Virus record (IMG/VR): IMGVR_UViG_3300048597_000634
Coordinates: 62,001 to 126,000 of that record
Direction: 5' to 3' (one strand)
DNA: 64,000 nt
In this document: one piece after another, positions 1-64,000 of the stretch
How the letters are laid out: the number at the start of each line of letters is the position of its first letter
Numbering within the stretch: the first letter of the stretch is position 1
Translations under genes and position numbers: made by a program
The notes under the pieces: generated by a model
Databases searched by the model: none
What the model saw: the letters and a program-made list of their open reading frames with translations, nothing else
What the model was told of the DNA's origin: nothing

Positions 1-1
1 G

Positions 2-523
2 TTAGTCGTTCACTTATATTATCGGGAGGCTAGCTATAACGCCCCTACTATTATCTATTCAGAGCAGTCTAGCCCAATTAACGATATAGTTAACGCGCTG
101 CCCCATGGTCGGATGTTGCAGTATAAAGAAGGTTTTGACCAACCAGTTGATTTACCTGGAGATACTTTACAAGAGCATTTGCCGGAGACTCATTTTGTAG
201 GGCAGAAGATGTTACAGGTTAATATTCTGCCTGGTGAGGAGATATTAAGGAATTGGATGGCCATATTGCGCGGCGTCATTAGGGATATTAACGTGCTGAA
301 GCCATTTACGGTTAGGAATCCTACTATCCAGTCTGTTAATTATGAGACGCCTAACTGGGAAGGAAAGGACAAGATGAACTTAGTCTTTCATTCCGCGTTT
401 ATGGTTGTTACTTACGACTTATATGAACCGCCCCGTGCCCAGGACTATATTTTGCCCAAGCCCAACTTTGTGCTGCAGTCTGGTAACCCAGAAATAGACG
501 ATGTGAGATCCTTTGTCTCATAA
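2..523 (+). CDS. Partial CDS (5' end off window), putative tail completion/terminator-like protein
   Basis: The frame of ORF 113..523 is open back to position 2. It lies immediately upstream of the tail sheath. Function is from synteny only. Confidence 0.4.
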   Translation, partial: LVVHLYYREASYNAPTIIYSEQSSPINDIVNALPHGRMLQYKEGFDQPVDLPGDTLQEHLPETHFVGQKMLQVNILPGEEILRNWMAILRGVIRDINVLKPFTVRNPTIQSVNYETPNWEGKDKMNLVFHSAFMVVTYDLYEPPRAQDYILPKPNFVLQSGNPEIDDVRSFVS

Positions 524-628
524 GGGTTTTCGGCTAGCTACCACATAATTAGTCAAAATCAACTAATTGTATGAGTAGGGGCTGACGCCCTATGTAGTGT
601 AATAAAAACATCACGCTAGTAGCACCTC

Positions 629-3600
629 ATGGCTGACTATACCTTTCCACATATTTCGTTTGATTCTCGAATCTTAGGGCCCGTTCCTTCTACTGCTCCC
701 TGGCGTGATGGTTACGCAATCATCGGGGAGTTTAACCGCGGGCCCCTACGCCCCATTTCTTCCAAACAGCGTTCTGTATTAGCCTCTTTGTTCGGCGAAG
801 ATAGCAGCTCTGGCTCCATTGCTCTTCAACAAGCGTTACAACAGGGCGCAGCTAATGCCACCGCTATTCGTGTCGTTCCTAGTACCCAGCCTGGATATCT
901 ACGGTTCTACTTAGCCGGTGAAGATCCTAACGTGGTGCCCAAGACTGGTTTTGAGTCTGGTGTTAGCACCACTAACGTATTAGACGTATTCAACCGGACT
1001 ACTGGTTTCCGCCTGACCTTTGATTATATTGGCAGCCCTGTTAGTGCCGTTACTCATTATGGAGAGCTGCGTACTGAGACTGGACCTGTAACCCACCCTG
1101 ACTTTTTCGGTCGCGGTCAGTTCAACTTTAATGCTAAGTATATCCAGAAGGGTAACTTTGCTGAGCCAGTGGTTTACGAAGATGACGAGCAGACTTTAGA
1201 CTTGAGTGTTCGTAACTCAGCGCCTGGTGAATACCAAGTTGTTACTTACATCGAAGGGAATAACAGTTACGTCGAGCAGTTCTTAAACCCTGGTTTTTCT
1301 TTACTGTCCGAAGAAAACGGGCAGCAAGAAGGTTTGACTATCGCATCTGAGCCCTTCACTATTAATGAAGATACAGGGCTTAAAGGTATTGTAGTTACAG
1401 GTCATTTTAGCCCTACTACGACTATTAACGGTGTTGTAACCGGCACTTCTGGGCTGCGGGAAATCACCTTCGACGCTACTCTTGGTGCGTTGGGTGCCGG
1501 TTGGGAGCCTACTGCTGAACAACTGACTATTTTAGAAGATGCCGCGCTATTAGTTAACGAAACTGTTTATCTAATTGACAGCGCCGATGCTACTGATGAT
1601 ACGGTAACTCTGCAAATAGGCAGTAATCTAAGCTCTACTGTAGAGGCTGGTTCTCGGGTGACCTTGGCCCCCCGTGTAGGTAGTATTACCCCCGGCAGCA
1701 CCACTTCTACTTTGACTATTAAAGGTCTGCCTGATGCTGCCATTGCGGTGGGTACTAAATTGACCTTTGGTCACTCTAAAGAGACTTTTGTTGTTGATGC
1801 AATCACCACCCCCTATGCACCCTTAACTGGACTAGTTACGGTAACCGTGACTGGTAATATCGCTAATAAGACCAAGGTCGGCGATTATATCGTTCTCACT
1901 GCCCCTAATACCGCTGCTGTAGAGAAAGCCTTCCGGGTTCACTTCCCTGCTAAAAGTAAGATTCTGGTATCTTACGCTTACGTACAGACTGATACCTTCG
2001 CTAACTTAACTGCTCAGCAAGCGGGTTATAAGTATTTTGAAGTACCCAGTTTGGCTGAAGCTGACGCTTTCTTTGTATTGGAGGAAGGAAACGGTAATAA
2101 GCCCATTGAGTTTAAGTATTTGACCTCACCACTGTCTCTTAATGCAGCTACTCTGTTGGGACAAGAATCTGTAGGGATTAAAATCCTTTATGGTTTGCCT
2201 AATGATAGTCGCTTGAACCTCACTTTGGGTACTCAGTGGACTGTACCCTTTGTACGGACGCAAGTAGTAGTTGGTGGTCGTGCTGGTACTCCTGAAGCTT
2301 ATCCTAAAGGTACTCCGCTGGCTAATATCATGCGGGATTTGGAGTATGCTATTTACGCCGACCCCGCATTCTCTTCCATGACTAGTTCTGTAGAGAATGT
2401 TATTGGGATTACACCCTACATGTTCCAGGTCCGTCCTAGCATCACTGGGTTGGAGTCTAATCGGTGTCTGTGGAACTTGGTTCGCTATGTAGCTGGACCT
2501 GAGCTGGTCTTCTCTAGCTATGACGCTGGCGACTTTAACGTAGAGTCTGTCAATAACGTTATCTTGGATCACCCAGAAGACTATGGCGTTACCTTCAATG
2601 GGACTTATTACCCCATCGAGTCTGCCACTAGCACTTCTGTGACGTTTGACATGCCTGTTGATGTAGAGGCGGCGTTTGTCTCTACTCTTTATGCCGGGGC
2701 TCCTATTCCCTTAGAGAGTCAAGACCAAACCCGTGATATCTTGATGTCCTTAACTAAAGACGGGATTTACACTCAGGATAACTACGGCGCCGCTAGTTAC
2801 TATCCGTATAAAGGAGGTCGTGACAGCGGCTCTTTTGCTTACCGTGACTTCTATACCCTCGATGGTCGTCCTCTGGTTCGAGTTCAATCTTTGAGCCCTG
2901 GTGACTATGGTAATAAGATTCGGGTAACTCTTATTCCAGATGAAGTTACTGAAGGTAGCGCTCGGTTTTATCTACAAGTCGAAGATACTTCTGCTGAGGT
3001 TGGCATTGGCGGACCTAAAGTAGAGTCTTTCTACTTGGATAATAAGGCTGTTAATACTGACACTGGAGTCTATGTAGAGACTGAGACCTCTAACTTGGTC
3101 CGAGTATTCTTAATCCCTGCTATTGAGCCTAGCAATCCTATTGTTCGTGCCCAATTGTTAACCTCGGAGATTTATACTCAATTACCTCTGCGTTTGGCAC
3201 CACCTTTGGAAGCCCAAGATAACTCCTATGCTTCTGGGTTTACTCGATTTAGCGCACAAGGCTCTACTACTATTGCTGACGTCTTCCTTCGTAAAGGCAC
3301 TAACTTCTCCGCTGCCGATGCTACTTCTGCTGTAGAAGCTCGTAAGGCTGGCTACTTAGAAGCGCTAGAAAAAGTACGTTCTTTGGACGTTACTTGGATT
3401 GGTATCGCTGGTATTTACTACGGTGATAGTGACTACAAAGAAGTCTTTGAGACTCTCAAAGAGATTGTTGACTCTAGTGGTCCATCTACTGGTGGTTTCC
3501 GCCGGGCAGTAGTCCAACTATCTCCCACAGTCACCCCTCGCTCTGCGGGTACGATGCGTACTCAGGTTAATTCCCCACGCTTTATTCAGATTGCTGGTAT

Positions 3601-4225
3601 GGCCCAAGGACGGAGCATGAGCGGTATTGCTTACCGGAGCGAGCCGGTAGTAGGCGCTTATATCGGGTTAGGCGCTAGCCGCGGTCCTCACTTGAGCCCG
3701 GCCTCTACCTACGGTGAGCGCTCTGTCGTGGGTATGACTTATAGCTCTATCAATCCTACTCCTGCTACGTTGGAGGCCTATACCCAATCTGGCACTGAGG
3801 TCTTCTACCGTGACCCCGGGTTGAACGTGTTCAAGTTCTTGAATGGTATTAGTTCTACGACTAATAACCTGTTGCGCCATGTCTCTGTAGTCCACTCTTG
3901 GGACCAGGCCCGCGACCGGATTTATCAATCGTTGTTAAGCTACCGTTCTCAGAATATCAGCCCCCAACTGTTGAGCCGTATTGCTAGCGCCTGTGACGCT
4001 GTGTTGGCTGAGTTTGTACGGAACGAAATGTTGTCTGCTTACCAGCCGACGATTTGCGATGCCCGTAACAATAGTGAAGATGATGCTCGTCGGGGCATTA
4101 TCAACATTCTAATTCAGGCTCGTCCTATCTTCCCTGGGGATTACCTCAAGGTTACTGACATCTTGGACTTCCGGTCTTCGTTGACCATTAACGCACTGCC
4201 TGGACCTCGTGTCGACCAGTTCTAG
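629..4225 (+). CDS. Contractile tail sheath protein (unusually long, 1198 aa)
   Basis: N-terminal IIGEFNRGP..P motif, SPGDYGNKIRV motif, and C-terminal CDARNNSEDDARRGIINILIQARPIFPGDYL are typical of sheath proteins. Followed by the tube gene. Confidence 0.9.
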   Translation: MADYTFPHISFDSRILGPVPSTAPWRDGYAIIGEFNRGPLRPISSKQRSVLASLFGEDSSSGSIALQQALQQGAANATAIRVVPSTQPGYLRFYLAGEDPNVVPKTGFESGVSTTNVLDVFNRTTGFRLTFDYIGSPVSAVTHYGELRTETGPVTHPDFFGRGQFNFNAKYIQKGNFAEPVVYEDDEQTLDLSVRNSAPGEYQVVTYIEGNNSYVEQFLNPGFSLLSEENGQQEGLTIASEPFTINEDTGLKGIVVTGHFSPTTTINGVVTGTSGLREITFDATLGALGAGWEPTAEQLTILEDAALLVNETVYLIDSADATDDTVTLQIGSNLSSTVEAGSRVTLAPRVGSITPGSTTSTLTIKGLPDAAIAVGTKLTFGHSKETFVVDAITTPYAPLTGLVTVTVTGNIANKTKVGDYIVLTAPNTAAVEKAFRVHFPAKSKILVSYAYVQTDTFANLTAQQAGYKYFEVPSLAEADAFFVLEEGNGNKPIEFKYLTSPLSLNAATLLGQESVGIKILYGLPNDSRLNLTLGTQWTVPFVRTQVVVGGRAGTPEAYPKGTPLANIMRDLEYAIYADPAFSSMTSSVENVIGITPYMFQVRPSITGLESNRCLWNLVRYVAGPELVFSSYDAGDFNVESVNNVILDHPEDYGVTFNGTYYPIESATSTSVTFDMPVDVEAAFVSTLYAGAPIPLESQDQTRDILMSLTKDGIYTQDNYGAASYYPYKGGRDSGSFAYRDFYTLDGRPLVRVQSLSPGDYGNKIRVTLIPDEVTEGSARFYLQVEDTSAEVGIGGPKVESFYLDNKAVNTDTGVYVETETSNLVRVFLIPAIEPSNPIVRAQLLTSEIYTQLPLRLAPPLEAQDNSYASGFTRFSAQGSTTIADVFLRKGTNFSAADATSAVEARKAGYLEALEKVRSLDVTWIGIAGIYYGDSDYKEVFETLKEIVDSSGPSTGGFRRAVVQLSPTVTPRSAGTMRTQVNSPRFIQIAGMAQGRSMSGIAYRSEPVVGAYIGLGASRGPHLSPASTYGERSVVGMTYSSINPTPATLEAYTQSGTEVFYRDPGLNVFKFLNGISSTTNNLLRHVSVVHSWDQARDRIYQSLLSYRSQNISPQLLSRIASACDAVLAEFVRNEMLSAYQPTICDARNNSEDDARRGIINILIQARPIFPGDYLKVTDILDFRSSLTINALPGPRVDQF

Positions 4226-4247
4226 ATAGCGTATTCATTGTTCTAGT

Positions 4248-4281
4248 AATGGGGTAGGTATCTTGCGGTGCCTGCCCCATT
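4248..4281 (+). terminator. Stem-loop between sheath and tube genes (terminator/attenuator or mRNA-stabilising hairpin)
   Basis: Inverted repeat AATGGGGTAGGTA...TGCCTGCCCCATT followed by the T-rich TACTTTCGGATTTCTTTCT. Confidence 0.55.
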
Positions 4282-4300
4282 TACTTTCGGATTTCTTTCT

Positions 4301-5071
4301 ATGTCTTCGATTATTTCCCGGGCGGCGATTAATAACGCCATCCTAGACCCTTTCCAGGGGTTTGATATTGACGTATTTGTACAAGACCAGGCCACTGGTG
4401 TTCAGGTTCTGGCAGGCTCCTTTACCTCGTTCCAATTCACCATGCGGAACGCCACTGAGCCCTATTTAGAATTAAACCAACGTGTACCTCGCCTCCTTGA
4501 TGGTGTTTTCCAATTTGGTTGGGTATTAGAACGTGGTTGCTTAGACGTTCGGTTTGTAGAGCAGACCTTTGGCTTCCGGTCTATTGGTCGTGAGCTGCGG
4601 GTCAATCGTAGCCCTCGGTTCCAAATCACTTTGGAAATGAACGCCCCTGAGCTTGATGGCAATCCTATTGATGGTAGTGTTGCTTACTTTAAAGCTGGTG
4701 CCAGTGGTCAGGCTGCTGCTGGTGAAACGCGTATGGCTAAGGGTCGCATTCGTTTAGTTTATGCCAAGACTGACGCCTTGACCTTTGGTGCTATGGCCGG
4801 AGGCTCTGTGGTCGCTAACCGTTGGGAAGGGCTGTGTGAAGGTATTTACCGTTCTGATGAGGTTAGTGGTTGGGCTGGCATTCAGACTGGTCAAACCGAC
4901 ATTGATCAGGATGTAAGCTTGGCGCAGAGTAGGGACCAAATCGAGCGAAATAACGTTAATGGTTCAGGCGGTATTATTCGGGCTACTAGTGACTTTGAGA
5001 ATACCTACCCTAGTTGGTTAAATAACTACTTGCCTACCGGAGCTTCTGAAACTACTACTGTTGATATTTAG
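4301..5071 (+). CDS. Tail tube protein (gp19-like)
   Basis: Directly after the sheath. DPFQGF, YLELNQRVPRLLDG and WVLERG motifs resemble tube proteins. ATG 4301 is preferred over GTG 4268, which lies inside the hairpin. Confidence 0.75.
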   Translation: MSSIISRAAINNAILDPFQGFDIDVFVQDQATGVQVLAGSFTSFQFTMRNATEPYLELNQRVPRLLDGVFQFGWVLERGCLDVRFVEQTFGFRSIGRELRVNRSPRFQITLEMNAPELDGNPIDGSVAYFKAGASGQAAAGETRMAKGRIRLVYAKTDALTFGAMAGGSVVANRWEGLCEGIYRSDEVSGWAGIQTGQTDIDQDVSLAQSRDQIERNNVNGSGGIIRATSDFENTYPSWLNNYLPTGASETTTVDI

Positions 5072-5157
5072 TAAGCTGAACTTGGTAGAATCATAAGCGC
5101 TAGGGGTTCTATGAGCCTCGGCGCTTTAACTTATTTGTAGTAATAGACGTTGGTTGT

Positions 5158-6876
5158 ATGTCAACAGAAGACCTAAAAGGACAGATAGAGAAGTTAGAGA
5201 AGGAGCTTAAAGCCCTAGAAACGCTACAACAGGATAAGTTAGAAGCAGTTAGACGTAGTACTTTATTTGAGAATAATCTTGACCAACTAATAATCCAAGG
5301 TAATCCTTTAGCACTCGAATACTCCCGAGCCACAGCTAATGTAGCTTCGAAAAAGGCAGAATTAGACGCCAAAAAGAAAGAGTCAAACCCTGGCACGACT
5401 ACGCAACAGACAACTGGCCTGAGTGTAACACCATCATCTCCAAGTACAACATCCACAACTACTGCCTCAGCAATAGGCAAACCCAACAAACTAGCACCTT
5501 ACTTTCCAGGCTTTACCACTGACGATAAAGGTAATAGCACCCCTAAGATGGGTGCTTTATGTCATCAACAGCGTCCTGCCGCGGTACCGGTCTGTGCTAT
5601 CACTGACTTAGAAAACAAAATCATAATGTCTAACACCAACAAAGCTGGTGATTGGGTAGTGCTTAAGGCAAGGACTAATATAAATAATTATTGGGATGCG
5701 TCGACGGCGTTTTTCCAGTGTACGGTGGCAGCTACAGATACTACTGCTGATATCCCACCAAGTCCTGGCGGTATAGCGCGGCATATGCTGGTTAGGAGTA
5801 GTTTTGATAAAGGCGTTAAATATTCAGACGAGGCTCAATTAGGCAGTACGTTAGCTATCAGGTATGGGAAAGACAAAGCAGATGCGGTAAAGACAGCTAT
5901 TTTGAACCCACAAAATTACACTACATATGACACTCAGGGAAGTCAATCTAGGAAGGTAAAAGGTATATCTATAGATAAAATAGACGCTGCTTTTAGAAAC
6001 TTGCTACCTGACATTTCAAAGGCTAAGACTCCGACAGGCGAAGTAGACGAAAAGAAAAAACAAGTAACAGACGACGCGCTAAGGCAACTATTAGATTCAC
6101 TTAAAGTAACTAACCAAATTCAATCTGAGCCTAGGGGTATTGTAACTGAGGAAGATTTACAAGCTGCCTTAAATGACCCTAACTCAAAGTTAGCTCAATT
6201 TTTTGCGGCTGCCAGTAGTATAGAAAACAGTGAGGAGTTAGAAGCTGGACTAACAGATGGAGAGAAAGAAGCTAAAGCAGCAGCAACCCAAGACGAAATA
6301 GAAGAGTTTCCCTTAGATATCCTTGACGAGGTCTGTATCTTCTTTGGCTACCTAGATACCATGCGTCCTGTAACGCAGCAGGATATAGCCGAAAATCGGT
6401 TATTACGGCGTGGAGTTTGGGTAATTGACACAGTCACTAAGAGCGGCGGTGCTTCAGCGGGCATAGTCTGGACAGTGCAGTGCCGAGACCGTCTGAAGTA
6501 TTTAATGGATACCTTAGGGTCGTTTAATACGGCGGCGAATAATGACTTATTAATCGGGGATATTTTAGCGCAAAAGCCTGGTGATAAGGCAGAAGGGGCA
6601 TCCCCTCCTCCAGCAAAGTCAGAGAATGCCGCTAAGAATGGCGCGGCGCCTGCTGCAGAACCAACTACGTTAAAGAATAGTAGGTCGTTAGCCATTCTTT
6701 ATATTGCTCGCACGGGTATTGGCGATTTAGGAGATTTCAATGTAGGGGGTAGATTTATAGAAAAGGGGTTTATTTTGGATATATCGGATTACGCTATGGC
6801 AACGTCATCAGAAGAGCCGGGCACTGGCGCCAGTGAAGCTGATAAAGGAGATAGTAGTAGTGTAGCCCCCCCCTAA
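5158..6876 (+). CDS. Putative baseplate hub/late-gene-D-like protein, N-terminal part
   Basis: DEVCIFFGY...GVWVIDTV...VQCRDRLKYL pattern typical of the hub (gp27/gpD-like) N-terminal beta domain. Position after the tube. Confidence 0.5.
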   Translation: MSTEDLKGQIEKLEKELKALETLQQDKLEAVRRSTLFENNLDQLIIQGNPLALEYSRATANVASKKAELDAKKKESNPGTTTQQTTGLSVTPSSPSTTSTTTASAIGKPNKLAPYFPGFTTDDKGNSTPKMGALCHQQRPAAVPVCAITDLENKIIMSNTNKAGDWVVLKARTNINNYWDASTAFFQCTVAATDTTADIPPSPGGIARHMLVRSSFDKGVKYSDEAQLGSTLAIRYGKDKADAVKTAILNPQNYTTYDTQGSQSRKVKGISIDKIDAAFRNLLPDISKAKTPTGEVDEKKKQVTDDALRQLLDSLKVTNQIQSEPRGIVTEEDLQAALNDPNSKLAQFFAAASSIENSEELEAGLTDGEKEAKAAATQDEIEEFPLDILDEVCIFFGYLDTMRPVTQQDIAENRLLRRGVWVIDTVTKSGGASAGIVWTVQCRDRLKYLMDTLGSFNTAANNDLLIGDILAQKPGDKAEGASPPPAKSENAAKNGAAPAAEPTTLKNSRSLAILYIARTGIGDLGDFNVGGRFIEKGFILDISDYAMATSSEEPGTGASEADKGDSSSVAPP

Positions 6877-6918
6877 TAATGCAGATATAGGTAATGCGTA
6901 TCTTCTAGGATTTTAATT

Positions 6919-8532
6919 ATGGCTGACTCAACAGCTCCTCCCACTCCTGAAACTCCAGTGGCTCAGGTGCCCGCCGAACCTACTACTGACGTTACTGCCA
7001 GACCGAGAATAGAAGCGGGCGGCTTTGACCCATTCATTCCTTGGAAAGGCTCTACTGGCAGTATGTCTACGAACGTAACTGTAGACTCTAGCGGTCAATC
7101 AGTGCCTACTAATAAAACCGACAATTTTGTAGTAGTCAGCCCTAATGAAGGTAACTTTGCTGATTATTATAAGATTGCTAGAGAGGACCAAGCTAAACAA
7201 CAGCCTGGTACTAACAACCTTCTGCTAGAGAATGTCGCAAAGCGATATAACAAAGAAATCAAAGACATTACTTTAGAAGACTTCAGTAATTATTTGCTGT
7301 CTAATACTGATGAAGCAGTCGCCTTGACTACGCCTGATGCCAATAATAACTTCACTCAGTTCAGTGCAGGTGGCACGTTACAAGGCAGTACGCGTAACAA
7401 AGCATTATCTAAAGAGCTCAAGTTCAACATAGTCACAGGTAGAACGGCATATGAAAGTCAAGTAGAATCCTACTTTGGCACTAACTTTGTTGTAACCGAG
7501 CGTGGTCCGTTGGAGTTTATCAAGTTTCTTAGTCAGCAAGAGCCCTGGCCCACTATCGTCTTTGCTGATAGCCGCACTGGTGAGTATTGGTATGTGGTGC
7601 GTGGACTTGATGTAAGTGGTTTAGGGGATGGGTCTAGGTTTAACAGGACTTACTATTTCCGGCAATATCCTGAGGGAGTGGCACCGCATATGGCTACCAT
7701 GCTTCATTCATTCAGAGAAGAGCGGTCGGCTATTAGTAAACGGACTAACATCATTGTGCAGAGTCACGCTATCAGTGATAGCAATGGAGAGAAAAATAAC
7801 CTAATCCATTTATCAATTATCCCACCGGGTTGGAGAGACCGTGCGTTCGCCTGTAGTTATTTTACAGTTACCGATGATACTGCCGTTGATAGTCCCGGGG
7901 CGCTAATTGCGGTGGCATTTGCCTATGCTCGGGTATTAAGTAAGGAAGTAAAAGCGGCGGCGGCTACTATGCTCGGCGACCCCAGTATCATCCCAGGAGA
8001 GGCTATACAAGTTATAGGCTCGCCAATGCACCAAGGATATACTGACCCAGATAAAGGGGCTGCAGATCGAGAAGTATTTATGGAAATGGCTCAAGCTTAT
8101 GAGGACACATATAAAAGGATGGCTGACTTAGTGAGGTCTGATGCTTCTGGTACCGCAGGGGCTAGTGCTGCAGACAACGAAGGTAACTTTTTACAAAATA
8201 TGTTAGGTACTGCAGCTAATGCATTAGGGTTTGGTAATGGCAGTGGTAGCGATGCAGCAGGCGGGGGCGGCGGCGGTGGTAAAAGCCCAGTAGATCTTAA
8301 AATAGCCAACAACGCAAATGGTGGACCGGTGGTATTTGAGACTACCCAAAACGCCACCGATATGCCAGAAGTATTAACTTTGGCTGCCCAAGAGCGTCAA
8401 CAGTTATATAGGAATACGATTATGTTTGAGCCGGAGCCTAATTCAATGTGGCGAGTTGAAGGGGTAGTAGATAGGTTTAATGATGGTACTGAGGGGTATT
8501 ACACCGAGTTAACCTTATTAAGCTGCTTTTAA
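6919..8532 (+). CDS. Putative baseplate hub/late-gene-D-like protein, C-terminal part
   Basis: MLGDPSIIPGEAIQV and WRVEGVVDRFNDGTEGYYTELTL match the hub C-terminal pattern. AGGA RBS 8 nt before the ATG. Confidence 0.55.
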   Translation: MADSTAPPTPETPVAQVPAEPTTDVTARPRIEAGGFDPFIPWKGSTGSMSTNVTVDSSGQSVPTNKTDNFVVVSPNEGNFADYYKIAREDQAKQQPGTNNLLLENVAKRYNKEIKDITLEDFSNYLLSNTDEAVALTTPDANNNFTQFSAGGTLQGSTRNKALSKELKFNIVTGRTAYESQVESYFGTNFVVTERGPLEFIKFLSQQEPWPTIVFADSRTGEYWYVVRGLDVSGLGDGSRFNRTYYFRQYPEGVAPHMATMLHSFREERSAISKRTNIIVQSHAISDSNGEKNNLIHLSIIPPGWRDRAFACSYFTVTDDTAVDSPGALIAVAFAYARVLSKEVKAAAATMLGDPSIIPGEAIQVIGSPMHQGYTDPDKGAADREVFMEMAQAYEDTYKRMADLVRSDASGTAGASAADNEGNFLQNMLGTAANALGFGNGSGSDAAGGGGGGGKSPVDLKIANNANGGPVVFETTQNATDMPEVLTLAAQERQQLYRNTIMFEPEPNSMWRVEGVVDRFNDGTEGYYTELTLLSCF

Positions 8533-8538
8533 AACATC

Positions 8539-10374
8539 ATGGCTATAGCGGACGAGATTTTCTTTGATAATAAGTTTACGGAGATGCAGCGTTGGCCCCA
8601 GCAAGACCAGCGTAATAATGTCTTATACTCTGGCGTTGTCCAGACTATATCTCCGTTAAATAGGCTTAATGGTACTTTGCACGTCCGCGTGCCTGACCTC
8701 CATAGCATTCTTAAGTGTGATGCTTCTGGACCGTATAGCTCTTACTTTGTGGGAGATACTAGGGATTATTACGAAGGCGACCATGTTCTTATTGCTTTTG
8801 TAAATGGTAAGTCTGAGCGCCCAGTGGTAATAACCACGATCCCACATCACAACACTGAGGCTGAATTTCTAAACGATATAATCCCTACCATTGGGCTTGA
8901 GTCAGACGTATCTGGCAAGCTTAATTTACCCAGTACGGCTCCTCAAGGGTATCTACCAGGGGCTATTAATAATAACTTTCAGGTTAGTGGCACTGTCCAT
9001 AGGATGAGATATGCGCCGCTAGAATCATTTCACTCTAACTATCATCCTGTGGCGGGGCACTGGGTTGACTCATTAGGTAATGAGTTCCATTACCCATCCC
9101 ATACGTTTGCCATTAAGGCTACAGAGATTCAGCATATAATCCGCGCTCCTAAGGAGTCATTAGACCCAGTACTAAGTCCTTTTGCAGAGGCTGAAGATAA
9201 GATTAACGTCTTGAAAGTAAGTGGTGAGATGCAACACCCACTGCGTCTACAAGAAGGGTCGGATGATTACTTGTGGGAGCCTGTAGAGTACCCGGTAGGA
9301 GAAACTGGTAAGCAACTGGGACATGACTTTTTAATTGAGAAGTCTCAGGAAATCTTTCCTGTTAAGACGCCTGAGATGATATTAGAAGAAGCACAACAGG
9401 AATCAGACGCTGCTAAGTTTCTTAAAGCCTGTTTGAGTCAGAACGTTGACTTGGGGGCAGACCTATTTAGTGTGGTGTTAGGTGCTGGAGAAGGATTAAT
9501 AGGTGCTGCGTTAGAAGCACTTAACTCCTTCTTGCCTGATTTTTTACAAGTCAGTATGCAAGATGGTGAGATACAAGTAGGTCCATTAGTAGTTAACAGC
9601 GAAACTGGTCAAGTGGGTTTTCAAGGACAAGCATTTGGTCAGCTACTACAAAAACCCCTTGCTGAATTGAATAGCCTACTGCCCGACTTCATGGGGCTTA
9701 ATATTACGGCAGAGTCTATAGGTCTTGGAGGTCAGACTCTCAATTTTAGTGATTTACAAAACTTTGCTTCAGGGCAGTCACAGGGTCTAGGTCCTTTAGA
9801 TGTAACTATGGGGGATGACGGCGGATTAAGGGTTATGCTTGGCGACTCTGAGGTTGTTAACCTAACTCAGCTGGCGGTTAATCAGGTGGGTAATATGGCT
9901 AACGGACCGCTTAGTGAAGTCAATAGTCAATTACCACCCGGTATGGATATTAGTTATAGTATCGGTGCCGACGGTAAGCCTATCGTCAAAATAGGACCAT
10001 TAACCTTAGACCTAAGTAATCCATCCCAGATATTATCTTTTGACCCCATGTCTATGATGGAGATGCTTACTCAGCATATACAGAACTTTGTGGGAGGGCT
10101 TATGAATCAACTACCTAAGCCTATACAAATGCTGGCGTTGGCATTATGGGAGGAGCTTAACATAGGTGGCTTATTTACTGGGTTACTAGAGGCTTTAGGA
10201 TTACCAGAGGAGCCTAGCGTGATTAAGTCTACCTCTTATAAGTCTTGTGCGGTTGATTCTAGTGGACCTAGACTGCCCACTTTCGATCCCACTAACTCAG
10301 GGCCGCCCCCCATTACTAACACGTCAGACTTCACTGTCCCTACTGAACCTATAGGTCAATTTGATTTTGACTAA
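8539..10374 (+). CDS. Baseplate spike-like protein with gp5/gpV-type OB-fold
   Basis: GVV...HVRVP...GDHVLIAFVNGKSERPVVI is the OB-fold signature. Follows the hub genes. Confidence 0.65.
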   Translation: MAIADEIFFDNKFTEMQRWPQQDQRNNVLYSGVVQTISPLNRLNGTLHVRVPDLHSILKCDASGPYSSYFVGDTRDYYEGDHVLIAFVNGKSERPVVITTIPHHNTEAEFLNDIIPTIGLESDVSGKLNLPSTAPQGYLPGAINNNFQVSGTVHRMRYAPLESFHSNYHPVAGHWVDSLGNEFHYPSHTFAIKATEIQHIIRAPKESLDPVLSPFAEAEDKINVLKVSGEMQHPLRLQEGSDDYLWEPVEYPVGETGKQLGHDFLIEKSQEIFPVKTPEMILEEAQQESDAAKFLKACLSQNVDLGADLFSVVLGAGEGLIGAALEALNSFLPDFLQVSMQDGEIQVGPLVVNSETGQVGFQGQAFGQLLQKPLAELNSLLPDFMGLNITAESIGLGGQTLNFSDLQNFASGQSQGLGPLDVTMGDDGGLRVMLGDSEVVNLTQLAVNQVGNMANGPLSEVNSQLPPGMDISYSIGADGKPIVKIGPLTLDLSNPSQILSFDPMSMMEMLTQHIQNFVGGLMNQLPKPIQMLALALWEELNIGGLFTGLLEALGLPEEPSVIKSTSYKSCAVDSSGPRLPTFDPTNSGPPPITNTSDFTVPTEPIGQFDFD

Positions 10375-10381
10375 GCTAATT

Positions 10382-11008
10382 ATGTTTTTACCTACTGGCC
10401 AACCTACTGAGATATTAGCTCGACAGTCTAACGATGACTTACGGTTCTGCACTGCCATGCATACTGCTGGTATCCCAGGCGGCTTTCAAACAGCTGCTAT
10501 TTTACTTAGCTATCATGCTTCTCACTCGATGTATGACTTGCTTAATCTAGTAAAGCTGACAGGAAACTTTGGGCAGGCATACTGTGCTTCAGCATTAATG
10601 ATATTACTAGGCAGAGAACTAGAGAAAGAGATGTCTGACTTAGGAGCTCTACAACTAACTCAGTTAGTAGAGACCGCATACAGTCAAGGTTTGCCCAAGT
10701 TAAGTGACTTGCGCCGCGCCCACATTACACCTAAAGAAAACTTACAGGCTATAGCTGACTGGTTTGGCTATGAATCCTTTGTAGACCCATTAGAGATGAT
10801 AGATAACCCTAGGGTGTTTATTAACTGGGCAAAAGACACGTTGGGGTATCAATATGAACTTAAAGGGTTATATCCGTTCCACCATCATGGCTGCCGGGCA
10901 TTTGTAGAGTCTATGTTGTCAGCTATGGGTCAGGATAGAATACCTAAAAGCTTAGGGTTATTAATGCTAAGGTTGTTTACTTCTACCGAGGGTCGTCCAG
11001 TAACATGA
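10382..11008 (+). CDS. Hypothetical protein (baseplate region)
   Basis: Long ORF in the operon, ATG at 10382 (alternative TTG 10361), 4-nt overlap with the next gene. Confidence 0.6.
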   Translation: MFLPTGQPTEILARQSNDDLRFCTAMHTAGIPGGFQTAAILLSYHASHSMYDLLNLVKLTGNFGQAYCASALMILLGRELEKEMSDLGALQLTQLVETAYSQGLPKLSDLRRAHITPKENLQAIADWFGYESFVDPLEMIDNPRVFINWAKDTLGYQYELKGLYPFHHHGCRAFVESMLSAMGQDRIPKSLGLLMLRLFTSTEGRPVT

Positions 11009-12126
11009 TAGAAATCACTCAGGTCAGACAACCTAAACTATCTAAGCTAGCGGGGCTAGCTATAGACCCTAAAGCTCAACGTATAGGATATGAGTCTAAT
11101 ACTGCTTACGAAGTAGATCGTGACCGTAGCCTTGACGTTTTAAAAGGCACTGGGGTATTTACTAAACTATCTATCCAATACGGCGAATCATACCAACAAG
11201 GGCGCGGGCGTCCATCTGTAATTCAATACCGAGACTATGTCTTCTCACTAATCCTGTCTGAGTCTTTATATAACACTCAATATTATGGAGCTCAAACCTT
11301 AACAGGACAGGCGACAAAGGTATGGACTAATTACAATTATAGAGATTTATGGCCTAACTATGACCCTGGGTTGGAGCCTAACTTAGTTAATGGCTGGGGT
11401 CCGCTAGGGTCTATTGCTTTTTATTGCTACTACCTAGGCTCTAATAGTAGTAATGACTATGACTGGTTGTCTTTAATCAAGGGTTGTTTAAGGGTGGCTT
11501 GGGTAACAGTGGGTCAACGTTATCCCAATGAGTCTACTGTTAACCGCCGCCTCGTAGACTTGTTTGAGTGGAATATAGGTTTGACCCGCAAGAAGTCGGA
11601 CTTGTTTGAAGAAGCGTTGACTGCCTACTGGGAATATCCAGAGATACAAAAGGTATTACGGCGCGCAGGGCAACTTGTTAAGCCTGATTTAGTGAGACAG
11701 CGGTTGTTAACAGGAGAGTATGATGCCTATACCTGGGATTTGATTATGTCTGAGGCGCCAGATAAGATACAAGAAGAATTCCAGCAGATTACTAAGAGTT
11801 TGTTGAGCCTTACTAAACCCGGTGGGCTACGCTTGATACTACAAGCTGCCATTATAGAGACTCTACTAGAGATAGGCGAGACATTAACTGAGTATGCTAA
11901 CCAAAGTAAACTACAGGACCTACCAGTGCCTATCAAAGCTCATATTGCTGGGCTATGGGCGACTATAGCTGACGCCAGATTAATCCAGAACTACTTTGAC
12001 CCGGTGCAGGCTAATAGAAGGTTTAAGCGTAATGAGAATCTTACGTTATGGTTGCGCTTAGCTGGGATAGACCGACCTGATTTAGACCTTAACTCCAGTC
12101 AATACCGGCTCAACTTCTTTGATTAA
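11005..12126 (+). CDS. Hypothetical protein (baseplate region)
   Basis: 373-aa ORF tightly packed in the operon; no recognisable motif. Confidence 0.6.
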   Translation: MIEITQVRQPKLSKLAGLAIDPKAQRIGYESNTAYEVDRDRSLDVLKGTGVFTKLSIQYGESYQQGRGRPSVIQYRDYVFSLILSESLYNTQYYGAQTLTGQATKVWTNYNYRDLWPNYDPGLEPNLVNGWGPLGSIAFYCYYLGSNSSNDYDWLSLIKGCLRVAWVTVGQRYPNESTVNRRLVDLFEWNIGLTRKKSDLFEEALTAYWEYPEIQKVLRRAGQLVKPDLVRQRLLTGEYDAYTWDLIMSEAPDKIQEEFQQITKSLLSLTKPGGLRLILQAAIIETLLEIGETLTEYANQSKLQDLPVPIKAHIAGLWATIADARLIQNYFDPVQANRRFKRNENLTLWLRLAGIDRPDLDLNSSQYRLNFFD

Positions 12127-12128
12127 TT

Positions 12129-14348
12129 ATGGCTGTATTACCACAAGATTACGACTTAAATGAGCTGTTATTCCCTGGTGACAGCGGTGCGCCGATTACT
12201 TACGGCTCAGTGGATATTAGTACCGGTACGACTATTACGGCCTCTACTGAAGTGCCCTTAGTTCGCGGGGCTGAGGATAATGCTGTTAACGTCACTATAT
12301 TAGGTGGCGATGTAGGGACTATAAATCCTAACGACTTTAGTGTGACGGCTATTAGTCCTGATCGTGAGACTTCTGTTAGGTTGCCAGTACAAGGAATTAC
12401 TGCTGCGACCCAGCCTAATTCATTTAAGTTAACTCCAGGATTACCTGAAAACTTCGTAGATGGCTCGCAGGTTGTTGTTAGTTATTTAGGTGCAGAGAGT
12501 AATAGTTTGCCTGTGGCAAATGGCACTTACCCTACACTGCCTGTTTATGAGGCTAATCAAGCGTCGGAAGAACTATTAGGGTTATATGCTCAAGCTGGTG
12601 CTGCTTTGAGCGGAGCCGGTGGTGGCGGTCAGTCTGATAATGGAACCCTAGAAGGCATATTAGCTGCTTCCGGTAAAGTGACTATTGACGCTAAAGATGA
12701 CATCTTAAGGAAAGAAGCGCTAAGGGGTGCAGCTAAAGAGACTGCTACTCGTTATGGTGGCTTAACCGAATTATTAAATGGCAATCATATAGCTGATGAA
12801 GTTCTTAAACTAGGGCTTTGGACTGCCAGCATGGGATTAGGCAACTTAGATGTAGCCGACCAATTCAGGAAATATAAGACTACGTTGGCCTATTCTATGT
12901 CTCGGCTGGGCTTCATTATGAAGAAGTATGACTTCACCAATAAAGGTAGTGTAGTCGTGCAGAGCTCTAACGCGTATAACTCATCTGCTCAGAGTCACAG
13001 GTTTAATTCTGGGACTGTATTTGACATATATGCTCCTACAACGATGATTAACACTGAATATTTAATTCAGCAGTCGTCTAATGCTACGTTGAGACAAACG
13101 GGGATTGACCAGCTAAGTTGTTTTTATCGGTGGCATCGCGCAGAAGAAGCGATGATTAACCAGACTAAAAAAATATATAACTACACTACTGACCAAGTAA
13201 TTAATGGAGGCAATGCCTTAGATGAGGTTTATAACGTAGCCACTTATAAATACTTAGATGGAGTTAATGTTCATATTGGCGGGTTTGGTTCGCCATTGGG
13301 CGGCGGAATTGGTGGGGCAATTGGCGGCGCCGTAGGTGGAGCGGTTGGCGGGGCAATTGGCGGAGCTGTAGGTAGTGCTGCTAGTGGAGGCGGTGGCAGT
13401 GGGGGTGGTGGAGGCTCAAGTTCTGGCGGTGGAGGCTCAAGTTCTGGCGGTGGTGGCGGCAGCGGGGAATTCTCTTTAGATGGGACAGAAGAAAGTATAA
13501 GTCTAGATGGTGTAGAGTCTGCGTTAGGTGGCGCTGGTGATGTTGCAGGGTCAGCAGTTAATGCTGGTATTGATGCAGCACAAGGCGGTATTGATGCGCT
13601 CACAGGTGGTGAGTTACCGGGCTTGACAGACCCTATCAAATCTAACTATACGCTTAGCGCTACAGGTAACGTTAACCTGTTTAGTCTATTAGGGCGGCTA
13701 TTAGTAAAAGCCAAAGACTCAGTTTTGGCTATGGCTGAGAATATAGTCTTAGATGCTACTAAAGATATATTTATCCGAGCTGCTGAAAAACTGGCATTAG
13801 AATCTAAGCACAATCTTAATATCACCTGTAGAGAAGGACAGTTAATCATAGACGCCGAAGAGATTATCTTTAGAAGTCCACGCCCAATCCAATTTAACAT
13901 TGGTGAAGGGCCTATGTATATGCAAGAAACCATTGCCGGGCTATATGAAATAGAGAACCCAGACTTAATGAGACTGCCTGAGCTATTTGTCACTGCAGTA
14001 GAAGACTTAGCTCCTATTGATGAAATACCGGCTGAGGGTGGCGAGGCTATTGGTGTAGAGGGCCCTGCAGAAGGTGGCGGGCGCCCTCATGCTGGCGTTG
14101 CTGCTGGAGCTATTGATGAGATACCTGCTGAGGGGGCTGTACCAATTGAGGTAGAGGAAGTAGAAGAATTAATAACTGAAGGACCACTTATTAAATATGT
14201 GGTTATTGTAGAGCAGACCCCAGACCCTTCTCCTGGCATGATTACTTCACCCTATCCATTAATGGGGTACCCAACTTCGCCGCTGCCTGCCCCAGTAGCC
14301 CAACCTAATAATGGTATTGTTGCCAGTCCTGTTTACCCAGCTGCTTAA
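12129..14348 (+). CDS. Spike/needle-like beta-helix protein with Gly-rich linker (VgrG/gp5 C-terminal-like)
   Basis: Short beta-strand repeats LSATGNVNLFS/LDATKDIFIRAAEKLALESKHNLNITC, GGAIGGAVGG repeats, acidic Pro-rich tail. Confidence 0.5.
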   Translation: MAVLPQDYDLNELLFPGDSGAPITYGSVDISTGTTITASTEVPLVRGAEDNAVNVTILGGDVGTINPNDFSVTAISPDRETSVRLPVQGITAATQPNSFKLTPGLPENFVDGSQVVVSYLGAESNSLPVANGTYPTLPVYEANQASEELLGLYAQAGAALSGAGGGGQSDNGTLEGILAASGKVTIDAKDDILRKEALRGAAKETATRYGGLTELLNGNHIADEVLKLGLWTASMGLGNLDVADQFRKYKTTLAYSMSRLGFIMKKYDFTNKGSVVVQSSNAYNSSAQSHRFNSGTVFDIYAPTTMINTEYLIQQSSNATLRQTGIDQLSCFYRWHRAEEAMINQTKKIYNYTTDQVINGGNALDEVYNVATYKYLDGVNVHIGGFGSPLGGGIGGAIGGAVGGAVGGAIGGAVGSAASGGGGSGGGGGSSSGGGGSSSGGGGGSGEFSLDGTEESISLDGVESALGGAGDVAGSAVNAGIDAAQGGIDALTGGELPGLTDPIKSNYTLSATGNVNLFSLLGRLLVKAKDSVLAMAENIVLDATKDIFIRAAEKLALESKHNLNITCREGQLIIDAEEIIFRSPRPIQFNIGEGPMYMQETIAGLYEIENPDLMRLPELFVTAVEDLAPIDEIPAEGGEAIGVEGPAEGGGRPHAGVAAGAIDEIPAEGAVPIEVEEVEELITEGPLIKYVVIVEQTPDPSPGMITSPYPLMGYPTSPLPAPVAQPNNGIVASPVYPAA
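13407..13448 (+). repeat. 21-bp tandem duplication GGTGGAGGCTCAAGTTCTGGC x2 (GGGSSSG)
   Basis: Exact adjacent copies at 13407 and 13428. Confidence 0.9.
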
Positions 14349-14350
14349 CC

Positions 14351-14632
14351 ATGGATAACATTTATTTACCAGCCCACTTACAAGACGATACTGACCCTGG
14401 ATACAGACCACCACCAACTTATGCTGTGAAAGAGCTATCTGGTCAGTATGCTACTGTTGCGTATCCGATGGGGTTGGGGGAATTAGTTGACTTTTTTTAT
14501 AGCGGGGACAGAGTGTTCCGTGGGATTGTTATTAGGCGCTCAGGTAGTACTCAAGACGCTTTAGTTTTATTAAGTAAGAAGTGTGTGGGGACTGAGCAGG
14601 TGTCTCGTATGTCCGCTGTTAAAGTCTTCTAG
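14351..14632 (+). CDS. Hypothetical protein
   Basis: 93-aa ORF starting 2 nt after the previous stop. Confidence 0.55.
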   Translation: MDNIYLPAHLQDDTDPGYRPPPTYAVKELSGQYATVAYPMGLGELVDFFYSGDRVFRGIVIRRSGSTQDALVLLSKKCVGTEQVSRMSAVKVF

Positions 14633-14669
14633 CCGCTAGGTTGCTAATAGGTCTTTAGTTATTTGTTAT

Positions 14670-15185
14670 ATGGCTAGCATTACTTTACCTATTTCCCAGC
14701 TGGACCAGGCATACGGAGTGGATTTGTTACTAGATGGGTCTAAAGACTTATCTTTGGATACTTATGAGCCTGACTTGGCAGCAGTGGTAGGGCCTAAAAG
14801 TGTAGCTACTAGTCTTCGGCGACGTCTCACTACTACTCCTCAAGGTTTTACTCGTATGGTCAAGACTGTGGATGGGTATCGCGCCGTAGACGAAGGGTAT
14901 GGGTCTATCTTGATGTCTTTCTTGTCAGCACCTATTACTAGTCAATTTTTAGATGCTATTGTCGAGGAGGCAGAGAAGACTGCTTTACAAGACTTACGCA
15001 TTGCTAGCACTCAAGGCAATATTGTCGGTGTAGATATGAGTGAGGTTAAGTTACAGCTATACAGCACTGTGGAGCCTGAACCTATAGGTCAAGTAATTAC
15101 TGGAGAGTTTGACTTAAATGGCTTGCCGGTGGGCACTGTCAATACTAATTACCAATTTGTTCTGCCCTTAGGAGGCTTAAGTTAA
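14670..15185 (+). CDS. Baseplate wedge/sheath initiator (gp25/gpW-like)
   Basis: SLRRRLTT...YGS.L...L.D.RI pattern; immediately precedes the J-like gene. Confidence 0.75.
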   Translation: MASITLPISQLDQAYGVDLLLDGSKDLSLDTYEPDLAAVVGPKSVATSLRRRLTTTPQGFTRMVKTVDGYRAVDEGYGSILMSFLSAPITSQFLDAIVEEAEKTALQDLRIASTQGNIVGVDMSEVKLQLYSTVEPEPIGQVITGEFDLNGLPVGTVNTNYQFVLPLGGLS

Positions 15186-16279
15186 TGGTTCAGTATAATC
15201 CTAAGTCAGTAGAGCAATATCAAGCGGATTATATTCAAGCATTGGCTGATGCTGGGTCAGGTTTGGCTTTTGATGTTACCCAAGGGTCGGTATTATATGC
15301 GTTAGCACGGGGCTCAGCGGCAGTGGCAGCCACCCAAGGAGTAGACCTTAAACGCTTAGCTGAGTCCATTACCTTATCTAACGCTAAGGGCGCCGACTTA
15401 GACGCTTATTCATCCTATGGGATTACTAGGATAGTAGCTGCCAAGGCAGTAGGTTCGGTGTTGGCTATTTCTAGTTCTAATCGTAGCGAGACTATAGCTC
15501 CTGATACAGTGTTAACTGAGCCTCAGACGGCTATTCAGTATCGAACTACGAATACGGCTCCAGTGCGTGTTGGTTACTTAGAGGCTACTATCTCTGTAGA
15601 GTCTATTGAAAGTACCACAGTAGCTAATTTACAGGCAGGCACGCGGCTTTATAGTAGTCGTCATGGCGGTATTCAGTTCATAGTGGGAAATTCCCACACC
15701 GCTGATAATGCTTATTATGGTGATTTAACTGGTGGGCGTCCTCGGGAATCAGATGACTCGTATAGACAACGGATTGCTAATTGGCTTTCGTCTCGGTCTA
15801 CTACTGCTAGGGATAATGTTATGCAGCGCGTTCTTAGCTTCCCTGGTGTTACTAATGCTTATACCCGCACTAAAGCTGGCGGCGTGCTAGAAATATGGGT
15901 TGATATGGGTTTTGCCGAGGGTCAACGTATGAACACCCAGCAACAACTTGAATTGACCCAATGGGTACGTCCTGTGGTCTCTGATGGCATCTTTATAACC
16001 ATAGGGGACATCATCAGGAAGTATGTTGATTTACGGTTTGATGTTAAGCCGTTCTTTAACGCTAACTTAGACACGTTGTCTACTAGGATTACTGACTTGT
16101 GTCGTGCTTATTTTAACCAACAGTTCTTAAACCAAGACTTTCAGGCTGCGCCATTGCTTAGTTTATTAAGACCGCTAGCCCCTAAGGTGTTTTTGGTTAG
16201 CCCTAAGTTTGATGTTTATGTAGATTTGGAAGAGCGGGCAATGTTAGGTACCGTAGACGTTAACTATCAGGTTTATTGA
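15185..16279 (+). CDS. Baseplate J-like protein
   Basis: AKGADLD...GITR..A.KA.G and GGRPRESDDSYRQRI motifs. Confidence 0.9.
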   Translation: MVQYNPKSVEQYQADYIQALADAGSGLAFDVTQGSVLYALARGSAAVAATQGVDLKRLAESITLSNAKGADLDAYSSYGITRIVAAKAVGSVLAISSSNRSETIAPDTVLTEPQTAIQYRTTNTAPVRVGYLEATISVESIESTTVANLQAGTRLYSSRHGGIQFIVGNSHTADNAYYGDLTGGRPRESDDSYRQRIANWLSSRSTTARDNVMQRVLSFPGVTNAYTRTKAGGVLEIWVDMGFAEGQRMNTQQQLELTQWVRPVVSDGIFITIGDIIRKYVDLRFDVKPFFNANLDTLSTRITDLCRAYFNQQFLNQDFQAAPLLSLLRPLAPKVFLVSPKFDVYVDLEERAMLGTVDVNYQVY

Positions 16280-16281
16280 GT

Positions 16282-18849
16282 ATGAGTGTTACCAGCAGTC
16301 CTCCTAAACTAGGTTTTATAGATTTTCTATTTACCCATTTAGGCGTAGAAGAAAATCTAGCGCCTACGTTGCTTATAGACTGGGAGCTGTGTTCATACTC
16401 TGATAAAGTGCGGACGTTGTGTCTGAAATATAGACATAACGTAGAACGATTTGAAAGGCTAGAGTTTCAACCGGTAACTAATAAAGTTAAAGTTCGAGCT
16501 CCTTTAAGGGTAAATGGTGGCGCTAAGGTTAGCTCTACTTTGACTTATAGTCGGTACACGGTTGACTTTGAAGCAAGCGATGACCCCACTCAAGTTAGGA
16601 CTGCTTTATACACAGACCCTGAGGACTATAACCTTTACGTTACTAGCCGGACGGTACAGGTAGCTGAACCTACATTACAGCACGTAATCTCTGGGCAGGA
16701 CGAGGAAGAGAATAGGTACCACCAGCGGACTATAGGGTCGGTGCCTGATGTGCGCGGTGTGGCGTTAGAAGTAACAAATACACTGACTGACGCTGACGAG
16801 CCTGAGTCTATTACTAATCCTCGTTTGGTTTCTACTCGATTAGATATACCGGCTAGTAGAGATGGCTTATTGGCAGCGCCAACTATAACCCATGATACTT
16901 CTGCCAAAACGCCTATTAGTATCGCTTGGGGGCTATTATCTGCCTGCTGCTTGGGTAATGACTTGTTAGTATTACACACCTTAAAAGGATTAGTAGCGGA
17001 GTTTGGCAGGCGTTCTCTTGATAGTCCGGGCTTTGAAGAAACGTTTGCGCCGGGTGCATTAGAAGATGATTTACGTAGAGATATTAGGTATAACGCTGTT
17101 TTGGGTTGGTCTATTTGTCATGCTATCCGCTATCTAAACGATAGACGTCCTCTTAATCCCGAACTGTTAAAAGGCTCTTATGTAGAGTTCTTACCGAGAC
17201 TACGGGATTTGTTATTGTCTTTGGGCAGTTTATGCGCTGGCGCGGTGGTCGACGGTCTAGGCTGGTGTGCTGACTCTGTTGAGTATGGTGTTTATAATTA
17301 CGGGGTGTGCTCCAGAGCGGCGTCTTATTGGTCAGCTATATTCTTTAATGAATTGCTGCCTTTGGTGTATGACCAATATGTTCATTTGCAAGCAGCCAAG
17401 TTACATCTGGTTTTATACGAGTATGACCCAGATTCTAATGACTTAGACCCGTTTTTGTTTAAAGATACTGATGACCAGGTTATAGCTGACCGCGCCTGGT
17501 GGTTATGGCAAATTGAAGATGCACCGGCGGTAGCTCATCAATACCTAAAGGATAGCTACGGCGATGGCAGCCAGTTAACTGAGTATGCCAAGGCACTATC
17601 ATCTTACCTCTGGTATAACACTAAGCAGTTTGATACTGAGTCTTTGCCTGATTGGGTGTGGTCGGAGACTAAGGAGGAATATGCTTTAGGCCTATCTGCT
17701 GGTTTAGATACTAGAGAGTATCTGCCGCTTACGTGTCTTATTTATGGCTATTCATTAAAAGCGCCCGCGAACTTTGACTTAAAAGCGCACGAAGCGCAAG
17801 CATTAGTCCAGTGGGTATTGAGTCAGTTAAGGAGGATGTGGCCAACTGGACTACGTTGGGGTTCCACTGAGGTAATTAACACTACTACTTCCTTATTAGG
17901 CTCGCTGTTTAAAGCAGAGGCTTGGCTTTACTTTGACTACTACCTCACTAAGTGTTTAACAGATGACGCTAATTACCTAAGCCGAAGCCAAGGCCCGTAT
18001 AGTAAAGGTTGGTTAGACCTCTATACCATTGCAGACGCCGACCATCTAATGACGGATAGTTTTGGTAATAGTTATGTGGATGATTACATTAACCGTAACA
18101 AGACGGACATCGAGCTATTTATTAGGCTGACTCTTGGGTACAGTGACGCTCTTGTTAAATACTTAAGACCTCGCCCTTATAGTTTGTTAATAGACGATAG
18201 GTTAGTCAGTGACGCGTTGGACAACTATACAGTAGAAGTCAATCAACTCAGGGGTGACCAAGCGTTTAATGAATTAGAGCGGCGTTGTATTGTGTATCAA
18301 CCAGCGTCTAGGCAGTTAGTTAATCGTAGTTCTACACCAAACTCAGCTAGTGGGGTATTAATTAATGACTGGGGGGGATTTGGACCCCGCCGGCGTTCTG
18401 GGTTCCCTTACCGTAACCAATTGGTATCTAGCACTGAATTAGCTGCTCCAGAAGCCATCTTGAGTGTTGAGTATGATGAATTAGCTATAGTGCCTCGACT
18501 AATGTATCCGCCAGGCACGCTAGCGTCTAACAACGAAATAGACTGTTCTTATCCTGAGTGGACTAACCCTGACTTGTATGTACGGGATGGGACTATGCTC
18601 ATTAAACCGTTGGAGCAGTTTGTTCCGGTTATAGAGATATGGTTAGACCGCCCGGCGGGCCCAGATTTGAAGCCAATCTTAGATAAGTTGATTACGGCAG
18701 GTGTGACCTATGTAATTAAGTATGTTGAGTGGCATTATATTGACCCACTGCAGACTATATACATTGGAGATTTTAGGATTACAGTGGCTAGAACTTCGTT
18801 CTACCTAGATTTTTCATCCCATTACACATTGTTGCGCCGGACGTTCTAG
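16282..18849 (+). CDS. Large baseplate wedge/gpI-like protein
   Basis: Follows the J-like gene. LRRMWPTGLRW and C-terminal LDKLITAGVTY resemble gpI/gp48-like motifs. ATG 16282 (alternative TTG 16276). Confidence 0.45.
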   Translation: MSVTSSPPKLGFIDFLFTHLGVEENLAPTLLIDWELCSYSDKVRTLCLKYRHNVERFERLEFQPVTNKVKVRAPLRVNGGAKVSSTLTYSRYTVDFEASDDPTQVRTALYTDPEDYNLYVTSRTVQVAEPTLQHVISGQDEEENRYHQRTIGSVPDVRGVALEVTNTLTDADEPESITNPRLVSTRLDIPASRDGLLAAPTITHDTSAKTPISIAWGLLSACCLGNDLLVLHTLKGLVAEFGRRSLDSPGFEETFAPGALEDDLRRDIRYNAVLGWSICHAIRYLNDRRPLNPELLKGSYVEFLPRLRDLLLSLGSLCAGAVVDGLGWCADSVEYGVYNYGVCSRAASYWSAIFFNELLPLVYDQYVHLQAAKLHLVLYEYDPDSNDLDPFLFKDTDDQVIADRAWWLWQIEDAPAVAHQYLKDSYGDGSQLTEYAKALSSYLWYNTKQFDTESLPDWVWSETKEEYALGLSAGLDTREYLPLTCLIYGYSLKAPANFDLKAHEAQALVQWVLSQLRRMWPTGLRWGSTEVINTTTSLLGSLFKAEAWLYFDYYLTKCLTDDANYLSRSQGPYSKGWLDLYTIADADHLMTDSFGNSYVDDYINRNKTDIELFIRLTLGYSDALVKYLRPRPYSLLIDDRLVSDALDNYTVEVNQLRGDQAFNELERRCIVYQPASRQLVNRSSTPNSASGVLINDWGGFGPRRRSGFPYRNQLVSSTELAAPEAILSVEYDELAIVPRLMYPPGTLASNNEIDCSYPEWTNPDLYVRDGTMLIKPLEQFVPVIEIWLDRPAGPDLKPILDKLITAGVTYVIKYVEWHYIDPLQTIYIGDFRITVARTSFYLDFSSHYTLLRRTF

Positions 18850-18895
18850 CCACTAGGTTATTGGTAGATGAGTGCAGTAGTGAGGTCGAGCTCTA

Positions 18896-19132
18896 ATGAT
18901 CAATTCGGAAAATATATTTCCGGTAGTGGCTGTGGGTGGTGGGTGCGCTGTTATGGTGAGCGCCGCACTAATAATAGCTTTTAAACCTAATCCCCCTGAT
19001 AGTGTCAGAGATTTGATCGTAGGTGGTGGTGGTGTAGCTGCATTGGGTGGTACTGCCTATGGGATTACTTATTCACAGACTAATAACAGAAAACCTACTA
19101 CACGTAAGAAAGCCACTCCTCCCGGCCCTTAA
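18896..19132 (+). CDS. Small two-helix membrane protein (holin-like candidate)
   Basis: Two hydrophobic segments and a basic C-terminal tail (RKPTTRKK). Confidence 0.4.
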   Translation: MINSENIFPVVAVGGGCAVMVSAALIIAFKPNPPDSVRDLIVGGGGVAALGGTAYGITYSQTNNRKPTTRKKATPPGP

Positions 19133-19247
19133 AGCATGATTAGACCTATTCGTAGATTATGAAGGTCAGACTAAGTTGGTAATGCAACGAACGTCATTTA
19201 TTATGAGTTTCTCAACGCGCTGGAGTTTGTCAAGGAGGGCCTTCTAG

Positions 19248-19712
19248 GTGGCTAATATCAGGGCTATAGACATTGATAATACTAGCCTTGTTTACCTTAA
19301 AGCTAAAGGTGTCGGCGAGGACAATGACCCGTTTGTTTCTGTCTTCCAACAAGAATTCCCTGACATCCTAAGTTTTAGAGATGCGTCTCTATCTATAACA
19401 CCAGTGCAAGTTAAAGCCGGCGCCGTGGAATTATTAGCGTGGAATATTATTAACCTTAATACTACGTGCTCCTATGTAAAGTTCTATGACTCCCTTGCCC
19501 CGGCAGTAACTGTCGGCACTACTGTCCCTAAGCTGACCCTTATGATACCTCCAGGTAATTTAGTCGTGCCTGGGGTGTTTTATATGGACCCTTCGTTAAT
19601 AGCCCACGAAAGCTTTACCTCTGGGTTGACGGTAGCAGCCACGTCCGGTCTAGCAGATGACAATAATACCGCCGTTTTTAGCCCAATCCATATAAATTTG
19701 AGGTACCGGTAA
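19248..19712 (+). CDS. Tail-fibre-associated beta-sandwich protein
   Basis: GTG start after an AAGGAGG RBS. YVKFYD...VTVGTT.P motif seen in phage fibre-region proteins. Confidence 0.5.
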   Translation: MANIRAIDIDNTSLVYLKAKGVGEDNDPFVSVFQQEFPDILSFRDASLSITPVQVKAGAVELLAWNIINLNTTCSYVKFYDSLAPAVTVGTTVPKLTLMIPPGNLVVPGVFYMDPSLIAHESFTSGLTVAATSGLADDNNTAVFSPIHINLRYR

Positions 19713-19717
19713 TAGTC

Positions 19718-21931
19718 ATGGGATTATATTATTCTCCTGTTTCTAATATGGGTGTCGACAACAATGGTGTTGTCGACGATTCTGAACGCTTAGGCGGGCA
19801 ACTACCTAGTCATTACTTAACTAAAACTGAGTATGATATCCTTACTGCTAACAGAATTTATTATGTAGACCCAGATAACGGTGATGATTCGAATACTGGG
19901 TTAGATGGTGCTCCGTTCGCTACGTTAGCAAAAGCTATTAGTATATTATCTACTTTAGACGCTAATGGTTTTTTAGTTAGGGTTTATTTCAGCGGCACCC
20001 ATGATATACCTGAGTCTGGCTGGACAATTATGCCCCCTTCTCGTTGTAGGGAGCTAATTATTACGGGGGATGACCGGGATACTACCCTGCTACGATATAC
20101 TGCCGGCTCTGATGAGTATTGTTTTAGGATTCGGAGTAATTCGTCTATCGTCGAGCTCTCTGACTTTTCTATAGTTTACGAAGAGGTAGAAGACCATTCA
20201 TATTGGACGACTCCTATCTACGCTAGTGGTCAAGGTGAGTTAAATATAGAATACGTAAAATTTAATATCCCACTTGCAGGAGAGACTACCTGTATTGAGC
20301 TGAATGGCTCTGTAACTTCTCAAATACAGGATTGCCAAGTAGTAGGCAATTTGGCTAATAACAGCACTGGAGGATACTTCGTAAACTTAGATGACCGCAC
20401 TAGGGCTAATGTCAGGTGGATTCAACTTGAAGAGCCTAACCTTTATAGTGTATTTAGCATTGATGACCAATCTATTTTAACGTTTGATTCAGTCGAAGGC
20501 ACTTTACCTCCTAATACTAGAAGATTTAGTCAGTATGGCGATAGTAGGCTCTTGGGTTCTTTTACTAGTAGCATCAGCGGTGGGCTGCCTGGTTACGTTT
20601 CGTTAAACAACGCTCAGTATGATTATGAGCAGAGAGACAAAGTTAACTGGGATTCCGAGTATACGATTAGAGACTACGATAAGAATACTGTCTTAGTAAG
20701 AACGGAGCCGGGCGACATTGATTATATTATCCCTACCGAAGCCAGCGGTTACTTAGCAGATGGTTTTACTGTAAGAATTCAGCGTGGGTCTACTGGTGAT
20801 GTAACAGTCATCCCGCAGGCTGGCGTAACTATAAATGGTGCGTCAGATAATATTCCTTTGTCCGCTTTAGGCGACTGCTTTACCTTACGTAAGGTTGAGA
20901 ATAATAAGTGGGAAACACTTTACGACCGTCCTACCAGTAAAGTTAAGTGGTCTGACGTTATAGAAGTCGATGGAGCCCTTATTAAAGACCTGTATGAGGA
21001 CGAGCCAGACACTAATGCCTTTACTGATGCTGAAAAGACTAAACTGGCTGATACTGAGGTAACTAGTCAGTTAAACAGTAGAGACACGGCGAATAGAAAT
21101 AGAGCTAATCATACTGGCACTCAGGTTATAAGCACCGTTAGTGGTTTACAGATAGCTCTAGATGGTAAGCAGCCTGTCGGTAACTATGCCACTTTAACAG
21201 ACGGAAAAGTAACCGCTAGTCAATTGCCGCCATTTGTTGGTGAATCTCCCAGTAGCACTGATGCTGTTCCAGAAGGTGCAACTAATCTATACTTCACCAA
21301 CGCACGGGCATTATTAGCTGTTACTTGGTCAACTTTAACGGGGATTCCCGCGTGGATTGGTAGTGCTACATCGTTTGGTCAATCATTAATTACAGCGGCA
21401 AATGCTGGTGCGGTTAAAACGCTGCTATCGTTATCAAAGGCTGATGTAGGACTAAGTAATGTAAATAACACGAGTGACCTGGCTAAGCCAATCTCTACGG
21501 CAACGCAGGCAGCGTTAGATTTAAAGTTAAATATCGCCGACGCAACAACAATCGTAGAAACAATTGCCGTCCACCTATCCGACAACGTTACTCCCGTTGC
21601 TCCTGCCACTGCGGTTGAATATTATTTCCTTGAATACAATCTAGACTTAACTGGTGTTGGTTTTAAGTCACCAATCCAAGCACCTACTGGAAGCAATGCA
21701 ATAGTTAGGGTTCTGTATAACGCTGATGGTAATACGGCTGGTACTTTTACCAATATATTTACCTCGGCTGATTCTCTGACTATCCCCGCTGGCTCTACAA
21801 GTGTGGGGTTGTTAGTCCCCGATACTACGTCTCTTGCAAGCGGTGGGGTACTTCGGTTTGATATTCAGCAGGTTGGTGCAACTAATACTGGTCGAGGCTA
21901 TCGAGTTACTTTACAGGGGACGAGGAGTTAA
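19718..21931 (+). CDS. Tail fibre/tailspike with pectin-lyase-like beta-helix and mosaic shaft motifs
   Basis: YYVDPDNGDDSNTG..APFATLAKAI start of a beta-helix; RNRANHTGTQ, EGATNLYFTNAR and KADVGLSNVNNTSD..KPISTATQAALD fibre motifs. Confidence 0.75.
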   Translation: MGLYYSPVSNMGVDNNGVVDDSERLGGQLPSHYLTKTEYDILTANRIYYVDPDNGDDSNTGLDGAPFATLAKAISILSTLDANGFLVRVYFSGTHDIPESGWTIMPPSRCRELIITGDDRDTTLLRYTAGSDEYCFRIRSNSSIVELSDFSIVYEEVEDHSYWTTPIYASGQGELNIEYVKFNIPLAGETTCIELNGSVTSQIQDCQVVGNLANNSTGGYFVNLDDRTRANVRWIQLEEPNLYSVFSIDDQSILTFDSVEGTLPPNTRRFSQYGDSRLLGSFTSSISGGLPGYVSLNNAQYDYEQRDKVNWDSEYTIRDYDKNTVLVRTEPGDIDYIIPTEASGYLADGFTVRIQRGSTGDVTVIPQAGVTINGASDNIPLSALGDCFTLRKVENNKWETLYDRPTSKVKWSDVIEVDGALIKDLYEDEPDTNAFTDAEKTKLADTEVTSQLNSRDTANRNRANHTGTQVISTVSGLQIALDGKQPVGNYATLTDGKVTASQLPPFVGESPSSTDAVPEGATNLYFTNARALLAVTWSTLTGIPAWIGSATSFGQSLITAANAGAVKTLLSLSKADVGLSNVNNTSDLAKPISTATQAALDLKLNIADATTIVETIAVHLSDNVTPVAPATAVEYYFLEYNLDLTGVGFKSPIQAPTGSNAIVRVLYNADGNTAGTFTNIFTSADSLTIPAGSTSVGLLVPDTTSLASGGVLRFDIQQVGATNTGRGYRVTLQGTRS

Positions 21932-21933
21932 TT

Positions 21934-22965
21934 ATGGCTACTACGATTATTAATAACTTTATCAGCCCCCGCAGTCCGTTTGAAATGGTTATCAAGACTA
22001 ACAATCTATCGACGGGCAGTACGGCGAATAATCAATTCCGTATTCCCCATTACCCTACGGGCACATATAACTACAAGGTGGACTGGGGTGATGGTGTAGT
22101 TGAAGAAGTTAGGGGGAATACTTCGCCAACGCATACCTATCCTAGTGTTGGGACTTACAATGTGAAAATCTGGGGAATATTTGCCGGGATTTATTTTAAT
22201 AATAGTGGAGATAGATTAAAGCTCCTTCAGATAATTAGTGCAGACAGACGAAATAAGCAGACAGCATTTAATCGTTCTTATAGACGGTGCGATAACTTAG
22301 TGGGCGACTTATCCAATTGGGATGTGAGCAATGGTACTGATTTTTCTTATATGTTCAATGCCGCAACCTCATTCAATAGTGACTTATCTAATTGGGATGT
22401 GAGCAATGGTATTGATTTTACTGCTATGTTCTTTAACACAACATCATTCAATGATGACTTATCCAATTGGGATGTGAGCAATGGTACCAATTTTTCTTAT
22501 ATGTTTAATGGCGCAACATCATTCAATGGTGACTTATCCAATTGGGATGCGAGCAATGGTACCAATTTTTCTTATATGTTCTTTAACGCAACATCATTCA
22601 ATGGTGACTTATCCAATTGGGATGCGAGCAATGGTACCAATTTTTCTTATATGTTCAATGGCGCAGCATCATTTAGTAACTTCCCTCCAGGTTTTTTTGA
22701 CAACTGGACTGCCACTCCAGCTCTTTTGTGTTTTCTGGGAACGTGGGATGGTTGTACTTCTTTGACTGCTCAATCAGTAGAAAACATCTTGGTTAGCATC
22801 GACACCAGTGCGCGCAGTGCTCCGGCTGGTGCAACGGGAGTCCAAGCGGACATAACAATTGACTACAACACAGCAACTGGATCGCTATCAACCGCTACTA
22901 ATACCGCAATCACTAACCTTAAAGCAAAGGGTTGGAAACCTAAAATTAATAATGTTTATGTCTAA
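21934..22965 (+). CDS. BspA/DUF285-type leucine-rich-repeat adhesin with N-terminal PKD-like domain
   Basis: VDWGDG...HTY...GTY.V motif; five 25-aa DLSNWDVSNGTNFSYMF..ATSFN repeats. Confidence 0.85.
   Translation: MATTIINNFISPRSPFEMVIKTNNLSTGSTANNQFRIPHYPTGTYNYKVDWGDGVVEEVRGNTSPTHTYPSVGTYNVKIWGIFAGIYFNNSGDRLKLLQIISADRRNKQTAFNRSYRRCDNLVGDLSNWDVSNGTDFSYMFNAATSFNSDLSNWDVSNGIDFTAMFFNTTSFNDDLSNWDVSNGTNFSYMFNGATSFNGDLSNWDASNGTNFSYMFFNATSFNGDLSNWDASNGTNFSYMFNGAASFSNFPPGFFDNWTATPALLCFLGTWDGCTSLTAQSVENILVSIDTSARSAPAGATGVQADITIDYNTATGSLSTATNTAITNLKAKGWKPKINNVYV
22306..22680 (+). repeat. Five near-identical 75-bp tandem repeats (coding)
   Basis: GACTTATC(C/T)AATTGGGATG(T/C)GAGCAATGGT recurs at 22306, 22381, 22456, 22531 and 22606. 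Confidence 0.95.
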
Positions 22966-23455
22966 AATTCTTTACTCTCAATCAACTCAACAAACCTTTG
23001 GTTATCCCCGTAGTGATAACGAGCCTATTGTCGGGCTAGACCCTGATTTTCTGGTGTTAACCCAAGTGGAAACTACACCGCCGGAGATAACAGAAAGCCA
23101 GTCGTTATCTAGTAGTTATGAAGTGGACTTAGATTCACTAGAATATGTGCAACAGTGGACGGTGGTGGATAATCCATTACAACCTGATTGGGATGGGTTT
23201 AATGGTGCAATGCTACAAGATGTTGCATTTAATCAAACAACAGGGGCAGTGATGGGGGTTGCCCCTAGTGTGGCGTTAGCTCTGCCTGCAGCTTTGGCAC
23301 AGGTTTCTACTAACGGAGTCAATGCTTTTGGTTTAGTGTTCAATGCATTCTGTGCGGCAGGGAGTGTGAGTGTTGTACAAAGGAGTGAGTGGGCAAGTAT
23401 TGCTGAAACGTATAGTTTGCCCGCCGACTTCGTAAACATAGTTAGGGGTACATAA
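22958..23455 (+). CDS. Putative tail fibre assembly/chaperone protein
   Basis: ATG 22958 overlaps the adhesin stop. Paralogous to 63185..63715 (LPADFVNIVRGT vs LPAEFVDIIRGV). Confidence 0.55.
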   Translation: MSKILYSQSTQQTFGYPRSDNEPIVGLDPDFLVLTQVETTPPEITESQSLSSSYEVDLDSLEYVQQWTVVDNPLQPDWDGFNGAMLQDVAFNQTTGAVMGVAPSVALALPAALAQVSTNGVNAFGLVFNAFCAAGSVSVVQRSEWASIAETYSLPADFVNIVRGT

Positions 23456-23465
23456 GCTAAAAACA

Positions 23466-24299
23466 ATGGACTATCTCAATCCACTATCTGCCACTCCACA
23501 AATTATTATCGGTAATCCTGCTACTGGGCAAGGTGCTGATGATACAGCGCAGGCATTTCGTAAATATAACGCTCATACCCACCGCACCTACAGCCCTGAT
23601 GACTTTAGGGCCTACCATATATCATTAGGCGACCGGGTTTATGTATATGACGAAGACGACGTCTCAGTATTTGACATAGTAGATGCCCCGGTCATTACTA
23701 CCCTCAATCCTGATTATTTAATCGTCAGTGTTACTTGCACCACCAACCTTAGTAACACCAAGCTCTATGTTGGCGCCCCTAAAAACTCTCCTGACTCACC
23801 GCCGGTAATCATCTGGGGTGTTCAGTTAACTTTAGGCTCTAACGTCATTGAATTTAACCCGGCTATAGACCGCGCGGGCTTCTTAGATTCACGCCAAGTA
23901 GAAGCTCTAAGTTCATTCCAAACTAGTCAACTGTTTTACCTAAACATCGCTGAGTATCCAGAAGAACCTGACCCATTAGACTTGCCGGTTATAGTCATTC
24001 ACACTCCGAAGGTCATAGCTGTGCGGGCACTTAGTGTACAACTACAGTTTAATGGCGCTGGTGAAGGTAATCTTACATTAGCCTCCTACGACCCAGAACT
24101 AGATACGACTAAGATACTAGACAGTCAACCTTTATTAGTTACTAGTCAGTATACTAATAGAGTGTACTTAGACAATCCTTTGGATGTTATCGAACCTGAA
24201 GAGGACTTAAGGTTATTAGTTAACTCCTTGGTGTTGCCAGAGGATGTCTATAGTGTGTATTTGAACGTGACCTTTGAGTTTCAAAGACTGATAACGTAA
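23466..24299 (+). CDS. Structural protein with T4 gp9/gp10-like N-terminal motif
   Basis: QIIIGNPATGQGADDTAQAFRKYN resembles the IG...DG.GD.LR.AF.K.N fibre-connector motif. Confidence 0.4.
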   Translation: MDYLNPLSATPQIIIGNPATGQGADDTAQAFRKYNAHTHRTYSPDDFRAYHISLGDRVYVYDEDDVSVFDIVDAPVITTLNPDYLIVSVTCTTNLSNTKLYVGAPKNSPDSPPVIIWGVQLTLGSNVIEFNPAIDRAGFLDSRQVEALSSFQTSQLFYLNIAEYPEEPDPLDLPVIVIHTPKVIAVRALSVQLQFNGAGEGNLTLASYDPELDTTKILDSQPLLVTSQYTNRVYLDNPLDVIEPEEDLRLLVNSLVLPEDVYSVYLNVTFEFQRLIT

Positions 24300-26077
24300 T
24301 GGCTAGTGTTAAGGGCTTTGATAGTTTAGCGGACAACTTCTTTGGGGACTTCTTAGAAGACCTGAGTCAGGAGTTTTCGGCTAACTATCGGGCTAGTAAC
24401 ATTATTGAGTTTTTAGAGACTGAGGTAGATATAGAGTCTTGGTTGGGCCCGGGCGGTAAGCTTAATGAACGGCAGATAATACTATTGAAAACATATGATG
24501 GCTTACCACTAACTGAGAGTGAAATAGCTTATATTCAAGCTTGGCGCGCGCTAGACCGTACAACCTATGACCTAGAAATGGGTCCTAGAAAAAGACAGTC
24601 ATTTGTACTAGAATCTGGTCGTGGCTCGGGGAAAACTTTTCTCGGAGCTGTTATCATCGGGTATGAATGGTATAGGCTTTGTATGCTTCCTAATCCCCAA
24701 CAATTCTTTGGTGTAGCCAGCTCCACCTTAATAAGTATATACTGCCTGGCACCTGCAGCCAGTCAAGTTAAGAAAACTATCTTTGGACAAGCGCGGGCAT
24801 TCCTTAACTACATCCCTAAAGTCAAAAGACTAATAGACAACAAAGATATAATAATAGGTGAAGAAGAAATTAAATATCACGACAAGCTACTCTACATATA
24901 TGCAGGTAACTCTAAGGGTTCTAGTCAAGTAGGGTCTAGGGTTATTCTACTAGTCATGGATGAAGTGGCCCGTTTTGAGAATAAGGATGGTAAGTCTAAC
25001 GCTTTAGAGTTATGGTCTAACGTAGGTGTATCTGGTATAACCTTTGGGGAACATGCTCGCCGCGTCGCCATTAGTAGTGCCTGGCGAGAAGGAGATGCCA
25101 TACAACGGTTATACACCGCCGCCAAGGCAGAGGACTCTTGGATAGGCTTCAGATTCCGTACTTGGGATGTAAATCCTACAATGGACCGTAATAACTCTAT
25201 TGTGGCTTCTGAGTATGTATTGAATCCGGCGTCAGCCCGCCTTGAATTTGAGGGTGACCGCACTACCTCAGCTTACACCTACTTCAGTGAAAACGAGGTG
25301 TTAGCCGCCACAGTAGGTAGGTCGGTCATTAAGATTGAGCCTATGCAAGCCATGCCGGACAAAATGGTTCGGCTACAGCTATCTAGCATCGAGAAAGATT
25401 ATAGCCACCCTACTTATATGCACTTAGACCCAGCATTCGTTAAAGACGCCTATGCTATGGCATTTGGTCATGGAGAGCGTCGAGATGACCAGGACGTAGT
25501 GGTTATTGATGGATTAGCCGCTTGGGAGCCTGAGGGTGGCTCTGTAGTGAGTATCATTAATGTTTATGACATCATCACTACTATCCACGCTGCTAGACCT
25601 ATTCATAAGCTAACTACAGACCATGCCCAACAACATGAGACCATCCAACGTCTAAGGCTGCTTGGTATCAATGCTAGTAGTCGGTTTTGGAGTAATAGGG
25701 TCCAAGTAGAAATCTATGACTTTACGAGGAAGTTAGTTCACGAAGGGCGGCTGATACTGCCTAAGGATTCCTACTGGACTGCTTTACTGAAGTCGGAGAT
25801 GATGGGCATCATTTATGATACCGAACGAGGCAAGATAAACCACCCCCCAGATGGCACAAAAGACCTAATAGACGCCGTAGCTTCTGTTGCATGGGAGATT
25901 GCCGGCGCGCCCACAGCGGCTAAAGCATTGCCTAGGATGGTAGGTAGACCGTCTGTAATGAAGTCTAAAGTCAGGGATTGGGGGTCTGACTCTCAGCGCC
26001 GCTCTTTAGTAAGACAAGCTAGAACTAAGGGGCACGGCTTTAGTGATGACTTCGACGATGGCGGCTTCGGTTTTTAA
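24299..26077 (+). CDS. terL: Terminase large subunit
   Basis: Walker A GRGSGKT, Walker B LLVMDE, nuclease HLDPAFVKD and KDLIDA motifs. Confidence 0.9.
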   Translation: MASVKGFDSLADNFFGDFLEDLSQEFSANYRASNIIEFLETEVDIESWLGPGGKLNERQIILLKTYDGLPLTESEIAYIQAWRALDRTTYDLEMGPRKRQSFVLESGRGSGKTFLGAVIIGYEWYRLCMLPNPQQFFGVASSTLISIYCLAPAASQVKKTIFGQARAFLNYIPKVKRLIDNKDIIIGEEEIKYHDKLLYIYAGNSKGSSQVGSRVILLVMDEVARFENKDGKSNALELWSNVGVSGITFGEHARRVAISSAWREGDAIQRLYTAAKAEDSWIGFRFRTWDVNPTMDRNNSIVASEYVLNPASARLEFEGDRTTSAYTYFSENEVLAATVGRSVIKIEPMQAMPDKMVRLQLSSIEKDYSHPTYMHLDPAFVKDAYAMAFGHGERRDDQDVVVIDGLAAWEPEGGSVVSIINVYDIITTIHAARPIHKLTTDHAQQHETIQRLRLLGINASSRFWSNRVQVEIYDFTRKLVHEGRLILPKDSYWTALLKSEMMGIIYDTERGKINHPPDGTKDLIDAVASVAWEIAGAPTAAKALPRMVGRPSVMKSKVRDWGSDSQRRSLVRQARTKGHGFSDDFDDGGFGF

Positions 26078-26097
26078 CGGTTCTAAACAGACTAACT

Positions 26098-26727
26098 ATG
26101 TACAACTCCAATCCACCACAATTAATAGATGTATATGGTCGGTCGGTAACTGCCGGGCAATTGAAATATACGCCCATAGTCATCCATTTCCGTCCATCGG
26201 CATTATCCCCTGATGGCTCATTTATCCAGAAGCCCAGTGAGTATTACTTGAAGATACATCCGCCGGCGGTGGTGCATCGAGGGGTGCAGAATATTATTCC
26301 AGAACCTTTTGTCTTAGAAGTGCCGCCGGATGGCTTTATCCGGTTACAGTTAGCGTCTAGTGCCGCCGAGTTGCCCAATGGTCATTACATAGTAGATTAC
26401 CACCGTAAAGGGGCGCGGGCACCGTTATTAGCCCAGCGGTGGCTAATCCCTGAGTTTGACGGTATGGAGTCTAGCCATGATTTTGTTTATACCGGGGCTA
26501 ATCCTTATGAGTTGCCTACTAATGTGTGGTTGGTGAGGTCAGTGGGGTCGAATGGTAATAATGTGTGGAGTTCTAACTATAATGTGTTGACTTGGCCTGG
26601 TGAGACACCGGTGCCTGGGGAGTATGTGCGCGTTGTATTTCAGCCAGCGCTGACTTTAGCAGATATTGTAGATAGCGACGATTTTGGGTTTGAGTCAGCT
26701 AAAGACTTAACTCGACGGCGTGCCTGA
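26098..26727 (+). CDS. Hypothetical protein
   Basis: 209-aa beta-rich ORF between terL and the giant gene. Confidence 0.55.
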   Translation: MYNSNPPQLIDVYGRSVTAGQLKYTPIVIHFRPSALSPDGSFIQKPSEYYLKIHPPAVVHRGVQNIIPEPFVLEVPPDGFIRLQLASSAAELPNGHYIVDYHRKGARAPLLAQRWLIPEFDGMESSHDFVYTGANPYELPTNVWLVRSVGSNGNNVWSSNYNVLTWPGETPVPGEYVRVVFQPALTLADIVDSDDFGFESAKDLTRRRA

Positions 26728-26771
26728 AGCCGACTTAAGTTGAAGATAAGAGTGCTAACCTTGGGGACTAA

Positions 26772-29700
26772 ATGGCCGGGACTTTTGGGTATACCAGCGT
26801 CAATAATGACCACCAACTGAAGTTTAATGTGCCTGATCGGTTTAGTGCTAGTAGAACCGGTCAAGTACGCCCTGAGTCTGGCTCTAACCCCTACGTTGTA
26901 TATAGTGAGACCCACACAGTCTTTAATTTAGAGCAGTCCTTATCTAGATTTAAGCGAGGCACTGTAGAGACGGATAACTTTCTAGTTACTGCGCCCCCCG
27001 ATAGTTTCTTAGGGTGGGCTTTGGGTAAAACAGAAAGTCAAGTGTTGGCTAAACAGGGTGTTACTAGGGTTCAACAGAGTGAGTTCTCTTTTGGGGCTAA
27101 CAAGAGTAAAATACATGTCCCTGCTGAGACTCAGGGCATAGGCAGGCTTAGATCCTTTCTAGAACGAGTCAATCTTAATGGTGAGCCCCCTTTAGTTTCT
27201 GGCGCAGGTGTAGACCCTAACGTCCCTAAAGAGATTGAACAAAAACTAGCTCACTTTAAGATCACTACTGGAGATATAGATGCTGCTGCTCTAGGTCAAT
27301 ATGAAGGTATAACAGATGGTAACAATAGCCCAGTAGAAGCACCGACTAAAGTGGCAGTCCAAACTACTGCCATGTACGGCAACTATCAATTCCATGGCAC
27401 TTGGGGTATTGTTGGTGGCGCCCTATCGTTTAAACGTGATAGCTCAGGCATAACTGACTTAGGGCGTGGGGCCTACACTCAAGGCTATATGGACACTTCT
27501 ATCCACATAGAAGACCCTAGATATTTACGAATGGTCGATGACTGGAGTAAGGATAAATACGCCACTAGAGGAGTATTTAGAAGTGAAGACTATTCAAAAG
27601 AAGGTCAAGAGAAGTTAGAAGGCGTAAAGCTACTTCGTAACGTATCTATACATGAGGAAGCTATACGAGAAACAGCCGCTTATATTGAGGCGTTAAGTCC
27701 TCGCTCAGCCACTGCAGAACGGTTATCTGAAGGTAAGCAGATAACCAACAAAGATTTAGAGAATATCCGTAAAGAGTATGCAGAAGACTTAGAGGTTATT
27801 CAGTCTGATATGCAGGCGGCTGGCGCCATGTATTACATGAGTGGTCCGGCTATGGGTTACAACGAGACTAACTTGTCTGATAACACTGTAGCTGGCATAC
27901 GACGTCAACAAGTAAAGCAAACCCTAGACCAAATAGAGACTCTAAAGCAGCTGGGTATTAAGCCGGTCATTCATACAGATATTAACCGGATGGATATAGA
28001 TACTGGGTCTAAGCGCCGTCTGTTAGAAGAAGCCTATGTGGTTCAAACTCATACCTTTTTTGGGATGAGTCAACAGCAGGCCCACCACAACGTATCAGGG
28101 TTAGTAATCCCTAACCTGGACATAGACTCTCAGGCTGGTAGTAGGCTCAAAGAAGCAGGTTTAGCGTCGGAAAGCGGTCTGGCAGGATTTATAAGTTTGG
28201 GTACCGCCCGTTTGATTGGCTCCTTTGCCTATGAGATGGGTATCCAAGTAGATCTTGACGCTGCGCCAGACTCCTATGTTGACGCTATTATGGGGTCTAT
28301 TGGTCGGACATTAAACGTGGGGGCAGTATATCGTCAGCGTAAAGACGCTGCTTACCAAGGTCCCAGCGGCGCTGACTTATCATCTTTTTATAAACCCACG
28401 TATAGAGACGTAAGGAGCGGCAACTTCCAGGAGATTGGGTTACTACCAGTCATGCCTAATGAGATGCCCGACGATTTCTTTGAATACTACGGCGGGCTAT
28501 CCACCCGTATCTACTCCGATAGATACCAAGCTTTATACGGCACTAAAGCCACAGGAATGCAAGGTCACGTCTTAGAACGATTAGACGCCAAGCTAAGCGC
28601 GCCCGGCTTTGGTATGGGGCTCAACCAACTATTCCGACAAGACGATTTATACACCCCAGGACAGGGTTTAGCCGGCTTCCTAGCTACTAGTATTGGTAGG
28701 GTATTCGATACTGTTAGCGGGCATTATACGATGCAACGCATTAAGAAACAGCACGACGGGGATTTGTCCGGCTCTTTAGGGGAATACCAACAGAAGATTA
28801 TTGAGCAGGAACACTTCAGGGCTATAGAGCAGCGGGGCTTCTTTGAGAACTTATTCAATACCTTGACGACTACTATTGCCGATACGTCGCTGTCTATGGC
28901 TAGTTACTTTGGGGTTACTCACGCCTATAGTATTGCCAAAGCACAAATCGAAGACGCCGGTTCCAAACATATCCTTGATGTCGTTACTGGAGCAGTGGGC
29001 GAAGGTAAGGCACATACTAGTATCTTGATGTTAACTGGGGGGCACTCCAAGTTGTTTGAGGAGGCTAATCAGTTACATGAGTTGATGGACAAAGTCGGAG
29101 GCTTCGATAGCATTAAGTCTGCTTCATCACTTGGTGATTATCTGTTAGCCGTACAAGACTTCACTTCTGGGCAAGATGTAACTATAGCTGAGGGCGCTAC
29201 TGATAGCGTTTTTGGGTGGTATAAGAAAAAGAAAGATGTTGAAGGATTTATGCGGACTCCTACAGGCCCAGGCGCTGCACCAGTGTCAGCTTTAGGAGAG
29301 CAACAGCTGTTCGACTTTCTAGACGATATTTATAATGTAAAGCCCGGCTTGGACGATGACTTAGCCAGTCTAGTTAAAAAGAAATTAGGGCAGGCTAATA
29401 CAAATAGTATTGACCCAGCTGCCTTAAGGAAAGCTTACGCTAAAGCATTAGAGGAGATGGGTATAACTATAAACTTGCCTACTTCAGGTAACGCTCATGT
29501 AAGCGGCAGCGTTGAGTTAGCTAGGTCACTGGATAATGCTAATTCTGGTGCGATTCACATGCCAGATGCCGTTGGCTTTAGGAACATTAGGGCGGTACGC
29601 CGGCTAGACTCAGCCAATCTAACTAATATGTTCCTGCCGTTCTTAGATAACGCGGTAGACCTATCAACAGAGGCTAGTAAGGAAGGATATCTAAAGGCTC

Positions 29701-32700
29701 GGGAACAGCTAGTTGACTTAGCCCGCGCCAAACCTGTTCTAACCTTTGACTCTAGTGTCCAAGGTGAACACACCAATAAAATTCTCCACTACGGTTATGA
29801 TCGGCTAACGGACTTGGCCCGTACCTTCGACGACCTGGCTCAATACTTACCCGCCTATCCTCTACTATGGATTAAGCCCATACGAGACGCATTTAACCGC
29901 TATGAGTTAGCCCAAGGCAAAACTAAAGATGACATTCTTGGTACTAGACGCTCTTTTAGAGATCTAATCGGCCCGGGCTTTACTGGACTACTATCTTTAC
30001 AAGGGGAAGTAAGTAGAACCATAGGCAGCATAGCCCAAGTAGGTGTAGGCAAATATGTGACTAACACCTTGGAGGTGTTTAAACTACAAGGTCAGGCTTC
30101 TGTTCTAGAAGCTAAGATAGCTAACTCATTTAAAGAGTCATATAAGTTTATTGCTCAAGTTCACGGTGCCGCCAACAACGTTAACTTCGATGACGTACTT
30201 CAGGCATTTATAGATAGGCTACAAGATCCTAAAAAAAGCGGGATTAATCAACAAGACTTTGAGGAGTTAGCGAAGTTACATTCAGAAATAAGCCTGAAGA
30301 TTAATAAGACCCCAGGCTTGAAATACTCTACTGGGCATAACGAATTAGGGGCGCCTGGCGAGGACTCTTATGCCGGACTAAGGAAGTTCTTATTCAGTGC
30401 TGGTGCGGTGCTAATCGCTGACCGCATTATCGACCACTTCTTTATTAAGCCCCAAGGAGTGGACTTAGGCGATAGTCTAATGAGCCATATCTTCGGGACT
30501 GTCAGCCCTGAAGTAGAAGGCAGAGAAGAAGACGCTAAGGTATTAGCTGGCTATAGTCAAAACTATAGTCATACGGCGCCGGCTATATTCAAATATCCGG
30601 CAGCTACTGCAGGGTACGCCATAGGTGGTCTAGTTTTCCCTTCTGTATACCACCAAGCCAGTCATCTAAAGTATTGGACTTCTGCTACTAAGGGTAAGCA
30701 GTTCACCTCCGACCAAGTAGAGTTGGTCACCCAAGTAGCGTCTGGCATCACCCAGGGGTTACAAGGTATAACACCTAACGCTACTAAAGAGCAATTAGCC
30801 GAGGCGTTTGCTAAGGGTAGTGCTAATGCCTTTGCAGGGTCTAATAAGTTACGCTTTGGTTATGCCGGCGCTTTTGTGGGTGCATCCTTAGCACTATTAG
30901 CTACCCAAGCAATTACATCTGTAGTGGCTTCCACTTTAGAGCCACTGGTAGCCCTAGGGGATACAGCATTCCGTGGTCGTTGGCATGACCCCCGTAAAGG
31001 TTTAGAACTAGACCCGATTAAAGGTAGTGCGGCAGCCATATTTGCTAAAGCGCATAGACAAGGGGCTGCTAGGGCAGCAGCGTTATCTCAGAGGGCTGAG
31101 GCTCGTGGTGGTAAGGCTGGAGATTATATGGATTATACGTCTAGGGGAAGTATGGTAGTCGCCTGGCTATTATCCTCCTCTATGACGGTAAGCGCCCAGC
31201 AACCAGGTAGATTATTCTATCCATTTGCTACCCAAATAGCCGCGCCGTTCTACCAGTTCGCCATGGTAGGTAAGTTAGACCCCAGCTCTAACCAGATTAC
31301 TATGCAGTCTGGTTTGCAGCTGTTCCCACTATCTGGGGTGGGCTTTATGGTGCCGTCTATGTTCAACCCAGCTACTAAATACACCCCATCTATCGCCGAA
31401 CAATTCCTCATCAACCAATTAACAGACCTTACTCCCGGTATGAACCAACGGGCGTTAATCGGTGATGACTCCGACGTAGAGCAACGAAAAGAAGCCTATT
31501 CACTGTTAAAGGCATCGTCTGGGATATTATCGCTGGCGCTAGGGTCAGGGCTTAACCCTACGTTTGACTATAGACCGGTGATGTTTATTGGTGGGCTTAC
31601 TGCTTTACAGTCTGCAGAGCAGGTATTAGGTAAGTCTGTGGGCAGATTAAAGCCCGACTCTGCTTTATATAAAGAGCTGAAGAATTACGAGACTGTTTAC
31701 TCTATCGCGAGTATGGGGCTAAACGTAACAGATAAGTTAACACGAGGGGCGTTTTCTTTAAGCCTCACAGGAGTTAATTACCTAACTCACTCTATTACTG
31801 CCTTCTTAGGGCGCGGGGAATTGTCCTTATTTAAGGCAGGCCCCGCGGCTAGGAAACTAATGCCGTTTTATCTGAGTGCTATGTTAGTGGCGGGTATGTT
31901 ACGTCCTGGACAGACTACCACTGAACACCAAAGTGATCACATAGGCTCTTTGATTGAAAACCTTACGGAAGGTAATACTTTTGGTGCAGTGCGGTTAGAG
32001 CAAGACCATTTGACTAACTATGTGCTGGCTACGGCTATCGGGTCGGCGGGTTTTGGTGGCGCCCTTACTGCTTCAGGAGCATTTGAGAACGTAGCTGACT
32101 GGGCTAATGAGGCTGGTACGGGCTATATAGGTCTTAAGAAGCAAGAGATGTACAAGACTTACTTGGAGCATCTAGGAAAGATAGGTGTCTCTGTAGATGA
32201 TGCTGCTGATTTTAGAAAACAGTTGATGGTCAGCATTAAGCGTGGCGAGAACGTAACCACCCTATTATCCCAGGTTAACCGCCAGCAATTACCGCTATTA
32301 CAGTCCGGTGCCGCCCGCCTTGGTATGGCTTCTAGGGTCTTAGCCCCTATACTCTTAGGGTCGTTTGTGGCGGCTCAGTTCTTATCTCTGACGGACTTCT
32401 ATGACCACTCCAACCCAGTCAGTTACTTATTAAGGGGTCTTACTGATACTGGTCGTGGCGCTCAGATGACCTATGAACAGAAGGCGATGCTTTCTAACTT
32501 AGGCATTAAGGGTGCCAGATACCAACCCAAGAACGTAGGCGAGGCAGTCTCGAACGTAGGGGATTATCTCTTAAGGTCAGTATTCTTCATGGGTAACCCG
32601 TCTAAGTCCATGGGGACTTACCAGGATGCGCCGTCGCCGTTCTTGGGATTAGGCGGTCCTTTTGGGGTATCTGGTCAGCAGGATATGATGAAGTCCTATA

Positions 32701-35700
32701 TGCAGTCTCAGTCGGTGGCTGCTGACGTTAGTGGATCATTTTACTTAATGCCTGCTATGGCATCTGAGTTTAATAACGCTAAGTCCTTAGGTCCCCTATT
32801 AGCCGCCGCCCAGCGTAACCCTAACCTGACTGACTCTAGGGCAGTAGCCCTATACCGAGCCACGTTGATGCGTAAGTCCAGGGCTACGTATAAGAACAAT
32901 ATTAGTGCAGGTGAGTCTGCGGCTATTTCTAGCCCTACATTACAGATTGCCATTGGGCGCCGCTCAGATGAAGTAAGACGTCTTGCTTGGCAAACCGGCG
33001 AGGGTCATATGTTAGACCTGTTGACCACTATGGCTGCCGCAGGTCGGATTAAAACAGAGGCCACTACCAACTTTATTAGTAATGCCGGCGCTACTATATA
33101 TGACTTTGTGGGTAATAACTTCAGAATCCAACCTACTAACATCGCTGGTAATCCTGTTAGGTTTAGTATCCAGACTAATGCTGAGTTCGCCCGGGCTATG
33201 TGGACTATGGCTAAGGGCAGCAATACTCAGACTGACATCAACACGATGTTATATGACTCTGAGCGGGTACAAGACGCTGGGCCCAATCCTGTTACAGGGT
33301 ACTTCGGCAATATCATGAGTTACGCCTTTGGTACCTTTTATGACCGTACCTTAGATGAGTATGGCCCGAGCTTCCACAATATATTGCCCGCCGCCGCCCT
33401 AGCATTTAGTGCAGTGGGCTTAAGCGCCATGTTGACCGGTACGGCGATAACTTCGGTTGTACAGGGTATTGGGGCGCTAGGTGCCTTACAGGTGTATGGA
33501 ACGCTGGCCGACTCTGCTCGTAACTTAGACCAAGCGAGACAGAACGTCACTCATGTTATACAAAGCACTTCCTATGGCATCGGGCGCGATAACAAATTAA
33601 TGAAGCAAGTTGGCTCAGTGATGTCTGAGATGGATATGACCGGGGGCGTAACCGAGGAAGCCATTACTGCCTTAAATAGTGTTTTTGGTAAACGCAACCA
33701 AGTTGGTAGTTTAGGTAAGTTCAGTAACTCCCTAGCGGGTAAGGCCAGCCAACTAGCCTCTATGTCTGCTAGTAATACTAACGATATAACGGAGGTACTG
33801 CGGCAGATTAAAGCGGACTTCAACGATAGCGTTGAGGGTCTTCAGAAAGGCTTCAACATGTCAAACGACGCTTTCAAAGAGATGTTAGAGGGCATATTTG
33901 ATGCGACTGATAGCACTTTAGTAGCCGGCATCAATAATATTCTTCGCAACATGCCTCTGGAAGAAACCCGCCGACAAGAGATAGAAATCCTATTGTTGCA
34001 GCATATGCAGAATAATATGGACCCCTTGCGTAATACGTCGGGGTTTAAGCTGACTGATGCCGCCCCTAGCGATAAGTCTCGTATTGTTTATAACTCTCTA
34101 TCTGACAAAAAAACCATGAGCGCTAGCTCTGCGTTTATCAATACAGTATTAGACCAAGAAGGGTACTCTGGACTATTTAAACGGTCTACGGGAGGGCTAT
34201 TCCGGGCATCTTTTGCCATGTTTGATATGAAAGCTGCTTATGAGTTTGCCAGCTTTGCGGCGGCTTCCTCTGACCCTATGGATGAATTAGAACGCCGTCG
34301 GTCCTCTTATGCTGCCGCTGCCAGTCTATTCCAAACATTCGGGATGATTATCCCAGGTCAGGTAGTATTAGGCACCTTAGCTAAGAACCCGACCTTAGCT
34401 GTAGCAGCTATGGTCGCTGCGGTAGGTATTGGTAGTGTTGCCTATGCCAACAAGGGTTTTCGTAAAAAGGTCAGTAACTTCTTCAAGCCGAAGTTTAAGT
34501 GGGCAGACCGTAACATAATTAAGCCTACTATTAGGTCTATTGCCAGTGCTTTAGACGCAGTGGGAAGTATTGGCGCTGTCCAAACTATGCTATCTCCAGT
34601 ACGGGTTATTACCTCAGGCTTAGATCCTATGTTTACGAATATGCGGCGTAGGGCGGCGCGCATACCTGGGGTTAACTTCATAGCTGACATGTTCATCCCT
34701 GAGACCAAAGAATCGTTCTACGACCGGTGGTCTGAGCAGACACCCACTATGACCGCCTATGGTCCCCGCATGGAGTTATACACCCGTGCAGAGATAGAAC
34801 AAGACCGTAAGAATAGGATTGAATCTCGGCGACGCCGGGGCGGTCAATTAAACGCTGGCATTAGTGTTGAGTTAATGTCTGGATTCCTACAAGGTAGACC
34901 TGATTCTACTGAATTAGGTCGTATGAGGTTAGAGCGTTTAACCAAGGGCGCTGGGCGGGTAGCCAGTGAGCACATAGGGTATAGCTATGTAAGCCCCCTA
35001 ATTCATTTAGCGGTTAAGCGGCGTCAACAAGAGATAGACTCCTATGGCAATGCTCTACTTGGCCCGTTGGTTCCTGAGACTAGGGGGTCGGCGGCGCCCA
35101 TATTGTCTTTGTCAACTAGTGTTATGCGTTATAGCTTGCACAGCACTGGCAGTTTAATTCAAGCGCCTATGGATGTGGCAGGTAAGGGGGCGGCCATAAC
35201 CATAAAGTCTTTTGCTTGGCTGAATGACGCCTTTACTAAGGTGAAAGACAGTAAGTTAGTATTTGGTCTTATTGGGGGTGCTAAGGCAGCTCCTAATAAC
35301 CAAATGTTTACCTGGGCTGCCGCCGGCGTGATCGGCTCATCTATCTTGGCAGACCGTTTAGGTTGGACTCAAAAAGAAGATAAGAAATGGCAAACTGCCG
35401 GGCTGGTAATTGGGGCAGGCGCTACAGCGGCGGTGGCCAGACCCTATGCCGGCGCCGCCTTTAATATGCTAGCTGACCAAGATAACTTTGCCGGTAAGAA
35501 TATTCGTAAGCTACGTCGTATAAACATGAATGCCATTACTGACCTGGCGGTTAAGGTCGGTATGGGCGGTCTTAAATGGACTAAGGGGTTATTTAGTCAC
35601 GCATCACAGTGGGCAAGGACTCAATCATGGTCTCGCATAGCGGCTAATACCGGGTATAGTGGCGCTGCTATTGTCGGGGCAACAATGTTATTAAGCCCGG

Positions 35701-38700
35701 CGGTGGATGACTTTCTGGGTTGGGGTGAAGACCCTAAGAAAGAGAATGACCGTAAATTATTAGACCGTCGTAGGATGACGGCTATTGGAGTTACTGCAGG
35801 GGTGTCACTATTAGCTAGATTAGGAGCCACTTGGAAGCCTAACCTTGCAGGCTCAGCAGTTAACAAAGTAGGGGGCTCTGTCACACGATTAGCCACTTTT
35901 GGGGTTAGTACCTTAGCAGTGTTTAAGCTTAGTAAGGTAGTGATGGCTAATCAAATCACTGGGTTTGGATTTAACACTGCTTTTAACGTCGGCTATGGTT
36001 TGCTTAACTTAGAAGACGACGCACAAGGTCGGGCTAAAGCACAGGCCTATGAAGCTACCACGAGCACCATTGCTTTTGGTTTGACTGTGGGTTATGCATA
36101 TAACGTCTATGGTAAGGAATTAATAAATAAAGCTAGGGGTATAGCCCCGACGCATGTAGGCTGGGCTGCTTTCCGCCATAACGTTAAGTCTGGGCTTAAG
36201 AATATATTCACACCAGTTACCTTTGGAGCACCTTATTGGGGTCAGATAAGGGGTCTATTAGGGGGTGGTTGGAATGCGGTCTATAACTCGAATAATTTGG
36301 CTGGGCGGGCGCTAAGACCTACAGGTAGGTATTTAGGAATGGCTAAGGACATGCTGCCTAAACTACCCCCCGGTTGGAATGAGCCTGTTAATAAGTTCTT
36401 TGGTCGTAAGATTAATTGGTTAATCAACGCCCAGAATGCGGCTAACCCAACTAAGGCACAATACGCAGCCTTCGATGCTGAGCAGATAGGATTACGGGAA
36501 CCTGCCCGAAAATTAGCCATTAAGAAGTGGGGTACTGTAGCTAGCCATGCGGCGAAATTAACCCCATTGATTATGGATACGGCTACCATAGCCGCCGCCC
36601 ACCACCGATACACTAAAGTAGACCCTAAAGATCACCTTGGTAACTACAAGGAAGCCTACCGCGCATATTACCAGTCGTCGGCTATGACTGCGGTCAGTAG
36701 CGTGCTTAGTGCCATTAGTGGTGGTGATAAGAAAGTAGGTCTGGTTAGCACTTTGTTAACTACCACTCAAGTTAGTGATATTGCCGGACGTATGGCAGAA
36801 GAGTGGGCTACTAAAGACTTGTATTCAGGGCGGTTATTAACTGAACAACGTGCCGGTCAAGATAGTTACTTTAGTCCTGAGTCAGCTGCTGGCGTAGGAG
36901 CTTTAACGCTTAGTGCTGCAGCCACTGCGTCTTACTACAAAGTAGGGGTCTTTAAGTCAGCTCGTTGGGATAAGACCGCCAACTTTATGGCAACTCATGC
37001 TGGTCAAGTAGCCCAAACAGCCATTACTGCCTATAACTGGCAAGATACCTGGCGTGCTGGTCGGCAAAGATATAGTGGTACTAATCCTAACTACATTGCC
37101 GCACAGCGCAGTAGTGATTTGGGCAAAGGGGCATTATACGCGGCGGCTATGTTGTCCTTGGCGTCTAAGAATCCAAGTTCTGGAGGTAAGAATCTGGCGT
37201 TAAGGACTGCTGGGGTGGTAACCTTTACTGCTGCTGCTATGGCAATGGATAACACTGAGTCTTATTTTGCTAAGCAACATACCTTAGCTGTCCGAGAAGC
37301 AGGCATTAGGGATGTATATGTTAAGAACTTAATCCAACGGGAAGCCGCCGAATCTACCCTTGGTTATGGTGCTGCTGGGGCGGCTATAGCTGGTCTAACC
37401 GTAGCCTCGTTATTGGCTTTTAAAGGCAAAGGTACTCCTTTCTGGAGTAAGGCGTCTTATGCACTACTAAGTGCCGCTACTGGTGGTTCAGCGGCTAGTT
37501 TCTTCGGACATCAGTGGCAATTAAATAAGGGTATCCAGAAGTATAAGGATGGTATTACTCCTGAGCAATATTTAGAACGGCAGCGGTGGATAGACAATGG
37601 TGCGTATACCCCAGATAGTTGGCGCAACACTGACCAGAACCGAATGCAATGGTTGTTATGGAATACTGATTCGGTTAATGCCCGTAATCAGGTTCGCCGT
37701 GGGCGAACGGGTGCGGCTATAGGATTAGGTAACTTGAGTAGTAGCTATGTGACTCCTGATATGATAGCCGCCGCCCAAGATCGGGAGTTAAGAGCACGTT
37801 ATGGCCAGCCTATTACCTTTACCAGTACCGTTCAGTTTGTCGGTGGGGCTACTATACTTGCTGCTAATACTTTCCGATATGAGAAGGGTTTAGGCGCGGT
37901 AGGGGTTACATTTAGGCAACATATTAAGCCTACAGCCACTTTGTTTGATACGGTAGCGGGCTCTGCTAAAGATATGAGTCTTTGGCAGAAAGGTAAGTCT
38001 ATTGGTGGGTCTACACTAAACGCAGGATTCCAAGCATTACCCCTAATGTCGTATTACTTTGCTGCTCAAGGTGCTAAGGAGCAAATCACTAAGCATTCTG
38101 GACGTTATAGTTCTGGACGTATGACTACCGCCCAATACTTACAGGCTACTGCTTTGAGTAGAAGGGCGTATATGGCTCGTAGTGAGGCGCTATATGACGC
38201 CTATTTGCCGGGTTCGTCTAGTATAATGCGGTCGATTATAAGCGGCGTGGCTTTTGGTGCAGCCAAGGGTGCCTTATCAGGCGTCTTAGACTCCAAAGCC
38301 ATTGATGATGAGCGTCGGTGGATTGAGCGTAATAAAGAGGGGCTAAACCTTAGTAGTCTGAACCTAGCTAAAGCCAACCGTGCGTCCAGAAAATATCTAA
38401 CTGGTGGTAGTGGTACTGATAAGGTAGTCGGATTGGCTACCGGTGTAACCACTTTAAGTATCAACCTGTCAGCTGGTTTCATCACTGGTGGTCCTGTTGG
38501 TATATTCACTGGACTAATCACTAGTATTGTGCCAGGGTTACAGAACCAAGCCATCGCTAAGGCGAATATATCTAGACATAGGGCGCGCAATGTATTGCTA
38601 GAGAAAGGTAATGAAGTAGGGCATGAAGGGATATTAGACGACCTGAGTGGTATTGGAGCTGATGGTTATGGAATGATGGCGCTTAACATGGGGATTAGCT

Positions 38701-41700
38701 CGGGGGCGAGTTATTTAGTTAAGCGTATTCGTGAATACCATAAAACAAAGAAAGCCAAAGAAGCTTTAGAGAGTAAGCGACCTGGTGCTTCTCCTGATGT
38801 AATTAATAATACGTCAGATGATGGTGATGTTGGGCGCGGTGGCGGGACGGATGACGCTGGTGGCGACGGAGTCCTTAGCCCCAGACCCGGCGGGGGTGGG
38901 GACGGTGGTAGTGTAGGTCCTGCACCTACTTTGAAAGATGCTGATGATAGAGCGTCTACTAGAGCAGTTTTAGACACCAGTAATACTTCTATGTCTACTG
39001 AAGAAGTGAAGGCGGTCATGTCTAGAGGTAATGTTTCTGTAGAGCAGTATGAAGGTAAGTCTAAGTCTCTACAAGAGTACCATTCCGAGAAGATAGAAAT
39101 TTACGATAAGAAGATAAATGCGTTAAATACTGAGAGATCAGCGTTGTCAGCAGAAATAGACGGCTTAATTACAGAAAGGCTAAGGTTAGATGACGCGTAT
39201 CAAAACTCGTCGGTTACCGGCGGTAAAGAGGTGTATGAAGCTATAGAAGCGTCACATAATGCCTCATTGAAGCAGTTAGACGATAAGTTAAAGCAAGTCG
39301 ACCAGAGAATAGTAGAGATTGACCGTACAATAAACGCCCATAGTAAAGGGAGGGTCGCGTCTCAAACTATCATTAGTGAGTTGGGTACTGCGTATACTAT
39401 CAGGCACCAGCAGTTTAATATGCCAGCGCCCGCACCCGACCTGGTAATAACTCCACAACCTTCTCCGACAGTTGTCGGCCCCCAGCCTACCCTAGAGCCG
39501 CCTGTAAGCCGTGGCGGAACTACAGTAGCTCAACCTGTTATGCGTGGGCGGAATGCTATTGTCACTGATCTTGGTGACGGTACTGTGAGAAAGACATTAG
39601 TGCCTGACGGACCTAACCCACAGATAGCTAACAATATTCAAGTTGAGGCTGCGATACAACGTAAAATGGCCATCTTTGGCGTATCTCCAGACGTAAGGTC
39701 AGTTAACGTAGATTCTTTTGTCATGCGTAAAGTTACAGGGCACGCAGTAAGTCCTCTAACTGGAGAGGCTCTAACAGCTTCTAGACTAATAGCGGCTAGA
39801 AAGTTAGCTTTATTACATAGTCTGGGTGTTGTACACGGTGATGTACACTCTGGCAACATACTTACATCACCAGACGGCACTAAAGCTACGGTTTTAGATT
39901 ACGGTTACTCTAGATTAGCCAGTGTAGAAGAAGCTTACTCTATGCTGAGCGACAATGTAACCGTAGATAGACTCAAGAATAATGAATTTACGTCTAGGCC
40001 TATGGCTGACGGGTCACTGGGACCTCGTACAGTTGGGTCTGACCTGTCTGGGCTAATCAATATGTCTGGGTCTGACTCTGAGGAAGTATTGAAAGTATAT
40101 AAAAGTGAAATGGACCGTCACCGGCGTATGCCTGATAGTGACAATGTCTTTAAACTAAATGAGTTGGGACTACCTCCTGAAATAGAAGCCCAGGTCAAAT
40201 GGACAAACTCATCCGAGATAACCCTGAATAATGGTAACTTGGCATCTAGGGGTGCTGACATTGTTGAACCTATCATTGCACAACCCCAACAATCTACTCA
40301 GGCTAGTAGACCTATTACTAGTGCCCAAGAGATAATTAATAGATCGGGCGGTGGGTCTTCTGTGCCTACTACACCTCAACCCTCAATAGAATCTCATGTA
40401 AAGCTTGGTAGCGGGTCTACATCCTCGGCACCCAACCCAGTTATCTCCCAACCAGAACTCTTGGATACTGATAATAAAGTGGTCGGCGCCCCTGTAGAGC
40501 CTGACCAGATTGTAGCTAAGGGCGGTGCTAATATGGTGAGTCCAATGCCATCACAAAATCTTGGTACCACTACTAACCCCTTACCTAACGTATCCAACTA
40601 CGATAACAATGTAGTATCTAATCCTTTAGACCAGACACCTAGTGGTTTAAACAAGCAGCAGCCTGGCGGTTACATAAACCTAGGCTCAGACTCTATCAGA
40701 CCTAATGACCCAGTCACTATCATAAGTCGGTCTGGGCGCGGTCTCGTAGGTAATGCCATAGACTCCGTTAAAGAAGCAGATTGGCAAACCCGCGGCACCT
40801 ACGCTAGCAACACTGTTAGCGCTGGTATGGCTACCTTTAACCTCTACCGAGGTGTCACTACCTTAGCTAAGAAAAACACCACAGGCTTTGAAAAGTCCTA
40901 CGGGTTTGAATACTTAAGTCAATCTGGCGCTGGCTACGCTACTACTTACCTCACCATTAAAGGCGGGCTTAAAGCGACTAAGGCGCTGCCTTACCTAAAC
41001 TATGCTAGTGATGCTATCTCATTAGCTTATGGGAGTCATCGTCTTAATACAGCTACTACTGAAGCTGAATATATTAAAGCTAAGGGGGATGTAGGCGGCG
41101 CCATTGGTGGGTTGGCCGGTAATGTTGCTGGGCAGGGTATTGGTTGGCTGGTTGGCGGTGCTATTGGTGCAGGTATTGGTGCTGTCATCGGCTTCTTTGG
41201 TGGTTTTGGTATAGGTGCCGGTGTGGGTGCCGCCGCAGGATTTAAGATAGGCTCGTCTATAGGGTCTATAGTCGGTTCTATCGCTGGCTCTATGTACGGG
41301 GAGCAAGTAGGTAGAGACTGGGTCACTAAGAATAAGTATGGTGCCGGCGATGCCGTAGAAGTGTTCGACCTTACTGGTAAATATAAGAAGACTCAGGAGG
41401 ATAAGGAGCAGCGTAGAGCAGCGTCCATGGCTAGACACGATGGCGGACCTAAAGTGTCTTATGTCAAACCGAAGGCTACTACTGGTACTAAAGCTACTGC
41501 GGTTAAGAGAGTAACCAAACCCATGAGACCTGGGTCTAATACGTCAAAGAATGGGGGAACTCGGTCTGGTGTTGATGGGCCAACGAATAATATAGTGTCG
41601 TTTAACCCGCTTAGTAACGTACCTGGGTTGGACTTGTTCTTTCCTAAACCAGCGGCGGCTAGTGATGTTATACCCACAAGCGCAAAGGTTTATACGGAAC

Positions 41701-44700
41701 CTACCCTTCCTAAAGATATCAAGAATGTAGACGTTGATGTAACATCACGGTCTTTAGAATCTAAGACCCAGGAAGAAAAGGAAGAGATAGAAAATAAGCA
41801 GTGGTATGAAGGGCTCTTTGAAGGGCTGGCAGCAATGGGTCGGAATATGACCAATACCATCAACAAGGCAGCTGAGTATGTAGGTGATTTAATTGGCGAC
41901 GCCTGGAATTTTGTGACGGGTGGGGGCGCTGACGCTACCTTTGCCGATGGTAAGTTTAGCGGAAGTATGGCTCCGTTGTTTAACCTCATTCATAAATATG
42001 AGTCGCCTGGCGCCGGCTTTGATGCGTTAAATCCTTCTACAACGGGTACTGCTGTGTATGGTAAACCTCTAACTGAGACTACTATCGGAGAGATTATGGA
42101 TAGGTCTCCACGAGGTGGCGGACGCGCCAGTGGTATGTTTCAGTTTATGCCTTGGATTAATGGCAAAGAAGGGACGCTATATAGCGCCATGAAAGCTGCA
42201 GGTTATACCAGAGACACAGTCTTTACTGCCGAAGTACAGACTAATATGGCCATTAAATTTTTGCCTAAGCACAGACCTGAATTATGGGCGTATTTAACAG
42301 GTAAGTCTGACAATATCAACGCAGCTATGGATGACTTTGCTCGTGAGTGGGCTGCATTCCCTAACTCTAGAGATACAGGTGCTTATTCAGGACAACGTTC
42401 TGCTGGATTTGAAGAAACCAAGCAGGCATTAATAGAAACTCGTAAGTTAGTTATGGCTTCTGGCTCTGCGGAGGCAGGGTTTCAAACTGGAGCTGCTAGA
42501 GTAGGGGGCGTAGTTAAGACTAACGTGAAGACTATTCGTGATGGGGGTGGCACTCCTTATCACATTGATATGATGTTTGACCGAAGCACGTCATGGGAAC
42601 AAAGGGTTCAGGTTTTTGACCAACTAGCCGCTGGTTATGCTGCAATGGGTCGTCGCATTGAGTTTAGTAATAGTGCTGTTTCTGGTCTTGTATACCGAAC
42701 TAATCTTACCCAGAAGCAGAAAATCGACATGTTAAAGCGTGTAGAGTCTGCTCATAGTAATAGAAAAGGTGGTAGCGGTCGTGCCGCCATGGACTTTTTT
42801 GTCCCGCAAGAAGGTCATGCTAGATGGACAGGCGGACCAGCCACTAGCGGCTCAGGGGCTAACGTTGAGTATTTATTACCGGTCATTGAAGGTGGTTATT
42901 ATACTGTGGGTGCCAAAGGTCGTTCAGGTCAACATATTCAAGCTTTTGATGCTAGTGGTAAGAAGATATATGAGTTCTTTCACGGTGGTGGTGGTCAGCA
43001 AGGACGATTTAATTTTTCTGGTGCTGGTAGCGGCGGCTCTATGCCACAAGCAACACAACAAAATAGACCGCCCCATCCTCTCACTAGAGGTGAAAAGAAA
43101 GTTACTAGTGGCACTACCGGAAAAGGTCAATCAGGCAGTGTTACCCACTTTAAATATGAAGAATACACAGGCAAACGGGTAAGCGTTGGTAACAACCAAA
43201 CTATGGCAGAGCCCGCTGCCATCGCATTTAAGAAAATGCAAGAAGCCGCCGCTAAAGAAGGCGTAACGTTACAAGCTCGTAGTGGCTTCAGGTCAGTTAA
43301 AGAACAAGGAGAGGTCTTTAAACGAGGCCTAGATAGAAGAGAAGGCAATGTTTACGAAAATACTTTATATATTGCCCCTGCCGGATATTCAGAGCATGCC
43401 ACGGGTTACGCCATCGATATTACGGGTACTCTCAGTGAAGGTCTAACTGCTGCTGTAGCTGATACCGCCGCCGGCAAATGGTTGGCAGCTAACTCTGCCA
43501 AGTTCGGCTATCAAATGTCTTTCCCTAAAGGAAATGCCGACGGCGTCACTTATGAGCCTTGGCACTTTAGGTTTATGGGTGATTACTACGAAGGTAGTGA
43601 ACCTGATACGTCTACTGACGGAGTTTATGTACCCAGTGAGGGTGGTAGTATAACTCGACAACGACCCCAACGACGAAAAGTAACTTCCTGGGCTGAGCGG
43701 GAACGTCGTGCACAAGAACGCATTAAGTCTGGTCAGGTTAGGCGTGAAGTTAATATCGGAACACCAGCTAAAAATAATGGTGTACGTCAAGGCGGTGCCA
43801 AGGTACAGACTAAAGCTGAAGAGCTGCCCAAGAATATTCAGACTAATGATGTACCTGCCATGTCTAATGACCGTCGTGGTGTTAGTGGCTCTAGCGGGGG
43901 CTCGGGCGGAGGTGGTGGCGCCGGGGGCGGTAGTTCTGTAATAAGTGGACCCGTTTACACTCAGGGAGATTTAGGGTCTCCGGGAGCATTCCACTTTGAC
44001 ATCAAACGAGTCGAAGGCGGGTTTTATGAACGTGATTACCTAGACAATTATGTCCAAGTAAATGGTAAGCCTATAGGCACAGGTATTACAGTTAAGGGTG
44101 GAGAGTACGGAGCCCCTAGGTCTTACGGTGGTCATGGTGGCTGGGACTATGCCTTTGGGGATAAGAATGCCGGGCTTAGTCTTGTTAATGGTGCCCGCTT
44201 AATCAGCGTTACACCCACTAAGACCTATGGTGATAAGCTAATATTCCAGCTTCCTACTGGAGAACAGTTCGCTATTATCCATGGACGAGCTACTGCCTTG
44301 GGTAAAGATTCCGCTGGAGCGGAAGGAGCATATGCTCAAACTGATGGCTCGGTCAGTTTGGCTAGTGGCGGTGGGGGCCGTGGCGGTTACAGATATATGC
44401 AGCCGCCTCGTAGAAAAGTCACTTCCTGGGCTGAGCGAGAACGTCGGGCTCAGGAACGTATTAGATCTGGTCAAGTTGTAAGGCAGTCTTACGTTACTAA
44501 CCCAAGTAGAACCCGTAATAACCAAGTGAGACCCGGCGGCAACATTACCCAAAGCGGCGGCGGTTTTGGTTGGTTAAAGCTACCTTCCTTCTTTAGACCG
44601 CAATCTACTAACCAAGACAAAGTTTCAGCGATATATGAACCTGATGCTAAACGTAATGCTCGCCAGAAAGACTTACTCAAGACTATTCCTTCTAACCAGA

Positions 44701-45116
44701 AAGACTTAGACGTAGATGAAATCCTTGACACTAAGGTTACCCAGGCTTCAGATGAGGCTATGTCTAATGCAGAGATTATCGGTAATGTAATCGCTGAGGC
44801 GGCGGCCAAAGCCTATAAACAAAAACAAGAAGCCACCCCAGAAAAAGCCGTTCATCATATTACTAACGTCCAACGTCCGGCGGAGACTGCCCTTAACGTT
44901 AACAGCTACTCGCGGGCCATCACCAGTAACATTACCCGTGCTACTAAAACACAAACTGTTTATCAACCGGACAACGACCAAAATGTTATCTTGGTCAGCT
45001 CTCAAGTAGACCACACTATGGTAAATGTCAATGTGGCTAACAGTGGAATTAAATCGCCGTGCGGGTGGCAGATGGCGGGTAAGAAACAAAGAGTACAGGG
45101 ACCTTGTGTTGCCTAA
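26772..45116 (+). CDS. Giant (6114 aa) tape-measure-like/ejected polyprotein with PLD-like, kinase-like, muramidase, M15 and M23-like domains
   Basis: 18.3-kb uninterrupted ORF with a long Ala/Gly-rich amphipathic/hydrophobic core. Kinase motifs HGDVHSGN..DYG; lysozyme-like YES..ASGMFQF..AREWAAFP; VanY/M15B SGFRS..SEHATGYAID..YEPWH. Confidence 0.75.
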   Translation: MAGTFGYTSVNNDHQLKFNVPDRFSASRTGQVRPESGSNPYVVYSETHTVFNLEQSLSRFKRGTVETDNFLVTAPPDSFLGWALGKTESQVLAKQGVTRVQQSEFSFGANKSKIHVPAETQGIGRLRSFLERVNLNGEPPLVSGAGVDPNVPKEIEQKLAHFKITTGDIDAAALGQYEGITDGNNSPVEAPTKVAVQTTAMYGNYQFHGTWGIVGGALSFKRDSSGITDLGRGAYTQGYMDTSIHIEDPRYLRMVDDWSKDKYATRGVFRSEDYSKEGQEKLEGVKLLRNVSIHEEAIRETAAYIEALSPRSATAERLSEGKQITNKDLENIRKEYAEDLEVIQSDMQAAGAMYYMSGPAMGYNETNLSDNTVAGIRRQQVKQTLDQIETLKQLGIKPVIHTDINRMDIDTGSKRRLLEEAYVVQTHTFFGMSQQQAHHNVSGLVIPNLDIDSQAGSRLKEAGLASESGLAGFISLGTARLIGSFAYEMGIQVDLDAAPDSYVDAIMGSIGRTLNVGAVYRQRKDAAYQGPSGADLSSFYKPTYRDVRSGNFQEIGLLPVMPNEMPDDFFEYYGGLSTRIYSDRYQALYGTKATGMQGHVLERLDAKLSAPGFGMGLNQLFRQDDLYTPGQGLAGFLATSIGRVFDTVSGHYTMQRIKKQHDGDLSGSLGEYQQKIIEQEHFRAIEQRGFFENLFNTLTTTIADTSLSMASYFGVTHAYSIAKAQIEDAGSKHILDVVTGAVGEGKAHTSILMLTGGHSKLFEEANQLHELMDKVGGFDSIKSASSLGDYLLAVQDFTSGQDVTIAEGATDSVFGWYKKKKDVEGFMRTPTGPGAAPVSALGEQQLFDFLDDIYNVKPGLDDDLASLVKKKLGQANTNSIDPAALRKAYAKALEEMGITINLPTSGNAHVSGSVELARSLDNANSGAIHMPDAVGFRNIRAVRRLDSANLTNMFLPFLDNAVDLSTEASKEGYLKAREQLVDLARAKPVLTFDSSVQGEHTNKILHYGYDRLTDLARTFDDLAQYLPAYPLLWIKPIRDAFNRYELAQGKTKDDILGTRRSFRDLIGPGFTGLLSLQGEVSRTIGSIAQVGVGKYVTNTLEVFKLQGQASVLEAKIANSFKESYKFIAQVHGAANNVNFDDVLQAFIDRLQDPKKSGINQQDFEELAKLHSEISLKINKTPGLKYSTGHNELGAPGEDSYAGLRKFLFSAGAVLIADRIIDHFFIKPQGVDLGDSLMSHIFGTVSPEVEGREEDAKVLAGYSQNYSHTAPAIFKYPAATAGYAIGGLVFPSVYHQASHLKYWTSATKGKQFTSDQVELVTQVASGITQGLQGITPNATKEQLAEAFAKGSANAFAGSNKLRFGYAGAFVGASLALLATQAITSVVASTLEPLVALGDTAFRGRWHDPRKGLELDPIKGSAAAIFAKAHRQGAARAAALSQRAEARGGKAGDYMDYTSRGSMVVAWLLSSSMTVSAQQPGRLFYPFATQIAAPFYQFAMVGKLDPSSNQITMQSGLQLFPLSGVGFMVPSMFNPATKYTPSIAEQFLINQLTDLTPGMNQRALIGDDSDVEQRKEAYSLLKASSGILSLALGSGLNPTFDYRPVMFIGGLTALQSAEQVLGKSVGRLKPDSALYKELKNYETVYSIASMGLNVTDKLTRGAFSLSLTGVNYLTHSITAFLGRGELSLFKAGPAARKLMPFYLSAMLVAGMLRPGQTTTEHQSDHIGSLIENLTEGNTFGAVRLEQDHLTNYVLATAIGSAGFGGALTASGAFENVADWANEAGTGYIGLKKQEMYKTYLEHLGKIGVSVDDAADFRKQLMVSIKRGENVTTLLSQVNRQQLPLLQSGAARLGMASRVLAPILLGSFVAAQFLSLTDFYDHSNPVSYLLRGLTDTGRGAQMTYEQKAMLSNLGIKGARYQPKNVGEAVSNVGDYLLRSVFFMGNPSKSMGTYQDAPSPFLGLGGPFGVSGQQDMMKSYMQSQSVAADVSGSFYLMPAMASEFNNAKSLGPLLAAAQRNPNLTDSRAVALYRATLMRKSRATYKNNISAGESAAISSPTLQIAIGRRSDEVRRLAWQTGEGHMLDLLTTMAAAGRIKTEATTNFISNAGATIYDFVGNNFRIQPTNIAGNPVRFSIQTNAEFARAMWTMAKGSNTQTDINTMLYDSERVQDAGPNPVTGYFGNIMSYAFGTFYDRTLDEYGPSFHNILPAAALAFSAVGLSAMLTGTAITSVVQGIGALGALQVYGTLADSARNLDQARQNVTHVIQSTSYGIGRDNKLMKQVGSVMSEMDMTGGVTEEAITALNSVFGKRNQVGSLGKFSNSLAGKASQLASMSASNTNDITEVLRQIKADFNDSVEGLQKGFNMSNDAFKEMLEGIFDATDSTLVAGINNILRNMPLEETRRQEIEILLLQHMQNNMDPLRNTSGFKLTDAAPSDKSRIVYNSLSDKKTMSASSAFINTVLDQEGYSGLFKRSTGGLFRASFAMFDMKAAYEFASFAAASSDPMDELERRRSSYAAAASLFQTFGMIIPGQVVLGTLAKNPTLAVAAMVAAVGIGSVAYANKGFRKKVSNFFKPKFKWADRNIIKPTIRSIASALDAVGSIGAVQTMLSPVRVITSGLDPMFTNMRRRAARIPGVNFIADMFIPETKESFYDRWSEQTPTMTAYGPRMELYTRAEIEQDRKNRIESRRRRGGQLNAGISVELMSGFLQGRPDSTELGRMRLERLTKGAGRVASEHIGYSYVSPLIHLAVKRRQQEIDSYGNALLGPLVPETRGSAAPILSLSTSVMRYSLHSTGSLIQAPMDVAGKGAAITIKSFAWLNDAFTKVKDSKLVFGLIGGAKAAPNNQMFTWAAAGVIGSSILADRLGWTQKEDKKWQTAGLVIGAGATAAVARPYAGAAFNMLADQDNFAGKNIRKLRRINMNAITDLAVKVGMGGLKWTKGLFSHASQWARTQSWSRIAANTGYSGAAIVGATMLLSPAVDDFLGWGEDPKKENDRKLLDRRRMTAIGVTAGVSLLARLGATWKPNLAGSAVNKVGGSVTRLATFGVSTLAVFKLSKVVMANQITGFGFNTAFNVGYGLLNLEDDAQGRAKAQAYEATTSTIAFGLTVGYAYNVYGKELINKARGIAPTHVGWAAFRHNVKSGLKNIFTPVTFGAPYWGQIRGLLGGGWNAVYNSNNLAGRALRPTGRYLGMAKDMLPKLPPGWNEPVNKFFGRKINWLINAQNAANPTKAQYAAFDAEQIGLREPARKLAIKKWGTVASHAAKLTPLIMDTATIAAAHHRYTKVDPKDHLGNYKEAYRAYYQSSAMTAVSSVLSAISGGDKKVGLVSTLLTTTQVSDIAGRMAEEWATKDLYSGRLLTEQRAGQDSYFSPESAAGVGALTLSAAATASYYKVGVFKSARWDKTANFMATHAGQVAQTAITAYNWQDTWRAGRQRYSGTNPNYIAAQRSSDLGKGALYAAAMLSLASKNPSSGGKNLALRTAGVVTFTAAAMAMDNTESYFAKQHTLAVREAGIRDVYVKNLIQREAAESTLGYGAAGAAIAGLTVASLLAFKGKGTPFWSKASYALLSAATGGSAASFFGHQWQLNKGIQKYKDGITPEQYLERQRWIDNGAYTPDSWRNTDQNRMQWLLWNTDSVNARNQVRRGRTGAAIGLGNLSSSYVTPDMIAAAQDRELRARYGQPITFTSTVQFVGGATILAANTFRYEKGLGAVGVTFRQHIKPTATLFDTVAGSAKDMSLWQKGKSIGGSTLNAGFQALPLMSYYFAAQGAKEQITKHSGRYSSGRMTTAQYLQATALSRRAYMARSEALYDAYLPGSSSIMRSIISGVAFGAAKGALSGVLDSKAIDDERRWIERNKEGLNLSSLNLAKANRASRKYLTGGSGTDKVVGLATGVTTLSINLSAGFITGGPVGIFTGLITSIVPGLQNQAIAKANISRHRARNVLLEKGNEVGHEGILDDLSGIGADGYGMMALNMGISSGASYLVKRIREYHKTKKAKEALESKRPGASPDVINNTSDDGDVGRGGGTDDAGGDGVLSPRPGGGGDGGSVGPAPTLKDADDRASTRAVLDTSNTSMSTEEVKAVMSRGNVSVEQYEGKSKSLQEYHSEKIEIYDKKINALNTERSALSAEIDGLITERLRLDDAYQNSSVTGGKEVYEAIEASHNASLKQLDDKLKQVDQRIVEIDRTINAHSKGRVASQTIISELGTAYTIRHQQFNMPAPAPDLVITPQPSPTVVGPQPTLEPPVSRGGTTVAQPVMRGRNAIVTDLGDGTVRKTLVPDGPNPQIANNIQVEAAIQRKMAIFGVSPDVRSVNVDSFVMRKVTGHAVSPLTGEALTASRLIAARKLALLHSLGVVHGDVHSGNILTSPDGTKATVLDYGYSRLASVEEAYSMLSDNVTVDRLKNNEFTSRPMADGSLGPRTVGSDLSGLINMSGSDSEEVLKVYKSEMDRHRRMPDSDNVFKLNELGLPPEIEAQVKWTNSSEITLNNGNLASRGADIVEPIIAQPQQSTQASRPITSAQEIINRSGGGSSVPTTPQPSIESHVKLGSGSTSSAPNPVISQPELLDTDNKVVGAPVEPDQIVAKGGANMVSPMPSQNLGTTTNPLPNVSNYDNNVVSNPLDQTPSGLNKQQPGGYINLGSDSIRPNDPVTIISRSGRGLVGNAIDSVKEADWQTRGTYASNTVSAGMATFNLYRGVTTLAKKNTTGFEKSYGFEYLSQSGAGYATTYLTIKGGLKATKALPYLNYASDAISLAYGSHRLNTATTEAEYIKAKGDVGGAIGGLAGNVAGQGIGWLVGGAIGAGIGAVIGFFGGFGIGAGVGAAAGFKIGSSIGSIVGSIAGSMYGEQVGRDWVTKNKYGAGDAVEVFDLTGKYKKTQEDKEQRRAASMARHDGGPKVSYVKPKATTGTKATAVKRVTKPMRPGSNTSKNGGTRSGVDGPTNNIVSFNPLSNVPGLDLFFPKPAAASDVIPTSAKVYTEPTLPKDIKNVDVDVTSRSLESKTQEEKEEIENKQWYEGLFEGLAAMGRNMTNTINKAAEYVGDLIGDAWNFVTGGGADATFADGKFSGSMAPLFNLIHKYESPGAGFDALNPSTTGTAVYGKPLTETTIGEIMDRSPRGGGRASGMFQFMPWINGKEGTLYSAMKAAGYTRDTVFTAEVQTNMAIKFLPKHRPELWAYLTGKSDNINAAMDDFAREWAAFPNSRDTGAYSGQRSAGFEETKQALIETRKLVMASGSAEAGFQTGAARVGGVVKTNVKTIRDGGGTPYHIDMMFDRSTSWEQRVQVFDQLAAGYAAMGRRIEFSNSAVSGLVYRTNLTQKQKIDMLKRVESAHSNRKGGSGRAAMDFFVPQEGHARWTGGPATSGSGANVEYLLPVIEGGYYTVGAKGRSGQHIQAFDASGKKIYEFFHGGGGQQGRFNFSGAGSGGSMPQATQQNRPPHPLTRGEKKVTSGTTGKGQSGSVTHFKYEEYTGKRVSVGNNQTMAEPAAIAFKKMQEAAAKEGVTLQARSGFRSVKEQGEVFKRGLDRREGNVYENTLYIAPAGYSEHATGYAIDITGTLSEGLTAAVADTAAGKWLAANSAKFGYQMSFPKGNADGVTYEPWHFRFMGDYYEGSEPDTSTDGVYVPSEGGSITRQRPQRRKVTSWAERERRAQERIKSGQVRREVNIGTPAKNNGVRQGGAKVQTKAEELPKNIQTNDVPAMSNDRRGVSGSSGGSGGGGGAGGGSSVISGPVYTQGDLGSPGAFHFDIKRVEGGFYERDYLDNYVQVNGKPIGTGITVKGGEYGAPRSYGGHGGWDYAFGDKNAGLSLVNGARLISVTPTKTYGDKLIFQLPTGEQFAIIHGRATALGKDSAGAEGAYAQTDGSVSLASGGGGRGGYRYMQPPRRKVTSWAERERRAQERIRSGQVVRQSYVTNPSRTRNNQVRPGGNITQSGGGFGWLKLPSFFRPQSTNQDKVSAIYEPDAKRNARQKDLLKTIPSNQKDLDVDEILDTKVTQASDEAMSNAEIIGNVIAEAAAKAYKQKQEATPEKAVHHITNVQRPAETALNVNSYSRAITSNITRATKTQTVYQPDNDQNVILVSSQVDHTMVNVNVANSGIKSPCGWQMAGKKQRVQGPCVA
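43671..44477 (+). repeat. Internal duplication RRKVTSWAERERRAQERI.SGQV (69 bp x2)
   Basis: Copies at 43671-43739 and 44409-44477, differing mostly at synonymous sites. Confidence 0.9.
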
Positions 45117-46186
45117 TCTTCATATAGCCGGTCTCTAATCTTCTCCCAAGCCTTGGCGTGGTCTGATTCGGTTAGCCATGCATTATAAGTACTGGTGTGA
45201 ACTTGGTGACTATGGCGCATCTGCTGTGCTGCCAGTCTACTATCTAATCCTAACTCGATGGAGCGCCGTGCCCAACAGTGCCTCAAGTTATAAGGGGGGA
45301 ACGGTATGCTGGCTCGATTAAACGCCCTGGAAATGCGCTGTCCATTTTCCCTATTACTCTTACCGTTTATGTTCGGTACCCTCACGTTCTTTAAAGCAAA
45401 TAAGTCTACCCAGTGGGGGTATAACGGCCATACCTTCCCACTGTGAGATTTACTACTCAGCCCGTTCTTCTCCGTTACGTAACATATACCGGTCTCTACT
45501 AGATAATCAAGGTCTATAAGGAAAACCTCATGGTTTCTTAGTGCGTAAGTTGCCATCATTCCGTATGCCCAACGATAGGGCTCATAACTGAATTGTTTAA
45601 CTAGCTGTTCTATCTCAGCGTCGGTTGGTAATAACCGTGGCTTTACTTGTTTCTGACTATAGTTGCCTTTTAGTTTAGATACGTCTAGCTCTAAATCAAA
45701 CTCAGTTGCCAGTGCCTTAAACGCTTGGCACATTAATTGTCTGCTACGAGTATTGGCGTCACTAGACTTAATCACGTCAAGCAATATGCGAGGGGTTAAG
45801 TCTTTATTGTTGGGTAATTTCTTAAAGGCGTCTCCGTAGTTACTACTCCAAGTAGTCTTAGTCTTTGTATCGATACCGCGCTCAACGAAGTACTTCTCCT
45901 TAAATAGCTCTATGGCTTCAAGGATAGTAATGCGGTCACGCTTTGGCTCCCAGGCGAAACTACCCTCCGCTAACTGAACACCTAACTTCTTAGCCTCTAA
46001 CTCTGCATGCTTAAACCCCATAGAGTTGGCATTAATACCTAAAGCTATTCGTTGTTGGTAAGGTTCGGTACGGTCACTGTTCGGCTTAGGAGGCAGCGTG
46101 GCCACTAGGTAAAGTTTTTCTCCCCTCTGCTCTATCTGGACTTTTACCTTACCTGCTTTTAACCTGGCATTGACTGAGTTAAGCAT
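45113..46186 (-). CDS. int: Tyrosine recombinase/integrase, cyanobacterial type
   Basis: YALRNHE, YNLRHCWA and MRHS..VH..TY catalytic motifs. N-terminal NARLKAGKV.V.IEQRG..LYL.ATLPPKP is typical of cyanobacterial integrases. Confidence 0.9.
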   Translation of the reverse strand: MLNSVNARLKAGKVKVQIEQRGEKLYLVATLPPKPNSDRTEPYQQRIALGINANSMGFKHAELEAKKLGVQLAEGSFAWEPKRDRITILEAIELFKEKYFVERGIDTKTKTTWSSNYGDAFKKLPNNKDLTPRILLDVIKSSDANTRSRQLMCQAFKALATEFDLELDVSKLKGNYSQKQVKPRLLPTDAEIEQLVKQFSYEPYRWAYGMMATYALRNHEVFLIDLDYLVETGICYVTEKNGLSSKSHSGKVWPLYPHWVDLFALKNVRVPNINGKSNRENGQRISRAFNRASIPFPPYNLRHCWARRSIELGLDSRLAAQQMRHSHQVHTSTYNAWLTESDHAKAWEKIRDRLYED

Positions 46187-46195
46187 ATCAAAAAC

Positions 46196-46243
46196 TGGCT
46201 TAAAATTGGCTTAAATGTCCGTCGATCATTGCCAATTTAAGCC
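46196..46243. promoter_or_regulatory. Putative integrase arm-type sites (left arm of attP)
   Basis: TGGCTTAAA at 46196 and 46207, inverted TTTAAGCC at 46236. The same doublet recurs at 47164-47183. Confidence 0.65.
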
Positions 46244-46254
46244 TGTTTTGTCAA
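46225..46254 (-). promoter_or_regulatory. Putative sigma70 promoter of the integrase
   Basis: TTGACA-N18-AATGAT on the minus strand, overlapping the inverted repeat copy. Confidence 0.4.
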
Positions 46255-46318
46255 GGGTAGTCTGTAGGAGTTAGCCTAAATAAACGAAGTGCGTATAGTA
46301 TTCGAACTAATTGTTTAT

Positions 46319-46948
46319 TTAGTCTGGTAGAGGACATGCCTGCCCTTCAAATTTACCTGCCTTTATTTTGTTCCAGAATCCTCTTCCTGGACGAGGGACA
46401 CCATACTTTATACACTGCTTCTTAACTGCCGTATCGCTGACACCTAAAGCCACAGCAACATCAGTTATTGGTTTATCCCATATTTGTTTATGTAGGTTAA
46501 GTCTAGCCTCTTCGTCGTCTTTGATTTTTATTACAGATTTAGACTTTGCTGCACAGGAATGGGAGCAGAATTTTTGCTCTCTTTTGCCTCTCCTTACACT
46601 CGGGGCAAATGCTGCACCGCAGCAGGGGCATATCTTAGTGGGCTTTTCTCGACACACATAAGTACCGTCAGCTAAAAGTAATAGTTCCCTAGATTCAGGG
46701 TCTAAGTTGTGAAAACGAATGTGGTCACCGTTTGTTTTAAAGACAAGGAGATTATCTATGTCATTATTCTCCTTATTCTCATCTATATGGTGAACAGTTT
46801 CCCCGGGAGCTAGAGGGCGTCCCAGCATAATTTTTGCAGCCTTTCTGTGTATATAATCCAATCTACTTTCTTCCTGATTAAAGTAGTAAAAATAGCCAGC
46901 CCGCTTTGCTTGTTCAACCATAGATGTTAGTAGGTTCGACTCTTTCAT
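46319..46948 (-). CDS. HNH homing endonuclease with Zn-finger and HTH
   Basis: YIHR...LGRPL...ETVHHIDENKENN...NL...H motif; CPCCG..FCSHSC; C-terminal VAVALGVSDTAVKK HTH. Confidence 0.9.
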   Translation of the reverse strand: MKESNLLTSMVEQAKRAGYFYYFNQEESRLDYIHRKAAKIMLGRPLAPGETVHHIDENKENNDIDNLLVFKTNGDHIRFHNLDPESRELLLLADGTYVCREKPTKICPCCGAAFAPSVRRGKREQKFCSHSCAAKSKSVIKIKDDEEARLNLHKQIWDKPITDVAVALGVSDTAVKKQCIKYGVPRPGRGFWNKIKAGKFEGQACPLPD

Positions 46949-47010
46949 TGTAGCAGAATCGAACCAGCTAACAGCGCTAATAGCTATATGCTCAAATGGA
47001 CACCTACATA

Positions 47011-47048
47011 AAAGAAAAAGCCCTCTATAGGTTCGAACCCATATGAGG
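47011..47048 (-). terminator. Intrinsic terminator-like hairpin downstream of the tRNA fragment
   Basis: Minus strand CCTCATATGGG-TTCGAA-CCTATAGAGG followed by GCTTTTTCTTTT. Confidence 0.55.
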
Positions 47049-47076
47049 TCATCTTTTCAATATAGATGCAGTCTTT

Positions 47077-47131
47077 AACCTGCGACCGTCCGCTTAGAAG
47101 GCGGATGCTCTATCCACTGAGCTACGCACCC
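47077..47131 (-). pseudogene. 5' 55 nt of tRNA-Arg(UCU), truncated in the T-loop (likely attP identity block)
   Basis: GGGTGCG TA GCTC AGTGGATA GAGC A TCCGC CTTCTAA GCGGA CGGTC GCAGGTT: perfect D and anticodon arms. The expected CGAATCCTGC-CGCACCC 3' end does not follow. Confidence 0.9.
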
Positions 47132-47147
47132 AGGCTTGCCCTTAATA

Positions 47148-47153
47148 ATTATA
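47148..47153 (-). promoter_or_regulatory. -10 box upstream of the tRNA fragment
   Basis: TATAAT ending 16 nt upstream of the tRNA 5' end; no clear -35. Confidence 0.45.
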
Positions 47154-47163
47154 TCTTCAACAG

Positions 47164-47183
47164 TGGCTTAAAATTTGGCTTAA
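47164..47183. promoter_or_regulatory. Putative integrase arm-type sites (right arm of attP)
   Basis: TGGCTTAAAATTTGGCTTAA, nearly identical to TGGCTTAAAATTGGCTTAA at 46196. Confidence 0.65.
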
Positions 47184-47210
47184 CTATTAACTTGTTGTTT
47201 ATATCATAAC

Positions 47211-47244
47211 AAGCTGGTGGTGAAAAAGCAACCCCTACCAGCTT
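47211..47244. terminator. Stem-loop ending the leftward early operon
   Basis: AAGCTGGT...ACCAGCTT inverted repeat in AT-rich intergenic DNA downstream of the last minus-strand ORF. Confidence 0.5.
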
Positions 47245-47309
47245 ATTTATTTTTGGTTCTTAAACATACTGTCAATATATCTTTTATATTTGTTTGGCAG
47301 AGATATTAA

Positions 47310-47552
47310 TTAGAACTCAGCAGGAGCAATGATTTGCCAGATATTTTCTGTGCTTTCACTGTCTAAACTTGCGCTTGCTGTTGACGTCAATATCTCCAGT
47401 AGTTGGTTGGGGTCATAGATTCCACTACTGTGGTCGTCGTAGACTTTTACCCCGTCGTCGTCAACATCTACACGTAGTCCGCTATAAGGGTCGTGCTCTG
47501 CAGAGCATTTAAGGCTGTCAATTTCTTTGTTAATTAGTTTAATAATAGACAT
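47310..47552 (-). CDS. Small acidic hypothetical protein
   Basis: Probable ATG 47552 (MSIIKLIN); the track start 47612 overlaps the upstream gene. Confidence 0.55.
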   Translation of the reverse strand: MSIIKLINKEIDSLKCSAEHDPYSGLRVDVDDDGVKVYDDHSSGIYDPNQLLEILTSTASASLDSESTENIWQIIAPAEF

Positions 47553-47571
47553 GTAGTTATTTGGTATTCTC

Positions 47572-47853
47572 TTATAAAGCAGATTGATACTGTTCAAAGC
47601 AGTATTTGGCATACTCTATAGCTAAGTCGCCTAAGACTTCTTTGTCCTCGTCTGTTAACTTGTTGACCGCCTCTTCTGTCCATTCTTCCCATGGAGTCCC
47701 CATTTCCCAATCGAATCTGCCATTCTCTGTGACAGACTCTTTGAATCCCCATTTACAGAAGTATGGGAGAACATCACGGCTTAACTTGACGTCTCTTCCT
47801 TCAATAAACGAAGCGTACAAATCGTTTTCAACTGCAAAAGTATTAATGTCCAT
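47572..47853 (-). CDS. Small acidic hypothetical protein
   Basis: Probable ATG 47853 (MDINTF). Confidence 0.55.
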   Translation of the reverse strand: MDINTFAVENDLYASFIEGRDVKLSRDVLPYFCKWGFKESVTENGRFDWEMGTPWEEWTEEAVNKLTDEDKEVLGDLAIEYAKYCFEQYQSAL

Positions 47854-47912
47854 TTTGTTGCTTGTAATTGTTTGTGGTGGGTTTGGTATACGGTCCAAAC
47901 CATAATATACTC

Positions 47913-48560
47913 CTAATTCCCCGAAGGAGCGTAAATCACCGGCTTAGTTGGGAACTTAGGAAACGACAATGGCGGCGCTACATTCAAGGGCACCGGCTTC
48001 TTCGGTTTAAACTCATAAGTAAACCGCCCGGACTTAATAGCCAATCCTTCGTCTTCCAGCTTAAGCAAAGCCGCCCGCGCCGCTTCCTTCCATAAATGTC
48101 GGTCAGCACGACTAGGGGTTAACCGTAAGTCTAGTAGACGCTCTTTGTCAGCATCACCCATTTTAAGCAGGTATTCGTCGTAGATATGGTCGTTATACTC
48201 GTAGCTGGTGGTACTGCCCAGCGCAAACTTATCTAGGTCTAAGTCAGCTTTAACTCGGTTATAGATATAGTCGGTTAACTCTAACAGGTCAGACTTGGTA
48301 CCAAACTTGACGTTATCTAGCCCGTCGATAATCGGATGAGCCGCCGGCTTCGGTTTGGGTTCTTGGGTAGCATTAGAGGCGGGGGCGGCGGGGCTAAAAC
48401 TAAGTAACAACCCAGTAAGCACATCAAGGGACTTATAGTCTTCAGAGGTAACGGATTCTACTGCCAGCTCTTTAATACAGCTCAGGAGCTTCGTTTGGCA
48501 ATTCTGGGAGAGGCTCTCGAGCAATTGATTCAGCGTAGGCTCGGACGATGACTTGTGCAT
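47913..48560 (-). CDS. Protein with Mrr-N-like winged-helix domain
   Basis: IYNRV...RHLWKEAARAALLKLEDEGLAIKSGRFTYEF resembles the Mrr N-terminal wHTH. Confidence 0.45.
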   Translation of the reverse strand: MHKSSSEPTLNQLLESLSQNCQTKLLSCIKELAVESVTSEDYKSLDVLTGLLLSFSPAAPASNATQEPKPKPAAHPIIDGLDNVKFGTKSDLLELTDYIYNRVKADLDLDKFALGSTTSYEYNDHIYDEYLLKMGDADKERLLDLRLTPSRADRHLWKEAARAALLKLEDEGLAIKSGRFTYEFKPKKPVPLNVAPPLSFPKFPTKPVIYAPSGN

Positions 48561-48846
48561 AACGGTTATTAACTAATGATTGTGAACTTTTGACTTTCTG
48601 ATTAGGCAGTCCCACACATAGGATTCCGCCAAAGGGTGGGGTGCCGGAAATAGCGGCGATTATAGCTTGTTCTCCGCCCTCTTTATATAGTTCTATGACT
48701 TGACCTACATAAGGGCTTTCTAGGTTAAGCCAGTCATAGAACCATGGGGATGTCTCATACCAGCGGCGCAATGATACGGCATAGATACCGCTATGCATTC
48801 GCTGAGGCGGCGGTGTTGATTTCTTATCTAGGGTTTTGACCATCAT
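48472..48846 (-). CDS. Hypothetical protein
   Basis: Starts immediately after the previous stop; its 3' end overlaps the next gene. Confidence 0.5.
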   Translation of the reverse strand: MMVKTLDKKSTPPPQRMHSGIYAVSLRRWYETSPWFYDWLNLESPYVGQVIELYKEGGEQAIIAAISGTPPFGGILCVGLPNQKVKSSQSLVNNRYAQVIVRAYAESIAREPLPELPNEAPELY

Positions 48847-49407
48847 TTAATTATTAACATTTAGGACTTGTCCAGTAGCACTTACGATAATGCCGGTGGC
48901 TTCAAATTCTTCTACTGCTTGTAGCAGTCTATTATCTAAACCAAGGCTTATATCTAGTAGAGCTATGTACGGATAGTGGAAGTTAACGTTGGCGCCGCCG
49001 GCGGCTATGGCAGTCATATAAAGAGCCTCGTACTCAGACAGCCCCCACATGACGTAGAGGCCGGCGATTAGACTATGACTTAACTGCTGGTAATTCAACT
49101 GATATACAAACCTCACCAAATCACATTCGTTTAATAGCCGGCTATGTACTTTATACAAAGCGCCTATACAGTCAAAGGCTTCAGTGAAGTAGTCTATCTG
49201 GTCAAATTCATTGTCTAGCTCATATAAGGGGTCTATGACGGGGTCATGGATTATCCCTATGGATAGACTTGGTGTTTGGTCGTCTGGGGGCGGCGGCGCC
49301 CGGTCAAACCCACCCACATAAACCAAGCCTTCTTCATTCTTATGGTTACTGGGTAAGTTTGACCATTGGAAGGTAGTCAGTAATTCTAACCTTGGCAGGC
49401 TAGACAT
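48847..49407 (-). CDS. Possible degenerate protein-tyrosine-phosphatase-like protein
   Basis: C-terminal YIALLDISLGLDNRLLQAV resembles small bacterial PTPs, but the HCxxGxxRS motif is absent. Confidence 0.35.
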   Translation of the reverse strand: MSSLPRLELLTTFQWSNLPSNHKNEEGLVYVGGFDRAPPPPDDQTPSLSIGIIHDPVIDPLYELDNEFDQIDYFTEAFDCIGALYKVHSRLLNECDLVRFVYQLNYQQLSHSLIAGLYVMWGLSEYEALYMTAIAAGGANVNFHYPYIALLDISLGLDNRLLQAVEEFEATGIIVSATGQVLNVNN

Positions 49408-51641
49408 TCATCTCCTCCCCCTTCCGAGTGATAGTTCTGCTTAATCACTTTCTGTTCTAGCTCCTGTTGGCGTTTAGCGGCTAACTGCCCAGACCGCCCC
49501 TCGGCGTTCTGAATAGCTTGTGACCGACAATAATACAACGTCTTTAACCCCAAACGCCAGGCTTCAAAGTGAACCTTAGCAAAATACGTCGGGTCGGGCT
49601 CAGCAGTAAAGAATAGATTCACTGATTGGGACTGTCCCTGTAAATGCCTGTCCATCTCTACCTGACGCTCAGCGGCTTGCTTGACAATAGCCATCTGGTT
49701 AATTTCACGGGCGGTTAGGAATACTTCCCGCTCTAAGTCAGACAAGAACGTCAAGTGTTGTACACTGCCCCGGGCTTCTGTAATAGAATCCCAAGTCTCA
49801 TCGTCATCTTTACCGTACTCAGCTAATACCTTTTGTAAGGTGGGGTTGTGAAAGAACATAGAGCCGCGGCTAGTCTTCTTCTCGAAGCTATTAGCGGCGA
49901 AGGGCTCAATACCAGGGCTAACATGACCACAGATGATTGAGTTAGTTACCGTGGGGGCACATGTCACTGTATGGGTATTGCGAGTGCCTGTACCTTCACA
50001 CCATTCAGGCTCGCCGTATTCTTTATACATGTCGACACTAGCCCGATGGGATTCATCTGCTATATGTCGGAATACAGCTCGATTTAATAAGCTTGCTCCG
50101 AATGATTCGAAGGGTAGGCGGCGCTCTTGTAGTAACGAATGCCATCCCATAGCCCCTAACCCTAACATCCGGCTTTTAACGGCGAAGCGGTAGGCATTAT
50201 CAAAGTACGGCTCACCTTCGATTTTGTCTATGTACTCTTGCATAACGCCATCTAAGAACCATGTAGCCCAATACACCGCGTCAGTCTCCCGCCATTCATC
50301 CCACTTAGCCAAGTTCATAGAACTCAAGCAGCACACGAAGGTATGATTTGGATCGGTGTAGGCGGTAATCTCGCTACAGTTGCCTGTCATCCGTCCATCC
50401 GCCAAAGCAAACATGTTAGTAGTGGGTACAGTGGTGCAATATACAGGCACCGGCTCTTCCATATACACCTTGGCTACCCGTTTAATCAAACCTGTAACCT
50501 TCTTCAGGTGGGTTAATACTTCTAGGAAAGGGTGGTCGATGCGGCGGTATTGCTCGCATAGTTCCCCGGCGGTGACGAACTCTACTTTCTGTGTAGTGCC
50601 AAAACGCCTAACTGGTAGGCGGTGTTCTGGTGTGACATCAATGGTACTATCATCGCCGAAGGTAATACGAATAAAGCGGTCGTTAACACCTTTTTGTTCA
50701 AAGGCATCGTTCTGTACCCAGTCTTTTCCATCCCAGATACTTACTGCCTTACCTACCAGGTCTTTAATGGCCACAGGACCGTCTTTAGTCCTTACCAGTG
50801 CATCCCCTTTAAGGCAGATGTTAGATGTTTTTACTTTCAGTCCTAAGCGGTTATAACCAGGGGGATTAACGCGGTTAACGTTGTCTGTGAAGAACAGATA
50901 AGGCTCGCCGGTTTCAATCCTAGTCCGTAGAATTTGACCAAATAATTCCCGGGCCTCGCCGCCGGCTTGGATAGCCAACATATCTTCATCGGTGAAGCAT
51001 ACAGCATGGTGGATGTTCATACAGCGCTGGTTCTCATCCCCTGTAGGGCGCCGCATGTTAATGAATTCTTTAATGTCTGGGTGGTTAAACGGTAAGTAAA
51101 CCGCCGATGCTCCTTTACGTACCCCGTTTTGGCTAACGCCTACAGTAGTGGAATCTAATATCTTGCACCATGGGATAACACCTTCTGAGATATAACCCCC
51201 GCGGATGGCAGCCCCACGACCTCTAATGTCCCCAGCATAGATGCCAACCCCTGCTCCTTTAGAACTTAAATGAGCTAGCTCAGCAACACCGTGAAATATA
51301 CCACCGAGAGAATCCTCTATGTGTAGGCTGTTACAGCTTATAGGAAAACCACGGGTGGTGCCTAAGTTAGCAAACACTGGGCTAGCTGGTCCAAGCCACC
51401 CAAGCCACATAATCTTAAAGAATCGTTGGGCTAAGTCAGGTCGTTTAAGAGCGCGGGCGGAGGCTTCTGATAACCTCACATAGGCATCCCAGGGGGTCTC
51501 ACCGTCTAATAGATAGCCAGACTTGAGCATATAATAGCCTTCAGCAGTCATCCAATCTGGTACGCCGTTGTCTGGTTTAGTGAAGCCTTCAGTGGTATTG
51601 AATTTGAGATGGGCTTGGGGCAGTCGAGGGAAGATAAACAT
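49386..51641 (-). CDS. nrdA: Class I ribonucleotide reductase alpha subunit, one intein
   Basis: PASPV..N.G, PISC, SNI[intein]CSEI, VCCLSS.N, APT, KTLYY and C-terminal CLACQG motifs. ATG 51641 is preferred to 51758. Confidence 0.95.
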   Translation of the reverse strand: MFIFPRLPQAHLKFNTTEGFTKPDNGVPDWMTAEGYYMLKSGYLLDGETPWDAYVRLSEASARALKRPDLAQRFFKIMWLGWLGPASPVFANLGTTRGFPISCNSLHIEDSLGGIFHGVAELAHLSSKGAGVGIYAGDIRGRGAAIRGGYISEGVIPWCKILDSTTVGVSQNGVRKGASAVYLPFNHPDIKEFINMRRPTGDENQRCMNIHHAVCFTDEDMLAIQAGGEARELFGQILRTRIETGEPYLFFTDNVNRVNPPGYNRLGLKVKTSNICLKGDALVRTKDGPVAIKDLVGKAVSIWDGKDWVQNDAFEQKGVNDRFIRITFGDDSTIDVTPEHRLPVRRFGTTQKVEFVTAGELCEQYRRIDHPFLEVLTHLKKVTGLIKRVAKVYMEEPVPVYCTTVPTTNMFALADGRMTGNCSEITAYTDPNHTFVCCLSSMNLAKWDEWRETDAVYWATWFLDGVMQEYIDKIEGEPYFDNAYRFAVKSRMLGLGAMGWHSLLQERRLPFESFGASLLNRAVFRHIADESHRASVDMYKEYGEPEWCEGTGTRNTHTVTCAPTVTNSIICGHVSPGIEPFAANSFEKKTSRGSMFFHNPTLQKVLAEYGKDDDETWDSITEARGSVQHLTFLSDLEREVFLTAREINQMAIVKQAAERQVEMDRHLQGQSQSVNLFFTAEPDPTYFAKVHFEAWRLGLKTLYYCRSQAIQNAEGRSGQLAAKRQQELEQKVIKQNYHSEGGGDECLACQG
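50379..50816 (-). mobile_element. Mini-intein (146 aa) in NrdA
   Basis: Begins CLKGDALVRT, has block B VTPEHR, ends VYC.TV...TGN before extein C(SEI), the thiyl-radical Cys of the NxCxE motif. Confidence 0.92.
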
Positions 51642-51670
51642 TAGTCTATTAGGCGATATGAAGGAAAGAG

Positions 51671-51692
51671 CGGGCTGATTGCAGTCAGCCCG
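51671..51692 (-). terminator. GCAA-tetraloop hairpin between nrdB and nrdA
   Basis: Minus strand CGGGCTGACT-GCAA-TCAGCCCG followed by CTCTTTCCTT. Confidence 0.5.
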
Positions 51693-51702
51693 GGTTGGTT
51701 GC

Positions 51703-54165
51703 TTAGGCGAATACAGAATCCCAGTCGATGGCTTCGGTATTAAACAGCCCTTTGGCATAGTTAGATACGTGGGCTGCGAAGAAGTCGGTGCTAGCCTCGC
51801 CTCCGGTCATTAGATAAAACCAGCGCTCGATTTGTCTGGCCGCTGCTTTATCTACGTCGAAGATGGGCTCTAAGCCAATCTCCTCTAACTTCTGGTTAGT
51901 GCGCTGCTCAATAAATGACTTCACAATATGAGCGTTAAGTCCAGGCAATTCATGGTTATCAAACACCATGTCAATAAAGTCGTATTCTAAGTCCACTACT
52001 GCCCGGGCAGCTTCGTATAACGTATTGTTTACGTGCTCACTGTTCAAAGATGGAAACTCAGATCGTAGTTGACGGAATAACCAACAACCGGCGTTAGAGT
52101 GCATACAATTCCCACTAATCATCACGGAGTCTTTATACCGTGTGATGAGTGTGCCTTTGTCTACGGTGGCACAATACACGTAGCCAGAATAAGACTTACT
52201 GGTCATTACAGTGCAGCGGATGTTTTTCCACGCTTTGTTGTCATAAATCTTCAGTCCATACTTATAGCCCCGCTTGGGGTCTCTGTAATGTTCGCCGCCG
52301 CGTCCTGATAGGGTACACAACACTTGGACACGGTCTGCTGCCGCCCGGTCATTCGTATAGAACAACTCACAGGTTCTATTAGCTGGCTTACCCCGCCGCC
52401 AAAACCGCAGCTCATGGAAGAATTGGTCAATCCAATTCTGAGTAATATGCGTGAAGACAATCCACTTAAATGACTTGGGTAATAACTGTTCTTCCTTCAG
52501 CTTAATCTGGTAGTTGATAGTGGTCGGGTTATTACGGGTGTAGTACCTTACCCCGGGGATAACGTCTAGCCCAGCCAACACTCCTTCCATTGCCTTAATC
52601 TTGTGCTGCTCTTTCTTCTTAGACAGGGTGATAGTGAGTGTATAAAACCCGTGCTCGTCTTCCATTTCTACTCGACTGCCGATAATCTCAGCAATTAAGT
52701 GAATACGTTCAAGGGCGGTCATAGTCACCTTGGTGCCCTTTACTTTATAGCCGGCAATGGGAATCTCAAACTTGTTCTCTACCCGTAAGTCCTTAGCCTT
52801 TATCTTGTAGGTCTTCTTATTTATCTGGTTATAAATGACCATGTCGTGGTCTTTAGTAACCCTGCATTTTAAAGGCAACTTGCGCTTACCACTTAACTCA
52901 TACATTGACCCGGAGTAACGCTTTTTAACCAGTTGGCTAGGTCTGACATAGCTTATCTCCTCGGTCTCTATGTCGTATTGAGCCAGCAAGTGGTATTCAG
53001 ACAAAGAATCGAACTTAACCCAACCCACATCAGTCAATACCTCTGTATCCGGGCTATGGCATTCATCTCGAACGCTATAGGCAATTACTTCTGATACGCC
53101 CTTTAGCATGTTCTCAGAGGGTAATTCTAAGTAGTTCCCTTTGAGTCCGTATTTGTCGCTGATGTCTTTGTTACCGGCGCGGTCTAGCTCTTTAATCAAC
53201 CCGCGGGCTGAGAAGTATAACAACACAGCAAAGTTGGCGTATAGGCTCACACCTTCGGCAAAAGCAGAGTACACGGCTAGGGATATAGCTCGCTCTTCTA
53301 GGGAATCCCCTGGAGTATTGATAAGATTTTCAATCTTAGCCGCTGCCCTGGGCTCTCTTAAGAACGCATCATATTCCTCTAGGTTCAGCGTCTCGTTTAG
53401 GTAGTTATAAGATTTGGAATGAATGGAGTTGCCGGTGATGGCTACTTTGCCATTACGGCGACATATAACGGTGGTCTTAGGTAAAGATACACAGTAAACG
53501 TAACCTTGATAAGGTTTCTTTGTGGGGGTGGGTAGAGGCTCGAACTCCACATGGTCATCAACCATTGTTGTGGTTAATAGCCGCCCGGCATCTGTAGTAT
53601 CTAGTAAGTCACCAGCTTGAACCTTTAGTAGAATACTATCTGGTCCAGTCACGATTAACATATCGTGGTTAGGTGTCACAAACACATCAATGGTGTCATT
53701 GACGAAGTGAATCATGTTACCCACATAGCGCTCACAAATCAGCTTATTGGGCTTGGCATAGCTAACCTCACAGGTGTTCAAGTCTAGCTGGGCTATCTCA
53801 TGGTCAGTGGTAATCTGAGGGCATGATATCCAACCATCAGTGGTTAGCAGCTCAGTCTCTTGGTCAAAACACTCCATCCCAGCAAAGGTAAACGCCATTA
53901 GGCTAATTTCCGGCTTAGGAAACCATTGAGCCACCTTCTGAGCCCAGTAGTTACCGATGTACAACTCCATCTGTGTGAAGCCTAGTAGCGTGCCGCTGAT
54001 AATCTTTTTCTCTTCTTCGGTCAGCTTAGTCTCCCAGTCATGTACGCTACTTGTCATTACGCACTGTGACCACAACCAATGAGACTGTTGCTGCTTCACG
54101 AAGTACTCGTGGGCTTCTGGGTACTCAAATGGTTGGTAAGACTTCCTTGGTGTAATTAACGTCAT
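51703..54165 (-). CDS. nrdB: Class I ribonucleotide reductase beta subunit, two inteins
   Basis: YQPFEYP, HW, GFTQME, ME[intein]SIHSKSY, EGVSLY..F, RDE[intein]CMH and DFF..HVSNYAK motifs. Confidence 0.95.
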   Translation of the reverse strand: MTLITPRKSYQPFEYPEAHEYFVKQQQSHWLWSQCVMTSSVHDWETKLTEEEKKIISGTLLGFTQMELYIGNYWAQKVAQWFPKPEISLMAFTFAGMECFDQETELLTTDGWISCPQITTDHEIAQLDLNTCEVSYAKPNKLICERYVGNMIHFVNDTIDVFVTPNHDMLIVTGPDSILLKVQAGDLLDTTDAGRLLTTTMVDDHVEFEPLPTPTKKPYQGYVYCVSLPKTTVICRRNGKVAITGNSIHSKSYNYLNETLNLEEYDAFLREPRAAAKIENLINTPGDSLEERAISLAVYSAFAEGVSLYANFAVLLYFSARGLIKELDRAGNKDISDKYGLKGNYLELPSENMLKGVSEVIAYSVRDECHSPDTEVLTDVGWVKFDSLSEYHLLAQYDIETEEISYVRPSQLVKKRYSGSMYELSGKRKLPLKCRVTKDHDMVIYNQINKKTYKIKAKDLRVENKFEIPIAGYKVKGTKVTMTALERIHLIAEIIGSRVEMEDEHGFYTLTITLSKKKEQHKIKAMEGVLAGLDVIPGVRYYTRNNPTTINYQIKLKEEQLLPKSFKWIVFTHITQNWIDQFFHELRFWRRGKPANRTCELFYTNDRAAADRVQVLCTLSGRGGEHYRDPKRGYKYGLKIYDNKAWKNIRCTVMTSKSYSGYVYCATVDKGTLITRYKDSVMISGNCMHSNAGCWLFRQLRSEFPSLNSEHVNNTLYEAARAVVDLEYDFIDMVFDNHELPGLNAHIVKSFIEQRTNQKLEEIGLEPIFDVDKAAARQIERWFYLMTGGEASTDFFAAHVSNYAKGLFNTEAIDWDSVFA
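52108..53061 (-). mobile_element. Intein (318 aa) in NrdB with probable degenerate LAGLIDADG-type endonuclease region
   Basis: CHSPDTEVLTDVGW...VTKDHDM...YSGYVYCATV..G.L..R...SGN|C. The central ~170 aa has FFHELRFW and AADRVQVLCTLSG, reminiscent of DOD blocks. Confidence 0.9.
53428..53871 (-). mobile_element. Mini-intein (148 aa) in NrdB
   Basis: CFDQETELLTTDGW...VTPNHDM...YQGYVYCVS....RRNGKVAITGN|S. Confidence 0.92.
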
Positions 54166-54381
54166 AATTTATCGGTGTTGGAATGGGCCCCCCCATTAGG
54201 GACGTGATTTTACCTTAGCGTTTTTCCTAACGCCTTTAAATATGATAGAACCTTAAGAAATTATTAAGTTTCTTGCTGTGTAATTAAATACAATATCACA
54301 AAGTAAATTAAGACTTAGGAAATAAACCCCTAAGCCTTGATATACTTATCATAGAGCCACGTCGTGCCCTAAAAGTTACTG

Positions 54382-55119
54382 TTACTCTCTGCCTTGTGAA
54401 AGTAATTTATTAACGCCCGTGTCCTTGAATCTAGCTAATATTAATGCTTGTTTTTCAGGTAACTCTTGAATTAGTATCTCTCGGACAATATCTTTTACTT
54501 GTTGTAGCTCCTGTTGAGCTGTGTATCGCGCTTGGAATCCTTCGACGTTCTTTAATAGTTGGCGCAGCTCAGAGATATATCGTACATGGTTCTCAGGGTC
54601 GTTTTCAAGCTTAGCCAGCATCCTGTATATGAGTGAGCCCATCTCTTCCCAGTGCCCTACAAAATCCATAATGGACCGGTTACGCTCTTTGACTTTCTCT
54701 AAGGGAGTCATGCGGTCATAGAGCCGGCAAAACTTGGAGACAGTAGTTTCTGATAAAGAGAAGCGCTCGCCGATTTGTTTAAACGTTTGGCGCTCCATAT
54801 TCCGCAGGCGGATAATTTCAGAGCCAATACCTAACTTAGCGATTACACCACGGATAGATGACCCAGCATCAGAGCTATCTGAATTAAGTACCCGGAGGAC
54901 TTCTTCCCCATCCTCCTTGTTGTTCAGCATCTTAAGTAGCGACTCAGCCCTAGACTTAACCAGGGATACCTCAGGACGATACTCCAAAGCAACGTGTTCG
55001 TGGAGTTGGTCTAAGTCTTTAACGATGGTCTCGAATTGTTCGATGATAGCTAAGGCTCTTTGAGCGACAGCTACGGCCTCATTATTAGGGGTGGCTGGGG
55101 CGCCGGCGGTGGTGAACAT
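54382..55119 (-). CDS. Helical protein with HTH (terminase small subunit candidate or regulator)
   Basis: TFKQIGERFSLSETTVSKF HTH followed by coiled-coil helices. Confidence 0.45.
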   Translation of the reverse strand: MFTTAGAPATPNNEAVAVAQRALAIIEQFETIVKDLDQLHEHVALEYRPEVSLVKSRAESLLKMLNNKEDGEEVLRVLNSDSSDAGSSIRGVIAKLGIGSEIIRLRNMERQTFKQIGERFSLSETTVSKFCRLYDRMTPLEKVKERNRSIMDFVGHWEEMGSLIYRMLAKLENDPENHVRYISELRQLLKNVEGFQARYTAQQELQQVKDIVREILIQELPEKQALILARFKDTGVNKLLSQGRE

Positions 55120-55140
55120 AAAGATACTGACGTTGATAAA

Positions 55141-55389
55141 CTATTCTTCGCTTAGGTAGTCTGTGATGTCGTTGATAACGCAGCTTTGGTTATTAATGGC
55201 ATTAACTAGTCTACAGCTTGTGGCGAAGTTGTCGGCGGTTATTTCTAGGACTTTTTCTAAGACATGACATAAGACCACAACCTCTGGGTTACTAGAGCTA
55301 AAGCGTAAGTAACCTAAGGTGTCATCACAGTTCTCCATAGTCTGTGCGACCTCTTCAATATACTGCTCTATAGACTCTTGTGACTCCAT
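55141..55389 (-). CDS. Small acidic hypothetical protein
   Basis: 82-aa ORF with an AGGA RBS. Confidence 0.55.
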   Translation of the reverse strand: MESQESIEQYIEEVAQTMENCDDTLGYLRFSSSNPEVVVLCHVLEKVLEITADNFATSCRLVNAINNQSCVINDITDYLSEE

Positions 55390-55404
55390 AACTTAGTCCT
55401 ATTG

Positions 55405-56064
55405 CTACTTACTTTTCAATCTAGAATCCAACAGCTCCTTCACACCAGTGGGTGTTAAGTGCTCACAAGTTAATATCAGCAACACTGAGTCTACTGACCG
55501 CAGCCACGCCCGCTTTACTAAATAAACATTGTTATCTAGCTGCTCGGCAATATACTCCACCCGCTCACTAATCGGCCACCACAACAACCAGAACAATAGC
55601 CAACTCTTAGGGTCTACAACCCTAAAAAGCTCTACAGCTTTCTTAATCTCTTCATGCTGGTAAACTACCCGGGTTGTGGGGTGTTCCCAGTTATGTCCTA
55701 ACACAAAGCCTTCCCTTAAATATTTCATAAAGGTATTCCGCAGTTTACGAGTTGAATCCCGTACCCCTTTAGCCCTTAACTGGGTCATAGGCTTGGTGTT
55801 GGGGATAAGAGTGTCTAACTGTTGTGCGTTGGCTCTAATAGCACGCCCTAATCGGGTGGGGTAGTAAAGCCTGATGTAGCTAATCTTCTTATCTTCTTTG
55901 TTGATGCTAGCCTTTAATTTGCCAAGAGGGCCCAAGTCAGCCTCACCGTTAGCTAAGAGCTCACCAAGCATACAATCAGCAACGGCGTCGGCTATTGCTT
56001 GACTATCATCCTTAGTGAGCCCTAGACGGCTTTGTAGGTGCAACGTTAGTTTATCGGTTAACAT
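55405..56064 (-). CDS. HU/IHF-like DNA-binding domain fused to a C-terminal helical domain
   Basis: LQSRLGLTKDDSQAIADAVADCMLGELLANGEADLGPLGKLK fits the HU fold pattern. Confidence 0.55.
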   Translation of the reverse strand: MLTDKLTLHLQSRLGLTKDDSQAIADAVADCMLGELLANGEADLGPLGKLKASINKEDKKISYIRLYYPTRLGRAIRANAQQLDTLIPNTKPMTQLRAKGVRDSTRKLRNTFMKYLREGFVLGHNWEHPTTRVVYQHEEIKKAVELFRVVDPKSWLLFWLLWWPISERVEYIAEQLDNNVYLVKRAWLRSVDSVLLILTCEHLTPTGVKELLDSRLKSK

Positions 56065-57191
56065 CAGCCCTCTAGCTTAAGCATGTGTTTGACTTCATCC
56101 CTAACGTAATCAACGTAACGGGGGTGACATTCATTCAGATAGGGGCAGACCGATGTGACTTGTTTAGACTTCCAATCTCGTTTAACGCATGGAGTACCGT
56201 AATCTGTTGGCCCTTTGGTGGGCCAACAGTTGGTCTCATACGCCATATTGATAGACTTCTGGACGTCTTGGAAGTGTTTAAAGGTGTCATAGACGACCTT
56301 GAGGTCTACTTTGGCCACCACTATTTCCCCAGTTGGTAAATGGTTAATGGCTATGTAGTCGGGGGGCTTACCAGTGTCTTCCGTCCATAGATAGGCGTAC
56401 ATGTTTAGCTGACCATGGAAAGCAACGTCTAATCCTGAGGGTAGGTCTTTACCAGTCTTATGGTCACTAATGACTGTATGTCCTTCTTTGGTCTTATAAC
56501 TGAAGTCTACGAACCAAGCCCATTCTTTATTACCGTCGTCCCAGGGGATTTTCTTCTCTGAGGTGTATTCAATGCCGGTTATTTCTTCTACCCAGTCGGG
56601 GATATAAAAGTTGTAGAAGCAGGCGGCGGCCTGGGCGGCGGTGTTACATAAACTGATGCGGCGGAATTCCGGGTTAATCAACGCTGCTGAATTATCTACA
56701 GCCATCTTGATGTCATATAACCCGTGTCTTTCCAACTCAGCAGTCATCTGTTTAGGTGGGTACTCCACCGGCTTCTTTGGTACGGTACCATCACCATTAC
56801 GGATAGCGTCAGACCCTTTATAGGTCGCTGTACATCTATGTAGTAAATAACCATAGATTTTGGCGTATCTGGTTAGGCTGTCTACGTCGATGAGGTGTAG
56901 GGTGTCTAGGCTACTGGTGTCCATATGTGTAGACTCAGTGGCGAACTTACAGCTTTCAATTAACCATTCAGGGATGAGCATCTCTAGGATGTCGTCTTTG
57001 GCACCACCGCTTTTCAGATATTCCTCAATACAGTTATGGGCCAAGGTACCCTTTAAGAAATAATCTTCTAGTGGGATATACACCCCTTCGGGCTTATTAA
57101 CGTATCGGTGGTAGAACTTGGCTGGGCATTCCGTGAAAGTAGTTAACCTACTGTACGACACGGTATTTGATAACTGTTTTGATGAACTCAT
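56064..57191 (-). CDS. PD-(D/E)XK RecB/Cas4-like exonuclease
   Basis: SYSRL.TF.ECP, GTLAH, E...VD...ISDHKTG and QLNMYA motifs; C-terminal PC...CPY...C (AddB/Cas4-type Cys set). Confidence 0.85.
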   Translation of the reverse strand: MSSSKQLSNTVSYSRLTTFTECPAKFYHRYVNKPEGVYIPLEDYFLKGTLAHNCIEEYLKSGGAKDDILEMLIPEWLIESCKFATESTHMDTSSLDTLHLIDVDSLTRYAKIYGYLLHRCTATYKGSDAIRNGDGTVPKKPVEYPPKQMTAELERHGLYDIKMAVDNSAALINPEFRRISLCNTAAQAAACFYNFYIPDWVEEITGIEYTSEKKIPWDDGNKEWAWFVDFSYKTKEGHTVISDHKTGKDLPSGLDVAFHGQLNMYAYLWTEDTGKPPDYIAINHLPTGEIVVAKVDLKVVYDTFKHFQDVQKSINMAYETNCWPTKGPTDYGTPCVKRDWKSKQVTSVCPYLNECHPRYVDYVRDEVKHMLKLEG

Positions 57192-57831
57192 CTGGGTTGT
57201 TTATTCTCTTAATATGTAGCTTATTGTCCTCTAACCATTTTAACGTTATAAGGTTAGACCTAATTAGCCCACCAAATAACACTCCTAGGGCATCGTATTC
57301 ATGCTCAGTACCGCTCTTAAGCCACCTCTTGAAGAATGTTTGGGCATATTCTTTGGTGCCTTCTAGTTGGAGGTGCTGAGACCATTCCTTAGCCCCTATT
57401 ACTTCATAAGGTATGCACTTCTTATAGAGTGTCATATGTACGGTCATCTCCGCTCTGAGTAGGGTGCCGTAGGCAGAGCGTCTACCGGGATAAACTTGTT
57501 CAGTGAATACGGTATTAGGATTAGCGCGGGTGCAGTCTTGGATAAACTCTTCTAACTTGATTAGTCTCTTAATTAGTTGGGTAGAGCTAGAGCCAGCCGA
57601 TAACGTGGTGGTATAGACAGTAAGGTTAGGTATATTTAGCCAGGCTACCCCAGTAAAACTAGAGCTCTGGTCTAATCCCAGATAATGTGTGCCTAATGCC
57701 TTGTGCTTAGTTGTTTTAGTTGATGCAGCACGGCGCTTAGTTGGCTTAGCAGACGACTTCGGCTTCGTGGACTTCTTGGTCGAGGGCTTGGTTTTGGATA
57801 AAGGCATTGAGAGCTTTGGTGCGGTGTTCAC
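57148..57831 (-). CDS. RuvC-like Holliday junction resolvase
   Basis: YLGLDQSSSFTG, VFTEQ and HEYDALG motifs; basic N-terminal tail. Confidence 0.8.
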   Translation of the reverse strand: MNTAPKLSMPLSKTKPSTKKSTKPKSSAKPTKRRAASTKTTKHKALGTHYLGLDQSSSFTGVAWLNIPNLTVYTTTLSAGSSSTQLIKRLIKLEEFIQDCTRANPNTVFTEQVYPGRRSAYGTLLRAEMTVHMTLYKKCIPYEVIGAKEWSQHLQLEGTKEYAQTFFKRWLKSGTEHEYDALGVLFGGLIRSNLITLKWLEDNKLHIKRINNPDEFIKTVIKYRVVQ

Positions 57832-58180
57832 TGTATTCTACAAGCTCTTGCCAGTAGTTAATGTCAGTATTATCTAGCATCCTACTAATGCCCAGCACCC
57901 ACCGTCGGATTAATTCTAATGACTCCTTAAACTCTTTACAGTTAGTCAAGCCAGGGTATAGCGCCAGCCATTCTTCATTGAGGGCTACCCAGAAGCTGAC
58001 CCACCAAGGGTTGTGGTAGACATCTTCGGCACTGGTTAACGCTACTCGGATTAAGTCTCTAATTAGTCGCACTTCAATGGCTACTAGCATCTGTGGGTCG
58101 ATGATATTGCCGGCGTCTGATGCGGCTAATACGTCGGGTAATCGTTGCTTTAGGTATTGGATTTGGGTGATGTCGTCCAT
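57746..58180 (-). CDS. Hypothetical protein
   Basis: 144-aa helical ORF. Confidence 0.55.
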   Translation of the reverse strand: MDDITQIQYLKQRLPDVLAASDAGNIIDPQMLVAIEVRLIRDLIRVALTSAEDVYHNPWWVSFWVALNEEWLALYPGLTNCKEFKESLELIRRWVLGISRMLDNTDINYWQELVEYSEHRTKALNAFIQNQALDQEVHEAEVVC

Positions 58181-58384
58181 GCTGTTGATATTAGTTTTTG
58201 TGGGTTGGGAACTGTTGGTATAAATCTGTAGAAAGCTGTAGAATCTATTAGTAATGGTTGTACACTATGTATGTAAATCCATTTATCTTAAGTATTCAGC
58301 AACGACGTAATGTCCGAGTTGATAGAAGCTTCGCCGTTAAGCTTTAGTTTGGATTCTTCATTCTAGAAACACTACCTCGTTTTT

Positions 58385-59260
58385 CTACAGGTTTTGTGAA
58401 CGGTATGGTGCGGGAGAGCCGTATATGTTCATATGGGCTTGGTTGCTTTCTTGGTCCAGCCACGTGTTGAACCGGTCAGGGTATTGCCCACGCCCTAATA
58501 GGTTTACTTGGTCATTGGCGTCAGCATCCCAATAGGGTAATTCCCTAAAGGTGGTTGACCACCAGTCTGGTTTAACGGTGAGTGTCTGGTCGAAGTGGTT
58601 AGTCATTGCTCGTAGAGGTCCATCGACTATGGACGACTGAAGGTCTAATAGTCGCACGCTGGGTAGTAGGTCATAGACGTTCTCTAGGATGAATAACTCT
58701 TCATTAGGTACGCCGTGTTGCCATAGGATGCGCCCTGCTTCTACGTTTAATACCCCGCGGTTTTTTGAAAGCTCTAGGTGGGGATATATCTTGTCATAGT
58801 GAGAGTCAATCATCCAATGTCTACGCATAGCAGAGACAGCGGCTAAAACAGAACACTGCACGCAACCTTCTTCCTTTACCTGGATAGACCGTAGGTGTCG
58901 GTCTTGAAGGTTTATATAAGGGGTTGTGCAAACCTTAACCACCGTGTTCTCAGCTAATAGGTTATGGTTTTGAATGAATTGGTAGGCTAATAACCGAAGC
59001 TTTCTACGGATTAGGTCGGTAGCATCTTTAAAGTTAGCGTTTAGTTCCCTAGGGGTGATGACGCTCAGTATGACGTCTGGGGTATGGTTTTCTACTAAGT
59101 CTTCTACTGTCTGGTTTTTATAGCACTCTTGGTAGGTAGCGCAGCATTTCCTGATGGTTGGGTCTAGTGACTTAGGCAAGTCCATACCCACGCTACACCA
59201 GATAGGGGCGGCGAAGTAATTGTTAGCCCAATGTACGTGGCAGTAGATGTAGTTCAGCAT
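58385..59260 (-). CDS. Hypothetical protein, possibly degenerate DnaQ/exonuclease-like fold
   Basis: Coupled to the primase gene; weak pattern similarity only and no DEDD residues. Confidence 0.3.
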   Translation of the reverse strand: MLNYIYCHVHWANNYFAAPIWCSVGMDLPKSLDPTIRKCCATYQECYKNQTVEDLVENHTPDVILSVITPRELNANFKDATDLIRRKLRLLAYQFIQNHNLLAENTVVKVCTTPYINLQDRHLRSIQVKEEGCVQCSVLAAVSAMRRHWMIDSHYDKIYPHLELSKNRGVLNVEAGRILWQHGVPNEELFILENVYDLLPSVRLLDLQSSIVDGPLRAMTNHFDQTLTVKPDWWSTTFRELPYWDADANDQVNLLGRGQYPDRFNTWLDQESNQAHMNIYGSPAPYRSQNL

Positions 59261-60462
59261 AGTGGTAAGTCTGCTATGTACCGTGCCCAGTCTCCACGGT
59301 AGGGTTCTGTTTGCTCTACGTATTGTTTTAGTAGTGACGCCGCCGAAGCGTCGAAGTTATTACCTTTTAGTAGTTTCCATAAATCCCCATGCTGTTTAGG
59401 AGTAGAGCCACCGGGTAGTTGTAATACCAGGTCTACTGCCATAGCGGTGAGGGTTACGGAATTATTAGCTAAGTACCGTTTAAACTCTGTTAAGTCCCAG
59501 TCGATGGCGAGCATAAAGTCATTAATGTCTTTGACACCTGACCAATTGGGAACCATACAGCAGAAGATTTTGGTATTGGGTAGTGCCCCGGCTAATTCTA
59601 CAAGGTTAGGGAGCATCCTTGACCAGCTTTTATATTGCCCAGCCTGTTCAGACCCTAGCGGGTATTTATCCCGGTCTAAAACTATAACCATATGACTCAA
59701 ATCCTTTAACGCCCAAGCATGATGGACCAGCGGGATGTTAACTCCAAAGCAGGATACTACCGGTTCGCCTAGTGCTTTGAGGCAAATACCGTCTGTTACG
59801 CCTTCGCAGAGGATGACGTAGTCTTGTTGTTGATATTTGACTTGGTCTAGACCCCATAGATAGTTGTTAATAGCCGGCGTGCCTTTGGAGTGCATCCAGC
59901 GTATATCCTGGGTTGGGTTGTTAGCTCTGCCTGTTAGGTGAGTGATGCTACCGTTAAGGGCTCGTACAGCGGCTATGTACCGGTCTTGGAAGTAGTGGTA
60001 TAGTTCGTGGTCTTGTAACTGATTAGGGTGCCAATAGTTAAAGTAGTCCGTGAGATTATGTTGATTAACTAGTGCTTCGGGAATGCCCCGGGTGTTTACT
60101 AGCCATTCAACTACTTGTCTGGAGTTGTGTTTAGATAATGTAGACCACAGAGAATCTAGTGGTGATGGCCCAGCGTTTGCCTTAGTGACTTGGATGTTAA
60201 ATGTTTCAGCCAGCCAATGGAGCGATGATTTAAAGTCATGGGCGCGCCCTGCTTTGACTACGAGGTCGAATACTGAGCCTTGGGCATCGCAGCGATAGCA
60301 CCTGAAGTATTGGTCTCTGGTGGTTTTAAACCCGGTGGAAGAGCCACACCAAGGGCAAGGGTCGCGGCGGCCCCCACTGGGAGAGATATTTAATCCAAGG
60401 TGTTCAGCTGCTTGGCTCAGGCTTACCTGTTCCTTTATGGTTTGACTTAGGGTCGAGTTCAT
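59254..60462 (-). CDS. DNA primase (Zn-finger + TOPRIM)
   Basis: CPWC...CYRC..GSVFDLV, LCEGVTD, LDRD and KDIND motifs. Confidence 0.88.
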   Translation of the reverse strand: MNSTLSQTIKEQVSLSQAAEHLGLNISPSGGRRDPCPWCGSSTGFKTTRDQYFRCYRCDAQGSVFDLVVKAGRAHDFKSSLHWLAETFNIQVTKANAGPSPLDSLWSTLSKHNSRQVVEWLVNTRGIPEALVNQHNLTDYFNYWHPNQLQDHELYHYFQDRYIAAVRALNGSITHLTGRANNPTQDIRWMHSKGTPAINNYLWGLDQVKYQQQDYVILCEGVTDGICLKALGEPVVSCFGVNIPLVHHAWALKDLSHMVIVLDRDKYPLGSEQAGQYKSWSRMLPNLVELAGALPNTKIFCCMVPNWSGVKDINDFMLAIDWDLTEFKRYLANNSVTLTAMAVDLVLQLPGGSTPKQHGDLWKLLKGNNFDASAASLLKQYVEQTEPYRGDWARYIADLPLC

Positions 60463-60589
60463 TGTCAGTGGTGGGGCTTAGTTGTTTAATGTCTTCTAGG
60501 GATGACTCTTTAGGTAAACCTAGTTGAATGGCTAAACAAGGAATGACCCACGCTTGATATTCTTCCCTAAGTCGTTGGCTAAGCGGCAT
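60404..60589 (-). CDS. Small hypothetical protein
   Basis: Fills the gap between flanking genes, overlapping both. Confidence 0.35.
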   Translation of the reverse strand: MPLSQRLREEYQAWVIPCLAIQLGLPKESSLEDIKQLSPTTDNELDPKSNHKGTGKPEPSS

Positions 60590-60932
60590 TGGCTTCTATT
60601 AATAGATGTCTAGCGCTTGCCAGTTTAGCTTCTACATCGAACCATTCGTAATCATCGATTTTAGAAGCATAGCCCATGGGACCTAATAAGACTTGGCGGT
60701 GATTGATTTGAGATATATACCAACCAGCCGGCAAGATACCGTTTAGTCTTTCTTTAGTGGTGTTGGTTGGCCAACCAGCTAATGAGTACAATACCCTGCC
60801 GGTTTCTGGGTCTCGTTTAGCTATGCAATTGCCGTGGAGCCAGACCTTGAGCCCGTCTGTTTCTGTATTTGATTTACGCCAAGCCTCTTGTCTAAGCCAA
60901 GCTTGGCGGAGTTCTTTAGTGATTTTCCGCAT
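60579..60932 (-). CDS. Phage hypothetical protein
   Basis: MRKIT...SNT...LHGNCIA...GWPTNTTKERLNGIL resembles a recurrent phage family (from memory). Confidence 0.65.
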   Translation of the reverse strand: MRKITKELRQAWLRQEAWRKSNTETDGLKVWLHGNCIAKRDPETGRVLYSLAGWPTNTTKERLNGILPAGWYISQINHRQVLLGPMGYASKIDDYEWFDVEAKLASARHLLIEANAA

Positions 60933-60947
60933 GGGTTTCTGATGGTT

Positions 60948-61697
60948 TCAGCTTTTGATGTGCTTTTTACATAGCTCGAAGTAGTGTTCTCTTTCTGCTA
61001 AACCGTTAAGACCGCCGTTGATAATGCGGGTAATGATTTTAACGGTGGCGCCGCGGTCGGCGGTATTGTTCAGCTTATTTTGTTGCCAGAACCAACCGGC
61101 GGAGCAGAAGGGGTATTTAGCCGCGGTGTAAGAGGCGCCTTGTACGATTACTTGAGCATCGCCTATGTCGTTAGCGAAGCGTTGGTAATTATAGCGACCT
61201 GTCAGCATTAGACCGCCGCTGCCTTTGAACTTAGGTCCATCGCCAGGGCGATTATTACCAAGGTTTTGTCTACCCTCGTAGGCTTCTCCAGAGGCTAATT
61301 CAAGCCACCATTGACCGCCGCCGGTTTCATGAGCTACTTGAGACAGAAAATGCCAGGCGCGGGGTCCTGGCACGATGTCATACTTCTTAAGGCAGCGGTT
61401 AAGGTCTTCGAGTTGAGTAACGGTTAACTGTCTGCCGAAGATATTGGTTATCTGGTCATTGGTTACCCATAGTGTTTTTTCTTTAGCGTTGTTGTAGTGG
61501 TGTTCTAGGTTAGCCAGGGATTCATCGGCGTATTTATCGAGGTTAACCTCATGGGCTAGTCGTTTGAATTGAGCCCAGGCAGCGTGGGTTTTGGGACCTG
61601 GGTCACCGTCTATGGGACCTGGGTCGATGCCGATGGTTTTGAGCTTTTGTTGGATAGAGCGGATGAGGTTAGTGTCTGCGGCGGTTAGTGGTTGCAT
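60948..61697 (-). CDS. Endolysin: peptidoglycan-binding domain + GH19 catalytic domain
   Basis: PGPIDGDPGPKT..A..QF, FLSQVAHETGG, YEGR.NLGN...GDG.KFKG.G..LTGRYNY and TRIINGGLNGL.ER motifs. Confidence 0.92.
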   Translation of the reverse strand: MQPLTAADTNLIRSIQQKLKTIGIDPGPIDGDPGPKTHAAWAQFKRLAHEVNLDKYADESLANLEHHYNNAKEKTLWVTNDQITNIFGRQLTVTQLEDLNRCLKKYDIVPGPRAWHFLSQVAHETGGGQWWLELASGEAYEGRQNLGNNRPGDGPKFKGSGGLMLTGRYNYQRFANDIGDAQVIVQGASYTAAKYPFCSAGWFWQQNKLNNTADRGATVKIITRIINGGLNGLAEREHYFELCKKHIKS

Positions 61698-61699
61698 GA

Positions 61700-62374
61700 C
61701 TATGTGTTATAGCGAAGATGTGGGTTCTTTTCGTGTAGGCACTTGAAGATCCAAGAAGTCATCCAATTAGGCATGTGGGTGCGGACTAAGGTGTTGTATA
61801 GCTTTTTAACCGGCAGACCTTTTTGGATGATACCTAGAGCCAGCTTAACTTCATGGCCGCTACGAGAGAGACTAACTGCCGCCAAGGTTTGTTGGAGAAT
61901 GTTAGCGAGGAAGTGGATTGGATTGGTAATTGTTTCGCCTTGTTTGTTAAAGGGCGTGGGCTCTTCTGACTTAGGTCGTCCTATCAATGGAGTATTGGTG
62001 GCAGAGCTTACTATGATGTGGTCTTGTTTGCTGAGGTAAGTTAGGTTTTCTGGGCGATTATCATCAGTAACACCATTGATGTGATGTACTTCGACGACGC
62101 CTTCTTCAGCCTTGAAACCATTTGAGAGAGCTTTATACCCACCGCAGGCGTAGAAAGCGACTATTTGGGAGACGCCGACTATTTCACCGTTGTTCGTGGT
62201 GTGAAAATCAAAGAAACCTGAGCGGGTTAAGGTGCGAAAGACCGACTTATTATCTGCACGTTTAGCGAAGAGTCTGCCAGACTTTTTGCACTTGATGGTT
62301 TTAATGACATTGAGAATGGCGCCTAATCGGAGTTTAGCCCGTTCGGCGCCCATGCTAGCATTCTTATTACTCAT
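61700..62374 (-). CDS. HNH endonuclease with long C-terminal extension
   Basis: EVHHINGVTDDNRPENLTYLSKQDH motif. ATG 62374 preferred; the track GTG 62431 lies in the structured RNA. Confidence 0.85.
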   Translation of the reverse strand: MSNKNASMGAERAKLRLGAILNVIKTIKCKKSGRLFAKRADNKSVFRTLTRSGFFDFHTTNNGEIVGVSQIVAFYACGGYKALSNGFKAEEGVVEVHHINGVTDDNRPENLTYLSKQDHIIVSSATNTPLIGRPKSEEPTPFNKQGETITNPIHFLANILQQTLAAVSLSRSGHEVKLALGIIQKGLPVKKLYNTLVRTHMPNWMTSWIFKCLHEKNPHLRYNT

Positions 62375-62662
62375 AGGCTTAGGGATGAATGGTAGACACA
62401 CTGATCCTATCGAACACTCAGATAGAACCACGGTTTAAACATTCAGCCCCTACGGCTTTTTATGCACAGATCTTGGGGTGCGCCGGCCTATCATCCCTTG
62501 TCTCTAGGATCAGTTCCGATGCTATCTGTCCCGGCGAATTAAGCCCGTAGGCCTACCCTCTTCCGTATGCTGATTAATGGAAGGTCCCACGCCCGGACAC
62601 ATAGGGTTGTGGTATCGACATCCGGCCCATGTCCCCAAGAGGATGGTGTCCGGCTTGCCGAT
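62375..62662 (-). ncRNA. Putative large structured ncRNA / 5' leader upstream of HNH (family not recognised)
   Basis: GC-rich gap in an otherwise densely coding region, with at least 7 complementary segment pairs including crossing ones. An extended -10 lies immediately upstream. Confidence 0.65.
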
Positions 62663-62669
62663 AAAAATA

Positions 62670-62678
62670 ATCATATCA
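62670..62678 (-). promoter_or_regulatory. Extended -10 promoter (TGnTATGAT)
   Basis: TGATATGAT on the minus strand, 7 nt before the first hairpin ATCGGCAAGCCGG. Confidence 0.55.
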
Positions 62679-63185
62679 CAGCTTACCTAATCTTTCTAAA
62701 CAATCTCTACAAACGCCGCAATGGCGGCAGTCTACTTTGCTGGATAGTATTTGTAAGTCATTATTAGAGCCGAGGTCAACCGTTACAAGACTACCGGAGA
62801 AGCCACGTTCAATCTCTTTATAGCGGGACGCTATAGTTAGTCTTTTATTCTCTATTAAGGCTTTTTTCCTAGCTTCTTTCTGCTCTAGAGACTCTAAGCG
62901 TAGTCGAACGCCTTTCGTCGGTAAAGCTATGAGGTTGACAGTGGTTGGGAGAACATGTTTGAGATAGTTAAAAACCTGCGGTATTTCTTTAACACGGAAC
63001 ATATACGCAGATCTGGGGCTTTGTACGAAGCGATAGTTGTTTAAGCCGGGCTCTTTTGCTACCCACTGGCTCCGTTTGTTAATCCAGTCAACTCTAATAT
63101 AGCGGGTAGATACTATGTGTGGTCCTGGTTTGTGCACCTTCTCACGAGGTCGTCGCTCTCTCTTAGGTTTAGTTTTTCTCGCCAT
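62676..63185 (-). CDS. Highly basic protein with C-terminal CxxCxxCxxC cluster
   Basis: MARKTKPKRERRPREK N-terminus; CRHCGVCRDC near the C-terminus. Confidence 0.6.
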   Translation of the reverse strand: MARKTKPKRERRPREKVHKPGPHIVSTRYIRVDWINKRSQWVAKEPGLNNYRFVQSPRSAYMFRVKEIPQVFNYLKHVLPTTVNLIALPTKGVRLRLESLEQKEARKKALIENKRLTIASRYKEIERGFSGSLVTVDLGSNNDLQILSSKVDCRHCGVCRDCLERLGKL

Positions 63186-63715
63186 TAAACTCCTCGAATA
63201 ATATCCACAAATTCAGCAGGTAAGTCACAATTAACTGCCAGGTCTGCCCATTCATCTCTATGTGCTTGAGTAACGCCGGCTAGTTGACAGTACAACGGGA
63301 ATATCTGGCTAAAGTTATCTAGCCCATGGGTAGTAATCATCAGATATGCCAGGTCTAGCTTGCCCGCCAGCGTCGGGTTAATGGTAACTAATGCTAAATC
63401 ATAACTGACTTTAGCTGCGTTGGTAGTAAGGGCGGCGTTAAAGGATATCCAATTGGGGGTAGGGGGCGGTGTTGGTAGGGGTTCTGTGACCCAACCTAAG
63501 ACCCATACACCGTTGACCAAGTCAGGGTGGCTAGCTAGAAATAAGCGGTGGGTTTCCGGGTTGTAAGTAGGTGGCTCAGCAGTGATTACTTCTGCCGCGT
63601 TGTAATCTTCTAAGTAGAAATCTTTTAAGTCGACTGGGAAACTGGTGTTTGGGTAGTCTTGCTGTAAGTCGTAAAGGGTGTAAGGATACTTTTCGTCAGA
63701 TAGTCTAATTAACAT
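63185..63715 (-). CDS. Putative tail fibre assembly/chaperone protein (paralog of 22958..23455)
   Basis: YPYT..DL..DYPNTSFP motif; shared P.W..FN.A...EWA..A....LPA.FV.I.RG C-terminus. Confidence 0.6.
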   Translation of the reverse strand: MLIRLSDEKYPYTLYDLQQDYPNTSFPVDLKDFYLEDYNAAEVITAEPPTYNPETHRLFLASHPDLVNGVWVLGWVTEPLPTPPPTPNWISFNAALTTNAAKVSYDLALVTINPTLAGKLDLAYLMITTHGLDNFSQIFPLYCQLAGVTQAHRDEWADLAVNCDLPAEFVDIIRGV

Positions 63716-63717
63716 TT

Positions 63718-64000
63718 TTAAACATCCCCTGTGTTAGTAGACGGGAAAGCGCGCCCTGCACCCCATATTATACGTACAGCACCAGCACCACCAGTACCTG
63801 TGTTTGAGTTAGCAACGCCAGCGCCACCACCATAGAATCCTCCATTTCTTACTTCTGCTTGATTAATTCCAGCAATAAGATTCGAACTTTTTCCTCCGTG
63901 CTGTCCCCCACTCCCACCAGATCCTCCATTAATAACTCCTGCAGAATTAGTGCTCCCGTTGTTGGAGCCATTACCTCCTACACCATTTTCTCCTTGTCCT
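63718..64000 (-). CDS. Partial Gly-rich tail fibre protein (3' end only; not in ORF track)
   Basis: Reads ...FYGGGAG...GTGGAGAVRIIWGAGRAFPSTNTGDV*, a common Gly-rich fibre C-terminus. Its stop is 2 nt before the chaperone ATG. Confidence 0.8.
   Translation of the reverse strand, partial: GQGENGVGGNGSNNGSTNSAGVINGGSGGSGGQHGGKSSNLIAGINQAEVRNGGFYGGGAGVANSNTGTGGAGAVRIIWGAGRAFPSTNTGDV

What the first reader, a model, noticed from the sequence alone, without database searches (positions are those of the whole stretch)
52108..53871. Two related inteins at the symmetry-equivalent ExxH motifs of NrdB
Seen: intein 1 splits ME|SIH and intein 2 splits DE|CMH, each right after the Glu. Known: these are the two ExxH metal-ligand motifs of the ferritin-like bundle. 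The inteins share motifs (LT..GW, AQ.D..T.E.SY..P..L...Y.G.M, VT..HDM, Y.GYVYC, GN). Inference: one intein lineage colonised both pseudo-symmetric sites, a rare view of ectopic intein spread within one gene.
Basis: partly seen in the sequence, partly recalled or inferred. Interest (0 to 1): 0.65.

Follow-up and report, generated by a model that had tools for sequence, protein, structure and literature searches.

The report
Two inteins splitting NrdB's metal sites
A 205-kb phage genome encodes a ribonucleotide reductase small subunit interrupted by two self-splicing inteins, one at each iron-binding ExxH motif. Each intein's closest relatives sit at the same site in other phages, so this looks like inherited, decaying selfish elements and not a jump within the gene.

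Summary
The nrdB ORF (window 51703-54165, minus strand, 820 aa) carries a 148-aa mini-intein (B1, 53428-53871) after the Glu of the first ExxH. It carries a 318-aa intein (B2, 52108-53061) after the Glu of the second ExxH. BLASTP finds them alike (E 6e-17).

The inference is only partly supported. The shared motifs are the signature of a very large phage/microbial intein family, which I sampled at more than 30 insertion sites in many genes. B1 and B2 are 33% identical in the splicing domain. That is ordinary for family members at different sites (median 30.6%). B1's ten best matches are all site-a inteins of other NrdBs. B2's best matches are site-b inteins of related phages. The best tree joins B1 to the site-a clade. 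Making B1 and B2 sisters costs 26 lnL units (AU p 0.11), so sisterhood is disfavoured but not rejected.

Both sites are published hot spots. Four other metagenomic NrdBs carry inteins at both sites, and three of these are syntenic or extein-similar relatives. B1 has no endonuclease domain. B2 keeps a LAGLIDADG fold but has lost both catalytic acidic residues.

Verdict: a new member of a known kind, inherited vertically and late in the homing cycle.

The parts
51703..54165 (-). nrdB precursor ORF, 820 aa (354 aa of extein plus two inteins)
   Evidence: Open frame. Pfam Ribonuc_red_sm E 4e-39, matched in three stretches.
53872..54165 (-). N-extein (aa 1-98), ending in the Glu of the first ExxH (..AGME)
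   Evidence: 100% amino-acid identity to the relative P0004.
53428..53871 (-). Intein B1: 148-aa mini-intein with no endonuclease domain. Cys1, TPNH in block B, Cys at F:4, ends TGN, and +1 is Ser.
   Evidence: AF2 pLDDT 89.8, all-beta HINT fold. Foldseek best match is the AceL NrdHF intein 6zgq, TM 0.83. Nearest relatives are site-a NrdB inteins.
53062..53427 (-). Middle extein (aa 247-368), running from SIH..Y (His and the radical Tyr) to ..VRDE
   Evidence: 93% identity to P0004.
53113..53202 (-). 30-aa insertion specific to this lineage inside the middle extein (aa 322-351)
   Evidence: Alignment A3. Present only in this gene, P0004 and P0049.
52777..53061 (-). Intein B2, N-terminal splicing part (aa 369-463): Cys1 and TKDH in block B
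52228..52776 (-). Intein B2, LAGLIDADG-fold endonuclease domain (aa 464-646). Both catalytic acidic residues are lost (..IIGS where the family has ..QADG; ..WRRG where it has ..WDG).
   Evidence: AF2 plus Foldseek matches to TliVMA, PI-PfuI, PI-SceI and I-DmoI. Motif columns are D/E in 127 and D in 123 of 135 inteins, but I and R here. No Pfam endonuclease hit.
52108..52227 (-). Intein B2, C-terminal splicing part (aa 647-686): Cys at F:4, ends SGN, and +1 is Cys
51703..52107 (-). C-extein (aa 687-820 plus the stop codon), starting CMH (the His of the second ExxH)
   Evidence: 92.5% identity to P0004.

Best explanation
The gene encodes a functional class I RNR small subunit that is translated as an 820-aa precursor and has to be matured by two separate protein-splicing events.

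Each intein is an allele of its own site-specific lineage. B1 belongs to the 'site a' lineage (E|S/T/C-x-H at the first ExxH). B2 belongs to a 'site b' lineage (E|C/S-x-H at the second ExxH). Both lineages are branches of one very large family of phage and microbial inteins. The family is marked by Cys1, His at B:10, Cys at F:4 and a C-terminal Gly-Asn, and most members carry a LAGLIDADG homing endonuclease.

The two inteins most likely entered an ancestor of this phage group by ordinary homing from other NrdB alleles. They were then inherited vertically, and they are now late in the homing cycle. B1 has no endonuclease domain. B2 keeps the fold but has lost both catalytic acidic residues.

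The two ExxH motifs are hit repeatedly for three reasons. They are the most conserved and least dispensable parts of the gene. They naturally offer a Ser, Thr or Cys right after the Glu to serve as the +1 nucleophile. Imprecise loss of an intein there would destroy the metal site.

Shown here: the anatomy, family membership, nearest relatives, synteny, extein conservation and loss of the endonuclease motifs. Inferred: splicing competence, how the inteins were acquired, and that the endonuclease is inactive.
For: Anatomy and folds.

Site-specific kinship:
- B1 is 38-46% identical in the splicing domain (45-48% over BLASTP's N-terminal half) to site-a inteins of other NrdBs, and 60% and 49% to those of its close relatives. 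It is 33% identical to B2.
- B2 groups with the site-b inteins of P0004, P0049, P0033 and P0050, with support 95/99 and 98.
- The tree that joins the B1 group to the site-a core has the highest likelihood: -30521.0 against -30527.1 for the free search and -30547.1 for B1 and B2 as sisters.

Vertical inheritance: L006 (P0004) and L007 (P0033) are syntenic (primase ... PD-(D/E)XK nuclease ... nrdB-nrdA). The L006 genome region is about 73% identical in DNA. Its exteins are 92-100% identical in protein and its inteins 60-65%, with the same mini and decayed states. P0049 (exteins 87% identical) has the mini site-a intein but an intact site-b endonuclease. P0050 has site b only.

Endonuclease decay. 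The B2 endonuclease part is only 26% identical to that of P0033, against 48% for the splicing part.

Hot spots: PMC8772380 reports that R2 inteins and introns cluster at the two metal-ligand regions. CB7 has an intein at site a and an HNH intron beside site b. Intein-free relatives read E-S/T-x-H at site b.

Function retained: all metal ligands and the Tyr are present, and the exteins are strongly conserved.
Against: The backbone of the intein tree is unresolved. AU tests do not reject B1 plus B2 as sisters (p 0.11) or a single clade of all NrdB inteins (p 0.15).

In the careful mixture-model tree, the B1 group sits in a polytomy and is not inside the site-a core. Its placement rests on only about 148 columns.

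The B2 of this gene is only 35% identical to the site-b intein of P0049, although the exteins are 87% identical. Strict vertical descent therefore needs either very fast decay or an allele replacement in one of the lines.

Splicing and endonuclease activity were not measured.
Confidence: 0.65

Rival explanations
1. Recent ectopic spread within the gene. On this view, one of the two inteins in this phage lineage was copied from the other into the pseudo-symmetric ExxH site.
For: The two inteins belong to the same family, and the pairwise similarity is significant. The two target sites share 15 of 36 nt in this gene and 17 of 36 in P0033, against a background of 9 +/- 2.7, which puts them in the top 2.6%. 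The AU test does not formally reject B1 and B2 as sisters (p 0.11).
Against: B1-B2 identity (33%) is at the family background level. Each intein has many closer relatives at its own site in other NrdBs. The sister topology is 26 lnL units worse, with RELL 0.04. Site-a-only and site-b-only NrdBs exist with the same lineages (P0007-P0015, P0050, P0034). The target-site similarity comes almost entirely from the conserved E-x-x-H-S codons.
Confidence: 0.07
2. Ancient radiation within NrdB. On this view, all NrdB-hosted inteins of this family descend from one colonisation of nrdB, and their endonuclease later retargeted between the two ExxH motifs. The lineages concerned are site a1, a second site-a lineage a2 (CB7, C-ZP2022, L039), a site after the His (L029), site b, and site b' one codon later (PA-SR01, PTm1, Aquifex).
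For: NrdB labels cluster on the tree far more than shuffled labels do. Site a is occupied by at least two distinct clades, and a2 falls with the site-b, b', helicase and NrdA group. The nearest endonuclease domain to P0033's site-b intein is a site-a one (C-ZP2022, 38%), followed by b' (34-36%), CB7 (33%) and L029 (33%). Monophyly of all NrdB inteins is not rejected (AU p 0.15).
Against: That topology is 25.7 lnL units worse than the best tree. Helicase (DE|CH), NrdA and NAMPT inteins interleave with the NrdB ones. Mean a1-b identity (33.6%) is only about 2.5 points above a1-other and b-other. Sampling was seeded with the NrdB inteins themselves, which biases the set towards their neighbours.
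Confidence: 0.2
3. Domesticated regulatory inteins. On this view, the two inteins are kept because they make assembly of the di-iron site conditional, for example on redox state or metal supply, or because they help iron loading.
For: For Aquifex R2, the intein-containing construct gave higher iron occupancy and twice the activity (PMC8772380). Both inteins persist after endonuclease loss or decay, with their splicing parts better conserved than the endonuclease part: 70-80% against 60%. Cys1, Cys F:4 and, in B2, Cys+1 could form disulfides.
Against: Persistence of the splicing function is expected for any intein in an essential site, because precise deletion is rare. The inteins evolve much faster than the exteins. 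The 80 nearest IMG/VR NrdBs do without inteins. There is no direct evidence here.
Confidence: 0.08

Closest known systems
Aquifex aeolicus R2 (RIR2) intein and the R2 inteins of Pseudanabaena phage PA-SR01 and Tenacibaculum phage PTm1
   Same: All are inteins inside the second ExxH of NrdB and carry a LAGLIDADG endonuclease. They belong to the same sequence family: PA-SR01 and PTm1 align end to end with B2 at 27-28% identity. The C-terminal block of the Aquifex intein printed in the paper's supplement resembles that of B2. All have a Gly-Asn C-terminus without the penultimate His.
   Different: Those inteins sit one codon later (E-x|C-H, between Leu229 and Cys230 in Aquifex), whereas B2 sits directly after the Glu (E|C-x-H). 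Their endonuclease motifs are intact and those of B2 are not.
Site-a NrdB inteins of Pectobacterium phages CB7 and phiTE and Vibrio phage C-ZP2022
   Same: Identical insertion point (E|T-I-H, compared with E|S-I-H here) and the same intein family. CB7 also carries a second selfish element, an HNH group I intron, beside the second ExxH.
   Different: They form a separate clade (a2, support 99/95) that is about 26-27% identical to B1. B1 goes with the metagenomic a1 clade. They are full-length, and B1 is a mini-intein.
Metagenomic NrdBs P0004, P0049, P0033 and P0005
   Same: All have both ExxH sites occupied by inteins of the same two lineages. P0004 and P0033 are syntenic with this window and P0049 has 87% identical exteins.
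   Different: P0033 has a third, unrelated LAGLIDADG_3 intein near the N-terminus. Its site-b endonuclease motifs are intact, while its site-a intein has lost the second motif's Asp. P0049 has an intact site-b endonuclease. P0005 is a different NrdB subgroup in which site b holds the mini-intein and site a the decayed long one.
AceL NrdHF class 3 split intein (PDB 6zgq)
   Same: It is the only PDB sequence match of the site-a profile (E 1e-10) and the best fold match of B1 (TM 0.83). It shares Met at B:12, Cys at F:4 and Thr at G:5, and lacks the penultimate His.
   Different: It starts with Ala and is naturally split. B1 and B2 keep Cys1 and are contiguous, so they do not meet the definition of class 3.

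Membership tests
Intein (HINT-fold protein-splicing element), class 1 | In-frame insertion in a conserved host motif, with the host frame continuing on both sides | tested here: met
   Removing the inserts restores E-x-x-H at both motifs.
Intein (HINT-fold protein-splicing element), class 1 | Cys/Ser/Thr at position 1, TxxH in block B, C-terminal Asn, and Cys/Ser/Thr at +1 | tested here: met
   B1 has C1, TPNH..GN and +1 Ser. B2 has C1, TKDH..GN and +1 Cys.
Intein (HINT-fold protein-splicing element), class 1 | HINT fold | tested here: met
   AF2 pLDDT 89.8 and 94.7. Foldseek matches to many solved inteins.
Intein (HINT-fold protein-splicing element), class 1 | Asp at block F:4 and His at the penultimate position G:6 (typical of class 1, not obligatory) | tested here: not met
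   F:4 is Cys and G:6 is Gly in B1, in B2 and in 132 of 135 family members.
Intein (HINT-fold protein-splicing element), class 1 | Actual protein splicing | not testable with these tools
   Inferred from intact catalytic residues and from strong conservation of the exteins.
Class 3 intein | No N-terminal nucleophile | tested here: not met
   Cys1 is present in both inteins and in 135 of 135 family members.
Class 3 intein | WCT triplet (Trp B:12, Cys F:4, Thr G:5) | tested here: inconclusive
   B1 has M-C-T and B2 has M-C-S. M-C-T is the variant triplet of the experimentally confirmed class 3 AceL NrdHF intein.
LAGLIDADG homing endonuclease (middle domain of B2) | Two-fold alpha-beta-beta-alpha-beta-beta-alpha fold | tested here: met
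   Foldseek matches to TliVMA, PI-PfuI, PI-SceI and I-DmoI. Pfam models do not detect it.
LAGLIDADG homing endonuclease (middle domain of B2) | An acidic residue at the end of each LAGLIDADG helix | tested here: not met
   Ile and Arg stand where 127 and 123 of 135 family members have Asp or Glu.
NrdB site-a intein allele | Insertion directly after the Glu of the first ExxH | tested here: met
   B1 reads ..ME|SIH. The same point is used in P0007-P0015, L009, L022, CB7 and C-ZP2022.
NrdB site-a intein allele | Closest sequence relatives are inteins at the same site | tested here: met
   The top ten matches are all site-a inteins. The best likelihood tree agrees. In the careful tree the placement is unresolved.
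Aae RIR2-type intein allele (second ExxH) | Insertion between x and Cys in E-x|C-H | tested here: not met
   B2 sits one codon upstream, at E|C-M-H. The B2-type point is shared with P0004, P0049, P0033, P0050, P0034 and P0005. PA-SR01, PTm1, L008, L013 and L016 use E-x|C-H.
Class I RNR small subunit (NrdB, ferritin-like di-iron) | Metal ligands (Asp/Glu, ExxH, Glu, ExxH) and the radical Tyr present after splicing | tested here: met
   TQME, ME-SIH..SY, FAEG and DE-CMH are all found. Pfam PF00268 matches.

The most novel reading that the evidence does not exclude
The NrdB-hosted inteins of this family are one radiation in which a LAGLIDADG endonuclease lineage repeatedly retargeted between the two pseudo-symmetric E-(S/T/C)-x-H metal-ligand motifs. 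The sites involved are a, a site after the His, b and b'. On this reading the doubly occupied genes, including this one, are the record of that site switching. A second unexcluded point is that the whole family keeps both Cys1 and the class-3-type Cys at F:4, so it may splice by a hybrid or switchable route.
Probability: 0.2. Interest if true: 0.55.

Novelty: new member of a known kind. Interest (0 to 1): 0.3.

Why it matters
Inteins at the R2 metal sites are already known, and the Aquifex case suggests they can affect iron loading. This gene, and the four other doubly occupied genes found here, would be a convenient natural system for two questions. The first is whether two inteins must splice in a set order before a di-iron site can form. 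The second is whether related homing endonucleases can cross-recognise the two pseudo-symmetric targets. As a genome feature, though, it is an expected outcome of the homing cycle in a phage rich in inteins: nrdA and the DNA ligase gene carry inteins too. It does not show intein movement within a gene.

Tried and rejected
- blastn of the gene against the phage collection found nothing.
- Pfam does not recognise the endonuclease domain of this family. The fold had to be shown by structure prediction.
- The scan of cellular genomes with the site-b profile returned 80 inteins of the family, none of them in NrdB. Its single search pattern would also miss the Aquifex intein.
- treekit's AU test under the mixture model did not finish in the time allowed. 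A full IQ-TREE search on 71 rows timed out, and one script was cut off. The AU tests reported therefore use 51 rows under LG+G4 with a shortened search. In that run the constrained tree beat the free search, which shows the search was not exhaustive.
- A phmmer search of B2 against PDB sequences found nothing.
- I considered and dropped the idea that the short linker of B1 is a remnant of the second LAGLIDADG helix. It rests on one MAFFT placement of about 18 residues.
- Database searches of the exteins were done piece by piece by reference (P0001:247-368, alignment A3). Joined exteins were made only inside the local script box, to build a classification HMM and to compute identities.
Full report
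WHAT IS THERE

The window is part of a 205,544-bp IMG/VR virus record. On the minus strand, 51703-54165 is one open frame of 820 aa. Pfam matches the RNR small-chain model in three separate stretches and gives a sub-threshold intein match.

Two inserts interrupt the host protein:
- B1 is aa 99-246 (nt 53428-53871, 148 aa). It lies between ..AGME and SIHSKSY.
- B2 is aa 369-686 (nt 52108-53061, 318 aa). It lies between ..VRDE and CMHSNA.

Without the inserts the protein has 354 aa and carries every NrdB ligand: TQME, ME-SIH..SY, FAEG and DE-CMH.

Both inserts start with Cys, have TxxH in block B and end in Gly-Asn followed by Ser (B1) or Cys (B2). AlphaFold models are confident. B2 (pLDDT 94.7) matches solved inteins that carry a LAGLIDADG endonuclease, namely TliVMA, PI-PfuI, PI-SceI and I-DmoI. 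B1 (pLDDT 89.8) is a bare HINT fold whose best match is the AceL NrdHF intein at TM 0.83.

BLASTP of B1 against B2 gives 34% identity over 92 aa (E 6e-17) and 50% over 32 aa. The 146-aa mini-intein in the adjacent nrdA (SNI|CSEI, nt 50379-50816) shares only a short C-terminal block.

THE FAMILY

tblastn against cultured phages found the same kind of intein in many host genes:
- NrdB: PA-SR01, PTm1, CB7, phiTE and C-ZP2022.
- NrdA: T5-like phages and Staphylococcus phages.
- Others: NAMPT, terminase, ThyX, RtcB and more.

Word searches of the large protein set, an IMG/VR scan and a scan of cellular genomes each returned dozens more. IMG/VR alone holds at least 279 relatives. I extracted 135 inteins from more than 30 insertion sites.

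Across all 135, Cys1 and His B:10 are invariant. Cys stands at block F:4 in 132, Gly at the penultimate position in 132, and Asn at the end in 130.

WHO IS CLOSEST TO WHOM

I compared identities over the 148 columns that B1 and B2 share.
- B1's ten best matches are all site-a NrdB inteins: 60% to P0004, 38-46% to the others. B2 ranks 36th of 134, at 33.1%.
- B2's best matches are the site-b inteins of P0004 (72%) and P0033 (48%). B1 ranks 25th.
- Among 8,953 pairs of family members at different sites, the median identity is 30.6% and the 95th percentile is 40.5%. The B1-B2 value lies at the 70th percentile.

The careful tree (71 inteins, 310 columns, LG+C20+F+G4 by PMSF) recovers three supported NrdB clades:
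- a site-a core clade (97/100);
- a site-b clade of B2, P0004 and P0033 (95/99);
- a second, separate site-a clade of CB7, C-ZP2022 and L039 (99/95).

The backbone of that tree is open, and the B1 group (100/100) sits in a polytomy.

A joint AU test on 51 inteins gave these results:

| Topology | lnL | p-AU |
|---|---|---|
| B1 group + site-a core | -30521.0 | 0.73 |
| Free search | -30527.1 | 0.52 |
| B1 group sister to B2 group | -30547.1 | 0.11 (RELL 0.04) |
| All NrdB inteins as one clade | -30546.7 | 0.15 |

The data therefore favour B1 being a site-a allele and B2 a site-b allele. They give no sign of a special B1-B2 tie, but they cannot formally exclude one.

RELATIVES OF THIS GENE

- P0004 (819 aa) lies on a syntenic 97-kb contig whose DNA in this region is about 73% identical. 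Its exteins are 92-100% identical in protein. Its inteins are 60% (B1) and 65% (B2) identical, with the same mini and decayed states.
- P0049 has exteins 87% identical. It has the mini site-a intein but a site-b intein with both endonuclease motifs intact.
- P0050 carries only the site-b intein.
- P0033 is syntenic and has three inteins: an unrelated LAGLIDADG_3 intein near the N-terminus plus full-length site-a and site-b inteins.
- P0005 is a different NrdB subgroup and also has both sites filled.

In B2 and in P0004's site-b intein, the residues closing the two LAGLIDADG helices are Ile and Arg. At those columns, 127 and 123 of the 135 inteins have Asp or Glu. B2's endonuclease part is only 26% identical to that of P0033, against 48% for the splicing part.

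This pattern is what the homing cycle predicts: invasion, fixation, decay of the endonuclease, then shortening to a mini-intein.

One observation does not fit simple descent. B2 is only 35% identical to P0049's site-b intein, although the exteins are 87% identical. Either the decayed copy diverged very fast, or one line had its allele replaced.

HOW COMMON, AND WHAT WAS KNOWN

A scan of IMG/VR with the middle-extein profile found at least 516 NrdB relatives. The 80 best are all uninterrupted. Occupancy is therefore rare in this subgroup.

The sites themselves are known. Rehling et al. (PMC8772380) state that inteins and group I introns in R2 genes lie near the two metal-ligand regions. They list the Pectobacterium, Pseudanabaena, Tenacibaculum and Corynebacterium phage cases, and they place the Aquifex intein between Leu229 and Cys230 of E-L-C-H. 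PA-SR01 and PTm1 use that same point (E-x|C-H). B2 and its clade sit one codon earlier, at E|C-x-H.

CB7 has an intein at site a and an HNH intron beside site b. Two inteins at both motifs of one gene were not described in the papers I could search.

It is general knowledge that allelic inteins are usually closer to each other than to non-allelic inteins of the same genome, and that ectopic moves are very rare (PMC1635734). The present case follows that rule.

WHAT STILL SPEAKS FOR SITE SWITCHING, AT A DEEPER LEVEL

- Site a is held by at least two clades.
- The endonuclease domain nearest to P0033's site-b intein belongs to a site-a intein (C-ZP2022, 38%). It is followed by b' inteins and by L029, which sits after the His.
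- NrdB labels cluster on the tree.
- The two target sites share 15-17 of 36 nt, against a background of 9 +/- 2.7. Nearly all of the excess lies in the E-x-x-H-S codons.
- Against this, helicase (DE|CH), NrdA and NAMPT inteins interleave with the NrdB ones.

I give this reading about 0.2.

MECHANISM

Shown: the anatomy, the catalytic residues and the folds.

Inferred: each intein splices on its own. The steps are an acyl shift at Cys1 (or attack by Cys F:4), transfer to Ser247 or Cys687, cyclisation of Asn246 or Asn686, and a final shift to a peptide bond. The di-iron site cannot form until both events are done, because each Glu is separated from its His by 148 or 318 residues.

Because the family keeps both Cys1 and the class-3-type Cys F:4 (M-C-T in B1, as in the class 3 AceL NrdHF intein), the starting nucleophile cannot be read from the sequence.

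VERDICT

This is a real double intein. It is a new member of known kinds, inherited and decaying, and not evidence of spread within the gene.

Noticed in passing
window 52108-53871 and all 135 related inteins: The whole intein family keeps Cys1 (135/135) together with Cys at block F:4 (132/135; class 1 inteins usually have Asp there) and Gly-Asn at the C-terminus. B1 has Met/Cys/Thr at B:12/F:4/G:5. That is the variant 'MCT' triplet of the class 3 AceL NrdHF split intein, which is also the only PDB sequence hit and the best fold match. Which cysteine starts splicing is open.
   Followed up: partly
window 50379-50816 (minus strand), inside nrdA 49386-51758: nrdA carries a 146-aa mini-intein between SNI and CSEI, so the active-site Cys serves as the +1 residue. 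It is not related to B1 or B2 beyond a short C-terminal block. The listed nrdA ORF start overlaps the end of nrdB. A later Met (about 51641) fits the 753-aa homologue in L006.
   Followed up: partly
L001 787-3057 (G000:C1 about 151496-153766, outside the window): A DNA ligase gene with a LAGLIDADG intein inserted right after the KLDG adenylation motif (KLDG|C ... HN|C). This is the fourth intein of this phage genome.
   Followed up: no
window 53113-53202 (minus strand): A 30-aa insertion (aa 322-351) in the NrdB middle extein, shared only with the close relatives P0004 and P0049 and absent from all other NrdBs aligned.
   Followed up: no
L004 (Pectobacterium phage CB7) 1153-3966: CB7 nrdB has an intein at site a. 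The gene is also cut again just before the second ExxH by an HNH endonuclease gene, reported as a splicing group I intron in PMC7344957. So both metal-site regions of one gene are occupied by different kinds of selfish element.
   Followed up: partly
P0006; L007 9880-13788: An NrdD (P0006, 1420 aa) holds three inteins of this same family. The nrdA next to P0033 (1302 aa) has several intein and endonuclease Pfam hits. Multi-intein RNR genes are frequent in these metagenomic phages.
   Followed up: no
P0049 versus window 52108-53061: B2 is only 35% identical to the site-b intein of P0049 although the exteins are 87% identical. P0049's intein is 55% identical to that of the much more distant P0033. 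This means either very fast divergence after endonuclease decay or an allele replacement by homing.
   Followed up: partly
L014, L017, L019, L024, L027, L048, P0041-P0047: Many inteins of the same subgroup sit in the DE|CH (DExH) motif of helicases. That local sequence is almost the same as the NrdB site-b context (RDE|C.H).
   Followed up: no

Follow-up and report, generated by a model that had tools for sequence, protein, structure and literature searches.

A predicted structured leader RNA accompanies an I-HmuI-like HNH homing endonuclease gene in a cyanophage-like virus

The cassette described here lies in a 64,000-nt stretch of DNA (hereafter the window) belonging to a cyanophage-like virus of ~205 kb, where it occupies the position between a 169-aa late-region gene and an endolysin gene. 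It comprises a promoter-like site, a predicted structured leader and an HNH nuclease gene, HNH1 (Table 1). Both the 224-aa ORF reported in a preliminary description of this DNA and the ORF-free stretch upstream of it (62375-62675, minus strand) were upheld. The HNH stop codon abuts the next gene, with a spacing of only 0-2 nt; the upstream ORF stops at its own stop codon in both the source phage and a close relative; and the endolysin gene has its own ATG and encodes its own PG-binding domain. The best endolysin matches are from Synechococcus phages, and among 50,697 phage records the relatives of the HNH protein are confined to Microcystis and Microcoleus phages. Searches of sequencing runs for the locus returned short DNA contigs only, from ~90%-identical relatives.

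Table 1. Features of the HNH1 cassette, in window coordinates; "relative" denotes the close relative used for comparison.
Feature	Position	Strand	Basis or comparison
Promoter-like site TAGAAA-17-TATGAT with upstream TG (extended -10, TGATATGAT)	62670..62698	-	sequence
Predicted structured non-coding leader RNA of the HNH gene, ~289 nt	62375..62663	-	ORF-free, conserved, consensus fold
S1, first long hairpin, closing stem UAUCGGCA/UGUCGAUA	62613..62663	-	A-U to G-C in relative (columns 30/66)
S1 apical module CCA-[UCCU CUUG GGGA]-CA-UGG	62627..62646	-	hairpin, invariant 3' CA bulge, then UG(G)
Hx 5' strand CCCUAUGUGU	62597..62606	-	pairs with 62448-62456; long-range helix closing the central multi-helix domain
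H2 domain, stem CCGGGCG/CGCCGGG, enclosing H3 and H4	62530..62596	-	C-G to U.G or U-A, depending on register
Motif GGCGUGGGACC, consensus GGYRYGSGRCC	62583..62593	-	3' part of H2 5' strand and bases just after
H3 CUUCC/GGAAG	62583-62579/62564-62560	-	C-G to U-A in relative
H4 GGCC-UACG-GGCU	62553-62542	-	G.U to A-U in relative
H5 hairpin	62484..62518	-	invariant 8-nt loop AGAGACAA (62505-62498)
H6 variable hairpin GCAC...GUGC	62464..62481	-	34-nt insertion in relative gives a longer hairpin
Hx 3' strand GCCGUAGGG	62448..62456	-	segment paired with CCTACGGGCTT in the preliminary description
H7 3' hairpin GGUUCUAUC/GAUAGGAUC	62400..62430	-	stem kept (U.G to U-A), loop rewritten
UGUCU, candidate partner of H5 loop AGACA (putative loop-to-tail pseudoknot)	62394..62398	-	5 bp in window
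HNH1, predicted 224-aa I-HmuI-like HNH homing endonuclease gene	61700..62374	-	Pfam, phrog_28475, fold

The sole Pfam match of HNH1 is HNH_3 (PF13392; 32.4 bits against a cutoff of 24.8, E 6.9e-8), and the protein also matches phrog_28475. The HNH (beta-beta-alpha-metal) motif comprises a catalytic histidine and a metal-binding asparagine; H97, H98 and N110 are invariant in a 60-sequence alignment of HNH1 relatives. For the AlphaFold2 model (pLDDT 90.8), VIA-align superposed the nuclease domain on I-HmuI (1u3e) with Z 6.0, rmsd 3.1 and 22% identity over 86 residues, spanning model residues 11-128 and chain residues 1-105. Foldseek alone gave a weak I-HmuI match (E 1.2), and the other fold matches were homing-type HNH proteins. 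Only the nuclease domain was matched: for the C-terminal ~95 residues no solved or predicted fold was retrieved, and in this they differ from I-HmuI, showing no detectable similarity to its DNA-binding region. By sequence and modelled fold, HNH1 is a predicted I-HmuI-like homing endonuclease and is not IscB-like. The preliminary description had likewise set IscB aside, and the lack of RuvC and PLMP was confirmed. Its characterization of the HNH protein as atypical was not borne out: homing endonucleases of the I-HmuI type have this same order of domains, with the HNH nuclease domain at the N terminus and a further region C-terminal to it.

The extended -10 element TGATATGAT previously reported on the minus strand is present at 62678-62670, and transcription would be expected to start at about 62663. 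The close relative carries TGGAAA-17-TATTAT with a TG at the equivalent aligned place, and TGnTAnAAT-like sites also stand ahead of the first hairpin in most distant relatives. The number of promoter-like hits is not greater than in shuffled sequences, so that position is the sole argument for a promoter.

The leader was compared closely between the source phage and one relative. It is 81% identical overall and 90-100% identical over alignment columns 31-90 in its 5' half, compared with only 24-51% identity at the 4-fold synonymous sites of five flanking genes. Judged from these alignments, nucleotide constraint on the leader is much stronger than in the surrounding coding DNA. The HNH gene itself is 40% identical at 4-fold sites and is thus as diverged as its neighbours, indicating that recent transfer or co-conversion does not explain the conservation of the leader. 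Coding is excluded because the leader differs from that of the relative by indels of 1, 5 and 34 nt, which are not multiples of three. A 50-aa ORF at 62522-62674 was considered and rejected as coding, its frame being different in the relative through a 1-nt indel.

The single-sequence fold of the leader is unconvincing (MFE z -1.4); the RNAalifold consensus energy for the two sequences is more stable than in 300 of 300 column shuffles (z -3.75). Four compensatory pairs were counted, a number not above that of column shuffles. The compensatory changes fall in S1 and Hx and, in the register read off the alignment, in H3, and one-sided compatible changes occur in H2, H4, H5 and H7. In Hx, C-G becomes U-A and U.G becomes C-G (columns 80/277 and 89/269), and the H5 stem UCCU/GGGA reads UCUC/GGGA in the relative. 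The comparison shows a predicted fold that is consistent in the two genomes.

Every pairing listed in the preliminary description occurs as complementary sequence at the coordinates it gave, and about half of its helices hold against the close relative. The pairing TGTCCGGGCG/CGCCGGGACA corresponds to H2 and CTTCC/GGAAG to H3, both of which survive the comparison; GCAC/GTGC survives as a variable hairpin, the relative having a 34-nt longer hairpin instead; and the TTCTATC/GATAGGA stem is kept with a changed loop. The two pseudoknots and two long-range stems, in contrast, find no support, being broken or out-competed in the relative. The stem GCCGG/CCGGC is broken in the relative, where its 3' side reads CCGUG, as is TCTTGGGG/CCCCAAGA, whose 3' side reads CUACUAGG; TGAATG/CATTCA changes register. 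The crossing pair CATCCTCTTG/CAAGGGATG competes with the local hairpin S1, which covaries and recurs in distant relatives, and CCTACGGGCTT/AAGCCGTAGG is invariant, each of its strands belonging to another covariation-supported helix (the H4 UACG hairpin and Hx, 62606-62597/62456-62448). This comparison indicates that the RNA is structured, yet the specific pseudoknotted model is not upheld.

A leader of the riboswitch or attenuator type needs either a terminator or a helix over the start site that alternates with the sensor fold. No terminator-like site was found on the minus strand within the leader or ahead of the ORF, so that control, if any, would operate through translation or processing and not through attenuation. 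A search for a conserved pairing that sequesters the HNH start codon was also negative. The sequence CCUAUG occurs twice, in the Hx 5' strand and in the start-codon region, and the Hx 3' strand could pair with either over 6 bp only; this 6-nt match is suggestive. An alternative UAGGGG/UCCCUA pairing is not kept in the relative.

Rfam searches, which had been proposed as a check, were run at several stringencies, and the leader matches no Rfam family: there was no leader match at the gathering threshold across the whole window, and searches at E<=10 with 1.4-kb and 321-nt queries, followed by eight related loci, returned noise only. ARAGORN found no tRNA, tmRNA or permuted tmRNA. A group II domain V look-alike (AAGCCGUAGG...GGUUC) was rejected by eye, as its upper helix is unformed and it is not kept in the relative.

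The family numbers 474 protein clusters at E<=1e-3 and 147 at E<=1e-10, all of ~200-250 aa. Ten HNH1-like loci were sampled (the window, L002, L003, L004 and L097-L102). Each is intergenic and has an extended -10 promoter-like site, and the downstream gene lies at most 14 nt away or overlaps. An ORF-free upstream region of 240-450 nt, delimited by gene calls or contig ends, is present in all ten, one of them qualifying only with a small called ORF discounted.

Three leader modules are common to several of these loci: the CA-bulged hairpin, the GGYRYGSGRCC motif and a hairpin with an AGAGAYAA loop. The CA-bulge module is found in L097, L099 and L101 on different, fully complementary stems, with a near-match in L100; in a descriptor scan, background hits come at ~1 per 36 kb of strand, whereas the module turned up in 4 independent upstream regions of ~400 nt. 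The GGYRYGSGRCC pattern, derived post hoc and with a background of 1 per 65 kb, occurs in five independent HNH1-like leaders (window/L002, L003, L097, L101 and L102), always 3' of the first hairpin. An H5-like hairpin, CUACC-AGAGAUAA-GGUAG, is present in L099 (background ~1 per 500 kb). Pairing of the H5 loop with the tail can be drawn in L099 as AGAUA/UAUCU, which covaries, in L100 over 4 bp and in L002 over only 4 bp; these cases, gathered post hoc, weakly suggest an AGACA/UGUCU pseudoknot.

When distant loci were searched with a covariance model of the two close sequences, no significant match emerged except the local H5-like hairpin in L099, and MAFFT alignments of distant leaders were not structure-consistent. 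The shared leader motifs were all defined post hoc. Two loci fetched later, L224 and L225, have long promoter-led leaders and served as an independent test, in which the CA-bulge and GGYRYGSGRCC motifs were absent from both.

Evidence on mobility comes from a paralogous cassette in the same phage (G000), where the gene order is ORF156-[leader2+HNH2]-ORF204. The relative G001 has [leader2+HNH2]-ORF156-ORF198, and ORF156 and ORF198 overlap there, constituting an empty site for leader2+HNH2. For the paralog cassette, homology runs from the promoter-like site to ~10 codons short of the HNH2 stop codon. Because the block stands on the other side of the neighbouring gene in the relative, leader and nuclease have relocated jointly, in agreement with the earlier view of the RNA and HNH gene as a linked, mobile cassette. 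Leader2 is strongly structured (13 compensatory pairs, z -5.4), and a single genome thus contains two leader types paired with two HNH subfamilies. The proposed search for empty sites succeeded for the paralog and not for the HNH1 copy: scans with the endolysin and the 169-aa protein yielded one relative, which also bears the cassette.

Further copies of the leader were sought by several routes. No copy without an adjacent HNH gene was found in the genome or the fetched loci, blastn against the 50,697 phage records revealed no additional copies, and nhmmer and blastn searches of the full set of fetched loci were negative. When viral and metagenome contigs were scanned for exact patterns, the known relative alone was recovered; a scan with GTGCGACCNGCTTCC gave over 120 chance hits and was uninformative.

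The best reading of these results, which we put forward tentatively, is that the locus holds a free-standing homing-endonuclease cassette whose structured leader is of a new kind and acts in cis. Such a cassette would consist of three parts: its own sigma-70-type extended -10 promoter; a ~290-nt multi-helix leader, in which S1 with its CA-bulged tip would come first, followed by a central domain whose long-range helix closes four arms and then by a 3' hairpin; and the 224-aa I-HmuI-like HNH nuclease. The nuclease would recognise DNA by protein contacts, like I-HmuI, and its breaks or nicks would trigger recombination that carries the cassette into phage genomes lacking it when cells are co-infected. 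The leader would act on its own mRNA, determining how much nuclease is translated or when, how stable the message is, or both, and this control may be what allows a host-type promoter amid late genes to be tolerated.

In its general plan, this arrangement resembles the seg and mob genes of T4 and F-CphI of S-PM2: a small nuclease gene lies between conserved phage genes, in the same orientation and with its own promoter. As with other free-standing phage homing endonucleases, its position is polymorphic between related phages, which is seen here for the paralog cassette. It differs from seg, mob and F-CphI in that a conserved structured leader of 290-650 nt travels with the gene. Control of seg, mob and F-CphI involves short RBS-occluding hairpins and autorepression, and the hairpins of T4 homing-endonuclease genes are simple RBS-occluding structures; we know of no comparable structured leader described for seg, mob or F-CphI genes. 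At 290-650 nt, and with loops and bulges that are conserved at depth, the leader is far more elaborate than the T4 hairpins, which may point to a biochemical role of a more specific kind.

An alternative, which we consider unlikely, is that the leader is a ribozyme or self-processing RNA, either group-I-derived like GIR1 or a new self-cleaver. Its action would release the nuclease mRNA from late transcripts that read through the cassette, or define the 5' end of that mRNA. A multi-domain RNA of ~290 nt with long-range helices, whose invariant loop and bulge nucleotides persist in very divergent relatives, is consistent with this possibility. The order of its elements can be mapped on P2-P3-P4/5/6-P7-P3'-P8-P7', the AGAGAC loop resembles the group I R element, the possible AGACA/UGUCU pairing covaries in L099, and phage group I introns are the typical home of I-HmuI-type HNH genes. 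However, no Rfam ribozyme or group I/II model matched at E<=10 in the 321-nt query or at E<=1 in six related loci, and Intron_gpI and its subtypes gave no hit at E<=10 in the 321 nt and none in related loci. P1 and splice sites could not be drawn, the putative P7 is reduced to 4 bp in the closest relative, and H2 encloses both H3 and H4, unlike P4-P6. GIR1 is a eukaryotic lariat-capping ribozyme located inside a group I intron (in twin-ribozyme introns) and has a defined group-I-like core. The leader is like GIR1 upstream of I-DirI-type ORFs in being a structured RNA of ~200-300 nt immediately 5' of the gene, placed to shape the mRNA 5' end; it differs in lacking a GIR1 or group I match in Rfam, in being intergenic in a phage and in having no drawable catalytic core.

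It is rather improbable that the nuclease works as a ribonucleoprotein with the whole leader or a processed piece of it, the RNA acting as scaffold, activator or guide, as omegaRNA does for IscB. The HEARO/omegaRNA-IscB systems and the HNH-only IshB share with the present cassette a structured RNA of several hundred nucleotides directly 5' of, and co-mobile with, a compact HNH nuclease gene. The strict linkage and co-movement of leader and HNH gene, the pairing of two leader types with two HNH subfamilies in one genome and the unmatched C-terminal residues all point in the same direction. The nuclease domain, however, is of the homing-type I-HmuI fold, that of a protein-guided nickase family, with HNH_3 as its only Pfam domain and no RuvC, PLMP, bridge-helix or TAM-interacting parts, and no HEARO/omegaRNA scaffold was found beside the gene with Rfam at the gathering threshold or at E<=10. 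In the course of these analyses, no IS200/IS605-type ends came to light. RNA guidance, raised in the preliminary description, is also not supported by comparison of the leader with its flanks. In four cassettes, the longest matches of the leader to the 400 nt on either side do not exceed those of shuffled sequences, and no variable guide segment is evident. The differences between the window and its relative consist of loops, compensated stems and one hairpin-forming insertion, with no replaced single-stranded segment.

There is also a small chance that the leader works in trans as a phage ncRNA in its own right, for example by regulating transcripts of the host or the phage or by serving as an anti-defence decoy, with the nuclease gene hitch-hiking on the RNA or the reverse. 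This would account for a promoter-like site directly 5' of the first hairpin and for an RNA far better conserved than the HNH coding sequence. Against it stand the lack of a terminator-like site between leader and ORF, the failure to find a leader copy apart from an HNH gene in the genome or fetched loci, and the fact that leader types track HNH subfamilies.

We regard it as very improbable that what is conserved is the DNA itself, as a site for protein binding or recombination or as a tract that the nuclease carries with it by co-conversion. Co-conversion of flanking DNA is a known effect of homing endonucleases, and several helices have both strands simply invariant between the two genomes. 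The synonymous sites of the HNH gene are saturated, however, which argues against a recent co-conversion tract; stems covary while loops change, and the same hairpin geometry recurs on unrelated stem sequences in distant relatives.

Cyanophage Pf-WMP3 carries an IA2 group I intron with the HNH gene I-PfoP3I (PMC3428280). This intron and that of SPO1, which holds I-HmuI, resemble the cassette in nuclease family, phage setting and amount of structured RNA. In both introns the ORF lies within or overlaps ribozyme helices and the element interrupts a DNA polymerase gene, whereas here the RNA lies wholly 5' of the ORF, in an element placed between genes. That the cassette is itself a mobile group I intron with a homing-endonuclease ORF is scarcely credible: the HNH type, the non-coding size and the R-like AGAGAC motif would fit, but the cassette lies between complete genes and is intergenic in all ten sampled loci, exon joining at obvious sites is out of frame, nothing non-coding follows the ORF in the 0-2 nt before the next gene, Rfam gives no group I match even at E<=10, and the P3-P9 core can be mapped by hand but with a weak P7.

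Free-standing homing endonuclease genes are usually seen as selfish genes reduced to the minimum. The present family departs from this picture in bearing several hundred nucleotides of conserved, apparently folded RNA, with at least two leader types matched to two nuclease subfamilies. Rfam contains no match to this RNA, and at the nucleotide level the RNA is conserved better than the sequence that codes for protein. A more far-reaching interpretation, to which we give a low probability, is that a widespread family of phage homing endonucleases depends on the leader family as an obligatory part, the leaders being a new class of RNA that either is catalytic or partners the protein. As a catalyst, the RNA would be a self-processing ribozyme that produces the nuclease mRNA; as a partner, it would be a subunit required for cutting DNA or choosing the target, which would amount to an RNA-dependent homing endonuclease outside the IscB/TnpB lineage. 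A regulatory leader would show by what means a selfish nuclease driven by a host-type promoter can sit in a late operon, next to a lysis gene, and do no harm there; a leader that is catalytic or partners the protein would represent a ribozyme or RNP of a new class in phages that infect bloom-forming cyanobacteria.

The HNH1 gene, which encodes a 224-aa HNH protein, and the predicted ~289-nt non-coding RNA directly upstream of it (the leader) appear from their sequence to form a free-standing homing-endonuclease cassette with a previously uncatalogued structured leader RNA. The source is an IMG/VR record of 205.5 kb that is classed as a provirus, 91% complete; the window is its bases 62001-126000. 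We treated the virus as large and cyanophage-like: the endolysin encoded next to HNH1 has its best matches in Synechococcus phages, and relatives of the HNH protein were found only in Microcystis and Microcoleus phages in a search of 50,697 phage records. Related short DNA contigs, ~90% identical to the locus, come from pond metagenomes; one of 275 nt (run coded X2), ~90% identical to window 62562-62836, runs from the end of the upstream 169-aa ORF across the promoter-like site into the leader, of which it includes the 5' third, so a third related strain exists. Searches of sequencing runs for the locus listed no RNA run that contains it.

Every sequence string quoted in the preliminary description was present where it had been placed. 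The locus has one close relative, IMGVR_UViG_3300048597_000133, with the same gene order. In a codon-aware comparison, the five flanking genes shared 50-79% amino-acid identity with this relative; at four-fold sites identity fell to 24-51%, a level that amounts to saturation, while in the non-coding stretch it was 81% over the whole length and 90-100% within alignment columns 31-90. The four-fold sites of HNH1 itself were 40% identical, indicating that recent co-conversion does not account for the conserved leader. These comparisons point to selection on the nucleotides of the leader itself. A coding sequence was ruled out because the two leaders differ by indels of 1, 5 and 34 nt and the only small ORF switches frame.

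Folded as a single sequence, the leader is unremarkable (-103 kcal/mol, z -1.4). The RNAalifold consensus energy of the window and its one relative was -77.6 kcal/mol, below all 300 column-shuffled alignments that preserved the conservation pattern (z -3.75). Four compensatory pairs were present, a number not above shuffles; with only two sequences aligned, covariation alone therefore proves nothing. Among the helices proposed in the preliminary description, H2, H3, H6 and H7 are supported by the comparison and the others are not. The GCCGG/CCGGC and UCUUGGGG/CCCCAAGA pairings are broken there, the nucleotides of CAUCCUCUUG/CAAGGGAUG make the tip of S1, and CCUACGGGCUU/AAGCCGUAGG is invariant but its strands sit in the covariation-supported H4 and Hx. 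With its crossing pairings broken or out-competed, the pseudoknot model as written is not upheld; the observation of a structured RNA was real, its detail only partly correct. A candidate alternative loop-to-tail pairing, between AGACA of the H5 loop and UGUCU (62398-62394), is possible; it covaries in the HNH1-like locus L099 (AGAUA/UAUCU) and is only 4 bp long in the close relative.

Features of the locus, the paralogous cassette and the leader helices. Helices are in RNA numbering (position = 62681 minus window coordinate); G000 is the phage genome, L076 and L094 are fetched loci.
Feature	Position	Strand	Remarks
Gly-rich tail-fibre-like ORF		minus	first in local order
176-aa ORF		minus	after Gly-rich tail-fibre-like ORF
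169-aa ORF	62676-63185	minus	after 176-aa ORF
ORF-free stretch, ~300 nt	62375-62675	minus	between 169-aa ORF and HNH ORF
HNH ORF (HNH1), 224 aa	61700-62374	minus
Endolysin	60948-61697	minus	PG_binding_1 and GH19-like part
117-aa ORF		minus	after endolysin
402-aa ORF, putative primase-like		minus	after 117-aa ORF; read from its sequence
HNH2 + leader2 cassette	L076 2538-3657 = G000:199037-200156	minus	relative: L094 1476-2550
S1	RNA 18-25/61-68		A-U to G-C change vs relative
Hx, long-range helix	RNA 75-84/225-233		one C-G to U-A, one U.G to C-G
H2	RNA 85-91/145-151		supported
H3	RNA 98-102/117-121		C-G to U-A
H4	RNA 128-131/136-139		UACG loop
H5	RNA 163-175/184-197		invariant loop AGAGACAA
H6, variable hairpin			34 nt longer in relative
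H7	RNA 252-260/272-280		loop rewritten, stem retained

Several neighbouring features were also recorded. The 169-aa protein is 50% identical to that of the relative overall, and its last ~40 codons (window 62676-62800, minus strand; 2540-2659 in L002, a locus of the relative), which carry a CxxCxxCxxC motif, are conserved far above the rest; this 3' end overlaps the -35 region of the cassette promoter. The endolysin coding sequence holds a terminator-like GC-rich hairpin and T-run at window 61350-61373 (minus strand), found at the same place in the relative (L002 3999-4022).

The nuclease matched only HNH_3 in Pfam, and phrog_28475 (unknown function) plus HNH families in PHROGs. A profile search of 1.84 billion representatives returned 474 related clusters with E<=1e-3, of which 147 reached E<=1e-10; almost all are 200-250 aa long. 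In an AlphaFold2 model built from 60 relatives (pLDDT 90.8), residues 11-128 superpose on the I-HmuI nuclease domain (Z 6.0, rmsd 3.1, 22% identity); Foldseek alone gave a weak match to I-HmuI, and the matches among AlphaFold DB clusters lay over the same part and were HNH or homing endonucleases. The helical C-terminal ~95 residues had no match in fold searches. HNH1 is thus predicted to be an I-HmuI-like nuclease. Enzymes of this type carry their nuclease domain ahead of a C-terminal region, so the ~100-aa extension of HNH1, a nuclease described as "atypical" in the preliminary description, is not odd in itself. Its separation from IscB was correct: RuvC, PLMP and bridge helix are all absent, which rules out both IscB and IshB.

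We fetched the DNA of eight further HNH1-like proteins (L003, L004, L097-L102; 42-50% identity). By gene calls, 240-450 nt upstream of all eight genes is ORF-free, for L102 only with a 77-aa call discounted, and the downstream gene starts within 14 nt of the HNH stop or overlaps it in every case. More distant members (L005, L010, Microcoleus phage My-WqHQDG and the HNH2 paralog) have 460-690 nt ORF-free upstream. In most sampled leaders the first hairpin is preceded, at a distance of a few bases, by an extended -10 site of the TGnTAnAAT type. The promoter-like sites of the window and its relative occupy the identical aligned place, and no terminator-like site was found inside the leader. Primary sequence was not alignable across these loci, and MAFFT alignments of distant leaders were not structure-consistent.

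Three modules, defined post hoc after the sequences had been seen, recur among the leaders. The first, CA-[4-7 bp hairpin]-CA-UG, is a hairpin with a CA bulge that caps the first stem. A descriptor scan located it in four independent leaders of ~400 nt, each time at a matching relative position (background ~1 per 36 kb of strand over 3.5 Mb); its stems are unrelated but complementary (UCCU/GGGA, CUCUAA/UUAGAG, CCUUCA/UGAAGG, CCCC/GGGG). The second, GGYRYGSGRCC, was seen in five independent leaders, on the 3' side of their first hairpin (background 1 per 65 kb), and the third, a hairpin with loop AGAGAYAA, occurs in the window lineage and L099 (background ~1 per 500 kb). Two loci fetched later, L224 and L225, have long leaders with none of these motifs, indicating that the strict motifs mark a sub-family and not the whole class.

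Further motif matches and repeats were recorded. GGYRYGSGRCC has two more matches in similar, TTAGGGCGTGGGGCCTACA-like contexts, at G000:15834 (+) and at window 27463 (+), the latter within a single 6114-aa ORF (window 26772-45116, plus strand). L010 holds three copies (1999, 2384, 3072) of a 16-mer resembling GGAGCGTAGCGACCTA around a distant HNH-family gene that appears frameshifted, with copies immediately on either side of the gene; the 16-mer may be a phage-specific promoter or processing signal. In Microcystis phage Ma-LMM01 (NC_008562 ~35763-35942; L092 2081-2260), three copies of a ~36-nt repeat, GTTCCAATTAATCTTAAACCCTATTAGGGATTGAAA, spaced ~70 nt apart, lie upstream of gp051, between a TGTGCTATAAT promoter-like site and an HNH-family gene that begins shortly after them. 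Each matches Rfam CRISPR-DR5 weakly, at 31 bits, which is below gathering; together they form a CRISPR-like mini-array in a phage, and the record annotates it as a "56 bp repeat unit".

The same genome carries a paralog, HNH2 (G000 199037-199696), 28% identical to HNH1 and preceded by 460 ORF-free nt that include its own leader, leader2. Relative to the close relative, leader2 has 13 compensatory pairs, reached in 1 of 200 shuffles, and a consensus energy z of -5.4; it is clearly structured and of a different type from the HNH1 leader. The order in G000 is ORF156-[leader2+HNH2]-ORF204, and in the relative [leader2+HNH2]-ORF156-ORF198, with the cassette on the opposite side of the 156-aa ORF and an ATGA overlap of ORF156 and ORF198 marking the empty site. 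Homology of the moved block runs from promoter-like TAAGCTAAAAT...TATATT to ~10 codons before the HNH2 stop. Since leader2 and HNH2 relocated together, leader and nuclease are one mobile module, of which the phage has two versions with different leaders. The linkage and mobility proposed in the preliminary description are thereby borne out; its RNA guidance and pseudoknots are not.

The best reading, which we hold with a little less than even confidence, is a homing cassette whose leader works in cis on the mRNA of the nuclease. That the leader is a self-processing ribozyme is unlikely, and a group-I-like ribozyme without splicing is conceivable: the order S1, Hx 5', H2 domain, AGAGAC, Hx 3', H7, GUCU mimics P2, P3, P4-P6, P7, P3', P8, P7', and HNH genes of the I-HmuI type reside in cyanophage group I introns (PMC3428280). 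Against it, no covariance model lends support, a P1 could not be drawn and the pairing that would serve as P7 is weak. The Rfam comparison suggested in the preliminary description placed the leader in no known family: Rfam 15, which includes HEARO, group I, group II, GIR1 and small ribozymes, gave no match to the leader over the whole window at gathering threshold, nor any at E<=10 for 1.4 kb and 321 nt, nor in eight related loci. ARAGORN reported no tRNA or tmRNA at the leader. Elsewhere, at window 47063-47131 (minus strand), Rfam gave a tRNA (38.8 bits) that ARAGORN did not report.

We regard it as improbable that the leader is an RNA partner of the nuclease protein, and give an independent RNA acting in trans the same low standing. 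In four cassettes the leader was compared with 400 nt of each flank, both strands included, a span that leaves a target elsewhere possible; the longest exact matches stayed within the shuffled-flank distribution. Two cassettes had none of at least 9 nt, and in the remaining two these matches were 11 and 12 nt long. The variable guide segment looked for between window and relative did not appear: differences sit in loops, compensated stems or one hairpin insertion, with no single-stranded segment replaced. Both results argue against an IscB/TnpB-like, flank-derived guide. That the conservation reflects a DNA-level element is very improbable. A group I intron was rejected as scarcely credible: the cassette is intergenic in 10 of 10 sampled loci, the upstream ORF is closed in both genomes by a stop codon of its own, the endolysin gene brings its own start, no non-coding DNA follows the HNH ORF on its 3' side, and the obvious exon joins are out of frame.

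For the favoured cis-acting leader, the evidence comprises a promoter-like site, a conserved folded leader, an I-HmuI-like nuclease, an abutting downstream gene and a relocated paralog block. The nuclease would nick or cut cassette-free genomes of related phages, and recombination would then copy the whole leader and HNH module. The leader would act in cis on translation efficiency, timing, stability or processing of the nuclease mRNA, which would allow a host-type promoter to be tolerated inside a late operon, directly upstream of a lysis gene. The free-standing homing-endonuclease cassette is of a known kind; what is new is a structured leader absent from the catalogues, and the cassette merits follow-up at the bench.
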